A stretch of DNA of 64,000 nt, taken from positions 558,001 through 622,000 of the forward strand of contig CBFDEM010000039.1 of the NCBI GenBank assembly GCA_965603825.1, read 5' to 3'. The stretch is from Blepharisma stoltei ATCC 30299 (taxonomy: Eukaryota; Protista; Ciliophora). The position numbers and the translations under genes are program-made. Under the pieces are notes generated by a model. It was not told the DNA's origin. It worked only from the letters and a program-made list of their open reading frames with translations, and searched no databases. Below, in pieces: positions 1 through 64,000 of this stretch. Numbering within the stretch: position 1 is the stretch's first letter; every line of letters starts with the position of its first letter.

Positions 1-273
1 GAAATCACCTCAGGATGCCCGCTTAGCTTAAAAATAGCTTTTAAGCAATTCCAGCTTGGAAAAAATCGTGATTTATTCCAAGCTATCGAATCTGAATACA
101 TCATTGATTGCAACTTAATTGTTCATAAAAATGAAAACTTTGCCAAAGGAGTTCAAGCAAAAATGGTAGAGAGAAATCAAGGCAAGCCAAGCTGGATACC
201 AGCAAGATTAGAGGAAGTCACAGAGAGTATAATTGAAGAGCACATGAGTATAATAAATCAGCTTCCAAATTAA
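1..273 (+). CDS. 3' end of 3-hydroxyisobutyryl-CoA hydrolase-like (crotonase/ECH_2) protein, copy 1 (partial)
   Basis: Frame 1 reads GCPLSLKIAFKQF...NENFAKGV...PSWIPARLEEVTE...PN*, matching the C-termini of the two downstream paralogues; TAA at 271-273. Confidence 0.85.
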   Translation, partial: EITSGCPLSLKIAFKQFQLGKNRDLFQAIESEYIIDCNLIVHKNENFAKGVQAKMVERNQGKPSWIPARLEEVTESIIEEHMSIINQLPN

Positions 274-489
274 TGCTATTGTTTTTTAGTTATGTTAAGT
301 TAAGCTCTGCCTAGAGTAGCTGCAAAGGAGCTCTTATGATATTTTAATGGATCATTTAACAATATAAAAAAGTCAATTTTGAATTTCGCTAATGATCAAT
401 AATTAATTAGCGAATTATGTTACTTCTTAATTATTTTTCATTATTTAAAAAAAATCCTAAAATTCACATATAAGCGGCTAAATCATAAA

Positions 490-1500
490 ATGTCAAGGGT
501 AATCCTAAAAGAATCCTCCAAAAACTTTTGCAAATTATTTTTCAACCGTCCTCAAGAGCATAATTCTCTTAACTGAGAAATGAACCGAGCTTTAAATTCT
601 GACCTTTCTGAAGCAGCCTCTTTAAATCAAAAAATTATTTTTTCATCGACATCTGATAAATGCTTCCATACAGGAGGCGACGTGGTCTCTATTTTGCATC
701 AATATCAATCATTCCCTGAATTTGGGCCACTTGCATATGATTCTTTGAGGAAAATATATGAATACCCTGAAGAGACATTAAGCATATGGCGTGGATCTTT
801 AATGGGTTATGGCATAGGGATTGCGATGGCTTGCAAGTTTAAGCTTGCTTTTGAAAATACTTTTTGGTGTATGCCAGAGCACAGGATTGGGATAGTCCCA
901 GATGCGGGGACTTCTTATTATCTTTCTCATTTAGAAGATCAAGCTTTTGGTCTGTTTTTGTTTTTGACGTGTAAAACAATAACAGGGGTAGATTGCTATT
1001 ATTCAGGGATATCTTCACATTATATGGAGCTTGAAAATTTACAAAATTTCCTCAATGATATTGAAATTGAAAACAGCATAAAAAAGCCTATTGAAAAATA
1101 CTCAAATATCCCTAGCAAAGAAGATTGTGAATATTTGTGGTATAAAGATGAAATAAAAGCTGCATTTGGAAATCCTGAATCTATTGAAGATATTATTGAA
1201 AAGCTCGAAAATATTAATAGTGGATTTAGCTTAGCAGCTGCAGATGATTTAAGAAATAGCTGCCCTTTGACACTAAAAATTGCGTTTAAAGTATTTAATT
1301 TAGCAAAAAATAAAAGTTTTAACGAAGCTTTAGAAACAGAAAAAATTGTTGACGCAAATTTATTTTGCTATAAAAATGAAAATTATGTCAAATCAGTCAC
1401 GTCTAGATTGATTAATAAATCAAAAGAAAGAATTGAATGAAATCCTAGTTCGCTTGGCAGTGTTACTGAAGAAATGATTCAGGATTATTTAAAAATATAA
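490..1500 (+). CDS. HIBCH-like enoyl-CoA hydratase/hydrolase family protein, copy 2 (336 aa with TGA=Trp)
   Basis: ATG 490 (MSRVILKE..LFFNRP); in-frame TGA at 574 and 1438, the latter aligning with TGG in both paralogues; motifs FHTGGD, MPEHRIGIVPDAG, CPLTLK; stop TAA 1498-1500. Confidence 0.88.
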
Positions 1501-1556
1501 CGTTATTTATAAATCAATAAAATTAATACTAAAATTTATAATTCATAATAAAATAA

Positions 1557-2579
1557 ATGTCAAGTATCTTGCTAAAAGAAGTCCACGGAAATATCTGCAA
1601 GCTTCTTTTTAACAACTCCAAGCGCTTTAACTCAATAGACTGAGAACTAGGGACAATCTTATCACAAGAAATCAAAGAAGCAGAATCAAATCGTCAAAAA
1701 ATCGTATTTTTCTCTACCCTGGAAAAGGCTTTTCAATCTGGCGGAAATTTATTTTACATGCTGGAAAACTGCAAAGATGTGGCTACATTTGGAAATTTAT
1801 TTTATGGCTCAGTTAAAACCTTATTCAATTATCCATATGAAACCTTAAGTATTTTGCGAGGACATACTATAGGTTATGGAGTTGGGTTAGCAATGTCATG
1901 TGATTATTTAGTTTCTTTACCAAGTACATTATGAAGCATGCCTGAGCATTTAATAGGGAGCGTCCCTAATACAGGCACGTCTTATTTTCTGTCTCATATT
2001 GAAGATGATGCTTATGGGCTTTATTTATTTTTGACTAATAAAAGAATTTCAGGCGAAGATTGTTATTTTTCAGGAATTTCTTCACATTATATGGAATCTG
2101 AGAGATTATCTGAATTTTGGACAGATTTAAATACGGCTGAGTCTATAAAAGAATCAATAGAAAAATTCTCTTCTATCCCTGATAGAGAAAAGTCTAGATA
2201 TTTAAGCCATAAAGATGAAATAAATGAAGCCTTCAAAAACCCAGGGTCTATTGAAGAAATTATAGAAAAACTCCACAAAATCAAGACTGGCTTCGCCAAA
2301 GAAACCTTAAATGATATAAAAGCTTCTTGTCCTTTGACCTTAAAAATAGCCCTCAAGCAATTCAAAAATGGCAAAAATATGCCATTTTTGGACGCGATCG
2401 ACCTAGAAGCTATCATAGACTGCAACATTTTATACCACAAAAATGAAAATTTCAAAATAGGTGTCAAACACAAAATGAAAGAAAAAAGCAATAATATTGC
2501 TCCTTGGAGCCCCAGAACCCTTGAAGAAGTAACAGAAGAAATGGTCGATTATTATTTTATAGATCATAATGATGATTAA
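1557..2579 (+). CDS. HIBCH-like enoyl-CoA hydratase/hydrolase family protein, copy 3 (340 aa)
   Basis: ATG 1557 is in frame with track ORF 1938-2579 through TGA codons (STL-TGA-SMPEH aligns with NTFWCMPEH of copy 2); colinear with copy 2. Confidence 0.88.
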
Positions 2580-4142
2580 TTATCTCTTAAAAGTTTTAAT
2601 ATAGCTAACTGCAGCACCCAACCAGCTTTGGGCGTGCTCAATAACTCCATCTAAATACCCATATCTCCACAGCGCAATGGTAGCCGCTATAACGGCCGCA
2701 ATTTTTAAATTATGAGTCACTTTATTGACTGTGCTACCCATCAACACGTTCATTCTTTGGAAGGATTTTACCTTTCCTGGGGTATATGGAGGGTATCTTA
2801 ATGTGACTGGATAACCATTAAAGCCTTGGCTTTCTAGAACTCCTTTGAGATGGCTCATAGACCTGAATCCTTCAACTCCAAAATAGTTGCCACTTCCAGA
2901 TTCTCCGACCCCTCCAAATGGGATTGTTTGACAAGCATAATTAAATGCAGACTCGTTCCAGCAGAAATTGCCTGAGCTGGTTTCGTTTCTGAGTCTTTCC
3001 ATGTGTTCGTTGCTTCTGCCGTAGTAGTAAACTGATAATGGTTTTTCTCTTTCATTGATAAAGTCTATTGCTTCTTGCAAGTCTGAGTATGGGTAAACTA
3101 AAAGGACAGGCCCAAAGATTTCTTCTTTAGCAATTTCGGAATCCTCATTAGGATTCAAAATGATAGTAGGCGCAATATATTTTTCTGCTATATCAGAATC
3201 GCCACCAACTATTATCTTCCCTCCGTGGTTTGCTGTAATCAGATTCAAAATCCTTCTTGTATGGAACTCATTGATGATTCTTCCTAAATCTTTGCTATTT
3301 TTAGGGTCTGCGCCATAAAATTGTCTGATATAGTGCTGAGCTCGATCAAGAAAGTTTTCAAGAATGTCTTTATGAACCAAAGCAAATTCAGGGGATAAGC
3401 AAACTTGTCCAGCATTTAAAAATCGGGTTTGGACAATTCTCATAGCAGTCATTTCTAGGTCGACGTTTTTGTCTACCACAACAGGATTTTTGCCTCCAAG
3501 CTCTAGAATTGTAGGGGTTAAATGCTTAGCTGCTGCTTGTGCTACAATTTTTCCTTTCTGAGGAGATCCTGTGAACACAATTAAATCCCATCTTGCTTGA
3601 GTTAATGCAATAGCAATTTCTGGGCCTCCTTCTAGGCATTGGACATATTTTGGATCCATCCTGCTCAGAATTGCTTTCATTACTCTCGAGGTATTTGGAG
3701 AAAGTTCTGATGGTTTTACACATACTACATTTCCAGCTGCAATAGCTTGAATTACAGGGTGTAAGGTTGTAGCGAATGGGAAATTCCAAGCTCCCATAAT
3801 TAAAGTAAGTCCATATGGTTCTTTAACAACTTTTGCTTTTCCTGGAGATAACAATAATGGGATGTCGAAATCTTCTGGAGCCATCCAAGTCTTCAAGTTT
3901 TCAAGATGATAATCAATGTTCCCGATCAGTCCATCTATTTCTGTTAAATGTGACATATGCTCGTTTCTCCCTATATCAGCTAACAAGCTATCTGCCATTT
4001 CTCTAGTGCTTGATGCAATACTTCTCCTTAAATCACGAAGCAGTTTTACACGTGTTGAGTATGCTTTGGATTGTCCTGAAGAGAAACCTTGTTTTAAGGA
4101 TTTTTGAGCCTCACCAACGATTGCTGCAGCACCACTTTCCAT
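2580..4142 (-). CDS. Aldehyde dehydrogenase family 3 (fatty aldehyde dehydrogenase-like) with C-terminal hydrophobic anchor
   Basis: AWNFP, KPSELSP, FTGS, LELGGKNP, NAGQVC (catalytic Cys), EEIFGP, PFGGVGESG, RYPPY. Confidence 0.93.
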   Translation of the reverse strand: MESGAAAIVGEAQKSLKQGFSSGQSKAYSTRVKLLRDLRRSIASSTREMADSLLADIGRNEHMSHLTEIDGLIGNIDYHLENLKTWMAPEDFDIPLLLSPGKAKVVKEPYGLTLIMGAWNFPFATTLHPVIQAIAAGNVVCVKPSELSPNTSRVMKAILSRMDPKYVQCLEGGPEIAIALTQARWDLIVFTGSPQKGKIVAQAAAKHLTPTILELGGKNPVVVDKNVDLEMTAMRIVQTRFLNAGQVCLSPEFALVHKDILENFLDRAQHYIRQFYGADPKNSKDLGRIINEFHTRRILNLITANHGGKIIVGGDSDIAEKYIAPTIILNPNEDSEIAKEEIFGPVLLVYPYSDLQEAIDFINEREKPLSVYYYGRSNEHMERLRNETSSGNFCWNESAFNYACQTIPFGGVGESGSGNYFGVEGFRSMSHLKGVLESQGFNGYPVTLRYPPYTPGKVKSFQRMNVLMGSTVNKVTHNLKIAAVIAATIALWRYGYLDGVIEHAQSWLGAAVSYIKTFKR

Positions 4143-4221
4143 AATTATAACAAATGACGCAACCAGAAAAATATGGATAAGGAATGTTATGTGTGGTTTT
4201 AGAGTTTAGTTAGATTTAGGG

Positions 4222-4830
4222 TTATTCTCTATGACGCTTAGGGGATGAAGAACGGTCAGGAGACTCTGGCTTTGTGGCTTCAGCCTTGGAGGGTTGAAGA
4301 AAACACCAAAAAATGGCTAATAAAGGAACTGCCCATACAGAATGATAATAAATAGGGAGCTGAGACATATATTCGCTAGCTTTTTCAACAAAAGAGATAG
4401 GCTGAGGCACTGGCTTGTGTGGGAATTCCTTATAGCTTTGAGTTTTCAGCATGTTTAAGAAAAAGTCTTCATTTTCTTTTCTAACAATATTATAAACTAC
4501 TCCTTGTCTAAACAGCAGAAAAGTTGGAAACTCTGATATCTCAAATCTCTTTAAAAGCTCTGTGTTTTCTACAGAGTTTACCTTTGCGATGTTCACAGTC
4601 AAATCTTGATCTTTTTTCACTTTTTCGGCCAAAATCTTCCATTCGTCCAAAAATTTTCCACAGCAGCTCGGCCTGTAAAATAAAACCAGTCAGTCCCCAG
4701 TTGTCGCGCCTGTAGAAGCTTGGGTTTCATGTTCGAAATTTTCATCTGTAAGATCAATTGACACGTCATGGAAGCCTTTTTCTATACTTCCCAGCACAAA
4801 AGTCAATAATAGCCCTACCCAAATTTTCAT
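4222..4830 (-). CDS. Signal peptide + thioredoxin-fold + C-terminal TM protein (TMX/PDI-like, atypical active site), 202 aa
   Basis: ATG 4830: MKIWVGLLLTFVLG...LTDENFEHETQASTGATTGD(TGA=W)LVLFYRPSCCGK...AKVN...RFEISEFPTFLLF; hydrophobic segment near the C-terminus. Confidence 0.85.
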
Positions 4831-4848
4831 TATATATAATTAAGATAA

Positions 4849-6396
4849 TTAAAATTTATGAGTCTCACTAAAAAATCGTGACCTCGTCTTACGCAGTGGG
4901 GTAATTTGTTCTTTATTTGGGTTTATCCATTGATGAGACAAGGCTTCTTCTGCAGTAATTCGGTCTTGAGGGTCCCAAGTTAAGCATCTTTCAATAAAAG
5001 AAGAAAAATCTGAGTCAGCGCCTTCAAGGATTTGTAGTAAAGTCCGAGGTGAAGGACAGTAGCTTCTTTTGTTTTCTTTTACCCTGATTAGCTTGTAATC
5101 TGGGGTAAAATAAATGTTTTTTCGGGAGCAGCTGCGGAGGAAACTTACAGAAGGCAGCCCAATTGCGATAACAATTCTTCGTAAGAGGTCTTGCTCGTTC
5201 TCGCATGGGAAGAGAGGGGTGCCTTGATAGAGCTCGACTAGCATGCAGCCTAATGACCATATGTCGATTTTGCAGTTGTATTTGCGGCCTAAGACAACTT
5301 CAGGGGATCTGTAAATTCGGCTTTGCACATATGTGTGAAAAACTAAATTTTTTTCACAGGCATTACCAAAATCAATTATTTTTATACTTGATTTTCCTTC
5401 TTGCTTTAGAAGCACATTTTCAGGCTTAATATCACAATGAATTAGTCCTTGTGAATGGATATGCTTTAATGCAATCAGTAATTGTATAGCAATTCTTTTA
5501 AGTAAAGTCATACTTACCCCTTGGAAGCTGTTTTTCCTCAAAAATTGGTATAAATTAATGCTAAAGAGCTCTGTAACTATGCAAAAATACCCTCGAAACA
5601 TAAATCTCTCCTTCATCCTTATAATGTTTTTTGAGTCTTCTGGGTCTGCTCTCTGTAAAATTTCTAAAAATTTTGCTTCAGATTCTCCTTGTTTCTGGTG
5701 CTTGGGATTTTTTTTCATGATCTTTATAGCGACTGGCTCATCTAATTTGTGATCGAAGCACTTCAGGACTCTTCCAAAAGTTCCGCTTCCTAGATATTCT
5801 AAAATTTCATATCGATATTTTACGTGGTCGCCTATAATAACGTCAAAATCTTCTCTTGCGATTGGGTTGTACTTGGATTTTGAGTATTTTGCATTAAAAT
5901 AATAAACTGTGCCATATCCTATAATTTCTCGTTTTTCCGCTTCAGAAATTCCATTTGCAAACTCTTTTAAAAACTGCTCTGAATTAAGCGGAAAAATCGG
6001 ATTTTTTTCTTCAGTCAAAAAAGTGCGTCTTCCGATTGTCCGCGATGGTGATACGCTTGAAGCTCTTTGTGTTAGCATAGAAGGTGGCTCAATTTTTTTA
6101 AAAAGTGTTTTTTTCAATGAAATGCATTCATTTGCAGGGGAAAGTGGGATTCTTGACATATATTTGCGATGAGTTGGCTGGGTGTTGTAATTCTCGATAT
6201 TGTGCTTTATATCAATTTCTAGCTTTTTTGGTTTGATATAGGCATCTTTTAAAGGGGAATTTTCGACTGTTTTTGTGTATCGATCATTCATTTTTGTCTT
6301 AGGCGTGTTTTCAATATCTTTAAAAACGACGAGATCTCCTGAGTCTTCTAATGAAATTCCGTTAAACTTCTTTGGGCTTGAAAAATTTAGATCCAT
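4849..6396 (-). CDS. DYRK-family (DYRK2-like) dual-specificity protein kinase
   Basis: GDHVKYRYE, GSGTFG, HCDIKPEN, DFG, TYVQSRIYRSPE. Confidence 0.92.
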   Translation of the reverse strand: MDLNFSSPKKFNGISLEDSGDLVVFKDIENTPKTKMNDRYTKTVENSPLKDAYIKPKKLEIDIKHNIENYNTQPTHRKYMSRIPLSPANECISLKKTLFKKIEPPSMLTQRASSVSPSRTIGRRTFLTEEKNPIFPLNSEQFLKEFANGISEAEKREIIGYGTVYYFNAKYSKSKYNPIAREDFDVIIGDHVKYRYEILEYLGSGTFGRVLKCFDHKLDEPVAIKIMKKNPKHQKQGESEAKFLEILQRADPEDSKNIIRMKERFMFRGYFCIVTELFSINLYQFLRKNSFQGVSMTLLKRIAIQLLIALKHIHSQGLIHCDIKPENVLLKQEGKSSIKIIDFGNACEKNLVFHTYVQSRIYRSPEVVLGRKYNCKIDIWSLGCMLVELYQGTPLFPCENEQDLLRRIVIAIGLPSVSFLRSCSRKNIYFTPDYKLIRVKENKRSYCPSPRTLLQILEGADSDFSSFIERCLTWDPQDRITAEEALSHQWINPNKEQITPLRKTRSRFFSETHKF

Positions 6397-6632
6397 ATTT
6401 ATAACAGCATTTTATGCAAGTTATTGAAATAAAGTGCCTAGAAAAGAAACAAAAAGCACATTTGCATTTATTAATGTCATATCATACTTAATTGCCTTAT
6501 TTAACAGTCAAAAATATTTTTCATGGCATTTTTAATAAATTAATTTTTGTAATAATTATTTATCCTAAACAAATTATTCACTTAAATTTGACACAAAATT
6601 GTATAATAATCCATTTATATTATTATAATCAG

Positions 6633-7475
6633 CTAATAAGTTATCGTAACTTGTGGTAGCTCATTAATAAACTTTGCTCTAATGTCCTCATCTATATGGT
6701 TTCCAGTCAAATTTACAACCATTTTCTTGCCTTTCAGTGCATCGATAAACTCGTTTTGACTATCGCCTGTAATAAAATTAAATGCCATCCCCAAAACTTC
6801 AAGATTTTGCATCTCTTTTAAGCATCCTGAAAGGTCAATTAGACCTTTGTTTTGGATATCATTTTCGTCCAGGCCTAATTTTTTTAATGATTTTACATTT
6901 TTTAATGCTTTTCCAATAAATGCAGCTCCTTCAGGTCCAATTGCGTTGATGTGAAGCCATAATTCTTCAAGTGATGTCATTTCGTATAAAGCTTGGGCTA
7001 AGTAGCAGCATCCTTCTGTTTTCATAGCATTATCTTCTAATGAAAGGATCTGAAGACCTTTCAGTAAAGGCAGTGCGGTGGACAAAATTTTAACTCCTGC
7101 AGCCCCAAGCTGGGTTTTCCAAAGCTTTAGGATTCTTACTCTGCCGGCAAAAGGCAGCAAGTGGCTTAAATGCTGGGCCCCTGTAGTCCCTAAGTTTGAA
7201 AAACTTAAATTAATTTGGTCAATTCCAAGTTTTTGTTCATAAATTGCTTTTGTATAAAGGCCGATCAGTTTACGATTCATTTCGCATTCCTTGGTGTCAA
7301 AAATCTTTTGGAGCGGATGCACTTGATATTCATGATTATCTGTATTTGGATTAGAAGCAGTCTTAGCCAGACGGTCAAGCGCTGCTTCAACATCTGATTT
7401 GCCTGGAGCTGTGCTACTGGGGAGGGGTTTTTGTGTTTTTGGGCGTGATAAACTTGTGCAACAGCCTGCTCCCAT
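6633..7475 (-). CDS. RNI-like leucine-rich-repeat protein with probable N-myristoylation/palmitoylation (MGAGCC)
   Basis: Repeated ~28-aa LxxLxLxxNxIxxxG units; N-terminal MGxxCC. Confidence 0.85.
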   Translation of the reverse strand: MGAGCCTSLSRPKTQKPLPSSTAPGKSDVEAALDRLAKTASNPNTDNHEYQVHPLQKIFDTKECEMNRKLIGLYTKAIYEQKLGIDQINLSFSNLGTTGAQHLSHLLPFAGRVRILKLWKTQLGAAGVKILSTALPLLKGLQILSLEDNAMKTEGCCYLAQALYEMTSLEELWLHINAIGPEGAAFIGKALKNVKSLKKLGLDENDIQNKGLIDLSGCLKEMQNLEVLGMAFNFITGDSQNEFIDALKGKKMVVNLTGNHIDEDIRAKFINELPQVTITY

Positions 7476-7899
7476 GATATTAGTGATTATAAATAGAAGT
7501 ATTTAATGGAAAGATATTTAATTGACCATTATAATGAATGAGAAAGATATGGGAGAAGGATAATGAATTTTTAAATATGAGCGATGAAGAGGGTTTGAGA
7601 AAAAAATTATAAAACAGTTAAGAAGATAGCAGCTTTAAAGAATATTTATTCATTTTATCTTATTAACGATTGGCAAGTACTCTATTAAAACGTCCATTTT
7701 TAAATATTTAATTATTTATTAAAAGGAATTAATTTTATTTTGATAAATTTTTGCTTATAAAGAAATATGGATTTGTAGAAAAATAGATTATTTAACCTCG
7801 AAAATTTCAAATGATTTTACTATTTTAATAACTTTATGGCCGAAAAACCAATGGATTATCGTGCTTTTAATTTTAATTCGAAATTCAAATGAAGAATTA

Positions 7900-9408
7900 T
7901 TAATTTTGATTAATAGATTCCTCAACCCATAAGTCTTGCCTTCCAATAGCAATTAGTGCATTTCTAATAATGCTCCTTGCAACTTCTTGGTTATTAAAAG
8001 GACCACAAAGTCTAAAATGTGCTGGTAAAAAAGGCCCTTCCCACAAAGCCCTATACAAGCTATCGCTCTTATCAAGCTCAGGAAGAGCCCCAATTTCTTT
8101 TGCAATACTATCCGCAAAAGATACATAGTCTGGATGAGGAAATTGAGGAGCTGGATTCATATTTTTTATTGCAATTTCTTCTTGGATTCCTTTTTGCAAG
8201 GCTTCTTGGTCAGGTGAAGGGACAATTCCTGCAAATACCAAAGTTGCCCATCTTGCTTGAAGCTCCATAATTCCATAATAAGGCCCTCTATAAATCCCAG
8301 CAAATGCTATTGTTTTATCATAAGTTGAAAAAGTGCATTTATGAAGTAATACTGGCTGCAGCAAGTTTTGAGGATCATAGCCAATTGCAGATTTTATTTC
8401 ATCTGCTAAGAAGTCAAGCTTAGGCTCAAAGCCTGTGCAAAATACAGCACAATCACAATCAACGTGCTTAGTTTCTCCTTTTTCATTGATAATCATGCCA
8501 GTTTCATCAAACTCTAAAATATCTGCTTTATGGACGACTATTTTACCTCTTTCTATTTCTGGGACATATTCATCACTAATAATAATGAAGTTATTTTCCT
8601 CACTGTTCGGGTCTATATAAAGATCTGGACATACTTCTCCCTGTTTGCTTAAAAATCTATTGAGAAACTGATTTTTAGCTTGGTTGTTTTCTCTCTCACT
8701 CTTTGTTTTTTTCATCTCAGTCCAAGCTCTATTATATATCATTAAATCAATCCCTATATTATTAGGTGGTAAATGCCTTGGAGATATCCATACTGGATAT
8801 TTTATCACATTATGTACCTCTTCAGCCACTTTACAAATTTCTGCTGAAATTTCTGCCCCACTATACGATCCTCCAATGACGACCACTTTTTTCCCAGCAA
8901 ATTCATCATTTTCCCAATAATTATAACTGTGGCTTAAGCTTTTATTTTTTGAAAATTCTTCAAGACCTTTAATATTTGGGTAATGAGGAACTGCAAACAC
9001 CCCTGTTGTGATAATAATAAAATCGAATTCAGCCTCTTCCTCATTACTTTTAACAACCCACTTCTTTATTTTTTGAACACTTGTTATTTCTTTATTGAAA
9101 CGAATATATTGGCGTAAATTGAAGTGGTCTGCATAGTGGTGAAGGTATTGAAGCAATTCTTCATTGGTGGGGCATTGAGCGCTATATTGGTCCCATGGGA
9201 AGTCTGAAAAGGAACAGGTGAATTTAGAAAGATTGGCATTCATGTTTTTCCAAATACCTGTGTGACCTTTTCAAAGGCCGCCCAGATCTGATGATTTTTC
9301 ATATACTGTTGGAAATAGACCGACTTCTAATGCAGACTTACAAGCAGCTAGCCCACTAGGTCCTGCACCTATAATGGCGACTGACTGTGGAATTAATCCT
9401 TCTTCCAT
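7900..9408 (-). CDS. Flavin-containing monooxygenase (FMO-like), 502 aa
   Basis: ATG 9408; [11 protein letters not shown] (FAD), DLGGL(TGA=W) at 9271-9273, [16 protein letters not shown] (NADP), FCTGF, MELQARW. Confidence 0.92.
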
Positions 9409-9472
9409 TTATTATTAATTTAACTAATAAAAATACTACAAGGTATCTTCTTTTTTAGTCACCATCTCTTAT

Positions 9473-10489
9473 TTATATGTCACCATTTGTCCTATCGATC
9501 AGCGATTTTTCTTCAAAATTCAGAATTTCATCAATTCCATACCCATTATTTTTAATACTTGAAAAATGGTCTGCGATTTTATAATAATTGTCAAGCCCTA
9601 TCTCATTTATAGCTTGCTTGAGGCATTTTAAGGTTAAAAGCCTATGGAAATAATTCAAACAGCCCTCATCATTATCAGGCCATCTTTTGTCTATTTCATG
9701 GATCTGCGTAAAATGCATAGGACATCTTAGGTCATTAATGTTTCAGTCATAATTGTGGCCAACTATATCATCTCCTGGATAATCTTTATCACAATCTCCT
9801 TCTTTTTTGCCACAAAAATAGCATCATATAGTCTGACAAACTGGACAAGTCATATGAGTACAGTTTTCATCTTTTCTCCCAGAAAGTCCACATCCTGGAC
9901 AGCATCTTTTTTCTCCTTCTTCAATAGCCATATCAATTTTTTTCTTCAAAGGGTGCAATTCAACACAAGCTTGATGGTAGAAAAAAGCTTCTAGTGAGGC
10001 TTCATATTCCTTTTCTAAATTTGCCTCTTCTTCATAATCATTGATTTCCCTATTAGAAAATTCTTCATAATCAGGCAATTTAAAACTTTTATTACAATGA
10101 ATGCAAATAGTAGCTTTGCAAGAGGGCATTTTACAATAAAATAAGTCAGCTGTAGAGCTTTTGGCCCATATTTCGAAGTAATTGCATTTGGGGCATCATT
10201 TAAGTTCTTCGTCTTTGGCTGTGTTTGACCAGGCGATATATTGATTAAGGAAATCAAGGGAAAGCTGACGTTCGAAAACTAAAGGAGGAATTTCTAGCTT
10301 GCATTCAGGACATTTTGGGGGAAGATTTGCTTGAAAACCTCCAAAAATTCCTTCTACGTATAATATTGAGCAATCAGAACAGATGTTGTCGTTTTGGGGG
10401 CATTTTATGCCGATATGGTCTACTTCAAGCTCTTTATCGCAAATAATGCAGCTAATTTTTGGCTTGTTTTTAATTTCAGGCGCTTCCAT
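9473..10489 (-). CDS. RBR-type (RING1-IBR-RING2) E3 ubiquitin ligase, copy A (338 aa, intact)
   Basis: Three track ORFs join in one frame through TGA codons that align with TGG in copy B; RING2 motif CPGCG...RKDENCTHMTCPVC..WCYFC. Confidence 0.85.
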
Positions 10490-11144
10490 GCGCAATTTTA
10501 TGTATTTTTATAACTACTAGTTTTTTGGAATATGAAAAAATATATTCAATATCCCTTTATTGAATATTTTTTAGAACTTTATACAGATCATCCTTAAAAT
10601 TTCTGGACATACGCTTGATAATGCACAATTAAACTGCTTACTCTTGATTAATTTGATCTGAAATAGTAAGTGGATAATCTTAACAGGAAATTACTTTGGA
10701 ATAAATAAGGGAATTATGTAACTATATATCTTCAAAAAGATACCTAATAATGAGATTTTATTTCTTTAATTTCTGTGAGATACAAATGCATTCATCATTA
10801 TAAAGTTCATAGATAATTATAATTTCGCAATGCAAAAAAATATAGAAATCTTAGATAGCTTGACGCAAATCACAGAGAATAGTCATACAAAACTGCTAAT
10901 AATGATAAAGACTTTACACTTATTCCTGATAGATCTAGGCGGAAAATAAGTGCATCCTACATATTTGCATGAAAATATGGTAATAAAAAATATAGAAGGT
11001 ATGACTTAAGTGAGATGCCCATCTACTGAAAATATACCAGAAATATAACCAAAAGTAATGTATTTAAATATTTATATAAAATGACAAGCAATTAGCTTTT
11101 GTGAATATTATAATTAATAAATTAAGAGTCAAGAAATTATTTTT

Positions 11145-12239
11145 CTATAACCTGTTAATACGAATTAATAGACCTTCAATTTCTCTGTCGCCTAAACCTT
11201 CGTTTCTACCTTCTGACCATTCATCAGCATTTGTCCTATCAATCAGCTCTTCTTCACGGAAAGCTAAAATTTCATCAATATCGTACCCATTGTTTTTGAT
11301 GCTCGGAAAGTGATCTGCGATTTTTTAATAGTTCTGCAATCCAATCTCATCTAATGCTTGCTTTAGAGATTTCAATGTCAAGAGCCTGTGAAAGCGATTT
11401 AAACAATCTTCATCATCTTCTGGCCATCTAGCATCAAGTTCTTGGATTTGGTTGAAGTACATCGGGCATCTTTTTTCATTTCTGATCCATTCAATGTTAT
11501 GGGCGTATATATCATTTCCTGTATAATCTTTATCACAGTCTGCTTCTTTTTTCCCACAAAAATAGCACCATTTAGTCTGGCAAACTGAGCAAGTCATATG
11601 GGTACAGTACTCATCTTTCCTTCCTGAAAGTCCGCATTGCGGGCAGCGTCTTTTTTCTCCTTCTTCAATGGCATTGTCAATTTTTTTCTTCAAAGGATAC
11701 AACTCAGCACAAACTTGATGATAAAAGAACCCATCTTCAAGCATCTTTTCATATTCTTCTTCAGCTGCTTGTTCTCCTAAATAATCATAAAAGGCTTTAT
11801 TAGCAAATTCTTCATAGTCTGGTAGCTTGACATTTTTATCACAAAAAATGCATGTAACATCTTCACATGAGGGATTTCTGCAGTAAAACAGGGTAGCTGT
11901 TGATGATTTAGCCCATATTTCGAAATAATTGCACTTGGGGCACCATCTCATTGTTTCGTCTTCCGCAATTTTTGTAGAAGTAACATAAAATTGGTAGGTC
12001 GTAAGCAAAGCAGGAGAAAGCTGACGCTCAAAATTTAAAGCTGGAATTTCAACATTGCACATCGGGCACTTTGGGGGAAGGTTTGCTTGGTAGTCTTCAA
12101 AAATGCTTTCCACATACCCTTGTGTGCAATCCGCGCAGAGGTTATGGTCTTGAGGACATTTTATTCCTATATGATCCTCTTCAAGTTCAACCCCACAAGC
12201 ATAGCATGAAAGCTTTTTATTGTCTTTTTTATCTGACAT
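11145..12239 (-). CDS. RBR E3 ligase copy B; in-frame TAA at 11325-11327 precedes 59 further homologous codons
   Basis: Complete RING1/IBR/RING2; after the TAA the frame continues KIADHFPSIKNNGYDIDEIL... to TAG at 11145-11147, as in copies A and D. Confidence 0.8.
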
Positions 12240-12299
12240 TTATAAAACTGTGTTTTTGTCTGCTAATTTTAGTTAAAAAATTGTAGAAAGAATACAGCA

Positions 12300-15200
12300 T
12301 ATTTGATAAGATAATTCTTAATCGTAAACTTGTAAAGAAAGTGCTAAATTTTTTATAGAAGATATTGGTTTTTTTGAAGATGGATCCAAACCCAAAAGAA
12401 ACAATAAGAAGACTTGATATTTAAACAATTTCTGTTTAGAAAAGTTTTTGATTGGTTTTCTCACTCCATGCCTCTGCTTCAATACTAAAAATTCTAATTT
12501 ACCCATACAAAACTAATACGATTGCATTTTATTATTTTTTATTTTAATTCGACAATCGACTGCGAGAGATCAGGTCAACTTCTTTCTTCTCTTTCAATTT
12601 TTTATCAATTCAACTAATTGCTTTTCTTGTAAATATTCTTATAAATCGCTGCTTCGCCTACCTTTCCATTTTATAGTGTTAAATCTAGAGATCAAAAATT
12701 TATTTTCATCCCAGCATTCTCCCATCTTCTTACCAAAATTCACCTAATTTTTTATCTCAAATTTTTAAGGATGAATGCTTCTTTTTCCTGCATTAAAGAG
12801 GCTCATCTAACTCTTGTAAGTAAACCACTGGAATCGCTGCATTTATTTTTATCTTTTCTTTTCTTTTCTTACACTTTTATCTTCATAATAAGCAAAAAAT
12901 GTTTCCATATTTTAATAAAATCCATCGATAACTTCTGCAAAAATTATCTTTTTCAAATAAAAAAGTCTTACCTTCAAATGCTTTACCACGATAAAATTAT
13001 TGAAATCAGAGAAAAAAGAAAAAGAATTAAGCAATCTAAGAAAGTCAAGAAAGGTTCAAGAAATTTAAATTTAATCGATCAAAAATACTTAGTCTCTGAT
13101 AATAAATATGAAAACAACTTAAAAACACGCAAGATCTCAACAATTAAGCCACCCAAAAAAAACATTCATCCTCCTGTTAAAACTCAGAATAATGAACCAG
13201 TTAATGCCTACAACTATGATATCAAGACATATATTCCTCTAAAGAAGAGCATCATAAAGCCGATAGAAATCATAGGAAGAACTATTCTAAAAGAAAATCA
13301 CAAAAATACAATCAAAAAAATTTTTATAATTAAAAAGACTCCAGCAATAAGGAAAAATGAACCAGAAAGAGAAGATGTAAATTGAAAGCTTATTAAGGAA
13401 TCCTCGCAATCCTATAATGAAACTGCTTCCAAATCTCCAAAACTTTCTCCATCATCAGAAATAAATTCATCCACTTTGATGACAGATTTTCCTGAAATAA
13501 ACGTTTCTAAAATCGAAAACCCATTCTTACATAAAAAAGAAAAGAAAGAAAAACTGATAGTTGAACCCTTGATTTCAATTTATAACACCCAAAATAAGAA
13601 AAAGTTTGAAAATCCTTTCATCAATAAAGATGAAAAAGAAATTTACAAAAATAAAAAGATACAAATACTAGAGAGCAGAATGTTCCAAGATATGATTAGA
13701 CCTCTATGCACAATTCTCTTTATTGAAGCATCTGATAATCTCACAGATCCAAAAAAATGATTGAAAATAACCCATTCTCCCTTAAGAAAAAATAATGTCC
13801 TACCCGTTCAAGTTGAAGAGGAAATTATAATTCCAAATCCAAGAAGATTGTGCGAAAAAATAATAAGAAAAAATTTTGGATTCATCAACATTTCAGGAAT
13901 TGGAAAAGACGATCTATCACGAAGACAATTAAGAAATGTTATGATCGAAAACGATATTACTATCTTAGGAATAGCAGAAACTTGATTAAAAGATAAAGTT
14001 TATATTGATGGTTTTGTGTGAATAGGTAATAATGGACCTATAGTAGGCTACAGAGGATCAGGTGGAACTGGCTTATTAATTCATAATTCACTGGCAAATG
14101 AAATAACTTGAATTGAAACTAATAACCATAGAATAACTGCAGCAAAGATAGAAGATTTTTTGATAATATGCATATATGCACCAGTACTTGCAAACCACGA
14201 AAATGAAAAATCAATTAACGAATATAAATGAAACTTCTATATCAACTTTCAGAGGAAATAATAGACACACTATTATCGATTATATTATTTCAGAAACCCT
14301 ATCAAAGATTAAATACATAGAAGTCCCACAATTAAACACCAATCACGTATTATTACTATCTCATATAAAAAGTGTCCAGATAATACCAAAGCAAATATCC
14401 GTGATTCCATGATATAAATTAGAAGGCAAGGAATTAGAAGCGTTCCAACACAGAATCTGAATCAATTTCCAGAATAAAGGAATCTACAAAACTCTTGATC
14501 CTTTAGCAATATTTAATAACATCAAATCAACAATTGATGAAGAATCAAAATACCTACTAAAACATTTAAAACCAGACCATTTTAGAACCCCAGAAATGAA
14601 AATCTTATTAAATAGAATAAATGACTCGAGGAAATGAATAAAATTTTGCTGAACGCAAAATAATAGAGAACTTGCTAACAAACTACAAAAGGTAAAAAAG
14701 GCATGAATAAATAAACTAAAAAGACTATCTAACTATGAAAAAATCAGTGAAAGCAGATTGAAAGAATGTATGCAAGATCCATATGGAGCCTGAAACAAAA
14801 TAAAACGTCAGATGAATAAAAATAGAATCGCATTATCATTAAACAAAGAAGAGATTAAAGCTTGAGCAACAGAATTTGAAAATCAATTTAAAAGTAAAAT
14901 AGAATTCATACCACAAAAGGGATGCTCAAAAGAAGAACTATGAGATTTCCAAGATATCCAGAAAATCATTAAAAAATTACCAAACAAAAAAGCTCCTGGA
15001 CCAGACAATATAAGAAATGAGATAATAAAGAAAGGTGGAGATATAATGGCAGAAGCAATTACACATTTCCTTAATAGTTGCAAATTAAATGGAATCCCAG
15101 ACAAAGCCAATGAAGCAAAAACAATCCTTATATACAAAGGAAAAGGTAATCCGAAGGAACTTAATAGCTATAGACCCATAACCTTAATGAATAATTTTAT

Positions 15201-17307
15201 GAAGATTCTTGACAAAGCAGAACTAAAAAGAATTGAAAATACGGTTAATATCTCAGAAAGACAACATGGATTCACAAAAGGAAAGTCATGCATGACTCAG
15301 ATTTTTCTCTTAAAATCTACACTGGAATATCGTAAGTATTACAGGATTGGAAAAGGTAGAGACTCATATATATTATTTGTTGATTTCTCAAAAGCTTATG
15401 ACTCAGTTAATAGAATTAGACTATTAGAGAAAATTAAAGCAAAAAATATAAAAAATGATAGCTGAAAAATAATCTCACAAATGCTAAAAGGTGAACAAAC
15501 TACACTTGTCATAAATGGGATTGAAACAGAAAAAATAAACATAACAAGAGGTGTGAGACAAGGAAGTGCAATATCACCATTGTTATTTAATATATATATA
15601 GATGATATAGAAAAGGAAAATAATGACATCAATATAGAACTCCTCCCCAATCACCAATTAAAATCAAAAATCAATTTTCAATATGCGGATGATACAGCTT
15701 TTGTAATAGAAGATTGAAAAGACATTGAAAACATTTTAAATAAACTTGATAAATGATCAAAAGATAATGATATGAACTTGAATATAGGACCGGAAAAAAC
15801 AGCAATAATGCCAATCATAACAAAAAATAGGAAAAATATTATAAGTAAACTACCTAAAATATCATACCAAAATCATGAAATACCAGTTGTTGAAAAATAT
15901 AAATATTTAGGCAAAATAATGAATGGAAATATAAGAGGTACAGGATTCGACCAAGCGCATTATAAATACCTCAAAGATAAAAGCAAAATATCTACTTGCT
16001 CTCTAATCCCTATGATTAGAAGAATGCTTAACATCCCAAGTAAAACTCTTATAAACTGCTTCAAAGCAATATTCTTACCAAGATGCACATATGGTCTTGA
16101 AATATGCTCAAGAATTAAATGCAAAACTGCAATTAAACAAATTCAAAGATCATTCAATAAGATTATAAGAGAATGTTGCCATGTTTATGACAAAACACCT
16201 ATTGAACCCATATTACTTGATTTAAATATTCCAACAATACAACAATATATTGACCAAAAATCATTGATATTTTTACAAAAAATTTTTGAATTAACACATA
16301 TATCTGAGATTGCAACCCATTTCCTAAGAAATTTCGATAATACAATTACACCGACAATGAAAATCTACCAAGAGTTGCTTCAAAAATATAATTTTACAAA
16401 ACCATTCGATTTTAATAACAACATGATTAGCTGAAATGACAAAAATTGAAAAGGAAATGTCAAAGATAAACTCAAAATCTATTGAAGAAACGAAAACATG
16501 AGCATAATAAATAAAAAAGTAACATTAAAGATGTTTAAAGAATTAAGGAATCAAACTTTTACCACGAATAAACTCCCAAAATTCTGAATACTGAATAAAA
16601 ACCTAATTACTGAAACAAGAATAAAGGCTGCTTGAAGATATGGTGCTGGTCCATCTAAAGTATTAGTTCTATTGAGAAACAGAAATAATCAAGATAACAC
16701 TTCGAATTTATGTGAATTATGTAAAGTCAAGGAAACAGATAAACATATTCTTAACGAATGCATAAAATATAAAAACGAAAGAATCAAATTTATACAAAGA
16801 TTACAAGATATGATAGGCAGATATATTAACAATACAAGCATATACAATTGACTTATTTCAGATGTTACAGAATTAAAATTTTTAGAAGAATTAGGTGAAG
16901 AAAAATGAGAAAAGATTGACTTTTTAACAAAGATCACACTAAGAAGTATTGATGATAAATTGCGAACTAGCAGAGAAAACAGCAAACACAAGCATTTCTT
17001 TGAAATCCAAAATATTGAAGATGACCTCAAAAAAGAAAACATATCTATTCATGATTTAAATTTTTGAAGACTCGTTAAAAGTATAAGGCGTTTGAAATAG
17101 TACGCCAATAATTAATTTAATCCTAATTTAATCCTTTTAATCAAATGCTTTTGGATCATTATTAATGCCTTCCTAATGCTACTAATTAACAATAAGACTA
17201 TACCTGATTGAAATTCTGAGCTATATCACTTATTTCATAATTAGAAACCTTAGCATAGCGCATAGGCCGCTGGGAAAATCAATCATGCATGCCATCACAC
17301 GTCATAG
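12300..17307 (+). mobile_element. Non-LTR retrotransposon (LINE; APE endonuclease + RT + CCHC). Left boundary approximate.
   Basis: Contains the APE/RT ORF; right end abuts the point where RBR copy C homology stops (~17308); pyrimidine-rich putative 5' UTR ~12450-12970; no TSD identified. Confidence 0.85.
12978..17100 (+). pseudogene. LINE polyprotein: basic N-terminal region, APE endonuclease (internal deletion + frameshift near 14200-14220), reverse transcriptase, C-terminal CCHC knuckle
   Basis: APE: GFINISG, LGIAETW, RGSGGTGLLI, IYAP, TF...IDYI, NH. RT: KAPGPD, YRPITL, QHGF, FVDFSKAYDSV, GVRQGSAISPLLFNIY, YADD, YKYLG. CELCKVKETDKHILNEC. Ends TAG 17098-17100. Start Met uncertain (12771 or 12978). 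Confidence 0.88.
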
Positions 17308-18319
17308 ATATATGTTGCCTCCTATATAACTTTTATCACAATCTGATTCTTTTTTTCCGCAAAAATAGCACCATAAAGTCTGACACACTGAGCATGTCAT
17401 GTGGGTGCAGCTATTATCTTTTCTACCTGCAAGTCCACACTGTGGACAGCACCTTTTTTCTCCTTTTTCAATAGCATTGTCAATTCTTTTCTTCAAAAGA
17501 TGCAAATCAGCACAAGATTGGTAATAAAAGAACCCATCTTCAAGCATCTTTTCATATTCCTGTATAACTTCTTTCTCTTCTTCATAATTAGAGGCTCTTT
17601 TAGCAAATTCTTCATAGTCTGGTAGCTTGACATTTTATCACAAAAAATGCATGTAACATCTTCACAAGAGGGGTTTCTGCAATAAATCAAGGTAGTTGTG
17701 GATGATTTAAGCCATATTTCGAAATAATTGCACTTAGGGCACCATCTCATTGTTTCGTCGTCCTTCAGGTTAAGCATGAAATCGATCTGGCCACCCTTTA
17801 AAAACTATGCACCTTGTGCTGATACAAAGAAATATAAATAAACTGTAGTACATTCGCTATTTAAATCTATTTTTTTAGCATGTTTAGCAATATATAAATA
17901 CTCTATCTCATTTAATATAGATCCAAATATTATATTTTATAGTGTGAATAAGCAATGATAACGGACAGCAATACTTGATTATGGATTTATTTAGTAAAAT
18001 TATGCTACAATTGTTTTATTTGCCTTGCTTTCTTTTAAGCAATTCGACTAAATTAATATTTAAACTGAAATATTAAAGTTAAATTCAAAATAAGTCTCTA
18101 TTAAGATGACGCTCAAAAACTAAGACTGGAATTTCAAGATTGCATATAGAACATTTTGGTGAGAGCTTTGCTGGTATTCTTCAATATATTTTCAACAAAT
18201 TTTTTGGAGCAATCAGAGCAGAGGCTATGGTCTTGAGGACATTTTATGCCTATATGGTCCAATTCAAGAGAATGAAAGCAAGTATAGCATGAAACCTTTT
18301 TATCATCTTTCAGTAGCAT
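17308..18319 (-). pseudogene. RBR E3 ligase copy C, pseudogene (frameshifts, 265-bp insertion, C-terminus lost at the LINE junction)
   Basis: Homologous blocks 18319-18100 (RING1) and 17770-17308 (IBR/RING2); frameshifts near 18185 and 17632 relative to copy B. Confidence 0.85.
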
Positions 18320-18660
18320 TTATAAAATTAATCATTATTCTATGAATATTTATTTTATATTCATAAAAACTGGGAGATGAGTAAAATAATTATTTGCCAA
18401 TTTATTTTTTGTGGATAATTCTTATCAGATCAATTTTCTTTAAAAAAATGTAGAAATATAAAAATATATATGCTGATTCAGGTAGAATAAAGCTGATTTA
18501 TAAGCTTAAAAGTCTTCAATAATAGCTGAAATCATAAGGGTAGAAAAGAAAATCCTAAACTTATTAAAAAGTATATCTTTGAAGCTAAAAGTTTATTAAT
18601 CAAGATAAATATGGCTTTGAAGATATTTTTTTCAATTCTTAAATTTATGCTCTTTTTCAG

Positions 18661-19420
18661 ATGAGAAGTGAAAAAGTGAAGACTCTAAATGCTGCCCAGG
18701 ATGAAAAAATTTTGTATCTGGTGCAAAAAGGAATTTGCCAACGTTTGAGAGAAATTGCACATTGCAAAAACTCTGAAAGTGTACCTATCCAAATTTACAG
18801 AGAGGTGCCATGAAAGATAAAAGAGTACGTATACATCGTTCATAGTAGCTCTGGAATTGATGAGACAGCCAGAAAACATAGTCAAGCGCCAGAAACTTCC
18901 ATTAGGAATGCACAAGTCACATTCGCAATTGCAAATAAAAGTGAAGAACTAAGAAGGGATGGATGAAAGTAGTCCAAGAGGAGAGGAACTAAAAGTTCCC
19001 GTAGGGCTGAACATCGGAAATGGTGAAGCTAACTTTGCTAGATACGCGATCAGATTAACAATACCAGCAGGAATAACAGTGGAGGAGACTATTGAGGTAA
19101 TGAGTTAAAGGTGCAAAGTAGAGGTGGTGATAGGCAACTTAATACAGTTAGGAGAGGAAGAAATTGGGCTTCGCTTTAGCCAAATTGCAGGTATAAAATA
19201 TATGGCGATTTTGCAGAAGAAGAGCAAGCCTTAGAACTACAGACGAGATGAACATAAGAGGAAGAAGGATATGGCTGGCTCAGGCAACATTTCTTCATTT
19301 GAGATCTGCAACCAGTTGGGGCATAATACTGGAGGGCATAAAAGGATAATAAAAAGAAAAGAAGAAAAAGCACAAGAGGTAAAGGAGAGAACAGGAAAGG
19401 AAGTCAGCCATCTATAATCT
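18661..19420 (+). pseudogene. Degenerate purine-rich coding relic, possibly retroelement ORF1/gag-like
   Basis: Open 18661-18972 with TGA=Trp, then a second frame with two stops containing FEICNQLGHNTGGH (decayed zinc-knuckle-like) and a K/E-rich tail; more G-rich than its flanks. Confidence 0.35.
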
Positions 19421-19903
19421 CAAATGTAGGATGCAGCAAGAAGACGATAAATTAAAAGGTGTTAGGTACCCAATAAATAATAATTATAATAGGAAATGGA
19501 AAGATGAAGGAGGAAAAAGTCCACAGAGGACTGCAATGGGGCGAGCCCCATTTAATTTAAGTATATTGTAATAGACAAATTCAATTTCACAAATTTATGT
19601 ATAAAATATGTATAAAATTATATTAGTTAGCTGGATAATTTAATCAGTAAACATAAAACTTTTATCTTTTTATGCTCGCCAACTAAGGTGAGGGTAAGTA
19701 AGAGCGATGTAATAATATAGACAACTCATAAATATTTGCATTCAAGTTTCAACCTAAAAGTTTAAAATAATTCTACCAATTTATTTTTCATAAGTCTATA
19801 AAATCTCCATAAAATTTGACTATAATAATTGCCACAAGCTATAAATTTAATTTACTTTAAAACAATATAATCAATAAAATTAACGATCACAAGTATTAAT
19901 TTC

Positions 19904-21016
19904 TTATAATTCATCAATTCCAGCTGCTAGTTCTTCAATTTCCTCGTCTTCAAAAGGATCTAAACTATCTTCATCGCTATGGCTTCTTCTTCCTTCAGAA
20001 AATTCATCAGCCCTTGCCATATCAATCAGTGGTTCTTCCTGCACAGATAAAATTTCTTGAATACCATACCCATTGTTTTTTATACTTGGAAAGTGCTCTG
20101 CAATTTTGTAATAGTTATTTTCTCCGATTTCGTCGATAGCCTTCTTTAGAGATTTTAATGTTAAGAGCTGATGAAAACGATTTAAGCAATCTTCATCGTT
20201 TTCTGGCCATCTTTCATCAAGCTCATGAATTTGGTTAAAGTGCATTGGGCATCTTTTATTATTTCTAATTCAATCGATATTATGGGCATATATATCATTT
20301 CCTGTATAATCTTTATCACAGTCCGCTTCTTTTTTTCCACAAAAGTAGCACCAAACAGTCTGACAAACCGAGCAAGTCATATGTGTGCAGTACTCGTCTT
20401 TTCTCCCTGAAAGTCCACATTGTGGGCAGCGTCTAAACTCTCCTTCTTCAATAGCATTATCAATTTTTTTCTTCATTGGATACAATTCCACACAAATTTG
20501 ATGATAAAAAAAGCCTTCTTCAAGCATTTTTTCGTATTCTTCTTCAATATCTTGTTCATCTTCATCACTATTGATTTCTCTATTAGTAAATTCTTCATAA
20601 TCAGGGAGTTTTACACTTTTATTACAAAATATGCATACCACATCTTCACATGAAGGGTTTCTGCAATAAAATAGGGTAGCTGTTGATGTTGTGCATCATA
20701 TTTCGAAATAATTGCATTTCGGGCACCATTGCATGGCTTCACCTTCTTCCAATTTTGTAGAAGCTAAGTAAAATTGGTAGGTAGCAAGGGCAGCAGGAGA
20801 TAGCTGACGCTCAAAATTCAAAGCTGGAATTTCTAATGTACACATAGGGCATTTTGGAGGGAGATTCGCTTGGTAATCTTCAAATATATTATCTACGAAC
20901 TTTTTTGAGCAATCAGAACAAAGATTGTGATATTGAGGGCATGTTATGCCTATATGATCTCTTTCAAGTATAGCTCCACAAGCATAGCAGGATGGCTTTT
21001 CGTTGCTATCTGACAT
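19904..21016 (-). CDS. RBR E3 ligase copy D (370 aa, intact, acidic tail)
   Basis: Three track ORFs in one frame joined by TGA at 20696 and 20270, both TGG in copy B. Confidence 0.87.
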
Positions 21017-21420
21017 TTATAAAATTACTCTTTATCTACGAATTTTATCTTGAATTAAATTTGAGAGACATTTGAGTAATTAAAATATTTCAAAAAATCA
21101 TTAAAATTTTCATATTTATCTAAATAAGCTGGAGGAAGAAAATATTTTAGCATTCTTAAGCCAATAATTTATTATACTGATAATTGCAAAGACAGCCTTT
21201 ATTTTAAGAATTCAAAATTTTATATATAATCTAATATAAAAAGATATCCAAATAATTAAAGATTATTAATTTAACTCTAATTTTTACAGTAAAAATCACA
21301 TGGGCATCCTAAATTTAAAGATCTATAATAATCCTTATCTTGGAGATTTTATAATTAATATTAAATCGCTCTATCTAATTTATCATCTTAATTCTTATTA
21401 CATCACACTGCACATAAAAA

Positions 21421-22722
21421 ATGTTTTCAAGGATTCTGAAATTTCACTCATTTCTAAAGGCTCCTGTGCGAAATTACAATCTTCACGAGTACCAAAGTGT
21501 TGAAATTCTCAACAAATTCAAAATCCCAACTCCTCTCTCCTTTGTGGCTCATTCTCCTGAAGAGGCTGTCACCAAGGCACTTAAAATTAATCAACCTGAA
21601 GTAGTGGTAAAAGCACAAGTTCTGGCTGGTGGCCGTGGCAAAGGGCATTTTATCCCAAACGAATTTAAAGGAGGTGTCCACATCTGCCCTGTCGGATCTG
21701 TACAAGAAATTGCATCAAAAATGATAGGTCAGTCTTTAGTGACAAAACAAACAGGAAGCAAGGGAAAGCCTTGCGATAAAGTCATGGTCGCAGAAAAAGT
21801 CTCTTTAAAGAGAGAGCTTTATTTAGCAATTTTACTAGATAGAAAATACGGTGGACCAGTTATTGTAATTTCATCAAAAGGTGGAATGGACATCGAAGAA
21901 GTGGCCAGAAAAGAACCTCAAGAGATACATAGTGTTCCTATAAATATCCACAAAGGAATCACCCCAGAAGTTGTTAACGAAGTTTCTCAGCTTTTAAATG
22001 TTCCGAAAAATTCAATTGAAGAGGTCTTAAAAAATCTTTACACTTCATTTGTGAAATTAGATATGATTCAGCTGGAAATAAACCCGTTAGGTGTTACCCA
22101 AGATGATAAAATTTTAATTTGTGACTCAAAATTGAATTTCGATGAAAATGCATCATTTCGACAAAATGAAATTTATTCGCAAAGAGATCTGACACAAGAA
22201 AACCAAGATGAGATTGACGCTCATAAATATGGGCTAAGCTATATAGCTATGGATGGAAATATAGGGTGTCTAGTCAATGGTGCAGGGTTAGCTATGGCTA
22301 CTATGGATATAATTAAGCTCGTAGGAGGAAGCCCAGCAAACTTCTTAGACGTAGGAGGAGGAGCCCAAGAAGACCAGATTGTAAACGCATTAAGAATTTT
22401 GGAGACAAATGACCAAGTTGATGGGATCTTTATTAATATTTTTGGAGGAATCATGAGATGTGACATTATTGCCCAAGGGTTAGTATCAGCTGCCAGAAAA
22501 ATCCACTTGACAAAGCCAATTGTGGCTCGGCTCTGTGGAACTAACTGGAGAGAAGCCGGCGAAATCTTAAGAAGAAGCGACATGAGCGTTATCACTGAAC
22601 AAGACGAAGAAGAAGCTGTCAAAAAAATCGTCAAAATCTCTGAGATCGCCCGAATTGCAAAAGATATCAAAGTCCACGTTACCTATTCCCCAGTAAAAGA
22701 CTATTGTGACTGGAAATACTAG
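21421..22722 (+). CDS. Succinyl-CoA ligase beta subunit, mitochondrial
   Basis: NLHEYQS, KAQVLAGGRGKG, GGMDIEEVA, EINPL, GNIGCLVNGAGLAMATMD, NFLDVGGG, NIFGGIMRCD; N-terminal presequence-like segment. Confidence 0.95.
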   Translation: MFSRILKFHSFLKAPVRNYNLHEYQSVEILNKFKIPTPLSFVAHSPEEAVTKALKINQPEVVVKAQVLAGGRGKGHFIPNEFKGGVHICPVGSVQEIASKMIGQSLVTKQTGSKGKPCDKVMVAEKVSLKRELYLAILLDRKYGGPVIVISSKGGMDIEEVARKEPQEIHSVPINIHKGITPEVVNEVSQLLNVPKNSIEEVLKNLYTSFVKLDMIQLEINPLGVTQDDKILICDSKLNFDENASFRQNEIYSQRDLTQENQDEIDAHKYGLSYIAMDGNIGCLVNGAGLAMATMDIIKLVGGSPANFLDVGGGAQEDQIVNALRILETNDQVDGIFINIFGGIMRCDIIAQGLVSAARKIHLTKPIVARLCGTNWREAGEILRRSDMSVITEQDEEEAVKKIVKISEIARIAKDIKVHVTYSPVKDYCDWKY

Positions 22723-22758
22723 CCTAGAATAAAGATAATTAGGATCTTATAAAAATAT

Positions 22759-24186
22759 ATGTCAGCTATAAATAGAAGCGAATCCCCTCTTACACTGTAA
22801 ATTTTAAGCAGATGGAGATGTCCCAATAAATACAAAAAATTAGACGAGTTGCATAAAGAAATACGCAGAGAAAAGCGTAGCATTATTTCTGTAGGAAATT
22901 CGATACCTCCCTTAATAAAATCATTTAAGAGATTAGGGGTTCCTCGAGATATTAGGAAAATTTTGAAAAAAATGCATATAAGGAAGCCAACTTCTTTGCA
23001 GATGCAAGCTCTGCCTGCTATTCTTATAGGGAGAGACACATTGATGATGTCGCTTACAAGATCAGGAAAAACTTTAGCATTTTGTTTGCCGCTGATTATG
23101 GGGTCGTTTGAAGAGGAACATAGGATGAATTTTATTGAAGGAGAAGGCCCGGTTGGGCTAATTGTGGTCCCATCTCGTGAGCTTGCTTATCAGATTTATA
23201 AATTCATATTAAAAATTATTGATGAAGCAAGAAATTATCCCAAAATCAGAGTGATTTTGTGCATTGGAGGCGTTGATATGAAACATCAAATGGAAATTCT
23301 GAGGCAAGGAGTCCATATAATTATTTCTACCCCTGGAAGGCTTTCAGATATGCTTGCAAAGCATAAAATATTTTTAGCCCACTGCAAAGCAATTGTCCTA
23401 GATGAAGCTGACAGGCTGCTTGATTTAGGATTTGAAGATGACATCAGGATTATCTTAAGCCATGCTAGGCCGGCTTGCCAAATAATATTATCTTCAGCCA
23501 CAATTCCAAAGAAAATTCAAGAATTTTCTCGGCAAGCTATGAAAGATCCAATTTTTATTAATTTATCAAGGCAATCATTATCCAAATTAAAATTAACACA
23601 AGAGGTTGAATATGCAGGCCATGATCAGAAATTATTGAAATTGTTAGAAACCATGCAAAAAACCAATCCACCTATATTGATTTTTTGTGAAAATAAAATA
23701 GATGCTGATAAAATAGAAAGATTTTTATATGAAAAAAGAATAGATGTGGCTTGCCTGCACGGAGGAAAAGAACAAAATGAAAGAACACAAGCAATTAAAG
23801 ATTTTAATAGAGGAAAACTTGATGTGCTGGCAGCGACTGACGTCGCTGCAAAAGGGCTAAATTTTTATAATGTGAGACATATAATTAATTTTGATCTGCC
23901 TAAAGAAATTGACAGTTATATCCAAAGGGTGTGCAGAGCAGGAAAAAGGGCAGTTATCACCACATATTTAAGCTATAATTTAGATAAACTGCTTTTATGT
24001 GACCTTAAACATTTTTTAGAAGACTCCAGACAGAATATTCCAATAGAGTTAGAAGGGATTTTAGATGGAGAAGATGAGCAGGTGACAAGAGAAGGAAACT
24101 GTGCTTACTGTAAGCTCCCAGACCATAGGAGATCCTCATGTCCTACATTACAGCAAGAAAGGCTTAAATCATTGCTTCCTATTTAA
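22759..24186 (+). CDS. DEAD-box RNA helicase, divergent DDX41/Abstrakt-like, with C-terminal CCHC knuckle; one 15-nt intron (22797-22811); 470 aa
   Basis: GEGPVGLIVVPSRELA, LCIGGVDM, TPGRL, DEAD, SAT, PPILIFCENK, HGGKEQ, CAYC..DH....CP; ATG 22759 joins in frame after removing the intron. Confidence 0.85.
22797..22811 (+). other. 15-nt spliceosomal intron GTAAATTTTAAGCAG
   Basis: GT..AG, A at position 10; retention gives an in-frame TAA, removal restores the ORF from ATG 22759. Confidence 0.8.
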
Positions 24187-24520
24187 TTTGGTTGAAAAAT
24201 TATAATTTTATTATTTTTGTTATATTAAGGTTTTAAAGAAAACCAGAATATTTATATAGCTGAGGCTGATTTTGTTGATAATATATGTCTAGTGGGTTTT
24301 TATTCCTATCGGGCATTCCTCACTTTTATTTCAAATTTTAAATATTGGCTTTTTTGAAATGGTTGCCGCCCCATATAATAATCCTTTATTTTTATCACAT
24401 TATTTTTTCAATTGTGGGGTAAAGACCAGAGCTATTCGAGATTGAGTATCCTTATTCATAAAATTACTTAATTTAGGATATAAAATTATATTGCTTCTTA
24501 ATGCTAAATTCTATTTTAGC

Positions 24521-25663
24521 TTAATAGATTGCAACAGCAATCAAGATTGATATTTCTAGTGCGAATGCTCCTGAATCTGAATTTCCATCGCTGTCATCAT
24601 CATTATTTCCATGCCCATCGTAAGCATTTTTTATTTCTAACCAATTTTCTGCCATAGTCTCCAGCACACAGTCTTCAGCTCCAATAATGGAATTAAGCAT
24701 AGTTAACTGAGTCTGATAGTAAACAAAAGCATTATAATCTTTAGTACTCCAATAAGTTTTCACGCAATTGCTGTCTGTTCTTGAAAAAGTATTACATTTA
24801 AATATATCTTTGCTTTCTATCCATTTAGTCCAGATCTTATTATATTGAAGAGACGCTGGATCTCCAGGCAATGCTGAGCAATGAGCAGTTCCTTGACTGT
24901 TAAGTGAGCATTGGCAATTTCCTCCTGTAATGTATGGAGGATTAAAGAAACTATCTGGATTTGATTCACAACTATCATCTTCCTCATCAGGATTGCATTC
25001 TGCACCTTGACCTTTTACTGTAGAGAATAAATCTGTACAATAAAATACCCTATTATGAAAGTCTTCCCAGCAGATTGAATAAGGACACAGCATGCTTTTG
25101 CCGTTGTAGCATTGGGCAACAGGATCATGGACTTTGAATGACTTATACAAATAGCAAGTGTTTTTAGTAGGGTCATTGTAAGATGTTTCATTACAAGCAG
25201 CATTGTTCACGCAGTCATAATCACTTGTGCAGCCACTTTCTCCAATTTTAATTTGTGGTACACAGATATTGTCTTTGCAATAAGTCCCAGGCTCGCATGT
25301 ACCACTATTTTGGCATTCTCCGCCTTTTGCAGTTCCTATGCAAATTCCATCTTTGCAAGGTAAAGCGTAAGAGCAATCATCTGATGTCTTACAAAATTCT
25401 CCAGGATTGTTTGAGTAATGTTGCGGAGTTGGTAAAGAGCAGCTGTAGTTAAATTGATATGAAGATGTTTGATCAGGGACGCACTGGTACTTTGAGTCTG
25501 AGCATTTTCGTGAATAGTAGGTATCTGTTAAATTGTCATTATAAATGCAAGTTTCTGGCAGAAAAACTTGTTCTGAAGTCTTACAGGTATATTTGAAGCA
25601 ACCCCAAGCAAAATGCATAAGTGTGAACAAAATGAGGAAAAAGCAGCTTAAAGACTTGGCCAT
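24521..25663 (-). CDS. Cys-rich surface protein, copy 1 (signal peptide, acidic linker, GPI-signal-like hydrophobic tail)
   Basis: 380-aa ORF with many regularly spaced Cys; family motifs YTCK, PQIxIGxxGCxxDxDCVNNAAC, FFNPPY, PGD, IIGAEDCVL. Confidence 0.85.
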   Translation of the reverse strand: MAKSLSCFFLILFTLMHFAWGCFKYTCKTSEQVFLPETCIYNDNLTDTYYSRKCSDSKYQCVPDQTSSYQFNYSCSLPTPQHYSNNPGEFCKTSDDCSYALPCKDGICIGTAKGGECQNSGTCEPGTYCKDNICVPQIKIGESGCTSDYDCVNNAACNETSYNDPTKNTCYLYKSFKVHDPVAQCYNGKSMLCPYSICWEDFHNRVFYCTDLFSTVKGQGAECNPDEEDDSCESNPDSFFNPPYITGGNCQCSLNSQGTAHCSALPGDPASLQYNKIWTKWIESKDIFKCNTFSRTDSNCVKTYWSTKDYNAFVYYQTQLTMLNSIIGAEDCVLETMAENWLEIKNAYDGHGNNDDDSDGNSDSGAFALEISILIAVAIY

Positions 25664-26444
25664 TTTATATATTCACCAAATTATATTTATGTAATTATAG
25701 TTTAAGCAAATTTTCAATTAATATTATTATAATAGTAGAAATATGAGCAAAATAAATTTTGTAAGGCTCTGTCTGTATAAAGAATAGCTTTAACGTCTCT
25801 TAAGCTAATAAAAGTATTGTCAGATATTTTATTTAATGCTATAAATAATATATCTACGATTAACTAAAACAATTTAAAAATTCAAAATCTACTAGTAGAA
25901 ATAAGTTCTTATATGTCTAAATGCATGCTAAAACAGATTAATGCTTTAGCCATTTTAGCTGTATATTTTGATATCAATATAATATTATGAGAATAAGCCA
26001 AAAATGTAAGAATTGAAAATTTTTGAAAATATAATATATTTGTATTATTTTAAAGGGCTTTATAAAGAGTATAGATATAAGATTCATTGTAAAAGATCTA
26101 AAAATAGTATTATGCAAATAATACACTATTAAATATGAAGCAGAAGCTATTTAAATTATAGCTCTTAGCTTAAAAAATTTGAAACAATTGGAAAAATATT
26201 GAGAATTAATGACTTTTCAAAATAAATAAAATTGTATAAATGTGCTAATTTATGTTCGCATAAATTAAATATTATTGAAGAAACATGCTCACTTTTCTCA
26301 TATTTATTTGAAAATGGATTTAAAATTCTTCATAATTCCTAAGGATTACTTTCAGACATTTAGGGTTTCAAGCATCCTGTGTCATAATATTATTTATTTT
26401 AGCATATGAAATTATATTACTTTTTAAATCTAAATATTTTTAGC

Positions 26445-27749
26445 TTAAGAGATTGCAAACAGCAATCAAAATCGATATCTTTAAAGCAAATGCTCCTGAA
26501 TCTGAATTTCCACCACTGTCATCATCATTATTACCATGCCCATCAAAAGCATTTTTTGCTTCTAACCAATTTTTTGCTCGAGTCTCCAACACACAATCTT
26601 CAGCTCCAATAATGGCATTGAACATATCTAACTGAAATTGATAGTAAACAAAAGCATTATAATCTTTAGCACTCCAATAAATTTTCACGCAATTTCTGTC
26701 TGTTCTTGCAACAGTATTGCATTTTAAGATATCTTTGCTTTCTACCCACTTAGTCCGGGTCTTATTATACTGAACAGACGCTGGATCTCCAGGCAAATGC
26801 TGAGCAATGAGCAGTTCCTTGGCTATTAAATGAGCATTGGCAGTGGCCTTGTATAATATATGGAGGATCAAAGAAATTATCTGGATTTGAGCCGCAGCTT
26901 CCATCATCGTCATCAGGATTGCATTCTGCACCTTGTCCTTTTACTGTAGAAAATAAATCTGTACAATAAAAGATTCTATTACCGAGGTCTTCCGAACAGA
27001 CTAAATAAGGGCATAGCACACTCCTGCCACCGTAGCATTGGGCAACAGGGTCGTGGACTTTGAATGACCTATTCAAATAGCAAGTGTTTTTTGTAGGGTC
27101 ATTGTAGGAAGTTTGATTGCAGGCAGCGTTGTTTACACAATCATAATCGTTTGTGCAGCAACATTTTTTATTCCTTGAGGAAATTTTATATTTACTAGGT
27201 CATTTCCTCATTACTATATGGTCGAAACTCTTCTTTATCTTGGAGAATAGCAATTTGCTGATCAAATAACCAAAAAAATTCTGAGAAGCAGTCGCGACTA
27301 AAAGCGTGCTACCTTTTGTGCAGCCACTCTCACCAATTTTGATTTGTGGAACGCAGATGTTGTTTTTGCAATAAGTTCCTGAACATTCCGCCAGCTGTGC
27401 ACTCTCCGCCTTTAGGAGTTCCTACGCAAACTCCATCTTTACAAGGTAGAGAGTAAGAACAATCATCTGAAGTCTTACAAAATACTCCAGGATAGTTAGA
27501 GTAAGTTTGCGAAGTTGGTAAGGAACAACTGTAGTTAAGTTGATATGAAGATGCTTGATCTGGGAAACACTGATACTTTGAGTCTGAGCATTTTCGTGAA
27601 TAGTAAGTATCAGTTAAATTGTCATTATAAATGCAAGTTTCTGGTAGAAACGCTTGTTCTGAAGTCTTACAGGTATATTTGAAGCAACCCCAAGCGAAAT
27701 GTATAAGTGTGAACAAACTGAGGAAAAAGCAACTTAAGGACCTAGCCAT
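26445..27749 (-). pseudogene. Cys-rich surface protein copy 2, pseudogene (frameshifts near 27385, 26795 and 26457; 155-bp insertion)
   Basis: Colinear with and highly similar to copy 1 apart from the indels. Confidence 0.85.
27150..27324. mobile_element. 155-bp insertion flanked by a 10-bp target-site duplication TTTGTGCAGC
   Basis: Repeat at 27150-27159 and 27315-27324; copy 1 has a single homologous site and no insert. Confidence 0.8.
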
Positions 27750-28711
27750 TTTTTATATTCGCCAAGTTAGATTTACGTAATTTATAATTTTAGCAAACAT
27801 TTTACTATTAATATTTAATATTAATAATATGAACAAAATATTTTGAATTAAAATTTTGCATAGTTTCATTTGTATAAGCAATAGTTTTAGAGTTTCGTAA
27901 GCTTATAAAAGAATAGTCAACTATTTTATTTAATGCTAGAAATTAGAATCTATGATTTACTAAAAAATTAAAAATTTAAATCTGCTATCAGAAACAAGTT
28001 TTTATAAGTATAAAAGTATAAATTTATACTCATCAAGTAGATTAATGCTTTAGCCGCTTTAGCTGGATATTTTGGTATTAATAATATTAGAATGAGCAAA
28101 AAATTGTTTAATATAATTTTGTTTTAAAGGATGCGCTAATATAAGAATAAAAATTATAATATCAAAATTCCTTGCTTGCTCTTTTGAATTTGCATTTTAG
28201 AGCCAACACGAAATTATAAATTTTACCAATTGCTGTCTATGTAAGCAACAGTTTTAGCTTCACTTAGCTAGGAAAAACATAATTAATTATTTTATTCAAT
28301 ATTATTAAATATATATCTCTTGTTAACTAAAAAACCTCAATCTATTAACATAAGCAAGTTTCTATTGTTTTAAGATAAATTTATAAAATATGGAAGTCAT
28401 TTTAGCTGGATATTTGGTATTTTAATATTATTTGGATAGATAAGACATGAGAGTCTTGAATGAGGAATTAATTATCAAGCTATTTTCATCTTGTTATAAT
28501 AACTATTGGCTCATGCGACATAATTATTGACAACATATTTTTTTAATTGGAAATTATTTCAGCTCTATTTATCTTCTTCAATTTTCTCAGCAAAAGCTTT
28601 AATTTTCGGCAAAATGTCAAATGAGGGAAAAAGTTTTGAGCAAATATGGAATAAAATTGCGTCAAAAGAAGAGTTGCAATATATTATTTAATATATTCTA
28701 TTAATTTTAGC

Positions 28712-29390
28712 TTAATAGACCATAATGGCAATTGAGATTGATATCCCTAGAGCAAAAGCTCCTGAGTCGTTCTGCTATCAGTGTCATCATCATTATTGCC
28801 ATACCCATTATAAGCGTTTTTTGCTTCTAAGTAATTTTCTGCTAAAGTCTGTAGAACACAATCTTCTGCCCCAATAATGCCATTAAACATGCTTAACTGG
28901 ATTTGGTAATAGTTATAGGCATTGTAATCTTCAGTACTCCAATAAGTTTTAACACAGTTGATGTCTAGCCTTGAAAAAGTATTGCATTTAAAAATATGCT
29001 GCTTAAGTTTAGCAGTTCTATCTCCCCGTGCAAGCTGAGCAAGCAAGCATTATATAGTCCTATTTGGGTAAAATAAATCCCCTAAATGAACTACCAACAT
29101 TTTTATTATGAAATATTTTGATTTTAAGTAATTATATCATAGCTCAATCTGAATTTTAAACATCTTACATTCTTGATAATAAATTTATGCGATTTATACA
29201 TAGATAATAAAGGTTTTTTTGTAATTTTCAAATTTAGAAAAGAATATCCTTCAAACTTAAGTTGTCATTGTAAACACAAGTTTCAGGAAGGAAAACTTGT
29301 TCTGAAGTTTTGCAGGCATATTTGTAGCAACCCCTAGCAAAATCAATAAGTGTACAAAGAGAGGAAAAGGAAGCTTAAAGACCTGGCCAT
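28712..29390 (-). pseudogene. Cys-rich surface protein copy 3, internally deleted pseudogene
   Basis: Only the N-terminal (29390-29257) and C-terminal (28995-28712) segments remain, separated by unrelated DNA. Confidence 0.8.
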
Positions 29391-30290
29391 TTTATTTATT
29401 CAACAAATTAGAAAAATAGTAAACTATATTTAGCGAAGTTTTTGGATTAATGCTATTATTTTAATATTTTAAACAGACTAAACAAAATTTAAATAATTAT
29501 TTTGCCTTTAAACTAGCTTTCAGGGTGGAAAAAATAAATTATATTTTAAAAATTTATGTATTGACTCAAAAAAATTATAATAGGTTCAATGCAGAAGATT
29601 ATAGGTAATATATTAAATGTTACAGGTTTAAATAAATATTATTTGCACTTTTTAAGCATACTTAGTAGCAGCTTAATATATGCAGCTAATTAGATGCTGC
29701 TTTTGAAATCCTATGCCTATTAATTAAACATAATAAAATTAATTTAAGACTGATAAAGAAATTCTGCTGGAATGTTTCGTATTAAAACAATTCCAAGACT
29801 TTCTGCGCAGAATTCAACGCTGAAGCATTAATTTTAATAAATATATATAATTATTGAATTTATGATTGTTTATTTTTACTTTAGTTACTAAATTGTCAAT
29901 AAGGTTAGTATGCCGAGAACGAAAAGTCTTTGCTATTATTTAAATTGATGCTATAATCATCATTGTCATTCCATCATACTTCCTCTGACTTCTGGCTCGG
30001 CCTCGTGAAAGAGGACATAATGGTAATCCTTATTAAATTTTGGATATATAAATTATAATATAAAATTTAATCAATTATCATTAATAAATTAAGATATACG
30101 TATTTAATTAAAACCTCAATTAGAGATTAAAATAAACATTTAGATATAATATTTAAGTATTATTATTTAATTAAAATTAATGAAAAATAGCCTAGACTGA
30201 TCTAAAATTTGTTGAAAATTTATAAAATCTCCATAATCTATATTTATTAAAAAAATTAAAGTCAAATCTTTCGATTAACTTAATGCTTAC

Positions 30291-31376
30291 TTAGAAGGCC
30301 ACAGCCTCAACGTTAGAGTTATTGAACGCATTCCTAGCCTGCACATAATTTTCAGCAAAAGCGTTTAGGACGCAATCTTCTATCCCTACCAGCCTATTAT
30401 ATAAGCTACTCTGCAAGTTATAATAGACAAACGCATTATACTGCTTAGAACTCCAGTAAGTCTGCACACAGTTGCTGTCAAATCTTTTAACTGTATTACA
30501 GTTCAACAACTCTGGGCTGTTTACCCACTCATTAAAAATATTTAGCCATTGCTGGTTAGGTGCATCTCCTGGCAAAACTTCACAATAAGAGTTCCCCTCA
30601 CTATTCAGCCCACAATCGCATTCTCCCTCTATGGAGTATGGAGGAGTAAAGAAAGAATCTTTATTAGAATAGCACCCTCTCCCATTGACATCACATTGAG
30701 ACCCTGGGCCTTGTAAAGTATAGAATAAGTCTGTGCAGTAGCTTTTCCCATCGGAATTCTGAGCACAGTAGTAATATTGGCATAAAGTATGGAACCCAGA
30801 ATAGCACTCTCCAACCTCATCATGGACTTTAAATGAATGAAAGCCATAGCAAGTGTTTTGGGAAGGGTTAGAATAAGAAATAATATTGCAAGCTGCATTG
30901 TTGACACAATCATAGTCCCAGGTGCAGCCAGATTCCCCAATTTGAAGCTGTGGAATACAAGTGTTATTTGTGCATCGTAAACCAGGGTTACATTGCTCAC
31001 TCCAACTGCAATATTCTCCATTTGAAACACCTACACAAATTCCATTTTGGCATGTCAAAGAAAGTCCAGGAGCACAATCGTCGTCTGTCTTGCACCATTC
31101 TCCTGGATAGCTATTGACAGGTGGAACATAAGTTTCTTGGCAAGTATAGTTGAATTGATAGGAAGTTGAGTGCTGTTGGTCTGGATAGCATTCTAAAGAG
31201 CTATCCTGGCATGGCTGAACGTAATAGGTATTGGTTATGTTGTTATTAAAGCCACATTGATTAGGATACCAGACCTGGTCTGGAGTTTTGCAAGTATATG
31301 CTGAGCAGTCAATGCCAAAAGCAAAACTTAGACCAATAGTGAGCTGGAGAACCAAAATCATTTTTGACGCAGCCAT
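30291..31376 (-). CDS. Cys-rich protein copy 4 (signal peptide, no hydrophobic C-terminal tail)
   Basis: 361-aa ORF with the family motifs; ends NSNVEAVAF*. Confidence 0.85.
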   Translation of the reverse strand: MAASKMILVLQLTIGLSFAFGIDCSAYTCKTPDQVWYPNQCGFNNNITNTYYVQPCQDSSLECYPDQQHSTSYQFNYTCQETYVPPVNSYPGEWCKTDDDCAPGLSLTCQNGICVGVSNGEYCSWSEQCNPGLRCTNNTCIPQLQIGESGCTWDYDCVNNAACNIISYSNPSQNTCYGFHSFKVHDEVGECYSGFHTLCQYYYCAQNSDGKSYCTDLFYTLQGPGSQCDVNGRGCYSNKDSFFTPPYSIEGECDCGLNSEGNSYCEVLPGDAPNQQWLNIFNEWVNSPELLNCNTVKRFDSNCVQTYWSSKQYNAFVYYNLQSSLYNRLVGIEDCVLNAFAENYVQARNAFNNSNVEAVAF

Positions 31377-31381
31377 TTTAT

Positions 31382-32571
31382 TTATTCACCAGCTTTATCC
31401 TCATAGGTCCACCAAGCTGAGTCCTTACTCATAAAGTCGTTTTCATTACTTTATGTTTCTGTAAAATCCATTAAATCCATCCCTTCTTCTACATCCAGCA
31501 TGTAAGGATTTTTTCCTAAAAAGCTCACAAAAAATCTCACCTATTTCTTTGAAAATATTGGCAATGTAATTCCAATTTAAAATTGATGATGCGCTTGCCA
31601 TTTAATTTGTAGGTGGGAAATGGGATGTATCACCAAAAAAAACTCTTACTAGTTAGAAAGCAAACAAACCATAAAGATTTTCTTTTTTTTATTTCAGCAA
31701 TGGCATCTTCTCTATATTTAGTAACTTCATCGAAAATAGATAAAGCTGCATAAATGTAATAATAATTTTCGTATTTTTAATTAGCTAAAATTTGTCAGGG
31801 CCAAGCATTTGAATAAAAATTCAAATTTTTTTTCATTTGGGCATTTTTATAAGGAAAGGGCCTTAAATTCATAATAATTTTCCTTCAATTAGAATTTAGA
31901 TTGCATAGAAATCTTATTGATGAGGCAGCGTCATTTATACCTAAGCTAGAATAGCTGGGCTTTCTAAACCTTTAATTATAGAGTTATGATCTAAAGCCAC
32001 ACAAGAATCTGAATTTCCTATCAATTTATTGATAGAAAATATTTCATTATAAACTTAAATTGAAATATCTGCAGATCTTTAGATGAAAATGAAAAGTTTT
32101 CTATTAATTTAGCAGGATATTGATCTCTTAAGTCTGATAGAATTAAGCTTCCAAGCCCTTTCGGTGTCTAGCAGATAGAATGACAAATTTAAACCCCTTC
32201 AAGGCGGTCACATTGTTCTGCAGATTTTATGATTGTGTGAAAGATAGTTTCTTCCGGCTCGAAACCTAAGGTTTTATAGCCTTTTGCTCAAATGCCTTGG
32301 CCAGAAATCAGCATATCTGGCCTATAAAGTTTTGATAAGGAGGAACAGTGCAGATCATCGATGGTTTGAGAGTCTAAATCGATCATATTTGCTCTTGGAT
32401 AGTATTTTGAATCATTTTCATCGAAATAGATGTCTATTTTACAAGTACTTGGTATAAACTCGTAATATTTGACTTCATTATCGATTTTATGCTCATCTAG
32501 AAATGCTTTCCAAAACTTTGAACCTAAAGAATTTTCACATTGGCCAATTTGCAAATCTAATGACCTCTCAT
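31382..32571 (-). pseudogene. Decayed divergent beta-tubulin-like pseudogene
   Basis: MR..LQIGQCENSLGSKFW..DEH..YYPRA.MIDLD..YRPD..WAKGY..AEQCDRLEG..GLGSLILSDLRDQYP; C-terminal EGMDLMDFTET*SNEND; many stops and frameshifts. Confidence 0.8.
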
Positions 32572-32682
32572 ATAATAACTATTAATTGATAATAGTTATG
32601 CCAAGATTGATATTTTTACTATTTAATGATTATTCTTAAATAATCAACACAGTTACTATTAATCCTTAATGTTAAGGATTAT

Positions 32683-33756
32683 TTAATAAAGGATGAATAG
32701 GATCAGTAAATTTATTTCTAAAGGAATCAAAGAATTATCATCAGAATCTCCCTTGCCATCTAATCTTTTGGCATAGGCATATTCTGAGGCAACAGTATCT
32801 ATTACACTTTTTTTGCTTCCAACAATATAACTATAGAAGTTGAAATAGCTTTGCCAATAAAACAATTCATCAAAATGTTTGCTGTCTCAATAATCTCTAA
32901 TGCACTTAAACTCATTTCTCCTGGCTGTATTAGAGTTAAAAATTGCATTACTTGAATACCATTTTGCTCAGAAACTTAATAAAATGGCTCCAGGACCATC
33001 TCCAAGGAAAAGTTCGCAATGAGACTTTCCTTCTAAGTTATAGCCGCAAGAGCATGCTTGATTAGCAACAAATGGAGGGTTAAAAAAATTGCCTGGGCTA
33101 GAAGAGCATTAATCTAGATTTATTCTGCAAAGCGAAGCTGGTTCTGAATCAGAGATCAGTAAGTTTGTGCAATAATAATTGCCATCAACTGCATTTTCAG
33201 CGCAAGTGAGGTATTTGGATAGTAAACTTCTCGAGTTAAAGCAGCCTCCAACTGGTGCATGTGGTTCAAATGTAAATACTTGATAGCAAGTGTTAGATTG
33301 TGGGTTTCCCGCAGCTGTGATATTACAGGCACCATTTTTTACACATTCATAATCACTTAAGCAGCCGTTTCTCCCAATTTCTATTTGATGAACACATTCT
33401 TGATTAGGCAATAAGTTCCTGGCATGCATTGATAATTTGATCTACAAGACTGGCCAGCAGAAACTCCTTGGCATTTTCAATTATTGCAGCCTCTGCTCCA
33501 AATGGGATCACATTCAGCACTTTTTTTGCATGTTTCTCCTATGCTACTTATACCCAAGCTAAATTTATCATCTTTACAGGTTTTATTTTGGGAATTTAAA
33601 TCATAAATGCATAGTTTGTCACCCGAGCACTCTTTTGAGTAATAAATATAGGCATCTTCGTCATAATAAACACATGTGTCATCTTCAAAAGCCATAAATG
33701 AAGGCTTACATGTATCCTATATAAAATAGCCCAAAAATGTTGCTCTCCAAGTTCAT
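32683..33756 (-). pseudogene. Cys-rich surface protein copy 5, pseudogene
   Basis: Frameshifting deletion in the signal peptide, frameshift near 33405, TAA at 33109; otherwise colinear with copies 6-8. Confidence 0.8.
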
Positions 33757-34597
33757 TTTGATTTTATTCAACAATTTAATAGTAGAATGGAAAGGCCTGC
33801 ATAGAGAAAAATTTTAAAATCCTGATACTTTTATAGAATCGAAAAAGAACTATTCTTTACAAGTTGAATTATTGATTTTTATTATATAAGCTGAGAAATG
33901 CAAGTATTTTTTGAAAGATTTTGCAAGTTAATAAAGGATAGAATAAAATTATATTCTGCAAGAAAATTTGAATCACAAGAGAGTTTATACATTTTATTGA
34001 AAATTTCATAAAATTGTGTCATCAATTTTTAATACAAAAAAATATTTATCTTCTTTGCTCCTTCATTCTTGATTTATAAGTAGCCATCACTCGACTAGAG
34101 AAGAGGTAAATCTTTCTATTAAGATGGGAATTAATTTTAGGAATTTAATTGGATTACTCGATCATATAAATAAGAATGATATGGCAAACTAACCCTCACA
34201 CATTTAGGAGACCTTAAGGCGAGCGATTTTCAGAGCCCAAATAGTGTTAATAGGATTGCCTAGAAGGGATCGGGAAGAAATAATTTATCTTTCGTAATTA
34301 TATTTGATAGAAAAACATTTTGGTATAAATTTTAGATTCCTATTAACAGTTTTCATTTATTTTAATATAGAATTAATTGAATATCGTTTATGTGTAGAAA
34401 CTATTTTTTTTCTTGTGAATAGCCCAATAGGTGGCATTTTTAGTTGATAAAGCATGAAAATCATGGCTTAATGGGGCAGGAAAACCAACCTAGATTTTAA
34501 TATAGAATATAAAATGGTAAAAAATCTTGCTGTATAATTAATAATTTGTCGTAAAATAGAAGATCTCAATCTTATAAATCTTAATATTTAAGACTAT

Positions 34598-35710
34598 TTA
34601 AGAAAAGATGAATGCAATGGCCATTGAAATCCCCAAGACGACTGCAGAATCGTCATAATCACCAACACCATTTAATTCTGAAGCATATGCGTATTGAAAA
34701 GCCGCAGTGCCTATCACACATTTTTCGCTTCCAACTATAAGGTTATAAGCATAGAAATAGGTGTACCAATAATACAGTTCCGTAAAACTTTTTTCATCCC
34801 AATAATCCTGCATACACTTAAATGATTTTCTATTCGCTGTATTGCATTTTAAAACTGCTGGACTTGAAAACCATTTTGCCCAATAACTTAGCATTTTTAC
34901 TCCAGGGCCATCTCCATAGAAAAGGCTGCAATACGCATTTCTACCTGCATTGTAGCCGCAATCACAAACTGAACTGGCAACAAATGGAGGGTTAAAAAAA
35001 TTATCTGGCTGAGAATGGCATTTTGGATTACCTACCTGACAAGAAGCATCATAATTATCTTTTGACGCCAGCAAATTTGTACAATAAAAATCACCATCAG
35101 CTTCATTTTGGGCGCAATTTATGTACTTACATAGCTGGCTTTCTCCATTTAGGCAGCTTCCAACAGGCTCATGCGGCTCAAATGTAAACACTTGATAACA
35201 AGTGTTGGCCTGAGAATCAGTGGTAGATGTGATATTACAGGCTGCGTTATTTACACAGTCAGTATCAATTAAGCATCCTTTTTGGCCAATTTCTATTTGA
35301 GGAACGCACTTTATATAATTGAAGCAAGTGTATCCAGGCACACAGAACAAATTTGAATTACAAGTCACATCTTTTGTGCCTCCTTGACATACTCCACTAG
35401 AGCATCAACCAGTTAAAGAATAAATACAATCAGAATCTTGCTGACATTTATCTCCAGGATAGCTGAGACCAAAATAGTGCTGATTTGTTGCGCAAGTCAT
35501 ATTAGAAGCTTTTGCGCCATTGCAAATTGTATTACCTGAGCATTCTTTTGAATAATAAACATCATCTGTTTGGTCATAGTAAATGCAAGTTTCATCATCA
35601 AAAGCCATTTGTGAAGGCTTACAGGTGTAACTTGAGCATTCATTTTGACTTAAAACTCCAATGCAAAGGAAAGATAAGTGGAGAAGTAAAGTATGAATAT
35701 CCAAGGTCAT
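34598..35710 (-). CDS. Cys-rich surface protein copy 6 (370 aa, intact with one TGA=Trp)
   Basis: Two track ORFs join across TGA at 35405-35407; signal peptide and hydrophobic tail. Confidence 0.85.
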
Positions 35711-36324
35711 TTTTATTTTATTCACCTAAAATTTATTATATGAGCAATATGCATATTGAAAGAATATTAAGATTTCGGCAATTTTTGGACTATTTTAAAA
35801 TATTTTTAGATGGAAAATGCTTCAGCAATGAGATTAATAAATTGCTAGAATTAAAAGCTTGCTGTATCTTTGCAGTTGTAGCAAGTTTCTTGAACTTTGC
35901 AAGTATAGTCAGGGTCGCGTTTTATTTGCCCTGAGCTAAAAAAGGCTCTTTCAGTAGTAAAATTTACTTAGTAGTGCTATTTTCTGAATCGACTCCACTA
36001 GTTGGAAGGGTCTCTTGTAGCCCGGGGCGATCAAAGGTCCAAAGTTTTATCTTCAGCAGATTTAAAATAAATAAACTTGAACACCTTCTGCTAGAATAAG
36101 TAGAAAATGCATGGAAAAATAAAAACACGATTTACTATATTATTATATAGCACTCAACCTTATTTAATTGTAAAATTTAAGACAAAAAACAGATGTTGAT
36201 AAATTAGATAATTAAACTTAAAACTTTTCTCGTTTTTACACAAATATATCTATATAATATAGCTTATCTACAATAATAGCTCATGGTCAGGTTTTATGAA
36301 TTTTTCTTCTTTTCTTTCAATTTT

Positions 36325-36510
36325 CGGCACTACTTCTGAATTTTCTTCTGTGTTTCTCCTGGGATTTTCTTCTATGTTTTCTGGGCTTTCTTCTGAGCTT
36401 TTTTCTATGTTTTCTTCTGGGCTCTCTTTTTAGGTTTACTTCTAGTTTACTTTCGGATTTACTTCTGGGTTTCCTTATGCGTTTCCTTCTGTGTTTTCTT
36501 CCGGCCTTAT
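36325..36510 (-). repeat. Degenerate 12-bp tandem repeat (GAAGAAAACNCA-like; EENP/EENT-type tetrapeptides) within a probable coding relic
   Basis: Roughly a dozen imperfect units on the minus strand, with stops and frame slips. Confidence 0.6.
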
Positions 36511-37127
36511 TCTGGTTTTCCTTCTGCCTATCTCCTCAGCTATCTCTCTTTCCCATTAAACCCTTTTGGCTTTTCGAGCTCTCTGAATTTTGGCACACTT
36601 TTTACTTCTTTTTTTCCTCTCATTTATCTGCCTACTTGATATTTTAAATTCTATAATACTTGAATAAGTTGTTGAAATCAATTTCTTTATTACTAATCCA
36701 AAATAAAAAATATGAAATACTAATTTTATCTTAAATCCTTCCCATCTTTAAAAATATCGTACAATTCAAATTCTGATTTCGCTAAAATCTACTCTATAAG
36801 AATCCCTTATTTATAGGTAAATTCTCAATTAAATTGCATTAAAGCTTTAATAGAAGATATTGCTGCTGTATATAAAAAATTAAAATTATGTTCCAATTTG
36901 AAGTGGCTAATTTGGCTAATATATAAAAATATTGTTCCAATTTAAAGGATAATTAATTCATATTATTAATTAATAGAAATGAATATAACTCTATAATATT
37001 GACACTATTTTTATCTTATTTTGCGCTCTGTAGAGCGATTCTAATCTAATATATCAATTAAAAAGATGAAATCGAGAGCAAAGCATTTACATTAGCAATA
37101 TATAAATATCAATCATCAAAGTTTTAT

Positions 37128-38252
37128 TTAATGAAGGAAAAGTCCAATAATTAATGAAATTCCAAGCACAATCCCCGAGCTCTCATCAGAATCTCCACTA
37201 TCTCCATTATACAGCTTTTTAGCATATACATAACTAGAATCTGCTGTATTTAGCACACATTTTTCACTTCCTATTATATAATTATACTCCTGGAAATACA
37301 CTGTCCAATAATAGTAAGCGTTGAAGTTATTTTCGTCCCAATAATCCTTTATGCAGTTCAATTCTTCTCTTCTCCCTGTATTACATTTTAAAATCGCTTC
37401 ACTTGAATACCATTTGGCTCTAATACTTAACAAAGACAATCCTGGGCCGTCTCCTATGAATAAATTGCAATATGCATTTCCTTCAGAATTGTAGCCACAC
37501 GCACAATATTGATTAGCGACATAAGGTGGGTTAAAAAAATTGTCTGGCTTAGAAGTACAATCACTTTGATCACTACTACACAATGAAGCTGGCTTTGAGT
37601 CTGAGACTTGCAAGCTTGTACAGTAATAATTACCATCTGCTCCATTTTGGGCACAGGTCGTGTATTTGCATAGCATGCTTTGCTGATTATAGCAATATCC
37701 AACAGGAGAGTGAGGGTCAAATGAAAATACTTCATAGCAAGTATTAGTTTCAGGAAGCTCTGACGTGACATTGCAGGCACCATTTTGAACGCAGTCGTAG
37801 TCGCTTGAACACCCTTTTTGGCCAATTTCTATTTGGGGACTGCATATTCCTTTAATGCAAGAATTTCCTGGCATGCATTGATATAATGATGTGCAGAAGT
37901 GGCTCGCTGAATATCCTTGGCATATTCCGTTAGCGCAGTTAGAAGCGGAAAAACCATTATAGCAGTCCGCATTTGTTTTGCATTTTTCGCCGACAAAGCT
38001 CTGGCCAAAGCTAAGAACTGCATCTGTGCAGGTTTTATTATTGGACTCGTCTGCATATACACAAAGCTTATTATCTGGGCATTCTCTTGCATAAGAAGTA
38101 GAGGCTTCTTTATTATTATAAAGGCAAGTGTTAGCAGTAAAAGCCATAGAAGGAGGCTTACAAATGTAGCTTGGACATAGATTTGAGCTTAAAACTGGAA
38201 GGTAAAGAAGTGCGAAATGGAGGAGAAAAAAAGTGTGAATCTTAAAGTCCAT
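37128..38252 (-). CDS. Cys-rich surface protein copy 7
   Basis: 374-aa intact ORF with signal peptide, family motifs and hydrophobic tail. Confidence 0.87.
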   Translation of the reverse strand: MDFKIHTFFLLHFALLYLPVLSSNLCPSYICKPPSMAFTANTCLYNNKEASTSYARECPDNKLCVYADESNNKTCTDAVLSFGQSFVGEKCKTNADCYNGFSASNCANGICQGYSASHFCTSLYQCMPGNSCIKGICSPQIEIGQKGCSSDYDCVQNGACNVTSELPETNTCYEVFSFDPHSPVGYCYNQQSMLCKYTTCAQNGADGNYYCTSLQVSDSKPASLCSSDQSDCTSKPDNFFNPPYVANQYCACGYNSEGNAYCNLFIGDGPGLSLLSIRAKWYSSEAILKCNTGRREELNCIKDYWDENNFNAYYYWTVYFQEYNYIIGSEKCVLNTADSSYVYAKKLYNGDSGDSDESSGIVLGISLIIGLFLH

Positions 38253-39089
38253 TTCTGAATTTATTCAACAATAAGATATTAGATATAAAAATATAAATGC
38301 TTTCAACAAATAGCGAAATTGTTGATATTTAATAATGCAGTAATTTTTTAAAAATCATTTTTGCAAACAATATTGCTTTAAATATAGATACAAACTCATC
38401 TATGACTCAAGCTCAGTAGCGATCTGTTTAATTTTAGATACATTCTGACCTATCCCCGTCAAAATGCCTGCTTGCTTACTTGAGTTTTTATCATGCTGCC
38501 AATTTACTTTTAAAATTCTATTTGAATTTAGTTAAAATAGAATTGCCAAATATCATCATTTATAAATTATTTCCACATTAAATAATATAATTGGTCTCGT
38601 TTTATTACTATATTCTATCTCATTGTAATCAGAGTTAATTTTTATGAAATCCCTAAATCTATATTATTTGAGAAAAGACGAATCCTGAAATCCCTACAGA
38701 TATCTAAGAATTAAATCTATTTATCGAAATTTTTTCGTCTCAGTAATCTCACGTGCAGCTACATGATAAGCCGTGTAGTGCTAAGGATGGAACAAGGTGC
38801 TTCAAAGTCTGATGGAGGGGCTTTTTATAGTCTTAAATAAGGATAATGCTATAATATATCTATGGTAATAAATAGTTTTCATTACAGCTGCTTCTAAATG
38901 ATAATTCTGTATAAATGAAATAAAATTGTAATTTTCTAATTAACCTCAATTATATTTCTCGGAGTTTCATGGTTCTATTCAACTATTGAATTTTATTCGG
39001 TGGGGTTCTTCGCATATTGATAAAAGTATAGAATCGGAAATAAAGCATTTATATTAGTGATGTATAAGACTTAGTAATAGTAGTATTAT

Positions 39090-40223
39090 TTAATGAAGGA
39101 AAATTCCAATTAATAAAGAAATTCCCAAAATTCCCCCTGAGCTATTCTCATCAGAATCTCCACTATCTCCAGCCTCTCCATCATACAACTTTTTAGCATA
39201 TACATAACTAGAATCTGCTGTATTTAGCACACATTTTTCACTTCCTATTATATAATTATATTCCTGGAAATATGTTGTCCAATAATAGTAAGCTTTGAAG
39301 TTTTTTTCGTCCCAATAATCCTTTATGCAGTTAAATTCTTCTCTTCTCCCTGTATTACATTTTAAAATTGCTTCACTTGAATACCATTTGGCTCTAATAC
39401 TTAATAAAGACAATCCTGGACCGTCTCCTAAGAATAGATTGCAATACGAATTTCCTTCAGAATTGTAGCCACACGCACAATATTGATTTGCAACATAAGG
39501 TGGGTTAAAAAAATTGTCTGGCTTAGCAGGGCATCTATTTTGATTAACATCACACAGCGAAGCTGGTTCTGGGTCAGAGACTAGCATCTCTGTACAGTAA
39601 TAATTGTAATCAGCTTTATTTAAGGCGCAGGTCGTATATTTACATAGCATGCTTTGATTATTGTTGCAATCTCCAACAGGAGAGTGAGGCTCAAATGAAA
39701 ATACTTCATAGCAAGTGTTAGTTTGAGGATTACCCGATGTGACATTACAGGCACCGTTGTTTACGCAATCAAAGTCAGATGAACACCCTTTTTGGCCAAT
39801 TTCTATTAGAGGAATGCATTGCTTATTAATGCAAGAATTCCCTGGGTAGCATTGATAGATTGATGTACAACTTTGGCCCATTGGAGTTCCTTGACAAGTT
39901 CCGTCAACGCAGCCAGAGGAAACACCTTTAAAGCAGTCTTTATTTGTTTTGCATTTTTCACCTACCCAGCTATGGCCAAAGCTAAGAGTTTCATCTTCGC
40001 AGGTTTTATTATTAGACCCAGTAGCGTATTTGCAAAGCTTATTACCTGAACATTCTCTAGCATAATAAGTTAAAGCTTCGTTAGTATAATAAAGGCAAGT
40101 ATCAGCAGCAAAAGCCATAGAAGAAGGCTTACAAATGTAACTTGGGCACGGATTTGAGCTTGCAATTGGAAGGTAAAAAAGCATGAAATGGAGAAGCAAA
40201 AATGCTCGAAACTTAAAATCCAT
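39090..40223 (-). CDS. Cys-rich surface protein copy 8
   Basis: 377-aa intact ORF; closest to copy 7. Confidence 0.87.
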   Translation of the reverse strand: MDFKFRAFLLLHFMLFYLPIASSNPCPSYICKPSSMAFAADTCLYYTNEALTYYARECSGNKLCKYATGSNNKTCEDETLSFGHSWVGEKCKTNKDCFKGVSSGCVDGTCQGTPMGQSCTSIYQCYPGNSCINKQCIPLIEIGQKGCSSDFDCVNNGACNVTSGNPQTNTCYEVFSFEPHSPVGDCNNNQSMLCKYTTCALNKADYNYYCTEMLVSDPEPASLCDVNQNRCPAKPDNFFNPPYVANQYCACGYNSEGNSYCNLFLGDGPGLSLLSIRAKWYSSEAILKCNTGRREEFNCIKDYWDEKNFKAYYYWTTYFQEYNYIIGSEKCVLNTADSSYVYAKKLYDGEAGDSGDSDENSSGGILGISLLIGIFLH

Positions 40224-41170
40224 TTCTGAATTTATTCAACAGAGATATTTATGCGTTAAAATATGAATTTTGATTAAATTATATAAGAATTAAGCTTTGC
40301 CTCTATAGCAAGTAAAAATAGGCCAATTCAGCAAATAGCAAAATTGTTGATATTTAATTGTATATTCTATTTCTTTCTGGTCACAATAAATATTTTCAAC
40401 TTTAAGGAAAATAATAAATTTTAAATTAGGCTAAGAATATATAATATTTTATTGCTATTATTAAAAAGTTGTATTTAAAAGGATATAAATTAAGAAAAAT
40501 TAAAAATTGCAAAACCACTTTAAAAATATTATAGTAAATTCAATTAAAATTTTTTAGAAAAGAAATTATAGATAAACTATTGAAAAAATAGTTGAAAAAT
40601 GCATTATCTTTTTTACTTTAGACGACATATCTTTAACAAAATGGCATCTTTTTAAAATTAAAATCCATTTTATTCAATACTGACTTTACTTACATTAAGC
40701 CATCGCAATCTAAATTATGAGTTTACTTCAAGATTCAAGGAAATTTATATACTTAAAGCAAAAATAACTATGAATTAATAAAAAAAAATAGCAAAGCATC
40801 AACTTTTATATTATGTATCTATGAAACTTTATTGGTGAAAATGCTCAAATTTTTACTATAAATAACTTGAAAACTGTTTATTCTTCAAAATAATTTTTAG
40901 CTTGTTTTAAAGATTTCAAGCAAAAATTTTAAGAAATTTATATAAAAGTAAGATATCCGACCTCAAAACTTATAAATCTATATATACAGAAGATCCTAAA
41001 AATAGTGAAAATTGTTAATCTTAATATTTTAATAAGTTTTAAGGAAAATCACTATTAAAAACCTCGAAAAATAATTCTAATTCATTTTTTTGTGCATTTT
41101 CCCCTGCTAATATTCGTCATTAATTCTATTGGAGCAAATAACATTTTTTATAAAATTAAAGATTCCAGCT

Positions 41171-42379
41171 ATGAGCACTGTTGCACTACCAGAGCTAAGA
41201 CACTCAAGAAGTTTAAGGAAATTGCCAGACCAAGAGATCCGGCTGAGAAGAACTCCTCGATTACTCACTTTACCAAGCAACTGTCCTTCTCCAAAAAACC
41301 CGAATATCCTAACCCCAACCCCAAGCCTCCATTTCATAGACAACCAGCTTTTACCCTCAAGAGCCCAACATCATAAAAATGCTCTCAAAGAGAGCTTGCC
41401 TAAGCCTTTTAGCATCTCCCAAGAGCACCGAGCCAAACTTTCTACGAACTCATATGGTGTTTCCAAAGCATATGCAGTAATCACACATCCTGGCCTGGTC
41501 CGAAACTACAACGAAGATAGGGCCTGTATCAGTATCAACATGCTAAAAAAGCAGTCAAACTCCGACAAGTCCCTTCCAAAGTGCTCATACTTCAGCATTT
41601 TTGATGGCCATGGCGGTTCATCATGCGCTGATTTTTTAAGAAATAATTTACATCAGTACATTATCCAGGAAGAAAGTTTTCCTTCAAACCCCAAACAAGC
41701 TATAGAAAAAGCCTGTTCCAAGGCTGAGCAAGAATTTATGAAGCGAGCGCAAGGCGAAGTTGTAGACTCCTCAGGGAGTTGCTGTATCTTTGCCCTATTT
41801 GTAGGAGACATGTGCTATGTAGCAAATGTTGGAGACTCACGAGCAATTTTAAGCTGTGAAAGAGGGAGCAAAGTTAAAGCGCTGTCTCGCGACCACAAGC
41901 CTTCAGATGAGGTTGAAAAGTGTAGAATAATTGACGCTGGAGGGTCTTTATATCAGACTCCGTTTGGCTACAATAAGTTTGGCCCTGTTAGGGTCAACCC
42001 AGGCAGACTTTCAGTTTCCCGCACATTTGGAGACATTGAAGCGAAAATCCCAAGCATGGGTGGGATCCCAAATGTGATTAGTTCAGTACCCGAAATAATG
42101 TCTTTTAAAATTACTGATGAATATGATTTTATTATCTTAGGATCAGATGGAATTTTTGACCAGTTGACTAATAAAGAAATAATAACTCAAGCGTGAAGAG
42201 CAGATTGCTGGGAGAGTGAAAATATTCACCACCGATGTGGCGCTGCAGTCGAATCAATAATACAGCTGGCTTTTGAAAGAAGAGCTACAGATAATCTCAC
42301 AACTATGATGATCGCTCTCAAAGGGTTCAAAAAAGCAGCGAAAAGTAGATTAAGACACAGGATTACCCCTGTTGTTTAG
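41171..42379 (+). CDS. Protein phosphatase 2C (PPM family), 402 aa
   Basis: RNYNEDR, FDGHGG, ANVGDSR, DHKP, LSVSRTFGD, GSDGIFD; reading through TGA 42194 supplies the terminal TDNLT motif; TAG 42377-42379. Confidence 0.93.
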
Positions 42380-42620
42380 TAATATTAAAAGTTAACTTAT
42401 AATTAAAATTGAGTTTTAAGTACTTTTAATTATTATTCTGCAGATTAGATTTTTATTGAACAAAACACGGATTTATAATATGCAAAAATAAGGATCTGAC
42501 CTTATAAGTATTATTTGAAATTTTAAATAAGATTCAAGTCCATTGTGCTATTTCTGAAGAGCATGCTCTTTATTGAAATATTTTCTTTAACTTCTTGTTG
42601 AAATTATTATACTTATAACC

Positions 42621-43169
42621 ATGGCAAAAGGAACTGAAAACCTTATTAAGCGAAGCATGATTGACCAGAACCGGAAGCTCACAAAAATAGAGTCATGCTG
42701 CTTTATAGTCTATTTCATTTTGGTTACCACATTTGTATCAATCGTGATATCTACTGTTGCAACAATTTTGATTACAGTAGCCTATGTCTTCCCAAACTTA
42801 ATTACAGGAGTAATCGGACTTTATGGAGCTCTGAAATCACATGTCAAAGTCATGAAAGTTTATCTGGGATTTATTATTGGGTTGGTTTGTCTTAATATAG
42901 CATCAATAATTTTATCGATTATTTTCGTGTGTCTTTTGGCAGCTAATTATGGAGATGAGAAATGCAGCTCGACGATTGATGAGAATTGCAGCTTTACGGA
43001 CGTCATTATTATTGTGCTCATGGTCATGCTGTGCTTAAATGTGGTTATTTCAGTATGCTTGCTGTTTTTATGCTATGTGTCGTATCATCACGGAAAGGAA
43101 CTAAATAGCACTTTTATGTCAATGGAGAAAAGAGAAACTGACACAAAAGGAGATGAGCTCGGATATTAA
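42621..43169 (+). CDS. Small four-TM membrane protein with a Cys pair in the second loop
   Basis: 182-aa ORF with four hydrophobic segments; GxIGxYGA motif. Confidence 0.75.
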   Translation: MAKGTENLIKRSMIDQNRKLTKIESCCFIVYFILVTTFVSIVISTVATILITVAYVFPNLITGVIGLYGALKSHVKVMKVYLGFIIGLVCLNIASIILSIIFVCLLAANYGDEKCSSTIDENCSFTDVIIIVLMVMLCLNVVISVCLLFLCYVSYHHGKELNSTFMSMEKRETDTKGDELGY

Positions 43170-43426
43170 AATCATATAGCTAATTATAACTTAGAATTTC
43201 TTTCAAAATTGACTAAATATTTATTTTAATTATCAAGAGTGTCTATAAAACTAAAGATTAATAAAAAGCTTGATTGCCCCATAATTAGTAAAAATAATCA
43301 GTCTTATTTTACTTAAAATAAATTATATCACTTTATAGCAAAAGAAAGTTTTATATAAGCAGCTTTCATGCTCTTCAGTGAGTATACTAAAATTAACGAA
43401 ATTAAGAAAGTCTTCACAGATAAAAT

Positions 43427-46400
43427 TTATTTAAAATCCTTTGCTTTTATATCAAGTTCATTTTCATTTTCAACTCTTGAAATTTCATAAAATGTTTCGT
43501 CTTGCTGTTTTTCTTCGCTATCTTGTGGGGTACAATAAAGTTTATCGACCCAATTTTCCGCATTTCTTTTTAGCACACCCATGAATATTTGCCTCATATT
43601 TTGACCAATAACTTCATTTACGTCAAAATCCACAGATTCTATTTGGGCAGATCGGTCTTTGACAATAGAAAATATCTTCTCTCCTCCTTTGATTACCACA
43701 TGACTATTTTTTTTATGCTCAAACAAACCATCATCAAAGCCATCCATAACCTTTCTCGTAAACTTGCGCCTAAGAAATGGCACAACATTGCTGAGAAGCT
43801 GAATTCCAGCTCCAAACATTTTTAGTACCCAATAATAAATAAAATAAGCGTTAACAATGATAATGACAATAAAAAAGACAACCTTCGTTGCTTCGTCTAA
43901 AGCATCTGTAAGATAGTAAAGTCCACAATAAATTGTGATAGTGGCAACTAAGATTGATCTAATTTCCATACGATTTAAAGCTCTACCATCATATGGCTTA
44001 TTTTGTGCTTGCATTATTAGACAGAGGAGTAGCAAAACCATGACTGTTAATGCTTGGATATCTGTAGAAATGTTTTGCAGAAATACGGAGCAGCAAACTA
44101 TAAGGATTTTTCTATATAAAATCAAGAATTCCCAATAAAATGCATTGGTTTTATAGCCATTAAAAAGGAACCCAAAGCGCAGCCGAATGCTCAAAGTGTC
44201 AAGCTTTCTTCTATTTTTGAATAAAAAATAAAGAGTAATCGTAGGTATTCCGATTCCCCACACAATAATGGCTGGTATTGACACTGTAAAAATATAAAAC
44301 ATATGATTGCCGTCCCAGCACCTTATATTAAGATTATCTACAAGCCAAAATTCTCCAGCCTCAATTTCTCTGCAGCTAAATGAAGAAAACATCGATTTCA
44401 CCAAATTTGGGTGAATTAAAAATAATAAAATAACGACTGTAGATATAAAATCATTGAAAAACGACTCAAAACTCTTCCTATATCATTTTATAAAAGTCCA
44501 GAATAAAAACGACCCACAGCCTATCATTATAGGAATCAAACTCATTATCATCAATTTTTTGAAATACACTTTTTTATTGTCTTTTCCGGTATTCAAAAAA
44601 CAGTCAAAAGAAAAGATTTCGTCACTTACAGATCCTGCATTAGTCTGTATAGAAAATATATTTAATACTGTATCAGGCCATGATAAATTAAAAGTTGTAA
44701 TAAGGACCACAAGCTGCAAATAATTCACAAAAATTTTTATGTAGACTGATTGTAGGGATTTTGGTTTGTAGGCCGAGTTTCGGGTGGTTCTTACCATAAT
44801 AGCGCCTAGCAAAATAGCAGCAGCTATAACACCTATTATGCGAAAAGAGTTAGATAACTCTCCTGGACATTTCCCACAAGTATTTGCACTTATTATAGAA
44901 TATCCATTTTCACATGCTTGGCACATATTTCCTGTATAGCCTTTTTCGCAGAGACCAGTCAGTGATAAATTTGGTGGGCGAGGAGACCCTTTGCATGATG
45001 ATTCTCTTGGACATGCCCAAAAAGTGCTTGACATATTGGAAGATCTTCAATAACCTGCTCGAGGAACCATTGTTCAGTTCCCATAGCATTTTGCTTGACT
45101 GGGGCATTCTATGCATTGAGTGCTCGAGCCATTCAAGCTATAGCTTCCTTTGTCACAGACTTGGCAGTTTAAACCTATTGTAGCCTCTCCAACTACACAT
45201 TTCCTTAATGTAATATTTACATTTACTTCAGAAACGTAAAAAATTTGGCTATTTTTGCTGCTGCTTTCATCTATCCCAGTTGAAGGTATTTTTATAGTAA
45301 TCTCAGAGCCAGGCTCAGCAGAGACTATAAAATTATCAAAAGTATAAAAACCTTTAGAAGCAGTCACCCTAGTCGTTCCTGAAAGTATTACTGCAGAAGA
45401 ATTTTCTGCTAGAAGTTCTGCTGAGCTGGCACTATCAGTAGCAACAATATTTCCATAATAGTCAACTAGTGCTAATTTCAAAGTTTGAGAAGACGCTTGG
45501 CCAGGAGCTACATTTGATAATGAAAAAACAGTTGGAGTAGAAGCAAAACTTTTATCATAACTGACTATTGATCCATTATCGTCTACTGCCATCAATTTTA
45601 CTGCGAAAGAGGCTACATTATCTGCATAAGCAGCACTGTTATTTGTAAAAGTATTACAAGTTAAGACTGGAATAATGTCGTGCCAATTTATGGCACCTCC
45701 GTTATAAGTGGCATAGTTTTCAATGAATTTATTGTATGAGATATTAAAGCTGCAAGTCCAGAAATCTTGGCAAAGTATATTTAATCCTCCACCATTTCCT
45801 GAAACAGGAACAGAAGATGTTGGGATTTCTGTGGTCGATGCCATATTTTCCATAAAAGTGGACGATATAACGCTCAGTTTTATGTTATTGCTATAAATGG
45901 CTCCGCCAAGATCTGCAGAGTTATTTTTAAATGTTGAACGAGAAACAATATAAGCTTGACCTATTTCATTGCCGCTTGTAGTTGCAAGATATAATGCTCC
46001 CCCTGCAATTTCAGCAGAGTTCTCAATAAAATTGCATTTATCAATCTCCATTTTTATACACCCAACACATGAAAATGCACCTCCATTTTCTGAATTTCCA
46101 TATAGAAAGCTAGTTTCATATATATAAGCATTAATCATTTTTTCCCCATAAATAGCTCCGCTTTCATAGCTTTCGAATCAAGAATTTTCTATATTTAATT
46201 CGCTCTCATAGCCTGTAATAACTCCTCCCAAATCGCTACTATATGACGAAAAAAATTCGCTGTTCGAAATATTCAATAAACTCCCCGAAAATGACCATAT
46301 GGCTCCTCCTCCACCAGAAAGTGCCGAATTATGGCTAAAATGACTGCCGCTAATTATAACATTGCTTGACGTAGAAAAAATGGCACCCCCTGAACTGCTG

Positions 46401-49400
46401 CTTTTTCCATACTCAAATGACGAATTCTTTATATTCGCTGTGCTTTGAGTCGTCGCATAAATAAAACTTCCCTGCTCCCCATCCTGCAAATAAAAATCAG
46501 AGTTTATTATGTTAGCCGAGGAAAGAGTTAGCAAAATGCCACCCGTGATCATATTTGCTATATTTTCAGCCATTGAAGAGGAATTTATGGTTATCGCTGA
46601 GTCTAGCAATGCTATAGATCCTTCATTTCCAGCATTATTTAAATGTATTGTAACATTATATAATTCTGATATAGGATTTGAAGCGCCTAATAAATAAATA
46701 GTTGATCCTCTATTTTTGCAGGAATTTTTTTTAAAAATAGAATGGGAAATATAAAAATTTGAATTTTGCTCACTGTAAATTGCACCCCCAGAGTCTAGCG
46801 CGAAGTTTTCCTGAAAAGTGCAAAAATCACATGTTAAATTAGAGGAAGTGCTGATTGCTATAGATCCTCCATGAGAGTATGAATAATTTTCTTTAAAAAC
46901 AGTATTTGTTAGATTTACTGAAGAAAATTCAGAAATTTTGATCCCAGTGGCAAATTTTGATGTGTTGTTATAAAAGATAGATCCATTGTCTTCTAAATAA
47001 TCGTAGTCTAAAGCTATAGTTGATCCTTCATTACTGGAAAATAAGCATGAATTAGTAAAAATATAGGAATAAACATTCGGATTTCCAGAATAAATAGAAG
47101 CTGAGCCTTTATTATGCATAAATTGAGAGTCTTCCACATATAGCGTTCCCGACAATTCAACATAGCTTCCAATTTCAATGTATATTGCTGCTCCAAGCTT
47201 TGCGGAATTATTTATAAAGTAAGATTCTTTAATTTTCAAACTTCCACTTAGGTAAAAAACTGCAAGGGCACCAGAAGTCTTCGAATAATTTTCTTTAAAC
47301 AAGCAAGACTCTATATAAGAGCTTTTATCCACTGCTGTATAAGAGCTAACATACATTCCTGCTCCATATATAGCAGAATTTGAAATGAAGTCTGTATTTT
47401 TTATCTCTAAATACACATTGCTTGAAATCATCCCATTTTCAACATAAATTCCTGCGCCATTAATTGCAGTGTTATTATAAAACAGGCATTTGTCTACATA
47501 AATAAACATATTTGTGCTAATTTGGTTAGAAAAAACTCCTGCACCATACGTAGGAGATGTATTATACTCAAAAGTGTCATTATAAAGCTTTAAAATTTTC
47601 CCACTAAAGTAAATTCCACCTGAATACCCTGAATTTTTTGAAAAAAGTGTGAAATTGACTTCTAATACCTGGGTGCTTCCTGATGAAGCAACTAAGCCAT
47701 ACCCAGGTTGTGCAGTATTTTCGTTATTCAGAAACTTGGAATTATTTATTGTAGTCTGATTTCCTTCATTGAAGCATAAAACTGTGGGAGATTTTGCTGA
47801 AAATCCATAGTTGTAACTAAACGTGACATTATCCAAATTGACAGCATTGGAATTCTCAAAGATCGAGGATGGTTGTGCCATTGAGCAGTAATTTTTGGTA
47901 ATCTCAGAGTTTTTCAGGGTGAAATTCGTCAGATAAGAAAATAAAGACAGTGAGCCGCAGTATAAAGATGTAACGACTAGCTGATTTTTCATATAAATCT
48001 CTGGATCATTTATCCATGAGTTAATTAAAATAGTATTAGCATTGATATCTGAATGAGTGCTTCCTGTATCCCCGTTTGAGTTAATTGTGAGATTATTGAA
48101 AACTAGGTTTACCAGCTTATAGAATTCAATTATCCCGCTGCCTCCATAATAATTGCTATATATATCAGTAGATTCTCAATTAAATCATCTAGGGTTTTGG
48201 TGGGCAATTACCCTGATCCCATTAGAAGTAACTGCTGATATGACGCCGTATAAATATTCTGATTTTACGATAGTGTTGTTTATAAAAAACAAGCTGCCAT
48301 ATTCAACCAAATTATTGTAGACTTCAAGGGCAGCTAGGTTGTAATTTTGCAGCTCACATAGATAATTAGCTGACAGAATCCCAAAATTAATCCCTATATT
48401 GTTATAAAATTTTGATTCTGAAATGGTTACATGGTCGATTGTATAATCAATAATTTCATTGAATATATTCACTTCTTGACTCAATGCCAAATTACTGGCA
48501 CTTATAAAAATCAATCCATCCTCTGCATAATTGTAAGAAAATTCACAATTTCCAATAAAAAGAGTTCGGAAAGCTTCTAAGTAAAGCAAACTTCCAGCAC
48601 CATCAGCTGCAGGATCTGATATAAAATTGTTTTTGAAATTTACATTGGTAATACTTACACTTTTGACTCTCTTGGCTGCCAAGAATCCCATTATTACCAA
48701 GGAACTGTCATACTCAAATCCGTTATTCAGCTTCTCTACATTTCCGATATTATAATAAAAATTGCCGCAATCATAAGTATTTGATCCACAGTCTGCGAAA
48801 ATTATGACGCTAGAGTTTTCAAAAGGCGCAGTCCGAATATTACTAAAATTCACATTTTCGAGCTCAACATCTCCTCCGTAACTGTAAATAAGTGAATTTT
48901 CTTCTAACCTCCAATTCGTAAAATTGACATTTTTCAGCAGTAAATGACTATTTTTAGGAATTTCAAATAAATTTCAGTCGTAATTTTCTTTGCATAATTC
49001 TGAGTCTAAAAACTCTGTTGTTGTTTTGCCTCTATCATCTTCATAACTCCCATCGAAAATCTGCGTAACATGAGGACAATAAGAGCACAAATTGCTTGGT
49101 AAGCCACATTTCGTACTTTCTGTTTTTCACTGAAAAGAGTCAAAATTTACATTGCTAATTGACATGTAAAGAGTATTTTTCAGTGTTATTGTTATTATAT
49201 TTTTGTTCAGATAAGGCTTCAAAGTTACAATTGAACCATCAGTTGTCGTGATTGTAAGATTTTGACGAATAATTTGCATATTATATGGTTTTAAGCTGCC
49301 TTGCGTACCTATTTGAATAGGAGAAATTTCATTTACCTCAGTTAAATAATGGATCCCTGGGGTAAGATAAAGAATTGAGTATTTCGCGATTATTGATACT

Positions 49401-50815
49401 AATGCAAATGATAAGGATTTAAATGGCTTTGCCATGCTTCCATCACCTCCGGAGGTCTCAGATACATTCCAGTTCACATAATAAATCGCCGGGTTTTCCA
49501 AGCTTGAGGTTTCTGCCTTTAAAATGCAAATTCAAGTCTCATTCAAAAAATGCAAAGGCTTGAACCCTGATGGGCATTCATCTAAACAGTACCCATAGAG
49601 CTGATAATTATTCAATATTGACGAATCACACTCGTAGCAATCCCCCATCTCATTGCCATAACACTTCAAGCACTTCGGGTCAGCGCATTTAGTTTGGTTC
49701 TGAGGAGAACAACTGCACGAAGAAAACCCACAATACTCATTATTGCAGTTTGGGTCACAAAAATTCGGATTAAACAAATTTTTCGTCTGGCATTTAGTTT
49801 CGGTTTTGCATTGCTTTAGGCTTGGGGCTTGTGAAAAATTTAAACTCATGAACTGTAAGCGCATATAAAATAATGATAAATTTGTGTTCTTGCATCTTTG
49901 GTTTGGAGTTGAGCCGATTTGGTCTCATAAACAGTCAACAACCATGCAACCTTCAGAGCAGTGCCCATAATTATTAATATTGCAGGTAGATGTACACTGG
50001 CAGTCTCCTCCATCTCAATTGCAATTAGCATTATTGCATTGAGGCTGGCATGTTCCATCTCCAATATACCCACTTTTGCATCCATTTGAGCACTCACAAG
50101 CATAATTATCATAATTGCACTCAGAAACATTACAAAGCGCATCACAATCATTATTATTAAGTAAATCTGAGCTACATCCTGGGCTGCAGTCACAGTCAGT
50201 CAAATCTCATCCGCATTCTTCATTATAGCATTCCTTATCACATACAGTATTATTTAGCATATAAGTATGGCACCCAGGAGCACATGTAAAATTTTCGCAG
50301 TCTCCAAAATCATAGTTACAGTTTGAAACATCACAAGCTGGGTCACATTTTCCATCTCCAAGAATGTTTGCTGTACAATTTTCGCTGCAGTTTTGGCAAA
50401 GACCAAGTCCATAGTAGCAAGAAGCCGTATTACAAGCAGAATAGCAGCTGCTTCCAAGCATTTTGTCATAGCCTAAATAGAATTTACAATTAGAAGAGCA
50501 TATTCCACAATCGCCCAAATCATAGGCACAAGTCCAGCTGTTACACTCTTGATTGCAAAATCCATTACCGAGCTTATTGCTTTGGCACTGATTCCTATAA
50601 ATACAATCAAAATAGCAATCAGAATCAGCAATTTTGCCTGTTTTCGAATCGTAGTTGCAGTAAGGATTCATACAATTTTGGTCGCAGTGGCCATCACCTA
50701 TCTATGTAAAAATTACAAATGAATCTGGGCATAATTTTTTGTTGCAAGTAATCGTCAAAGAGAGGGTAAAGGGAATAATCGAGAAAATTATAAGCAGCAC
50801 GATGCCATATGACAT
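43427..50815 (-). CDS. Giant membrane protein copy 1 (2457 aa): signal peptide, ~7 LNR repeats, Pmp-like beta-helix, Cys-rich stalk, ~9 TM; intron 50702-50716
   Basis: Nine track ORFs share one frame, and the gaps I translated contain only TGA; ATG 50815; GDGxCDxxCNxxxCxYDxGDC repeats; GGAI/FxxN repeats; TAA 43427. Confidence 0.88.
50702..50716 (-). other. 15-nt intron GTAATTTTTACATAG
   Basis: GT..AG, A10, in-frame TAG if retained; removal gives CPDSF|IGDGHCD; same position as in the paralogue. Confidence 0.9.
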
Positions 50816-51028
50816 TTTGCTAAAAAGATATTTAATAAAATTATTTAAAGATCTGGGAGAATTAATATAAGGCATCCGTGGTTTATTTCGTTATTGCTAT
50901 CAGTATACAAATAAAAAGTTATGAAATTTTCAAAAATTTTAAAAAAATGCTTGATAATGCAAAATTACACCCTAGAAATTTATATCAATTTGAAACTCTT
51001 TAGTTAGTTATCTACAGAATCAAATTAA

Positions 51029-54000
51029 TTATTTTGTATCAGATTTTACCATTTTTCCATCCGTTTCTGTTTTGTTGTCAAGTCTAGAAATTTCATCATA
51101 TGTAGATGGGTGCTCTATATGAATCTCCTCACTGTCAACAAATGAAGAAAATAATTTATTTTCTTCTGAACCTTTTTTCACCATGCTCATAAATACTTGC
51201 TTCATATTTAGATTAAAAATTTCGGCGGCATCAAAATTTTCAGATAATGAGTTTGGGCTGTTTTTTACTATAGAAAAGATCTTTTCTCCTCCTTTAATCA
51301 TTACATGCCTTTCAATATTCTCTTCAAATAAAGCATCATCAAAGCCATCCATCACCTTTCTATGGAATCTATTTCTAAAAAAAGGGATTTTTTCACTTAA
51401 GTATTGAATCCCAGCTCCAAACATTTTCAAAACCCAGTAGTAAATAAAATAGGCATTCACCAGGACGATAGCAATAAAAAACACAACTTTTGTAGCTTCA
51501 TTTAAAGCACCAGTTAGATAATAAAGTCCACAATATATTGTAATTGTAGCAACTAAAATTGATCTAATTTCCATTTGGTTTAAAATGCTCCCGTCATAAG
51601 GCTGGTTTTGAGATTGCATAATTAAACAAAAAAGAAGCAATACCATCACAGTCAATGCTTGAATATCTGTAGAAATATTTTGCAGAAAAACAGAGCAGCA
51701 CACTATAAGAATTTTTCGATACAGTATCAAGAATTCCCAATAATATTTCCTAGCCTTATACCCATTAAAAAGGAATCCAAATCTTAGCCTTATACTTAGC
51801 GCGTTTAAATGTCTTCTATTTTTCCATAAAAAGAATAAGGAGACGGTAGGGATTCCAATTCCCCACACTATAATAGAAGGAATAGACACTGCAAAAATAT
51901 AAAACAAGTGATTATCATCCCAGCACCTTATTTCCAAATTATCGACCAGCCAGAATTCCCCAACGTCAATTTCTCTGCAACTAAACGAAGAAAACATCAC
52001 TTTTACCAAATTTGGGTGGATTAAAAACAGCAAAATAACGATAGTAGACACTAAATCATTGGTAAAGGTTAGAAAATTCCCCCTATGCAGCATCATGCAA
52101 ACCCAGAACAAAAGTGACCCGCAGCCAATAGCAATAGGAATGACGCTCATAATAATCAGTTTATTGAAATAGACTTGCTCCATTCCTTCCCCAGTATCTA
52201 AAAAACAGTCAAAAGAAAATACTTCGTCACTTACAGACCCTGCACTGCTTTGGACAGAAAAAAGCTGCAAAACTGTATCTGGCCATTCCAAGTTGAAGGT
52301 GGTAATGAGTATAACGAGCTGCAAATAATTTACGAAAATTTTGATGTAGACTGATTCAATTGATTTCGGCTTATAGGCAGAATTCCGAGAAGTTCGGACC
52401 ATAATAGCCCCCACAATGATCGCTGCAATAACAATGCCGATTACTCTGAAAGCATTAGAAACTGGGTCAGGGCATTTTCCACAAGTATTTGGATTCGTTC
52501 TTGAATATCCTGAATAGCAGGCTTGACACATATTTCCATGGTAGCCTTCCTCGCAACGGCCTGTCAAAGAGAAATGCTCTTTGCTCGATCCTTCACATGC
52601 CGATTTCTTTGGACAGGCCCAAAAAGTGCTTGACATATTAGAAGACCTTCAATATCCTGGCAGAGGGACCATCGTGTAGTTTCCATAGCACTTCGCTTCA
52701 CTTGGGCAATCTATGCAAGCAGTATTCTCGCCATCTAAGCTGTAACTTCCTTTATCACATACTTGGCAGTTATTTCCAACAGTGGCTTCTCCAATAATGC
52801 ATTTTCTTAGCGAAATATTTACCTTCACAGTTGAAATATAAGTAATTTGGCTACTATTTGACTTTGTTGAGTCTATTCCTGTTGAATACACTTCTATGTC
52901 AACATCAGTGCCAGGTATTGCTCAAACGATAAAATCATTAAAAACATACACCCCTTTTGCTGCCGTCACTTTTGTGGTCCCAGAGAAGGTTGTTGTCGAA
53001 GAGTTTGTAACCAAAAGTTCAGCTGAGCTCGAGCTATCTGTGGTAACGATATTATTGTAATAATCCACCAATGCAATCTTTAACGTTTTCGAAGACGTCT
53101 GTCCTGGTGCTAAATTTGATAAGGAAGTCGCTAAAGGGGCACTTTCAAGCCTTCGTTGGTATCCAATCAGTTCTCCATTTTCATCAAGGGCTACTATTTT
53201 TACCGCATAAGAGCCAATATCGTCACCATAAGCCGCAGTATTATTGGCAAACACATTTCCTGACAATACCGGCATGATGTCTTCAAAGTTGAGAGCTCCA
53301 CCATCATAGGTTGCGAAGTTATCAACAAAAGTATTGCTCGAGAAATAAAATTCACAGGTCTTGAAATCTTCACAGAGAGTATTAATAGCACCCCCGTTAC
53401 CATCTACTGGTGTAGTTGCTGTAATCGGGTCATCGGTGATTGCGGAGTTTCCTGAAAATGTGGAAAAAGAAATATTCAGCTTGACGTTATTGCTATAGAT
53501 CGAGCCTCCGATTTCTCCTCTGTTGTTTTGAAACATTGTGTTTGAGATTATATAAGAGTTAGCTATTTCGTTATCATTTGTAGTTCATATGTACAAAGCG
53601 CCTCCCAAGCGTTTTGCTCTATTTTTAATAAACTCAGAATCATAGATTTCCAGCTCGACGCAGCCAGTGCATGATAAGGCGCCTCCACTTGGAGAGTACC
53701 CATTATAAAATTGGCTTCCTTTGATTCAAATGTGCATCATTTTTTCTCCACTTATGGCGCCCATAGAAAAGGTATCAAAGTAGGAGTTTTCGACATACAA
53801 GTTGCTTTCGTAGCCTACTATGACTCCTCCCAAGTCATTACTGCTTGAATTAATGAATTTGCTGTCTGTGATGTTTAATGAACTTCCCGAGTATGATAAA
53901 ATTGAACCCCCTCCTCCAGAATAGGCAAAATTCCCACTGAAGGTGCAGCTGCTTATTATAACTTCACTGGCTGTAGAAAACACTGCACCTCCTGAGTTGC

Positions 54001-57000
54001 TACTTTTGCCATTGTTAAAGAAGCAGCCTTGGATAATCGCTGTACTTTGTGTGGTCGCATATAAAAAGCTGCCTTGAACACTTTGTTGCGAATAAAACGT
54101 GCTTTTAGTGATTGTGGCAGTTGAAAGAGTAAGTAAAACTCCTCCTGTGACCATTTTCGCTGAGTTTTCATGCACTTTGGATGAAGTGATGTTTATTGCG
54201 GAGTCAAGCAGTGCTACAGAACCTTCATTATAGGCATAATTTGAAGCAATCGTTACATTATGCAGCTGAGATACAGGACTTGGAGATCCTAACAAATAAA
54301 CCGCTGAGCCTTTATTGGTAGATATGTTTTCTTCGAAGACTGAATGGGATACATTGAAAACAGAATCCTGCTCGTTGTAAATTGCTCCTCCAGAGTCATC
54401 TGCAAAGTTTTTTTGAAAGCTGCAATAATTGCAGGTCAAGTTAGAGTTTCCAGCAACGCTTATTGCCCCTCCATGTGACGATGAATTATTTTCTTCGAAT
54501 ATTGTGGCTGTGAGACTGGCTGATGCGTTATCGTCCATTCTGAGTCCTCCGCCTACCATTCCTGAATTGTTTTTGATGATGGACCCATTATCAACCCATG
54601 AGTCGTAGTCCAAAAATACAGCAGATCCTACATTATTTAGAAAAGAGCACGATTTTGTTACCACAAAAGAAAAAATGTCAGCATTTGAAGCATATAAAAC
54701 GGCACCCCCACTGTTATAAAGAAACTCAGTGTTTTCTATATAAAATGTCCCTGAGTATTGCAGATCAGGACCGATTTCTAAATAAATCGCTGATCCAAGC
54801 CTAGCTGTGTTTTTATAAAAAACAGAGTTTGAGATGCTCAATGTGCCACTTGAATATAGAGCTGCAATGGCCCCTGATATTTTCGCTGTGTTTTCTTTAA
54901 ATGTACAATTGTAGAGGAAAGAGCCTGCAGCTATTGCAATGGAATCCTCCAAGTATATTACAGAACCGTATTCTCCATAATTCGACTCAAAAGTTGTGTT
55001 CTTTATTGCCAAGTATATTGTATTTGTGGAGATTCCTTCATTTTCCATATAGACTGCTCCACCATTTATTGAAGAACTTTTGTAAAATGTGCAAGAGTCT
55101 GCATATACGGACAGTGTCCCAGAGCTTAATTGGCTAATATACAAGCCTGCCCCATGGGTAGGAGAGCCATTATATTCAAATGTGTCATTATAGAGCTTAA
55201 CAATACTTCCAACAAAATAAATCCCTCCTTCTGAAGCATAATTTTTATAAAAAAGCGTCGAATTGACTTCTAAGACCTGGGAACTACCTTTGGCATAAAT
55301 AAGTCCATACCCAGTATCAGCGTAATTTGTGTTATTCAGAAACTTTGAGCTTGTTATGCCAGTTTGATTCCCATTATTAATGTACAGCACTGTAGAGAGG
55401 CTCGCTGACCACCCATAGTTCGAGTTAAACGTTGTATTAGTAAAATTGACTACATTGGAGCTGTCAAAGTTTATGACAGGATTAGATTCAGAGCAGTAAT
55501 TGTTTGTGATTTCAGAGTCTTTAATAGTGATATTTGTGACTATGGAGAAAGCAGACATATATTCGCAGGTCAGCTGGTTGGTTTTGATCTCATCTTTCAT
55601 ATACATGTCTGGGTTATTAATCCAAGAGTTGAATACAATGGTGTTAACGTTTATGCCTGTGTTTAACCTTTCTGTATCTCCATTTGAGTCTATTGTGACC
55701 CCACTTATAAAAATATTGAAAATTTTGGTCAAATAAAAAATTCCATTGCTTCCTGAATAGTTGTTTTTGATTGTGCCTGAATATCAGTTGAACCAGCGAG
55801 GGTTTTGATGGGCTGTGATCCTATAACCATTATCTGTAGTCACTGTTCCTGTTGTTCCATATATATATTCGTTTTTTACTACTGTGTTGTTTAATACAAA
55901 AAAACTGCCTGACTCGACTACGTTATTTTGTATATCAAGAGAATCTATATGATAATTTTGTAGTTCAGGGACATAATAGGCTGCAATAATTCCAATGTTT
56001 ATCCCATAATTATTGTAAAACTTCGATGACTTTATTGTGACATGATCTATTGTATAGTCGATAATTTCATTATTATCTACAGTCTGCTCCAAAGCCAAAT
56101 TACTCGCAAGTATAAATATAATACCGTTCTGGACATAATTGTACGAAAACTCACATTTTTCAATATACAGCGTCCTAAAGATTTCTAAATAAAGTACACT
56201 TCCTGCATCATCAGCTTCAGGATCTGATATAAAATTATTTTTGAAATTTACATTTGCAATACTAACACTTTTGGCCTTAAGAACTCTCAAAAACCCCATT
56301 AATATCAGAGAGCTGTCATACTCAAATCCATTATTTAATTTCTCTACATTTCCTTTATTATACTGAAAATTCCCACATTCATAAGTAGCTGATCCACAAT
56401 CAGCAAAAATAATGACACTAGAGTTTTCAAACGGAGCAGTTCTTATATTGCTAAAATCAACGCTCTCTAGGTCAAGATTTCCACCATTGCTGGAAATCAA
56501 CGAGTTTTCTTCTAATCTCCAATTCGTGAAATTTACATTTTTCAGCAATAAGCTGCAATTTCCAGGAATTTCAAATAAATTCCAGCCATGGTTTTCTGCG
56601 CATTCATCAGCATCCAGAAACTCAGTTATGGCTTCCCCTCTATCATTTTGATAAGTTCCATCAAAAATCTGTGTAACATAAGGGCAATAAGAACAATATT
56701 CACTGGAAGAGTTGCATTTACTTTTTTCGCTCTCCCAGTAATAGGCATCAAAGTTTATATTGGTAAAAGACATATAGACAGTGTTTTCAAGGGTTATTGT
56801 AATTGTGTCTTTGTTTGGGTAAGGCTTTATTGTTGGGGTTGAGCTATCACTTGAAGTTATTGTCAGATTTTGGCGCACAACTTGATAATTATAAGGCCTT
56901 GAGGCATCTGCAATGGTTACATAAATTTCTGAATTTTTGTCTACCTCGGTCAAATAGTGGTACCCTGGAGTCAGGTACACAATTGAGTATGCTGTACTTA

Positions 57001-58417
57001 TAGAAGCCAATGCTAGTGATAGTGTTTTTCAAGGCTTCGCTATAGTCCCATCCCCTCCTAAAGAGTCAGTTGTATTTCAGTCCACATAATAAACTGCTGG
57101 GTTATCTGCAGTGGACTTATCTTCTTCAAGCACACAAATTCAAGCCTGCTCTAGAAAATGCAGAGGCTCATACCCTGTGGGGCATTCTTCAACACAATAT
57201 CCAAAGAATTGATAGTTATTTGAGACTGACGAATCGCATTCGTAGCACATGCCAAGGTCGTCTCCATAGCATTTTAAACAGTTTGAGTCTGCACAAACTG
57301 TTTCATTATAAGGAAAACAGTTGTATTGGGACCACCAGCAGCGGTCATTATTGCAGTCGCTGCTGCAGGTTTCAGGAACAGCTAAATCAGCCGCTGTACA
57401 ATTAGTTTTCTTTAAACAGCTTTTTATAGTTGGAACTTCTGTAAAATTGTTGTTCATTAGCTGCAAACGCATGTAAAATATTGATAAATCTGTATTACTG
57501 CATCTTTTGTCTGTGCTTGTGCTTATCTGATCTCATAAGCAGTCTGCAACCATGCAGCCTTCAGAGCAGTTACCGTAACTATTAATGTTGCATGTAGATG
57601 CGCATTGACAATCACCGCCATCTCAATTACAATTTTCGTTATTGCATGCAGACTCACATGTCCCATTTCCTATAAAGCTGTCAAAGCAGCCAGAAGCGCA
57701 GTCACCGCATGCATGGCTATCAAAATCGCACTCAGCAACATTGCAGACCGCATCACACCCTGAGTTATTAAGCTCAGTTAAGGTACAGCCTGGGCTACAA
57801 TCACAATCTGTCCCGTCTCAACCACATTCTTCATTATAGCATTCTTTATCGCAGACAGTGTTATTCAGCATATTAATATAGCAGCCAGAAGCACAAGCAG
57901 AGGTTTGGCAGTCTCCAAAGTCATAATTACAACTTGAAACGTCACAAGCTGAGTCACAATTTCCATCTCCAAGGAGACTTGATGGACAATTCTGGCTGCA
58001 GTCTTGGCAAAGACCAAGTCCATAATAGCAAGAGGCCGTATTGCAAACAGAATAGCAGCTGCTCCCCAGCATTTTGTCATAGCCTAAATAGCATTTACAA
58101 TTAGAAGAGCATTTGCCACAATCGCCTAAGTCATAGGCACAAGTTCAGCTATTGCATTCAGAATTACAAGTTCCATCACCTAGCTTTGATAATTGACACT
58201 GAGTTCTGTAAATACAATCAGAATAACAATCAGAATCAGCGATTTTTCCTGTTTTTGAGTCATAATTGCAGTAAGGATTCATACAATTTTGGTCGCAGTG
58301 ACCATCGCCAATCTATATAGGGCTCACAAATGAATCTGGGCATAGATTTTTATTGCAAGTAATAGTCAATGAAAAAGAAACTGGGATATGTGAGAAAATG
58401 ATAAGAAACATAATCAT
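51029..58417 (-). CDS. Giant membrane protein copy 2 (2457 aa), same architecture; intron 58313-58327
   Basis: All track fragments are in one frame and colinear with copy 1; ATG 58417. Confidence 0.87.
58313..58327 (-). other. 15-nt intron GTGAGCCCTATATAG
   Basis: GT..AG, A10, in-frame TAG; position conserved with copy 1 while the internal sequence differs. Confidence 0.9.
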
Positions 58418-59478
58418 TTTGTATTTATAAATATTATGGTCTTTTAGGCTGACAATCAAATAATACTAATTGATTAATAAGATTCTTAGTGCTTTTTCTC
58501 TTTTATTTAAAATATAAAAGGCTTGCTCTTATTTTACTGTTAAGGGAAAAAGGGAGAACACAATTTTAATTAATAATTGTAAAGAGGAATAATTTACGTT
58601 AATCACAATTTAGCCTTTTTAAGTCTAAATTCTTAAATTTCATAAGTCCGTAAATTTGCTCTCAAATTTTTATTAAATCTATTTTATTTCTCAAATAAGC
58701 CCATTGAAAAATTAAAAATCAGTAATTATATCAGCGAAAGCACAAATGGTTCAATAAAAGCATTTCTATTTTATAAATTTTTATAGTGCTTTTTTTGCAG
58801 CTTAAGTCCTTTCTAATGTGTATTTGTAACAGAAATAAAGAAAGAAATCATTATTCAATTCCGCTTGCGTCTTTTCTCAAGCATTAATTTCTAACTTATT
58901 ATAAAAAAAACGCATAAACTAAAAAAATTATAAGCGTATAGAAATAAATAACATCCTGGTATTAATTAAATTGCATCAAGGATAAGAGTAAAAACTAAAA
59001 CTAAATCATATTAATTTAGTAAAGTATACAGAGTAGAGTTAAAAGATCTTACTAAAATTTTCATCTATTAGAATTCAATTTAATCCTAAATATTTTTATA
59101 AAATTTTAGCCCCTGGTCCTATTTTTTATTGTCGTCATTCATAAAATGCTAAAGATGTTAAGAAAACAGTATGCCATTTTTCAATAAGTCATGCCATATA
59201 AGTTCTTTTGTAATATTCTTATAAAGTCGCAAAGAATTGGCTCTACAAGTAAGCAATAGGGACTAACCTAAGATTACATTTTGTTTTGGATCCAACTTAA
59301 CCCAACAAGATTATTGGTCGTCAGATATTACTGAATGATTAAATTTTGGCTTAGCTAATTGCCATGATTTCAATGCTCACGCAAATATTAATTATTGGCT
59401 AATTATTTGTAACGTTCGGCATATTTCAATTCGAAGCCTGGACTGAAATGCAACGGATATTAATAAAATTTTCAAATA

Positions 59479-62400
59479 TTAATAGTAAATATTTTTATTA
59501 TTACTTTGATTGTTGAGCTCCCTCAGACTAAATGTTCTTGATGGTGGAAATTCATCTTTTGACTCTTCTTCTAGCATCGTTGCAGAGCGATTGCCTTCAT
59601 GAGTAAACAGATCTTCTACAACCTCGACTTTTCTATTTTTTTCATTAGCGTGACGGTGAACAATGCCCAAAAATAAGTCCCTCATATCGCTATTCAGTGC
59701 CTTTTCAAGATCATCATCAAGAGGAATGCTAGGCACAGGATCATCACCTGGAATAATCGAGAAGAATTTGTCGCCTTCTTTTACAATAACATGAGCAGGA
59801 TGCTTCTTCTCAAAAATATCGTCACTTAGCCCGTCCAAAACGCGTCTGCTGAACCTCTTCCTCAGGCAAGGTACGAGATCACTTGCTATTTGAAGATAGG
59901 CTCCAAACATTTTTTTTACCCAGTAATTTAAGAAATAGATGTTTATTCCGCAAATTACAAAGAAAAAGACATTTTCAGAAACAGAGTCCAAAGAGTCTGT
60001 TAAATAGTAAAGGCCGCAGTAGATGGTTACTGACGCAACCATGATTGATCGGAGCTCCATTTGATTTAAAACTTCTCCATTGTAAGGCTTCTTATCATTT
60101 TGTAAATAAAGGCAAAACAAGAGCAGAATCATGACAGTTAATGCCTGGATGCTAGTAGAAATATTTGCTAAAAATACTGAACAGCACACAATCAAAATTT
60201 TCCTATATAAAATGATGAATTCCCAATAGTAGGCTCTATATTTATAGCCGTTGAAAAGAAATCCGAACTTCAATCTGACACTAATAGTATCCAAGGCCCT
60301 TTTATTTCTCCACAAAAAGAACAAGCTAACAGTTGGAATCCCAATTCCCCACACAATGATAGAAGGAACCGCTACCACCAAAGAGTAAAAGATATGCCTT
60401 GAGTTCCAACATCTGATATCCAAATTGTCCACTAGTCAGTATTCTCCACTATCGAGTTCTCTACAAGAAAACACCCCGAACATTGCTTTCACCAAATTGG
60501 GGTGGAAAAGGAACAGCAAAATGACAATGGTTGAGATCAAATCATTTTTAAAGGTTTTCGCTGATCGCTTGTAAATAGCCATCGTCCCCCAGAAGAGTAA
60601 AGATATTAATCCAATTACTATTGGGATAAGACTCATGAGGATCAGCTTATTGAAATAAACTTGATCCATGCCTTGTCCAGTGTCTAAGAAGCAATCAAAA
60701 GAGTAGGCCTGCTCACTTACAGACCCTGCTTGACTTTGAACAGCAAAGAGATCCACAACCAGGCTAGGCCAAGACAAATCAAAAGTAGTCATAAGCATAA
60801 TCATTTGCAAGTAGTTCGCAAAAATTTTGATATAGACTGAGTGAATTGCTTTGGGTTTGTAGGCACTGTTTCGGGTTGTCCTGACCATGACTCCACACAC
60901 AATAATAACTAGAATGCAAATCCCTATGACCTTAAAGGAATTGGTAACTTCATCAGGGCATTTCCCACATGTGTTTGAGCTTGATCTTGAGTAGCCTGTA
61001 TCGCAAGCTTGGCATAAGTTCCCTGTGTATCCTGTGCTGCACTCCCCTGTGTAAGAGAGATTTTTAGTAGAACTATAAGCCCCTCCTAAGCAGGCTGCCG
61101 AATTAGGGCAAGCAATGAAATTGTCTGAGTATTTGCCAGATCTCCAATAGCCACTTTGTGGAGCCATTGTCCAATTCCCATAGCAAGTAGCTGAATGTGA
61201 CGGACAAGTGAGACATTGGGTGTTGCTGGGGTCTAAGCTATAAAATCCTGAAGCACAAACTTCACAATTCACTCCAACTGTTGCTTCACCTATGATACAC
61301 TCTCTCATAGAAACAGCAACATCTACGGTGCTGGTAAAAGTTGCACCAGGAAGCTTGCTTTGCTTCGAAGTATCAATGCCTGTAGAAGTCACGTAAATTG
61401 ACACATCTGAGCCCGGCTCAGCAGAAACTATGAAACTCGGAAAGTAGTAGACCCCTTTCTGTGCTGTAGCTTTTGTAGTGCCTGATAGTGTCGTTGAAGT
61501 AGAATTCGTTGGGTATAATTGAGCTGTGCTGGAGCTGTCAGTCAACACTATGTTTCCGTAATAGTCTACCAGAGCTAATCTTAGCTCACTGGTCGTTTCC
61601 TGTCCTGACGCAATGCCTGATATTGACGTAGCAGTTGGGTTATCTTCAAGCCTTCTGGTATAGTCCACCAGCTTGCCATTCGCATCCACTGACATTAATT
61701 TTATTGCAAATGAAGAAATTTCTGCCGCATAAGAAGCTTTGTTGCCCTTAAAAGTATTATTAGTCTCAGAGGGACTGATATCTTCCCAGTTGATTCCTCC
61801 TCCATTGTATGTTGCTGTATTATTAAAAAATTTGTTAGAAGTCAAGTTAAATACGCAGCTTGTAAAATCTGTGCAGGCCAAGTTTATTCCTCCTCCGTTA
61901 CCTGTAGTTGGTATTGACCCTGTGTTTGTTTCTGTTGTGGTAGCATTGTTTCCTGTGAATTCTGAGTTGGAAACATTCAAATTAATATTATTTGTGTAGA
62001 TTCCTCCCCCTAATATGGCTGAGTTGCTATTAAATGTAGAACTTTTTATGATGTATGGATTCGTGATCTCGGTGTCGCTGGAAGTTGACAAGTACAAAGC
62101 TCCACCTTCTTCAGCAGTATTCGATTCGAAGGTGCAGCTAGTTATAGTAATTGATTCACAGGATACGCAGGTAAGTGCACCTCCACTTGCGCCAACTCCG
62201 TTGAGGAACTGAGAATTTTCGAGTTTCACTGAGTTCATTTTGGAGCCATAAATTGCGCCCCATTTGTAGTTCTTCATCACGGTTTTGGATACTTCGAGGT
62301 CGCTCTCATATGAATTGATGACTCCTCCTACATCTTTACTGTAGGAGTCAGTTAAAAAGCTGTTTTTGATAGTCAAAATGCTGCTGGAGTATGCTAGGAT

Positions 62401-64000
62401 TGCTCCACCTCCTCCTGTAGTTGCATTTGACCTTGTAAAAGTACAATTGTCCATAGTCACAGTACTAGAAATGGAAAAAATGGCTCCGGCTGAGCTGGTA
62501 CTAACTCCATCTGTAAAGGTAGAGTTATACATATCTACCTCGCTCTGGGTTGTAGCATAAATAAAGCTCCCCTGATCCCCACTTTGGCTATAAAACTTCG
62601 AATTCGAAATAGTCGCATCAGACAGTGTCAAAAGCATCCCAGGGGTTATTGAAGTAGCTGTATTTTTGTAAACAGTGGTCGTGTCTATGTTGATAGAAGA
62701 ATCAAGAAGGGCAATTGAGGCTTGATTGGCAGAACTGTTTTCGTGGACTGTTGAGTTCTTGAGAAGAGAAGTTGGTGAAGAAGAGCCCAACATATAAATG
62801 GCTGCTCCCTTATCAGTGCACTCATTTTGGTATATGAAAGAATTGGTGATGTTAAAGTAGGATTTCTGCTCGCTAAAGATGGCTCCTCCTGAGCCTCCAG
62901 CTGTATTTTCTTCAAAAGTGCAGTTTAGGCAGTAAAATGTAGATGCTGAGCCTAATGAAACGGCTCCGCCATCCTGAGTGGCTGTGTTTGAAGAGAAAAC
63001 TGTGTTAGTGCATTTAGCAAATGAAGCGTCAAGCAGCTTTATGCCTCCAGAAGCTTTCCCAGAATTATTTTCGATGACTGAATCTGAGTCAATCCAATAA
63101 TCGTAGTCCATTCACACTGGTATACCAGTGTTGGATGAGAATGTGCATGTATCGGTCTCAATGTGAGAATAAACATCTGAATTTGTCATATAAAGCACAG
63201 CAGCTCCTGAGTTTGAAGTAAATTTAATGCTCTTCATAAGTGTTTTGCAAATCGTGATGTCACTTTCAGTCGCAGTTTCCAGATATATTCCTGACGCTAC
63301 TCTCCCAATATTTGAGCTGAATTCACAGTTTTCTATATAAAAAGTCCCATCAGCAAACAAAGCTGAGAGGGTGCCTGAACTGGTCGCATTGTTTTTAGAA
63401 AAAGTAGTAGAGACAATTGACGAAGTTTTGTACTCATAGATTTTTAAGGCACTGCCCATATAAATTGCAGAACCATATCCACCTGTATTCTCAGTGAAAG
63501 TGCAAGATTCTACATTGAATATAATTGAGTTATATACGGCTCCTACATTTTCAAAGTATAGTCCGCCGCCATAACTAGACCCCAGGTTATTAGAAAAAGT
63601 GCATGAGACTGCTGTAATTGTAATTCTTCCTGTGGCGGTCTGCTGGATGCAAACTCCTCCACCATTTTTGGAAGCAGTATTTTTATTAAAGGTATTATCA
63701 TACATATAAAGATTCACCCCTGCAAAGAAAAGGCCACCTCCAGTCGTGCCTATATTCGACTCAAAAGTAGTTTCGTTAATTGTCATATTTAAAGCGCTCC
63801 CATCTGCACCGATAGCCCCATATCCTGTCTCTGCTAAATTTTCATTAGATTTTATAGAGCAGCTCATTATATGCGTTTCGTTGCCTCCATTTATATACAA
63901 TGAAGTTGGGTATTTGGTTGATTTTCCTGTATTGCCGCTAATAGTCACATCATTGAAAACATTGATGTTTGAGCTTGATACAAGTACATATGGTGTTGAA
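59479..64000 (-). CDS. Giant membrane protein copy 3 (5' part outside the window)
   Basis: Three track ORFs in one frame joined by TGA; same beta-helix, Cys-rich and multi-TM layout. Confidence 0.87.

Follow-up and report, generated by a model that had tools for sequence, protein, structure and literature searches.

The locus examined here, a 64,000-nucleotide stretch of Blepharisma stoltei DNA (the window), raises the question of what a unicellular organism does with a tandem array of giant proteins that join Notch-type LNR repeats and a Chlamydia-like β-helix to a multipass membrane domain. Three long frames of 2425, 2428 and 1507 codons run along its minus strand (43427-50701, 51029-58312 and 59479-63999), and they are visible only when TGA is read as sense. 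Standard and TAA/TAG-reassigned codes break these frames up and were rejected. When the three paralogues are aligned, tryptophan is the residue that most often faces TGA (9 of 22 residues), and TGA as cysteine was discarded on the same columns, in which cysteine never appears. The assignment of TGA to tryptophan hence follows both from these columns and from their agreement with the published B. stoltei macronuclear genome, which reads TGA as Trp and contains 15-nt introns (PMC9942806). The three LNR/β-helix/transmembrane (TM) genes, termed A, B and C (Table 1), are confirmed as real.

Splicing out only the stop-containing 15-nt intron yields exactly 2457 aa for genes A and B, the length originally given for both, but a second, stop-free intron must also be removed, since its five residues are missing from the paralogue P0076 and since the two-intron model of gene B is letter-identical to the public protein P0085 (CAG9326024.1, 2452 aa), which bears the label 'LNR domain-containing protein'. 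Another 15-nt intron candidate in gene B (56185-56199) was rejected because it is retained in CAG9326024.1. The public model of gene A (P0084, 2409 aa) is the same from residue 44 on, but its start lies 43 codons late, so that the first 43 aa, and with them the signal peptide, are missed. With gene C present as P0082, all three genes are publicly annotated; the initial annotation had called them invisible in standard-code annotation. The 5' part of gene C, including its LNRs, lies outside the window, at about 624300-624900 of contig C39, and a fourth gene follows at 628175-635422 of the same contig. Four read runs, guessed to be RNA, cover 22-24 of 30 bins, their short contigs extending across the greater part of gene B; none reaches the introns, and they show neither splicing nor a continuous mRNA. 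Database searches with window proteins were run piecewise between TGA codons and later ones with the public proteins, the spliced models serving for local comparison.

Table 1. Coordinates of the three genes and their parts within the window.
Feature	Position	Strand	Detail
Gene A, 2452 aa	43427..50815	(-)	exons 50815-50717, 50701-50488, 50472-43427
Gene A intron 1, 15 nt	50702..50716	(-)	in-frame TAG
Gene A intron 2, 15 nt, within LNR3	50473..50487	(-)	no stop, in frame; absent from P0084 and P0076
Gene A seven LNRs	49994..50752	(-)	PF00066
Gene A β-helix, GGA[ILVF]/FxxN repeats	45620..49504	(-)	PF02415, motif counts
Gene A nine-helix TM domain	43778..44857	(-)	78% identical to gene B TM domain; PF06011 weak
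Gene B, 2452 aa	51029..58417	(-)	exons 58417-58328, 58312-58099, 58083-51029
Gene B intron 1, 15 nt	58313..58327	(-)	in-frame TAG
Gene B intron 2, 15 nt, within LNR3	58084..58098	(-)	no stop
Gene B signal peptide, aa 1-18	58364..58417	(-)	hydropathy
Gene B seven LNRs, aa 19-262	57602..58363	(-)	PF00066 and local HMM
Gene B two degenerate LNR-like units and furin-like Cys segment	57113..57601	(-)	pattern only
Gene B β-helix, ~1300 aa	53222..57112	(-)	GGA[ILVF] motifs in C-terminal half
Gene B Ig-like β-sandwich, aa ~1723-1862	52802..53221	(-)	model pLDDT 94
Gene B Cys stalk of Eph/TNFR type with DUF7630-like unit	52463..52801	(-)	PF07699, PF24633 weak
Gene B nine-helix TM domain	51383..52462	(-)	colinear with CRMPa-clade cores
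Gene B cytoplasmic tail, largely disordered	51032..51382	(-)	~20% mean family identity
Gene C	59479..64000	(-)	residues 975-2480 of public protein P0082

The encoded proteins are laid out as a signal peptide, seven LNRs, a Pmp-type β-helix, an Ig fold, an Eph-like Cys stalk and nine TM helices. The first three elements had been recognized in the initial annotation, and profile searches uphold the LNRs and the β-helix. The LNR family PF00066 matches a single piece at E 1e-18 and full-length gene B, above its cut-off, at 3e-25 (88.8 bits), and a local HMM resolves seven repeats with six-Cys spacing. LNRs had been seen in the two complete copies, and the product of gene C (P0082) carries them as well. 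The two C-terminal Asp of an LNR are calcium-site residues. In gene B this pair is intact in repeats 2, 4, 5 and 7, kept on either side of a loop insertion in repeat 1, half kept in repeat 6 and lost from repeat 3, and this pattern by repeat is common to genes A, B and C. True LNRs, which match the regulatory region of Notch2/3 (E 2e-6), could suggest a proteolytic force sensor of the Notch kind, with the LNRs shielding a cleavage site, and TgCRMPa, discussed below, is cleaved close to its N-terminus. The best match among solved LNRs is, however, GlcNAc-1-phosphotransferase, not a force sensor, and the cluster lies ~1700 residues from the membrane. Furthermore, Pfam detects no NOD/NODP match in the proteins, which lack the heterodimerisation (HD) domain; the juxtamembrane domain is instead an Ig fold, and it is followed by nine TM helices and not by a single one. 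This domain order largely refutes a Notch-like sensor, which we consider extremely improbable.

Beyond the LNRs, the furin-like segment described initially does display the Cys pattern, but the corresponding gene A piece has no Pfam match. The β-helix comprises 30-33 FxxN and 11 GGA[ILVF]-type motifs in genes A and B, and its Pmp profile (PF02415) passes the cut-off of 20.6 bits in gene A (22.5 bits) and falls just below it in gene B (19.5 bits). Its entry motif is similar to DUF1565, a lead only, and the predicted β-helix found no match among solved structures. The best structural matches of the modelled juxtamembrane domain are Ig-fold domains (Z 7-8), with no GAIN domain among the top matches, and the fold is neither GAIN nor SEA/HD. 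Together with the lack of any significant GPCR match, this sets the proteins apart from adhesion GPCRs. The Cys stalk resembles the Cys region of EphA2 (E 9e-4), and the sequences of genes A and B carry 46-48 NxS/T sites.

The AlphaFold model of the membrane domain contains nine long helices (pLDDT 83), as the approximate initial count of TM helices had it. The fungal TRP-like profile PF06011 scores 24.2 bits for gene B and 23.6 bits for gene A (E 2-3e-4), short of its cut-off of 28.5, and it matches 14 of 44 homologues, with a best E of 1e-6 and a top homologue score of 28.2 bits. The FLC/Pkd2 likeness proposed at the outset therefore stands as a distant relation, but it overlooked the nearer CRMPs. 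Similarity to solved channel or GPCR folds did not emerge: compared with solved structures by sequence and by fold, the TM domain gave nothing significant (best Z 8.0, to partial helical bundles). Among predicted structures, its neighbors are Eph-like/DUF7630/TRP-like clusters of chlorophytes, cnidarians and haptophytes (TM-score ~0.7), and Atlas matches span both stalk and TM domain (TM-score 0.73). The nine-helix module is thus pan-eukaryotic.

The PF06011 similarity bears on whether the core could itself be, in the sense of the initial annotation, a calcium-permeable channel, gated by tension or contact like fission-yeast Pkd2, with the β-helix rod as its tether. Pkd2 is predicted to combine an Ig-fold domain with nine helices (bioRxiv 10.1101/2022.08.11.503631), and the reconstituted protein passes calcium on stretch (PMC9727806). 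In the Blepharisma proteins an Ig fold precedes nine helices, but the Cys stalk intervenes and there is no TRP_N family match. Conserved polar residues within the helices (E305, R311/K312, Q330, N357 and E360, in TM-piece numbering) would suit a channel. On the other hand, the profile scores do not reach the PF06011 cut-off, none of the solved channel folds is matched, channel activity of CRMPs is not described in the literature covered, and some 70 diverged ectodomains fit a variety of ligands better than force sensing. We thus regard a channel core as unlikely. Much less probable still is the broader proposition that CRMP-type proteins with an LNR tip act as calcium channels gated by contact or tension and form the touch receptor repertoire of heterotrichs; if true, it would cover the contraction and habituation of Stentor and Spirostomum as well as granule discharge in Blepharisma, and would give apicomplexan CRMPs a channel mechanism.

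The closest characterized relatives inspected are, as judged from sequence, the alveolate CRMPs, which lie nearer than fungal Pkd2 and Flc. By eye, gene B is colinear with the cores of TgCRMPa and PbCRMP1/2 over the whole span between Cys stalk and last helices (sequences from supplement S2 of PMC9815656). Paired segments include SIHSIVIKI and SIESVYIKI, SVDCLL and SFDCFL, VWSIGIP and VWGIGIP, KYGFLHNG and RFGFLFNG, QPFD and QPYD, a shared YWE..RK, and the spacing of the Cys stalk. Over the best ungapped block, 61 residues from TM5 to TM6 also aligned by eye, 25 positions are identical with TgCRMPa and 27 with PbCRMP2 (41-44%). Ahead of TM2 lies a motif of CRMPa type, a trait that may be no more than ancestral. 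The conserved core of CRMPs consists of EGF-like units and nine TM helices, and their accessory domains include Eph-like, Ig-like, furin-like and parallel β-helix modules (PMC9815656). TtCRMP1/2 of Tetrahymena were described with five predicted TM helices and different ectodomains (PMC9670195). On this evidence, the genes very probably belong to the CRMP/TRP-like nine-helix superfamily.

A genome search with the TM piece of gene B returned 81 matches, which merge into at least ~72 loci, a lower bound with 80 of 95 candidates scored in a genome of 41,464,486 bases and 64 contigs. In at least 66 of these loci, paired by hand from the coordinates of the genome matches, an LNR block is present on the same strand, ~4-7 kb upstream. 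Of the full-length relatives in databases, 38 of 41 proteins from B. stoltei and 43 of 83 from other sources have LNRs; many of those without them are gene models that lack the N-terminal end, while a few seem to be truly devoid of LNRs. As many as 15 LNRs occur in environmental relatives, and in one environmental contig with 50% GC an insert of five codons, including a stop, sits where intron 1 lies, which suggests that the contig stems from another heterotrich with 15-nt introns. Relatives of the core are also found in Fabrea salina and Stylonychia lemnae. In a FastTree phylogeny of stalk and TM core, 37 of the 41 B. stoltei proteins fall into one clade (support 99), within which genes A and B are sisters. 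The occurrence of relatives elsewhere and the topology of this tree indicate that the architecture predates Blepharisma and that its expansion is mostly lineage-specific.

Divergence within the family is uneven. Identity amounts to 63% between genes A and B and to ~48% between gene C and either of them, and mean β-helix identity across the family is 33-37%. The comparison of genes A and B gives dN/dS values of 0.08 for the TM domain, 0.11-0.21 for the ectodomain and 0.31 for the tail, which are rough because synonymous sites are near saturation. Purifying selection, strongest in the TM core, is hence shown. This selection, and the retention of CRMP motifs, argue against a non-signaling surface coat or set of variant antigens carried on a vestigial nine-helix anchor, which tandem arrays, abundant NxS/T sites, a poorly conserved tail and the broken copies present in the B. 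stoltei family could otherwise suggest; we find such a coat improbable. The size of the family, its low β-helix identity and its lineage-specific expansion are also consistent with a repertoire for feeding or pairing, serving oral prey capture, phagocytosis, cannibal feeding or conjugation contact in place of extrusome discharge. Pmp-type β-helices act as adhesins, in keeping with such a role, but the characterized relatives work in regulated exocytosis. We therefore consider a feeding or pairing repertoire rather unlikely, if worth keeping in mind.

Tetrahymena knockouts of CRMP1/2 fail to discharge mucocysts, and TgCRMPa, whose N-terminus is exposed outside (PMC9670195), is paired with CRMPb and required for rhoptry discharge on host contact (PMC9670195; PMC9815656). 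Heterotrichs, in turn, discharge cortical granules against predators (PMC9774955). Our preferred reading, held tentatively and with something short of even confidence, is hence that the Blepharisma proteins form a diversified repertoire of contact receptors coupled to a cortical response, extrusome discharge in particular. The signal peptide would send the ectodomain outside, where the β-helix would act as a long rod holding a calcium-stabilized LNR cluster far from the membrane. Rod and LNR tip might then bind the surface of another cell, be it predator, prey or partner, and binding could be relayed through the Ig fold and Cys stalk into the nine-helix core, whose probable partner is another nine-helix protein, after the example of the TgCRMPa-TgCRMPb pair. 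Activation of the core would elicit a calcium-dependent cortical response, most likely the discharge of extrusomes, the toxin-filled pigment granules, since the characterized ciliate and apicomplexan members act in this manner. Homology to CRMPs does not fix this output, however, because the nine-helix module is widespread, as its chlorophyte, cnidarian, haptophyte and sponge clusters attest. Through the divergence of its ~70 paralogues, the family would recognize a wider range of surfaces. Every step beyond the domain anatomy is one that we infer.

A literature search on LNRs with Blepharisma, Stentor or ciliates, incomplete in coverage, retrieved no paper on LNR-tipped CRMP-type proteins, in line with the earlier remark that no characterized form of this kind is known. 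What is new here is an LNR/β-helix domain variant within a known receptor superfamily, in proteins that are already public and uncharacterized, and the advance lies in domain architecture and family size, not in mechanism. CRMPs gate host-cell invasion by Toxoplasma, and the ~70 intact paralogues of this free-living ciliate lineage, sharing a nine-helix core and a distinct LNR/β-helix ectodomain, provide a natural series in which to study the function of the former and recognition by the latter. They also put arrays of calcium-binding LNRs into a receptor that is unrelated to Notch and belongs to a unicellular organism.

The proteins can thus be set against four known systems. Like the PF06011 proteins (Pkd2, Trp663 and Trp1322 of S. 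pombe, and Flc) they are predicted to have an Ig-fold domain ahead of nine helices, although here with a Cys stalk in between, and they match that profile weakly, but this match is below the Pfam cut-off and the ectodomain spans ~2000 aa, as opposed to ~150 aa in fungi. With the Notch regulatory region, GlcNAc-1-phosphotransferase (Stealth family) and pappalysins they share six-Cys LNRs in which the calcium-site Asp are mostly kept, whereas here seven repeats, and up to 15 in relatives, sit at the far N-terminus of a protein with a multipass core. With Chlamydia Pmp adhesins they have in common the GGA[ILVF] and FxxN motifs that repeat along a right-handed β-helix, but in place of the C-terminal β-barrel of an autotransporter they bear a helical membrane domain, as eukaryotic secretory proteins. 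The resemblance extends furthest in the CRMPa clade (TgCRMPa, TGGT1_261080, and PbCRMP1/2), with its signal peptide, large Cys-rich ectodomain, and Cys stalk joined to a nine-helix core, and in the CRMP family at large, in which Cys/EGF-like units stand directly ahead of the TM domain and β-helix, Ig-like, Eph-like and furin-like modules recur. Against this common plan, the Blepharisma proteins are tipped by an LNR cluster where CRMPs carry MAR/Kringle domains, possess a β-helix of ~1300 aa, lack the long insert between TM3 and TM4, and number ~70 paralogues as compared with two to four CRMPs.

P0084, the 2409-aa public protein model for gene A, has residue 44 as its first residue and lacks exon 1 and the signal peptide, and the addition of exon 1 and a 15-nt intron (window 50705-50815) restores a start resembling that of gene B. 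Among environmental relatives, the full-length proteins P0133 and P0134 join the signal peptide directly to the beta-helix, with no LNR; both fall outside the LNR-bearing group in the tree, which suggests that the LNR cap is a later addition.

Within a loop of the Ig domain, an RRL motif is present at aa 1745-1747 of gene B, near window position 53150, and at aa 782-784 of the gene C piece, and is missing from gene A. This motif is a possible convertase site, and an R[RKL]L pattern occurs near its position in only 37 of 130 relatives.

Elsewhere in the window, the plus strand has two long reading frames, of 539 and 978 codons (12645-17100), that are open only if TGA is sense, and the minus strand carries several ORFs of similar size (370-420 codons; 24521-40289).

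The damaged copies of the receptor family found in the B. stoltei assembly (G000) may reflect either birth-and-death evolution or assembly errors.

Damaged receptor-family copies and non-family PF06011 matches in G000
Feature	Contig	Coordinates	Basis
Shortened, frameshifted or stop-ridden copy	C51	752970-754475	genome search
Same	C1	61137-62783	genome search
Same	C1	166313-167700	genome search
Same	C39	327829-329117	genome search
Same	C64	371328-372239	genome search
PF06011 match outside family	C43	501723-541997	profile match
Same	C33	3108-3752	profile match
Same	C29	40384-40818	profile match

One of the tabulated matches to PF06011, the fungal TRP-like (Pkd2/Flc) family, exceeds the Pfam cut-off, and these loci are candidate members of another nine-helix family or candidate heterodimer partners.
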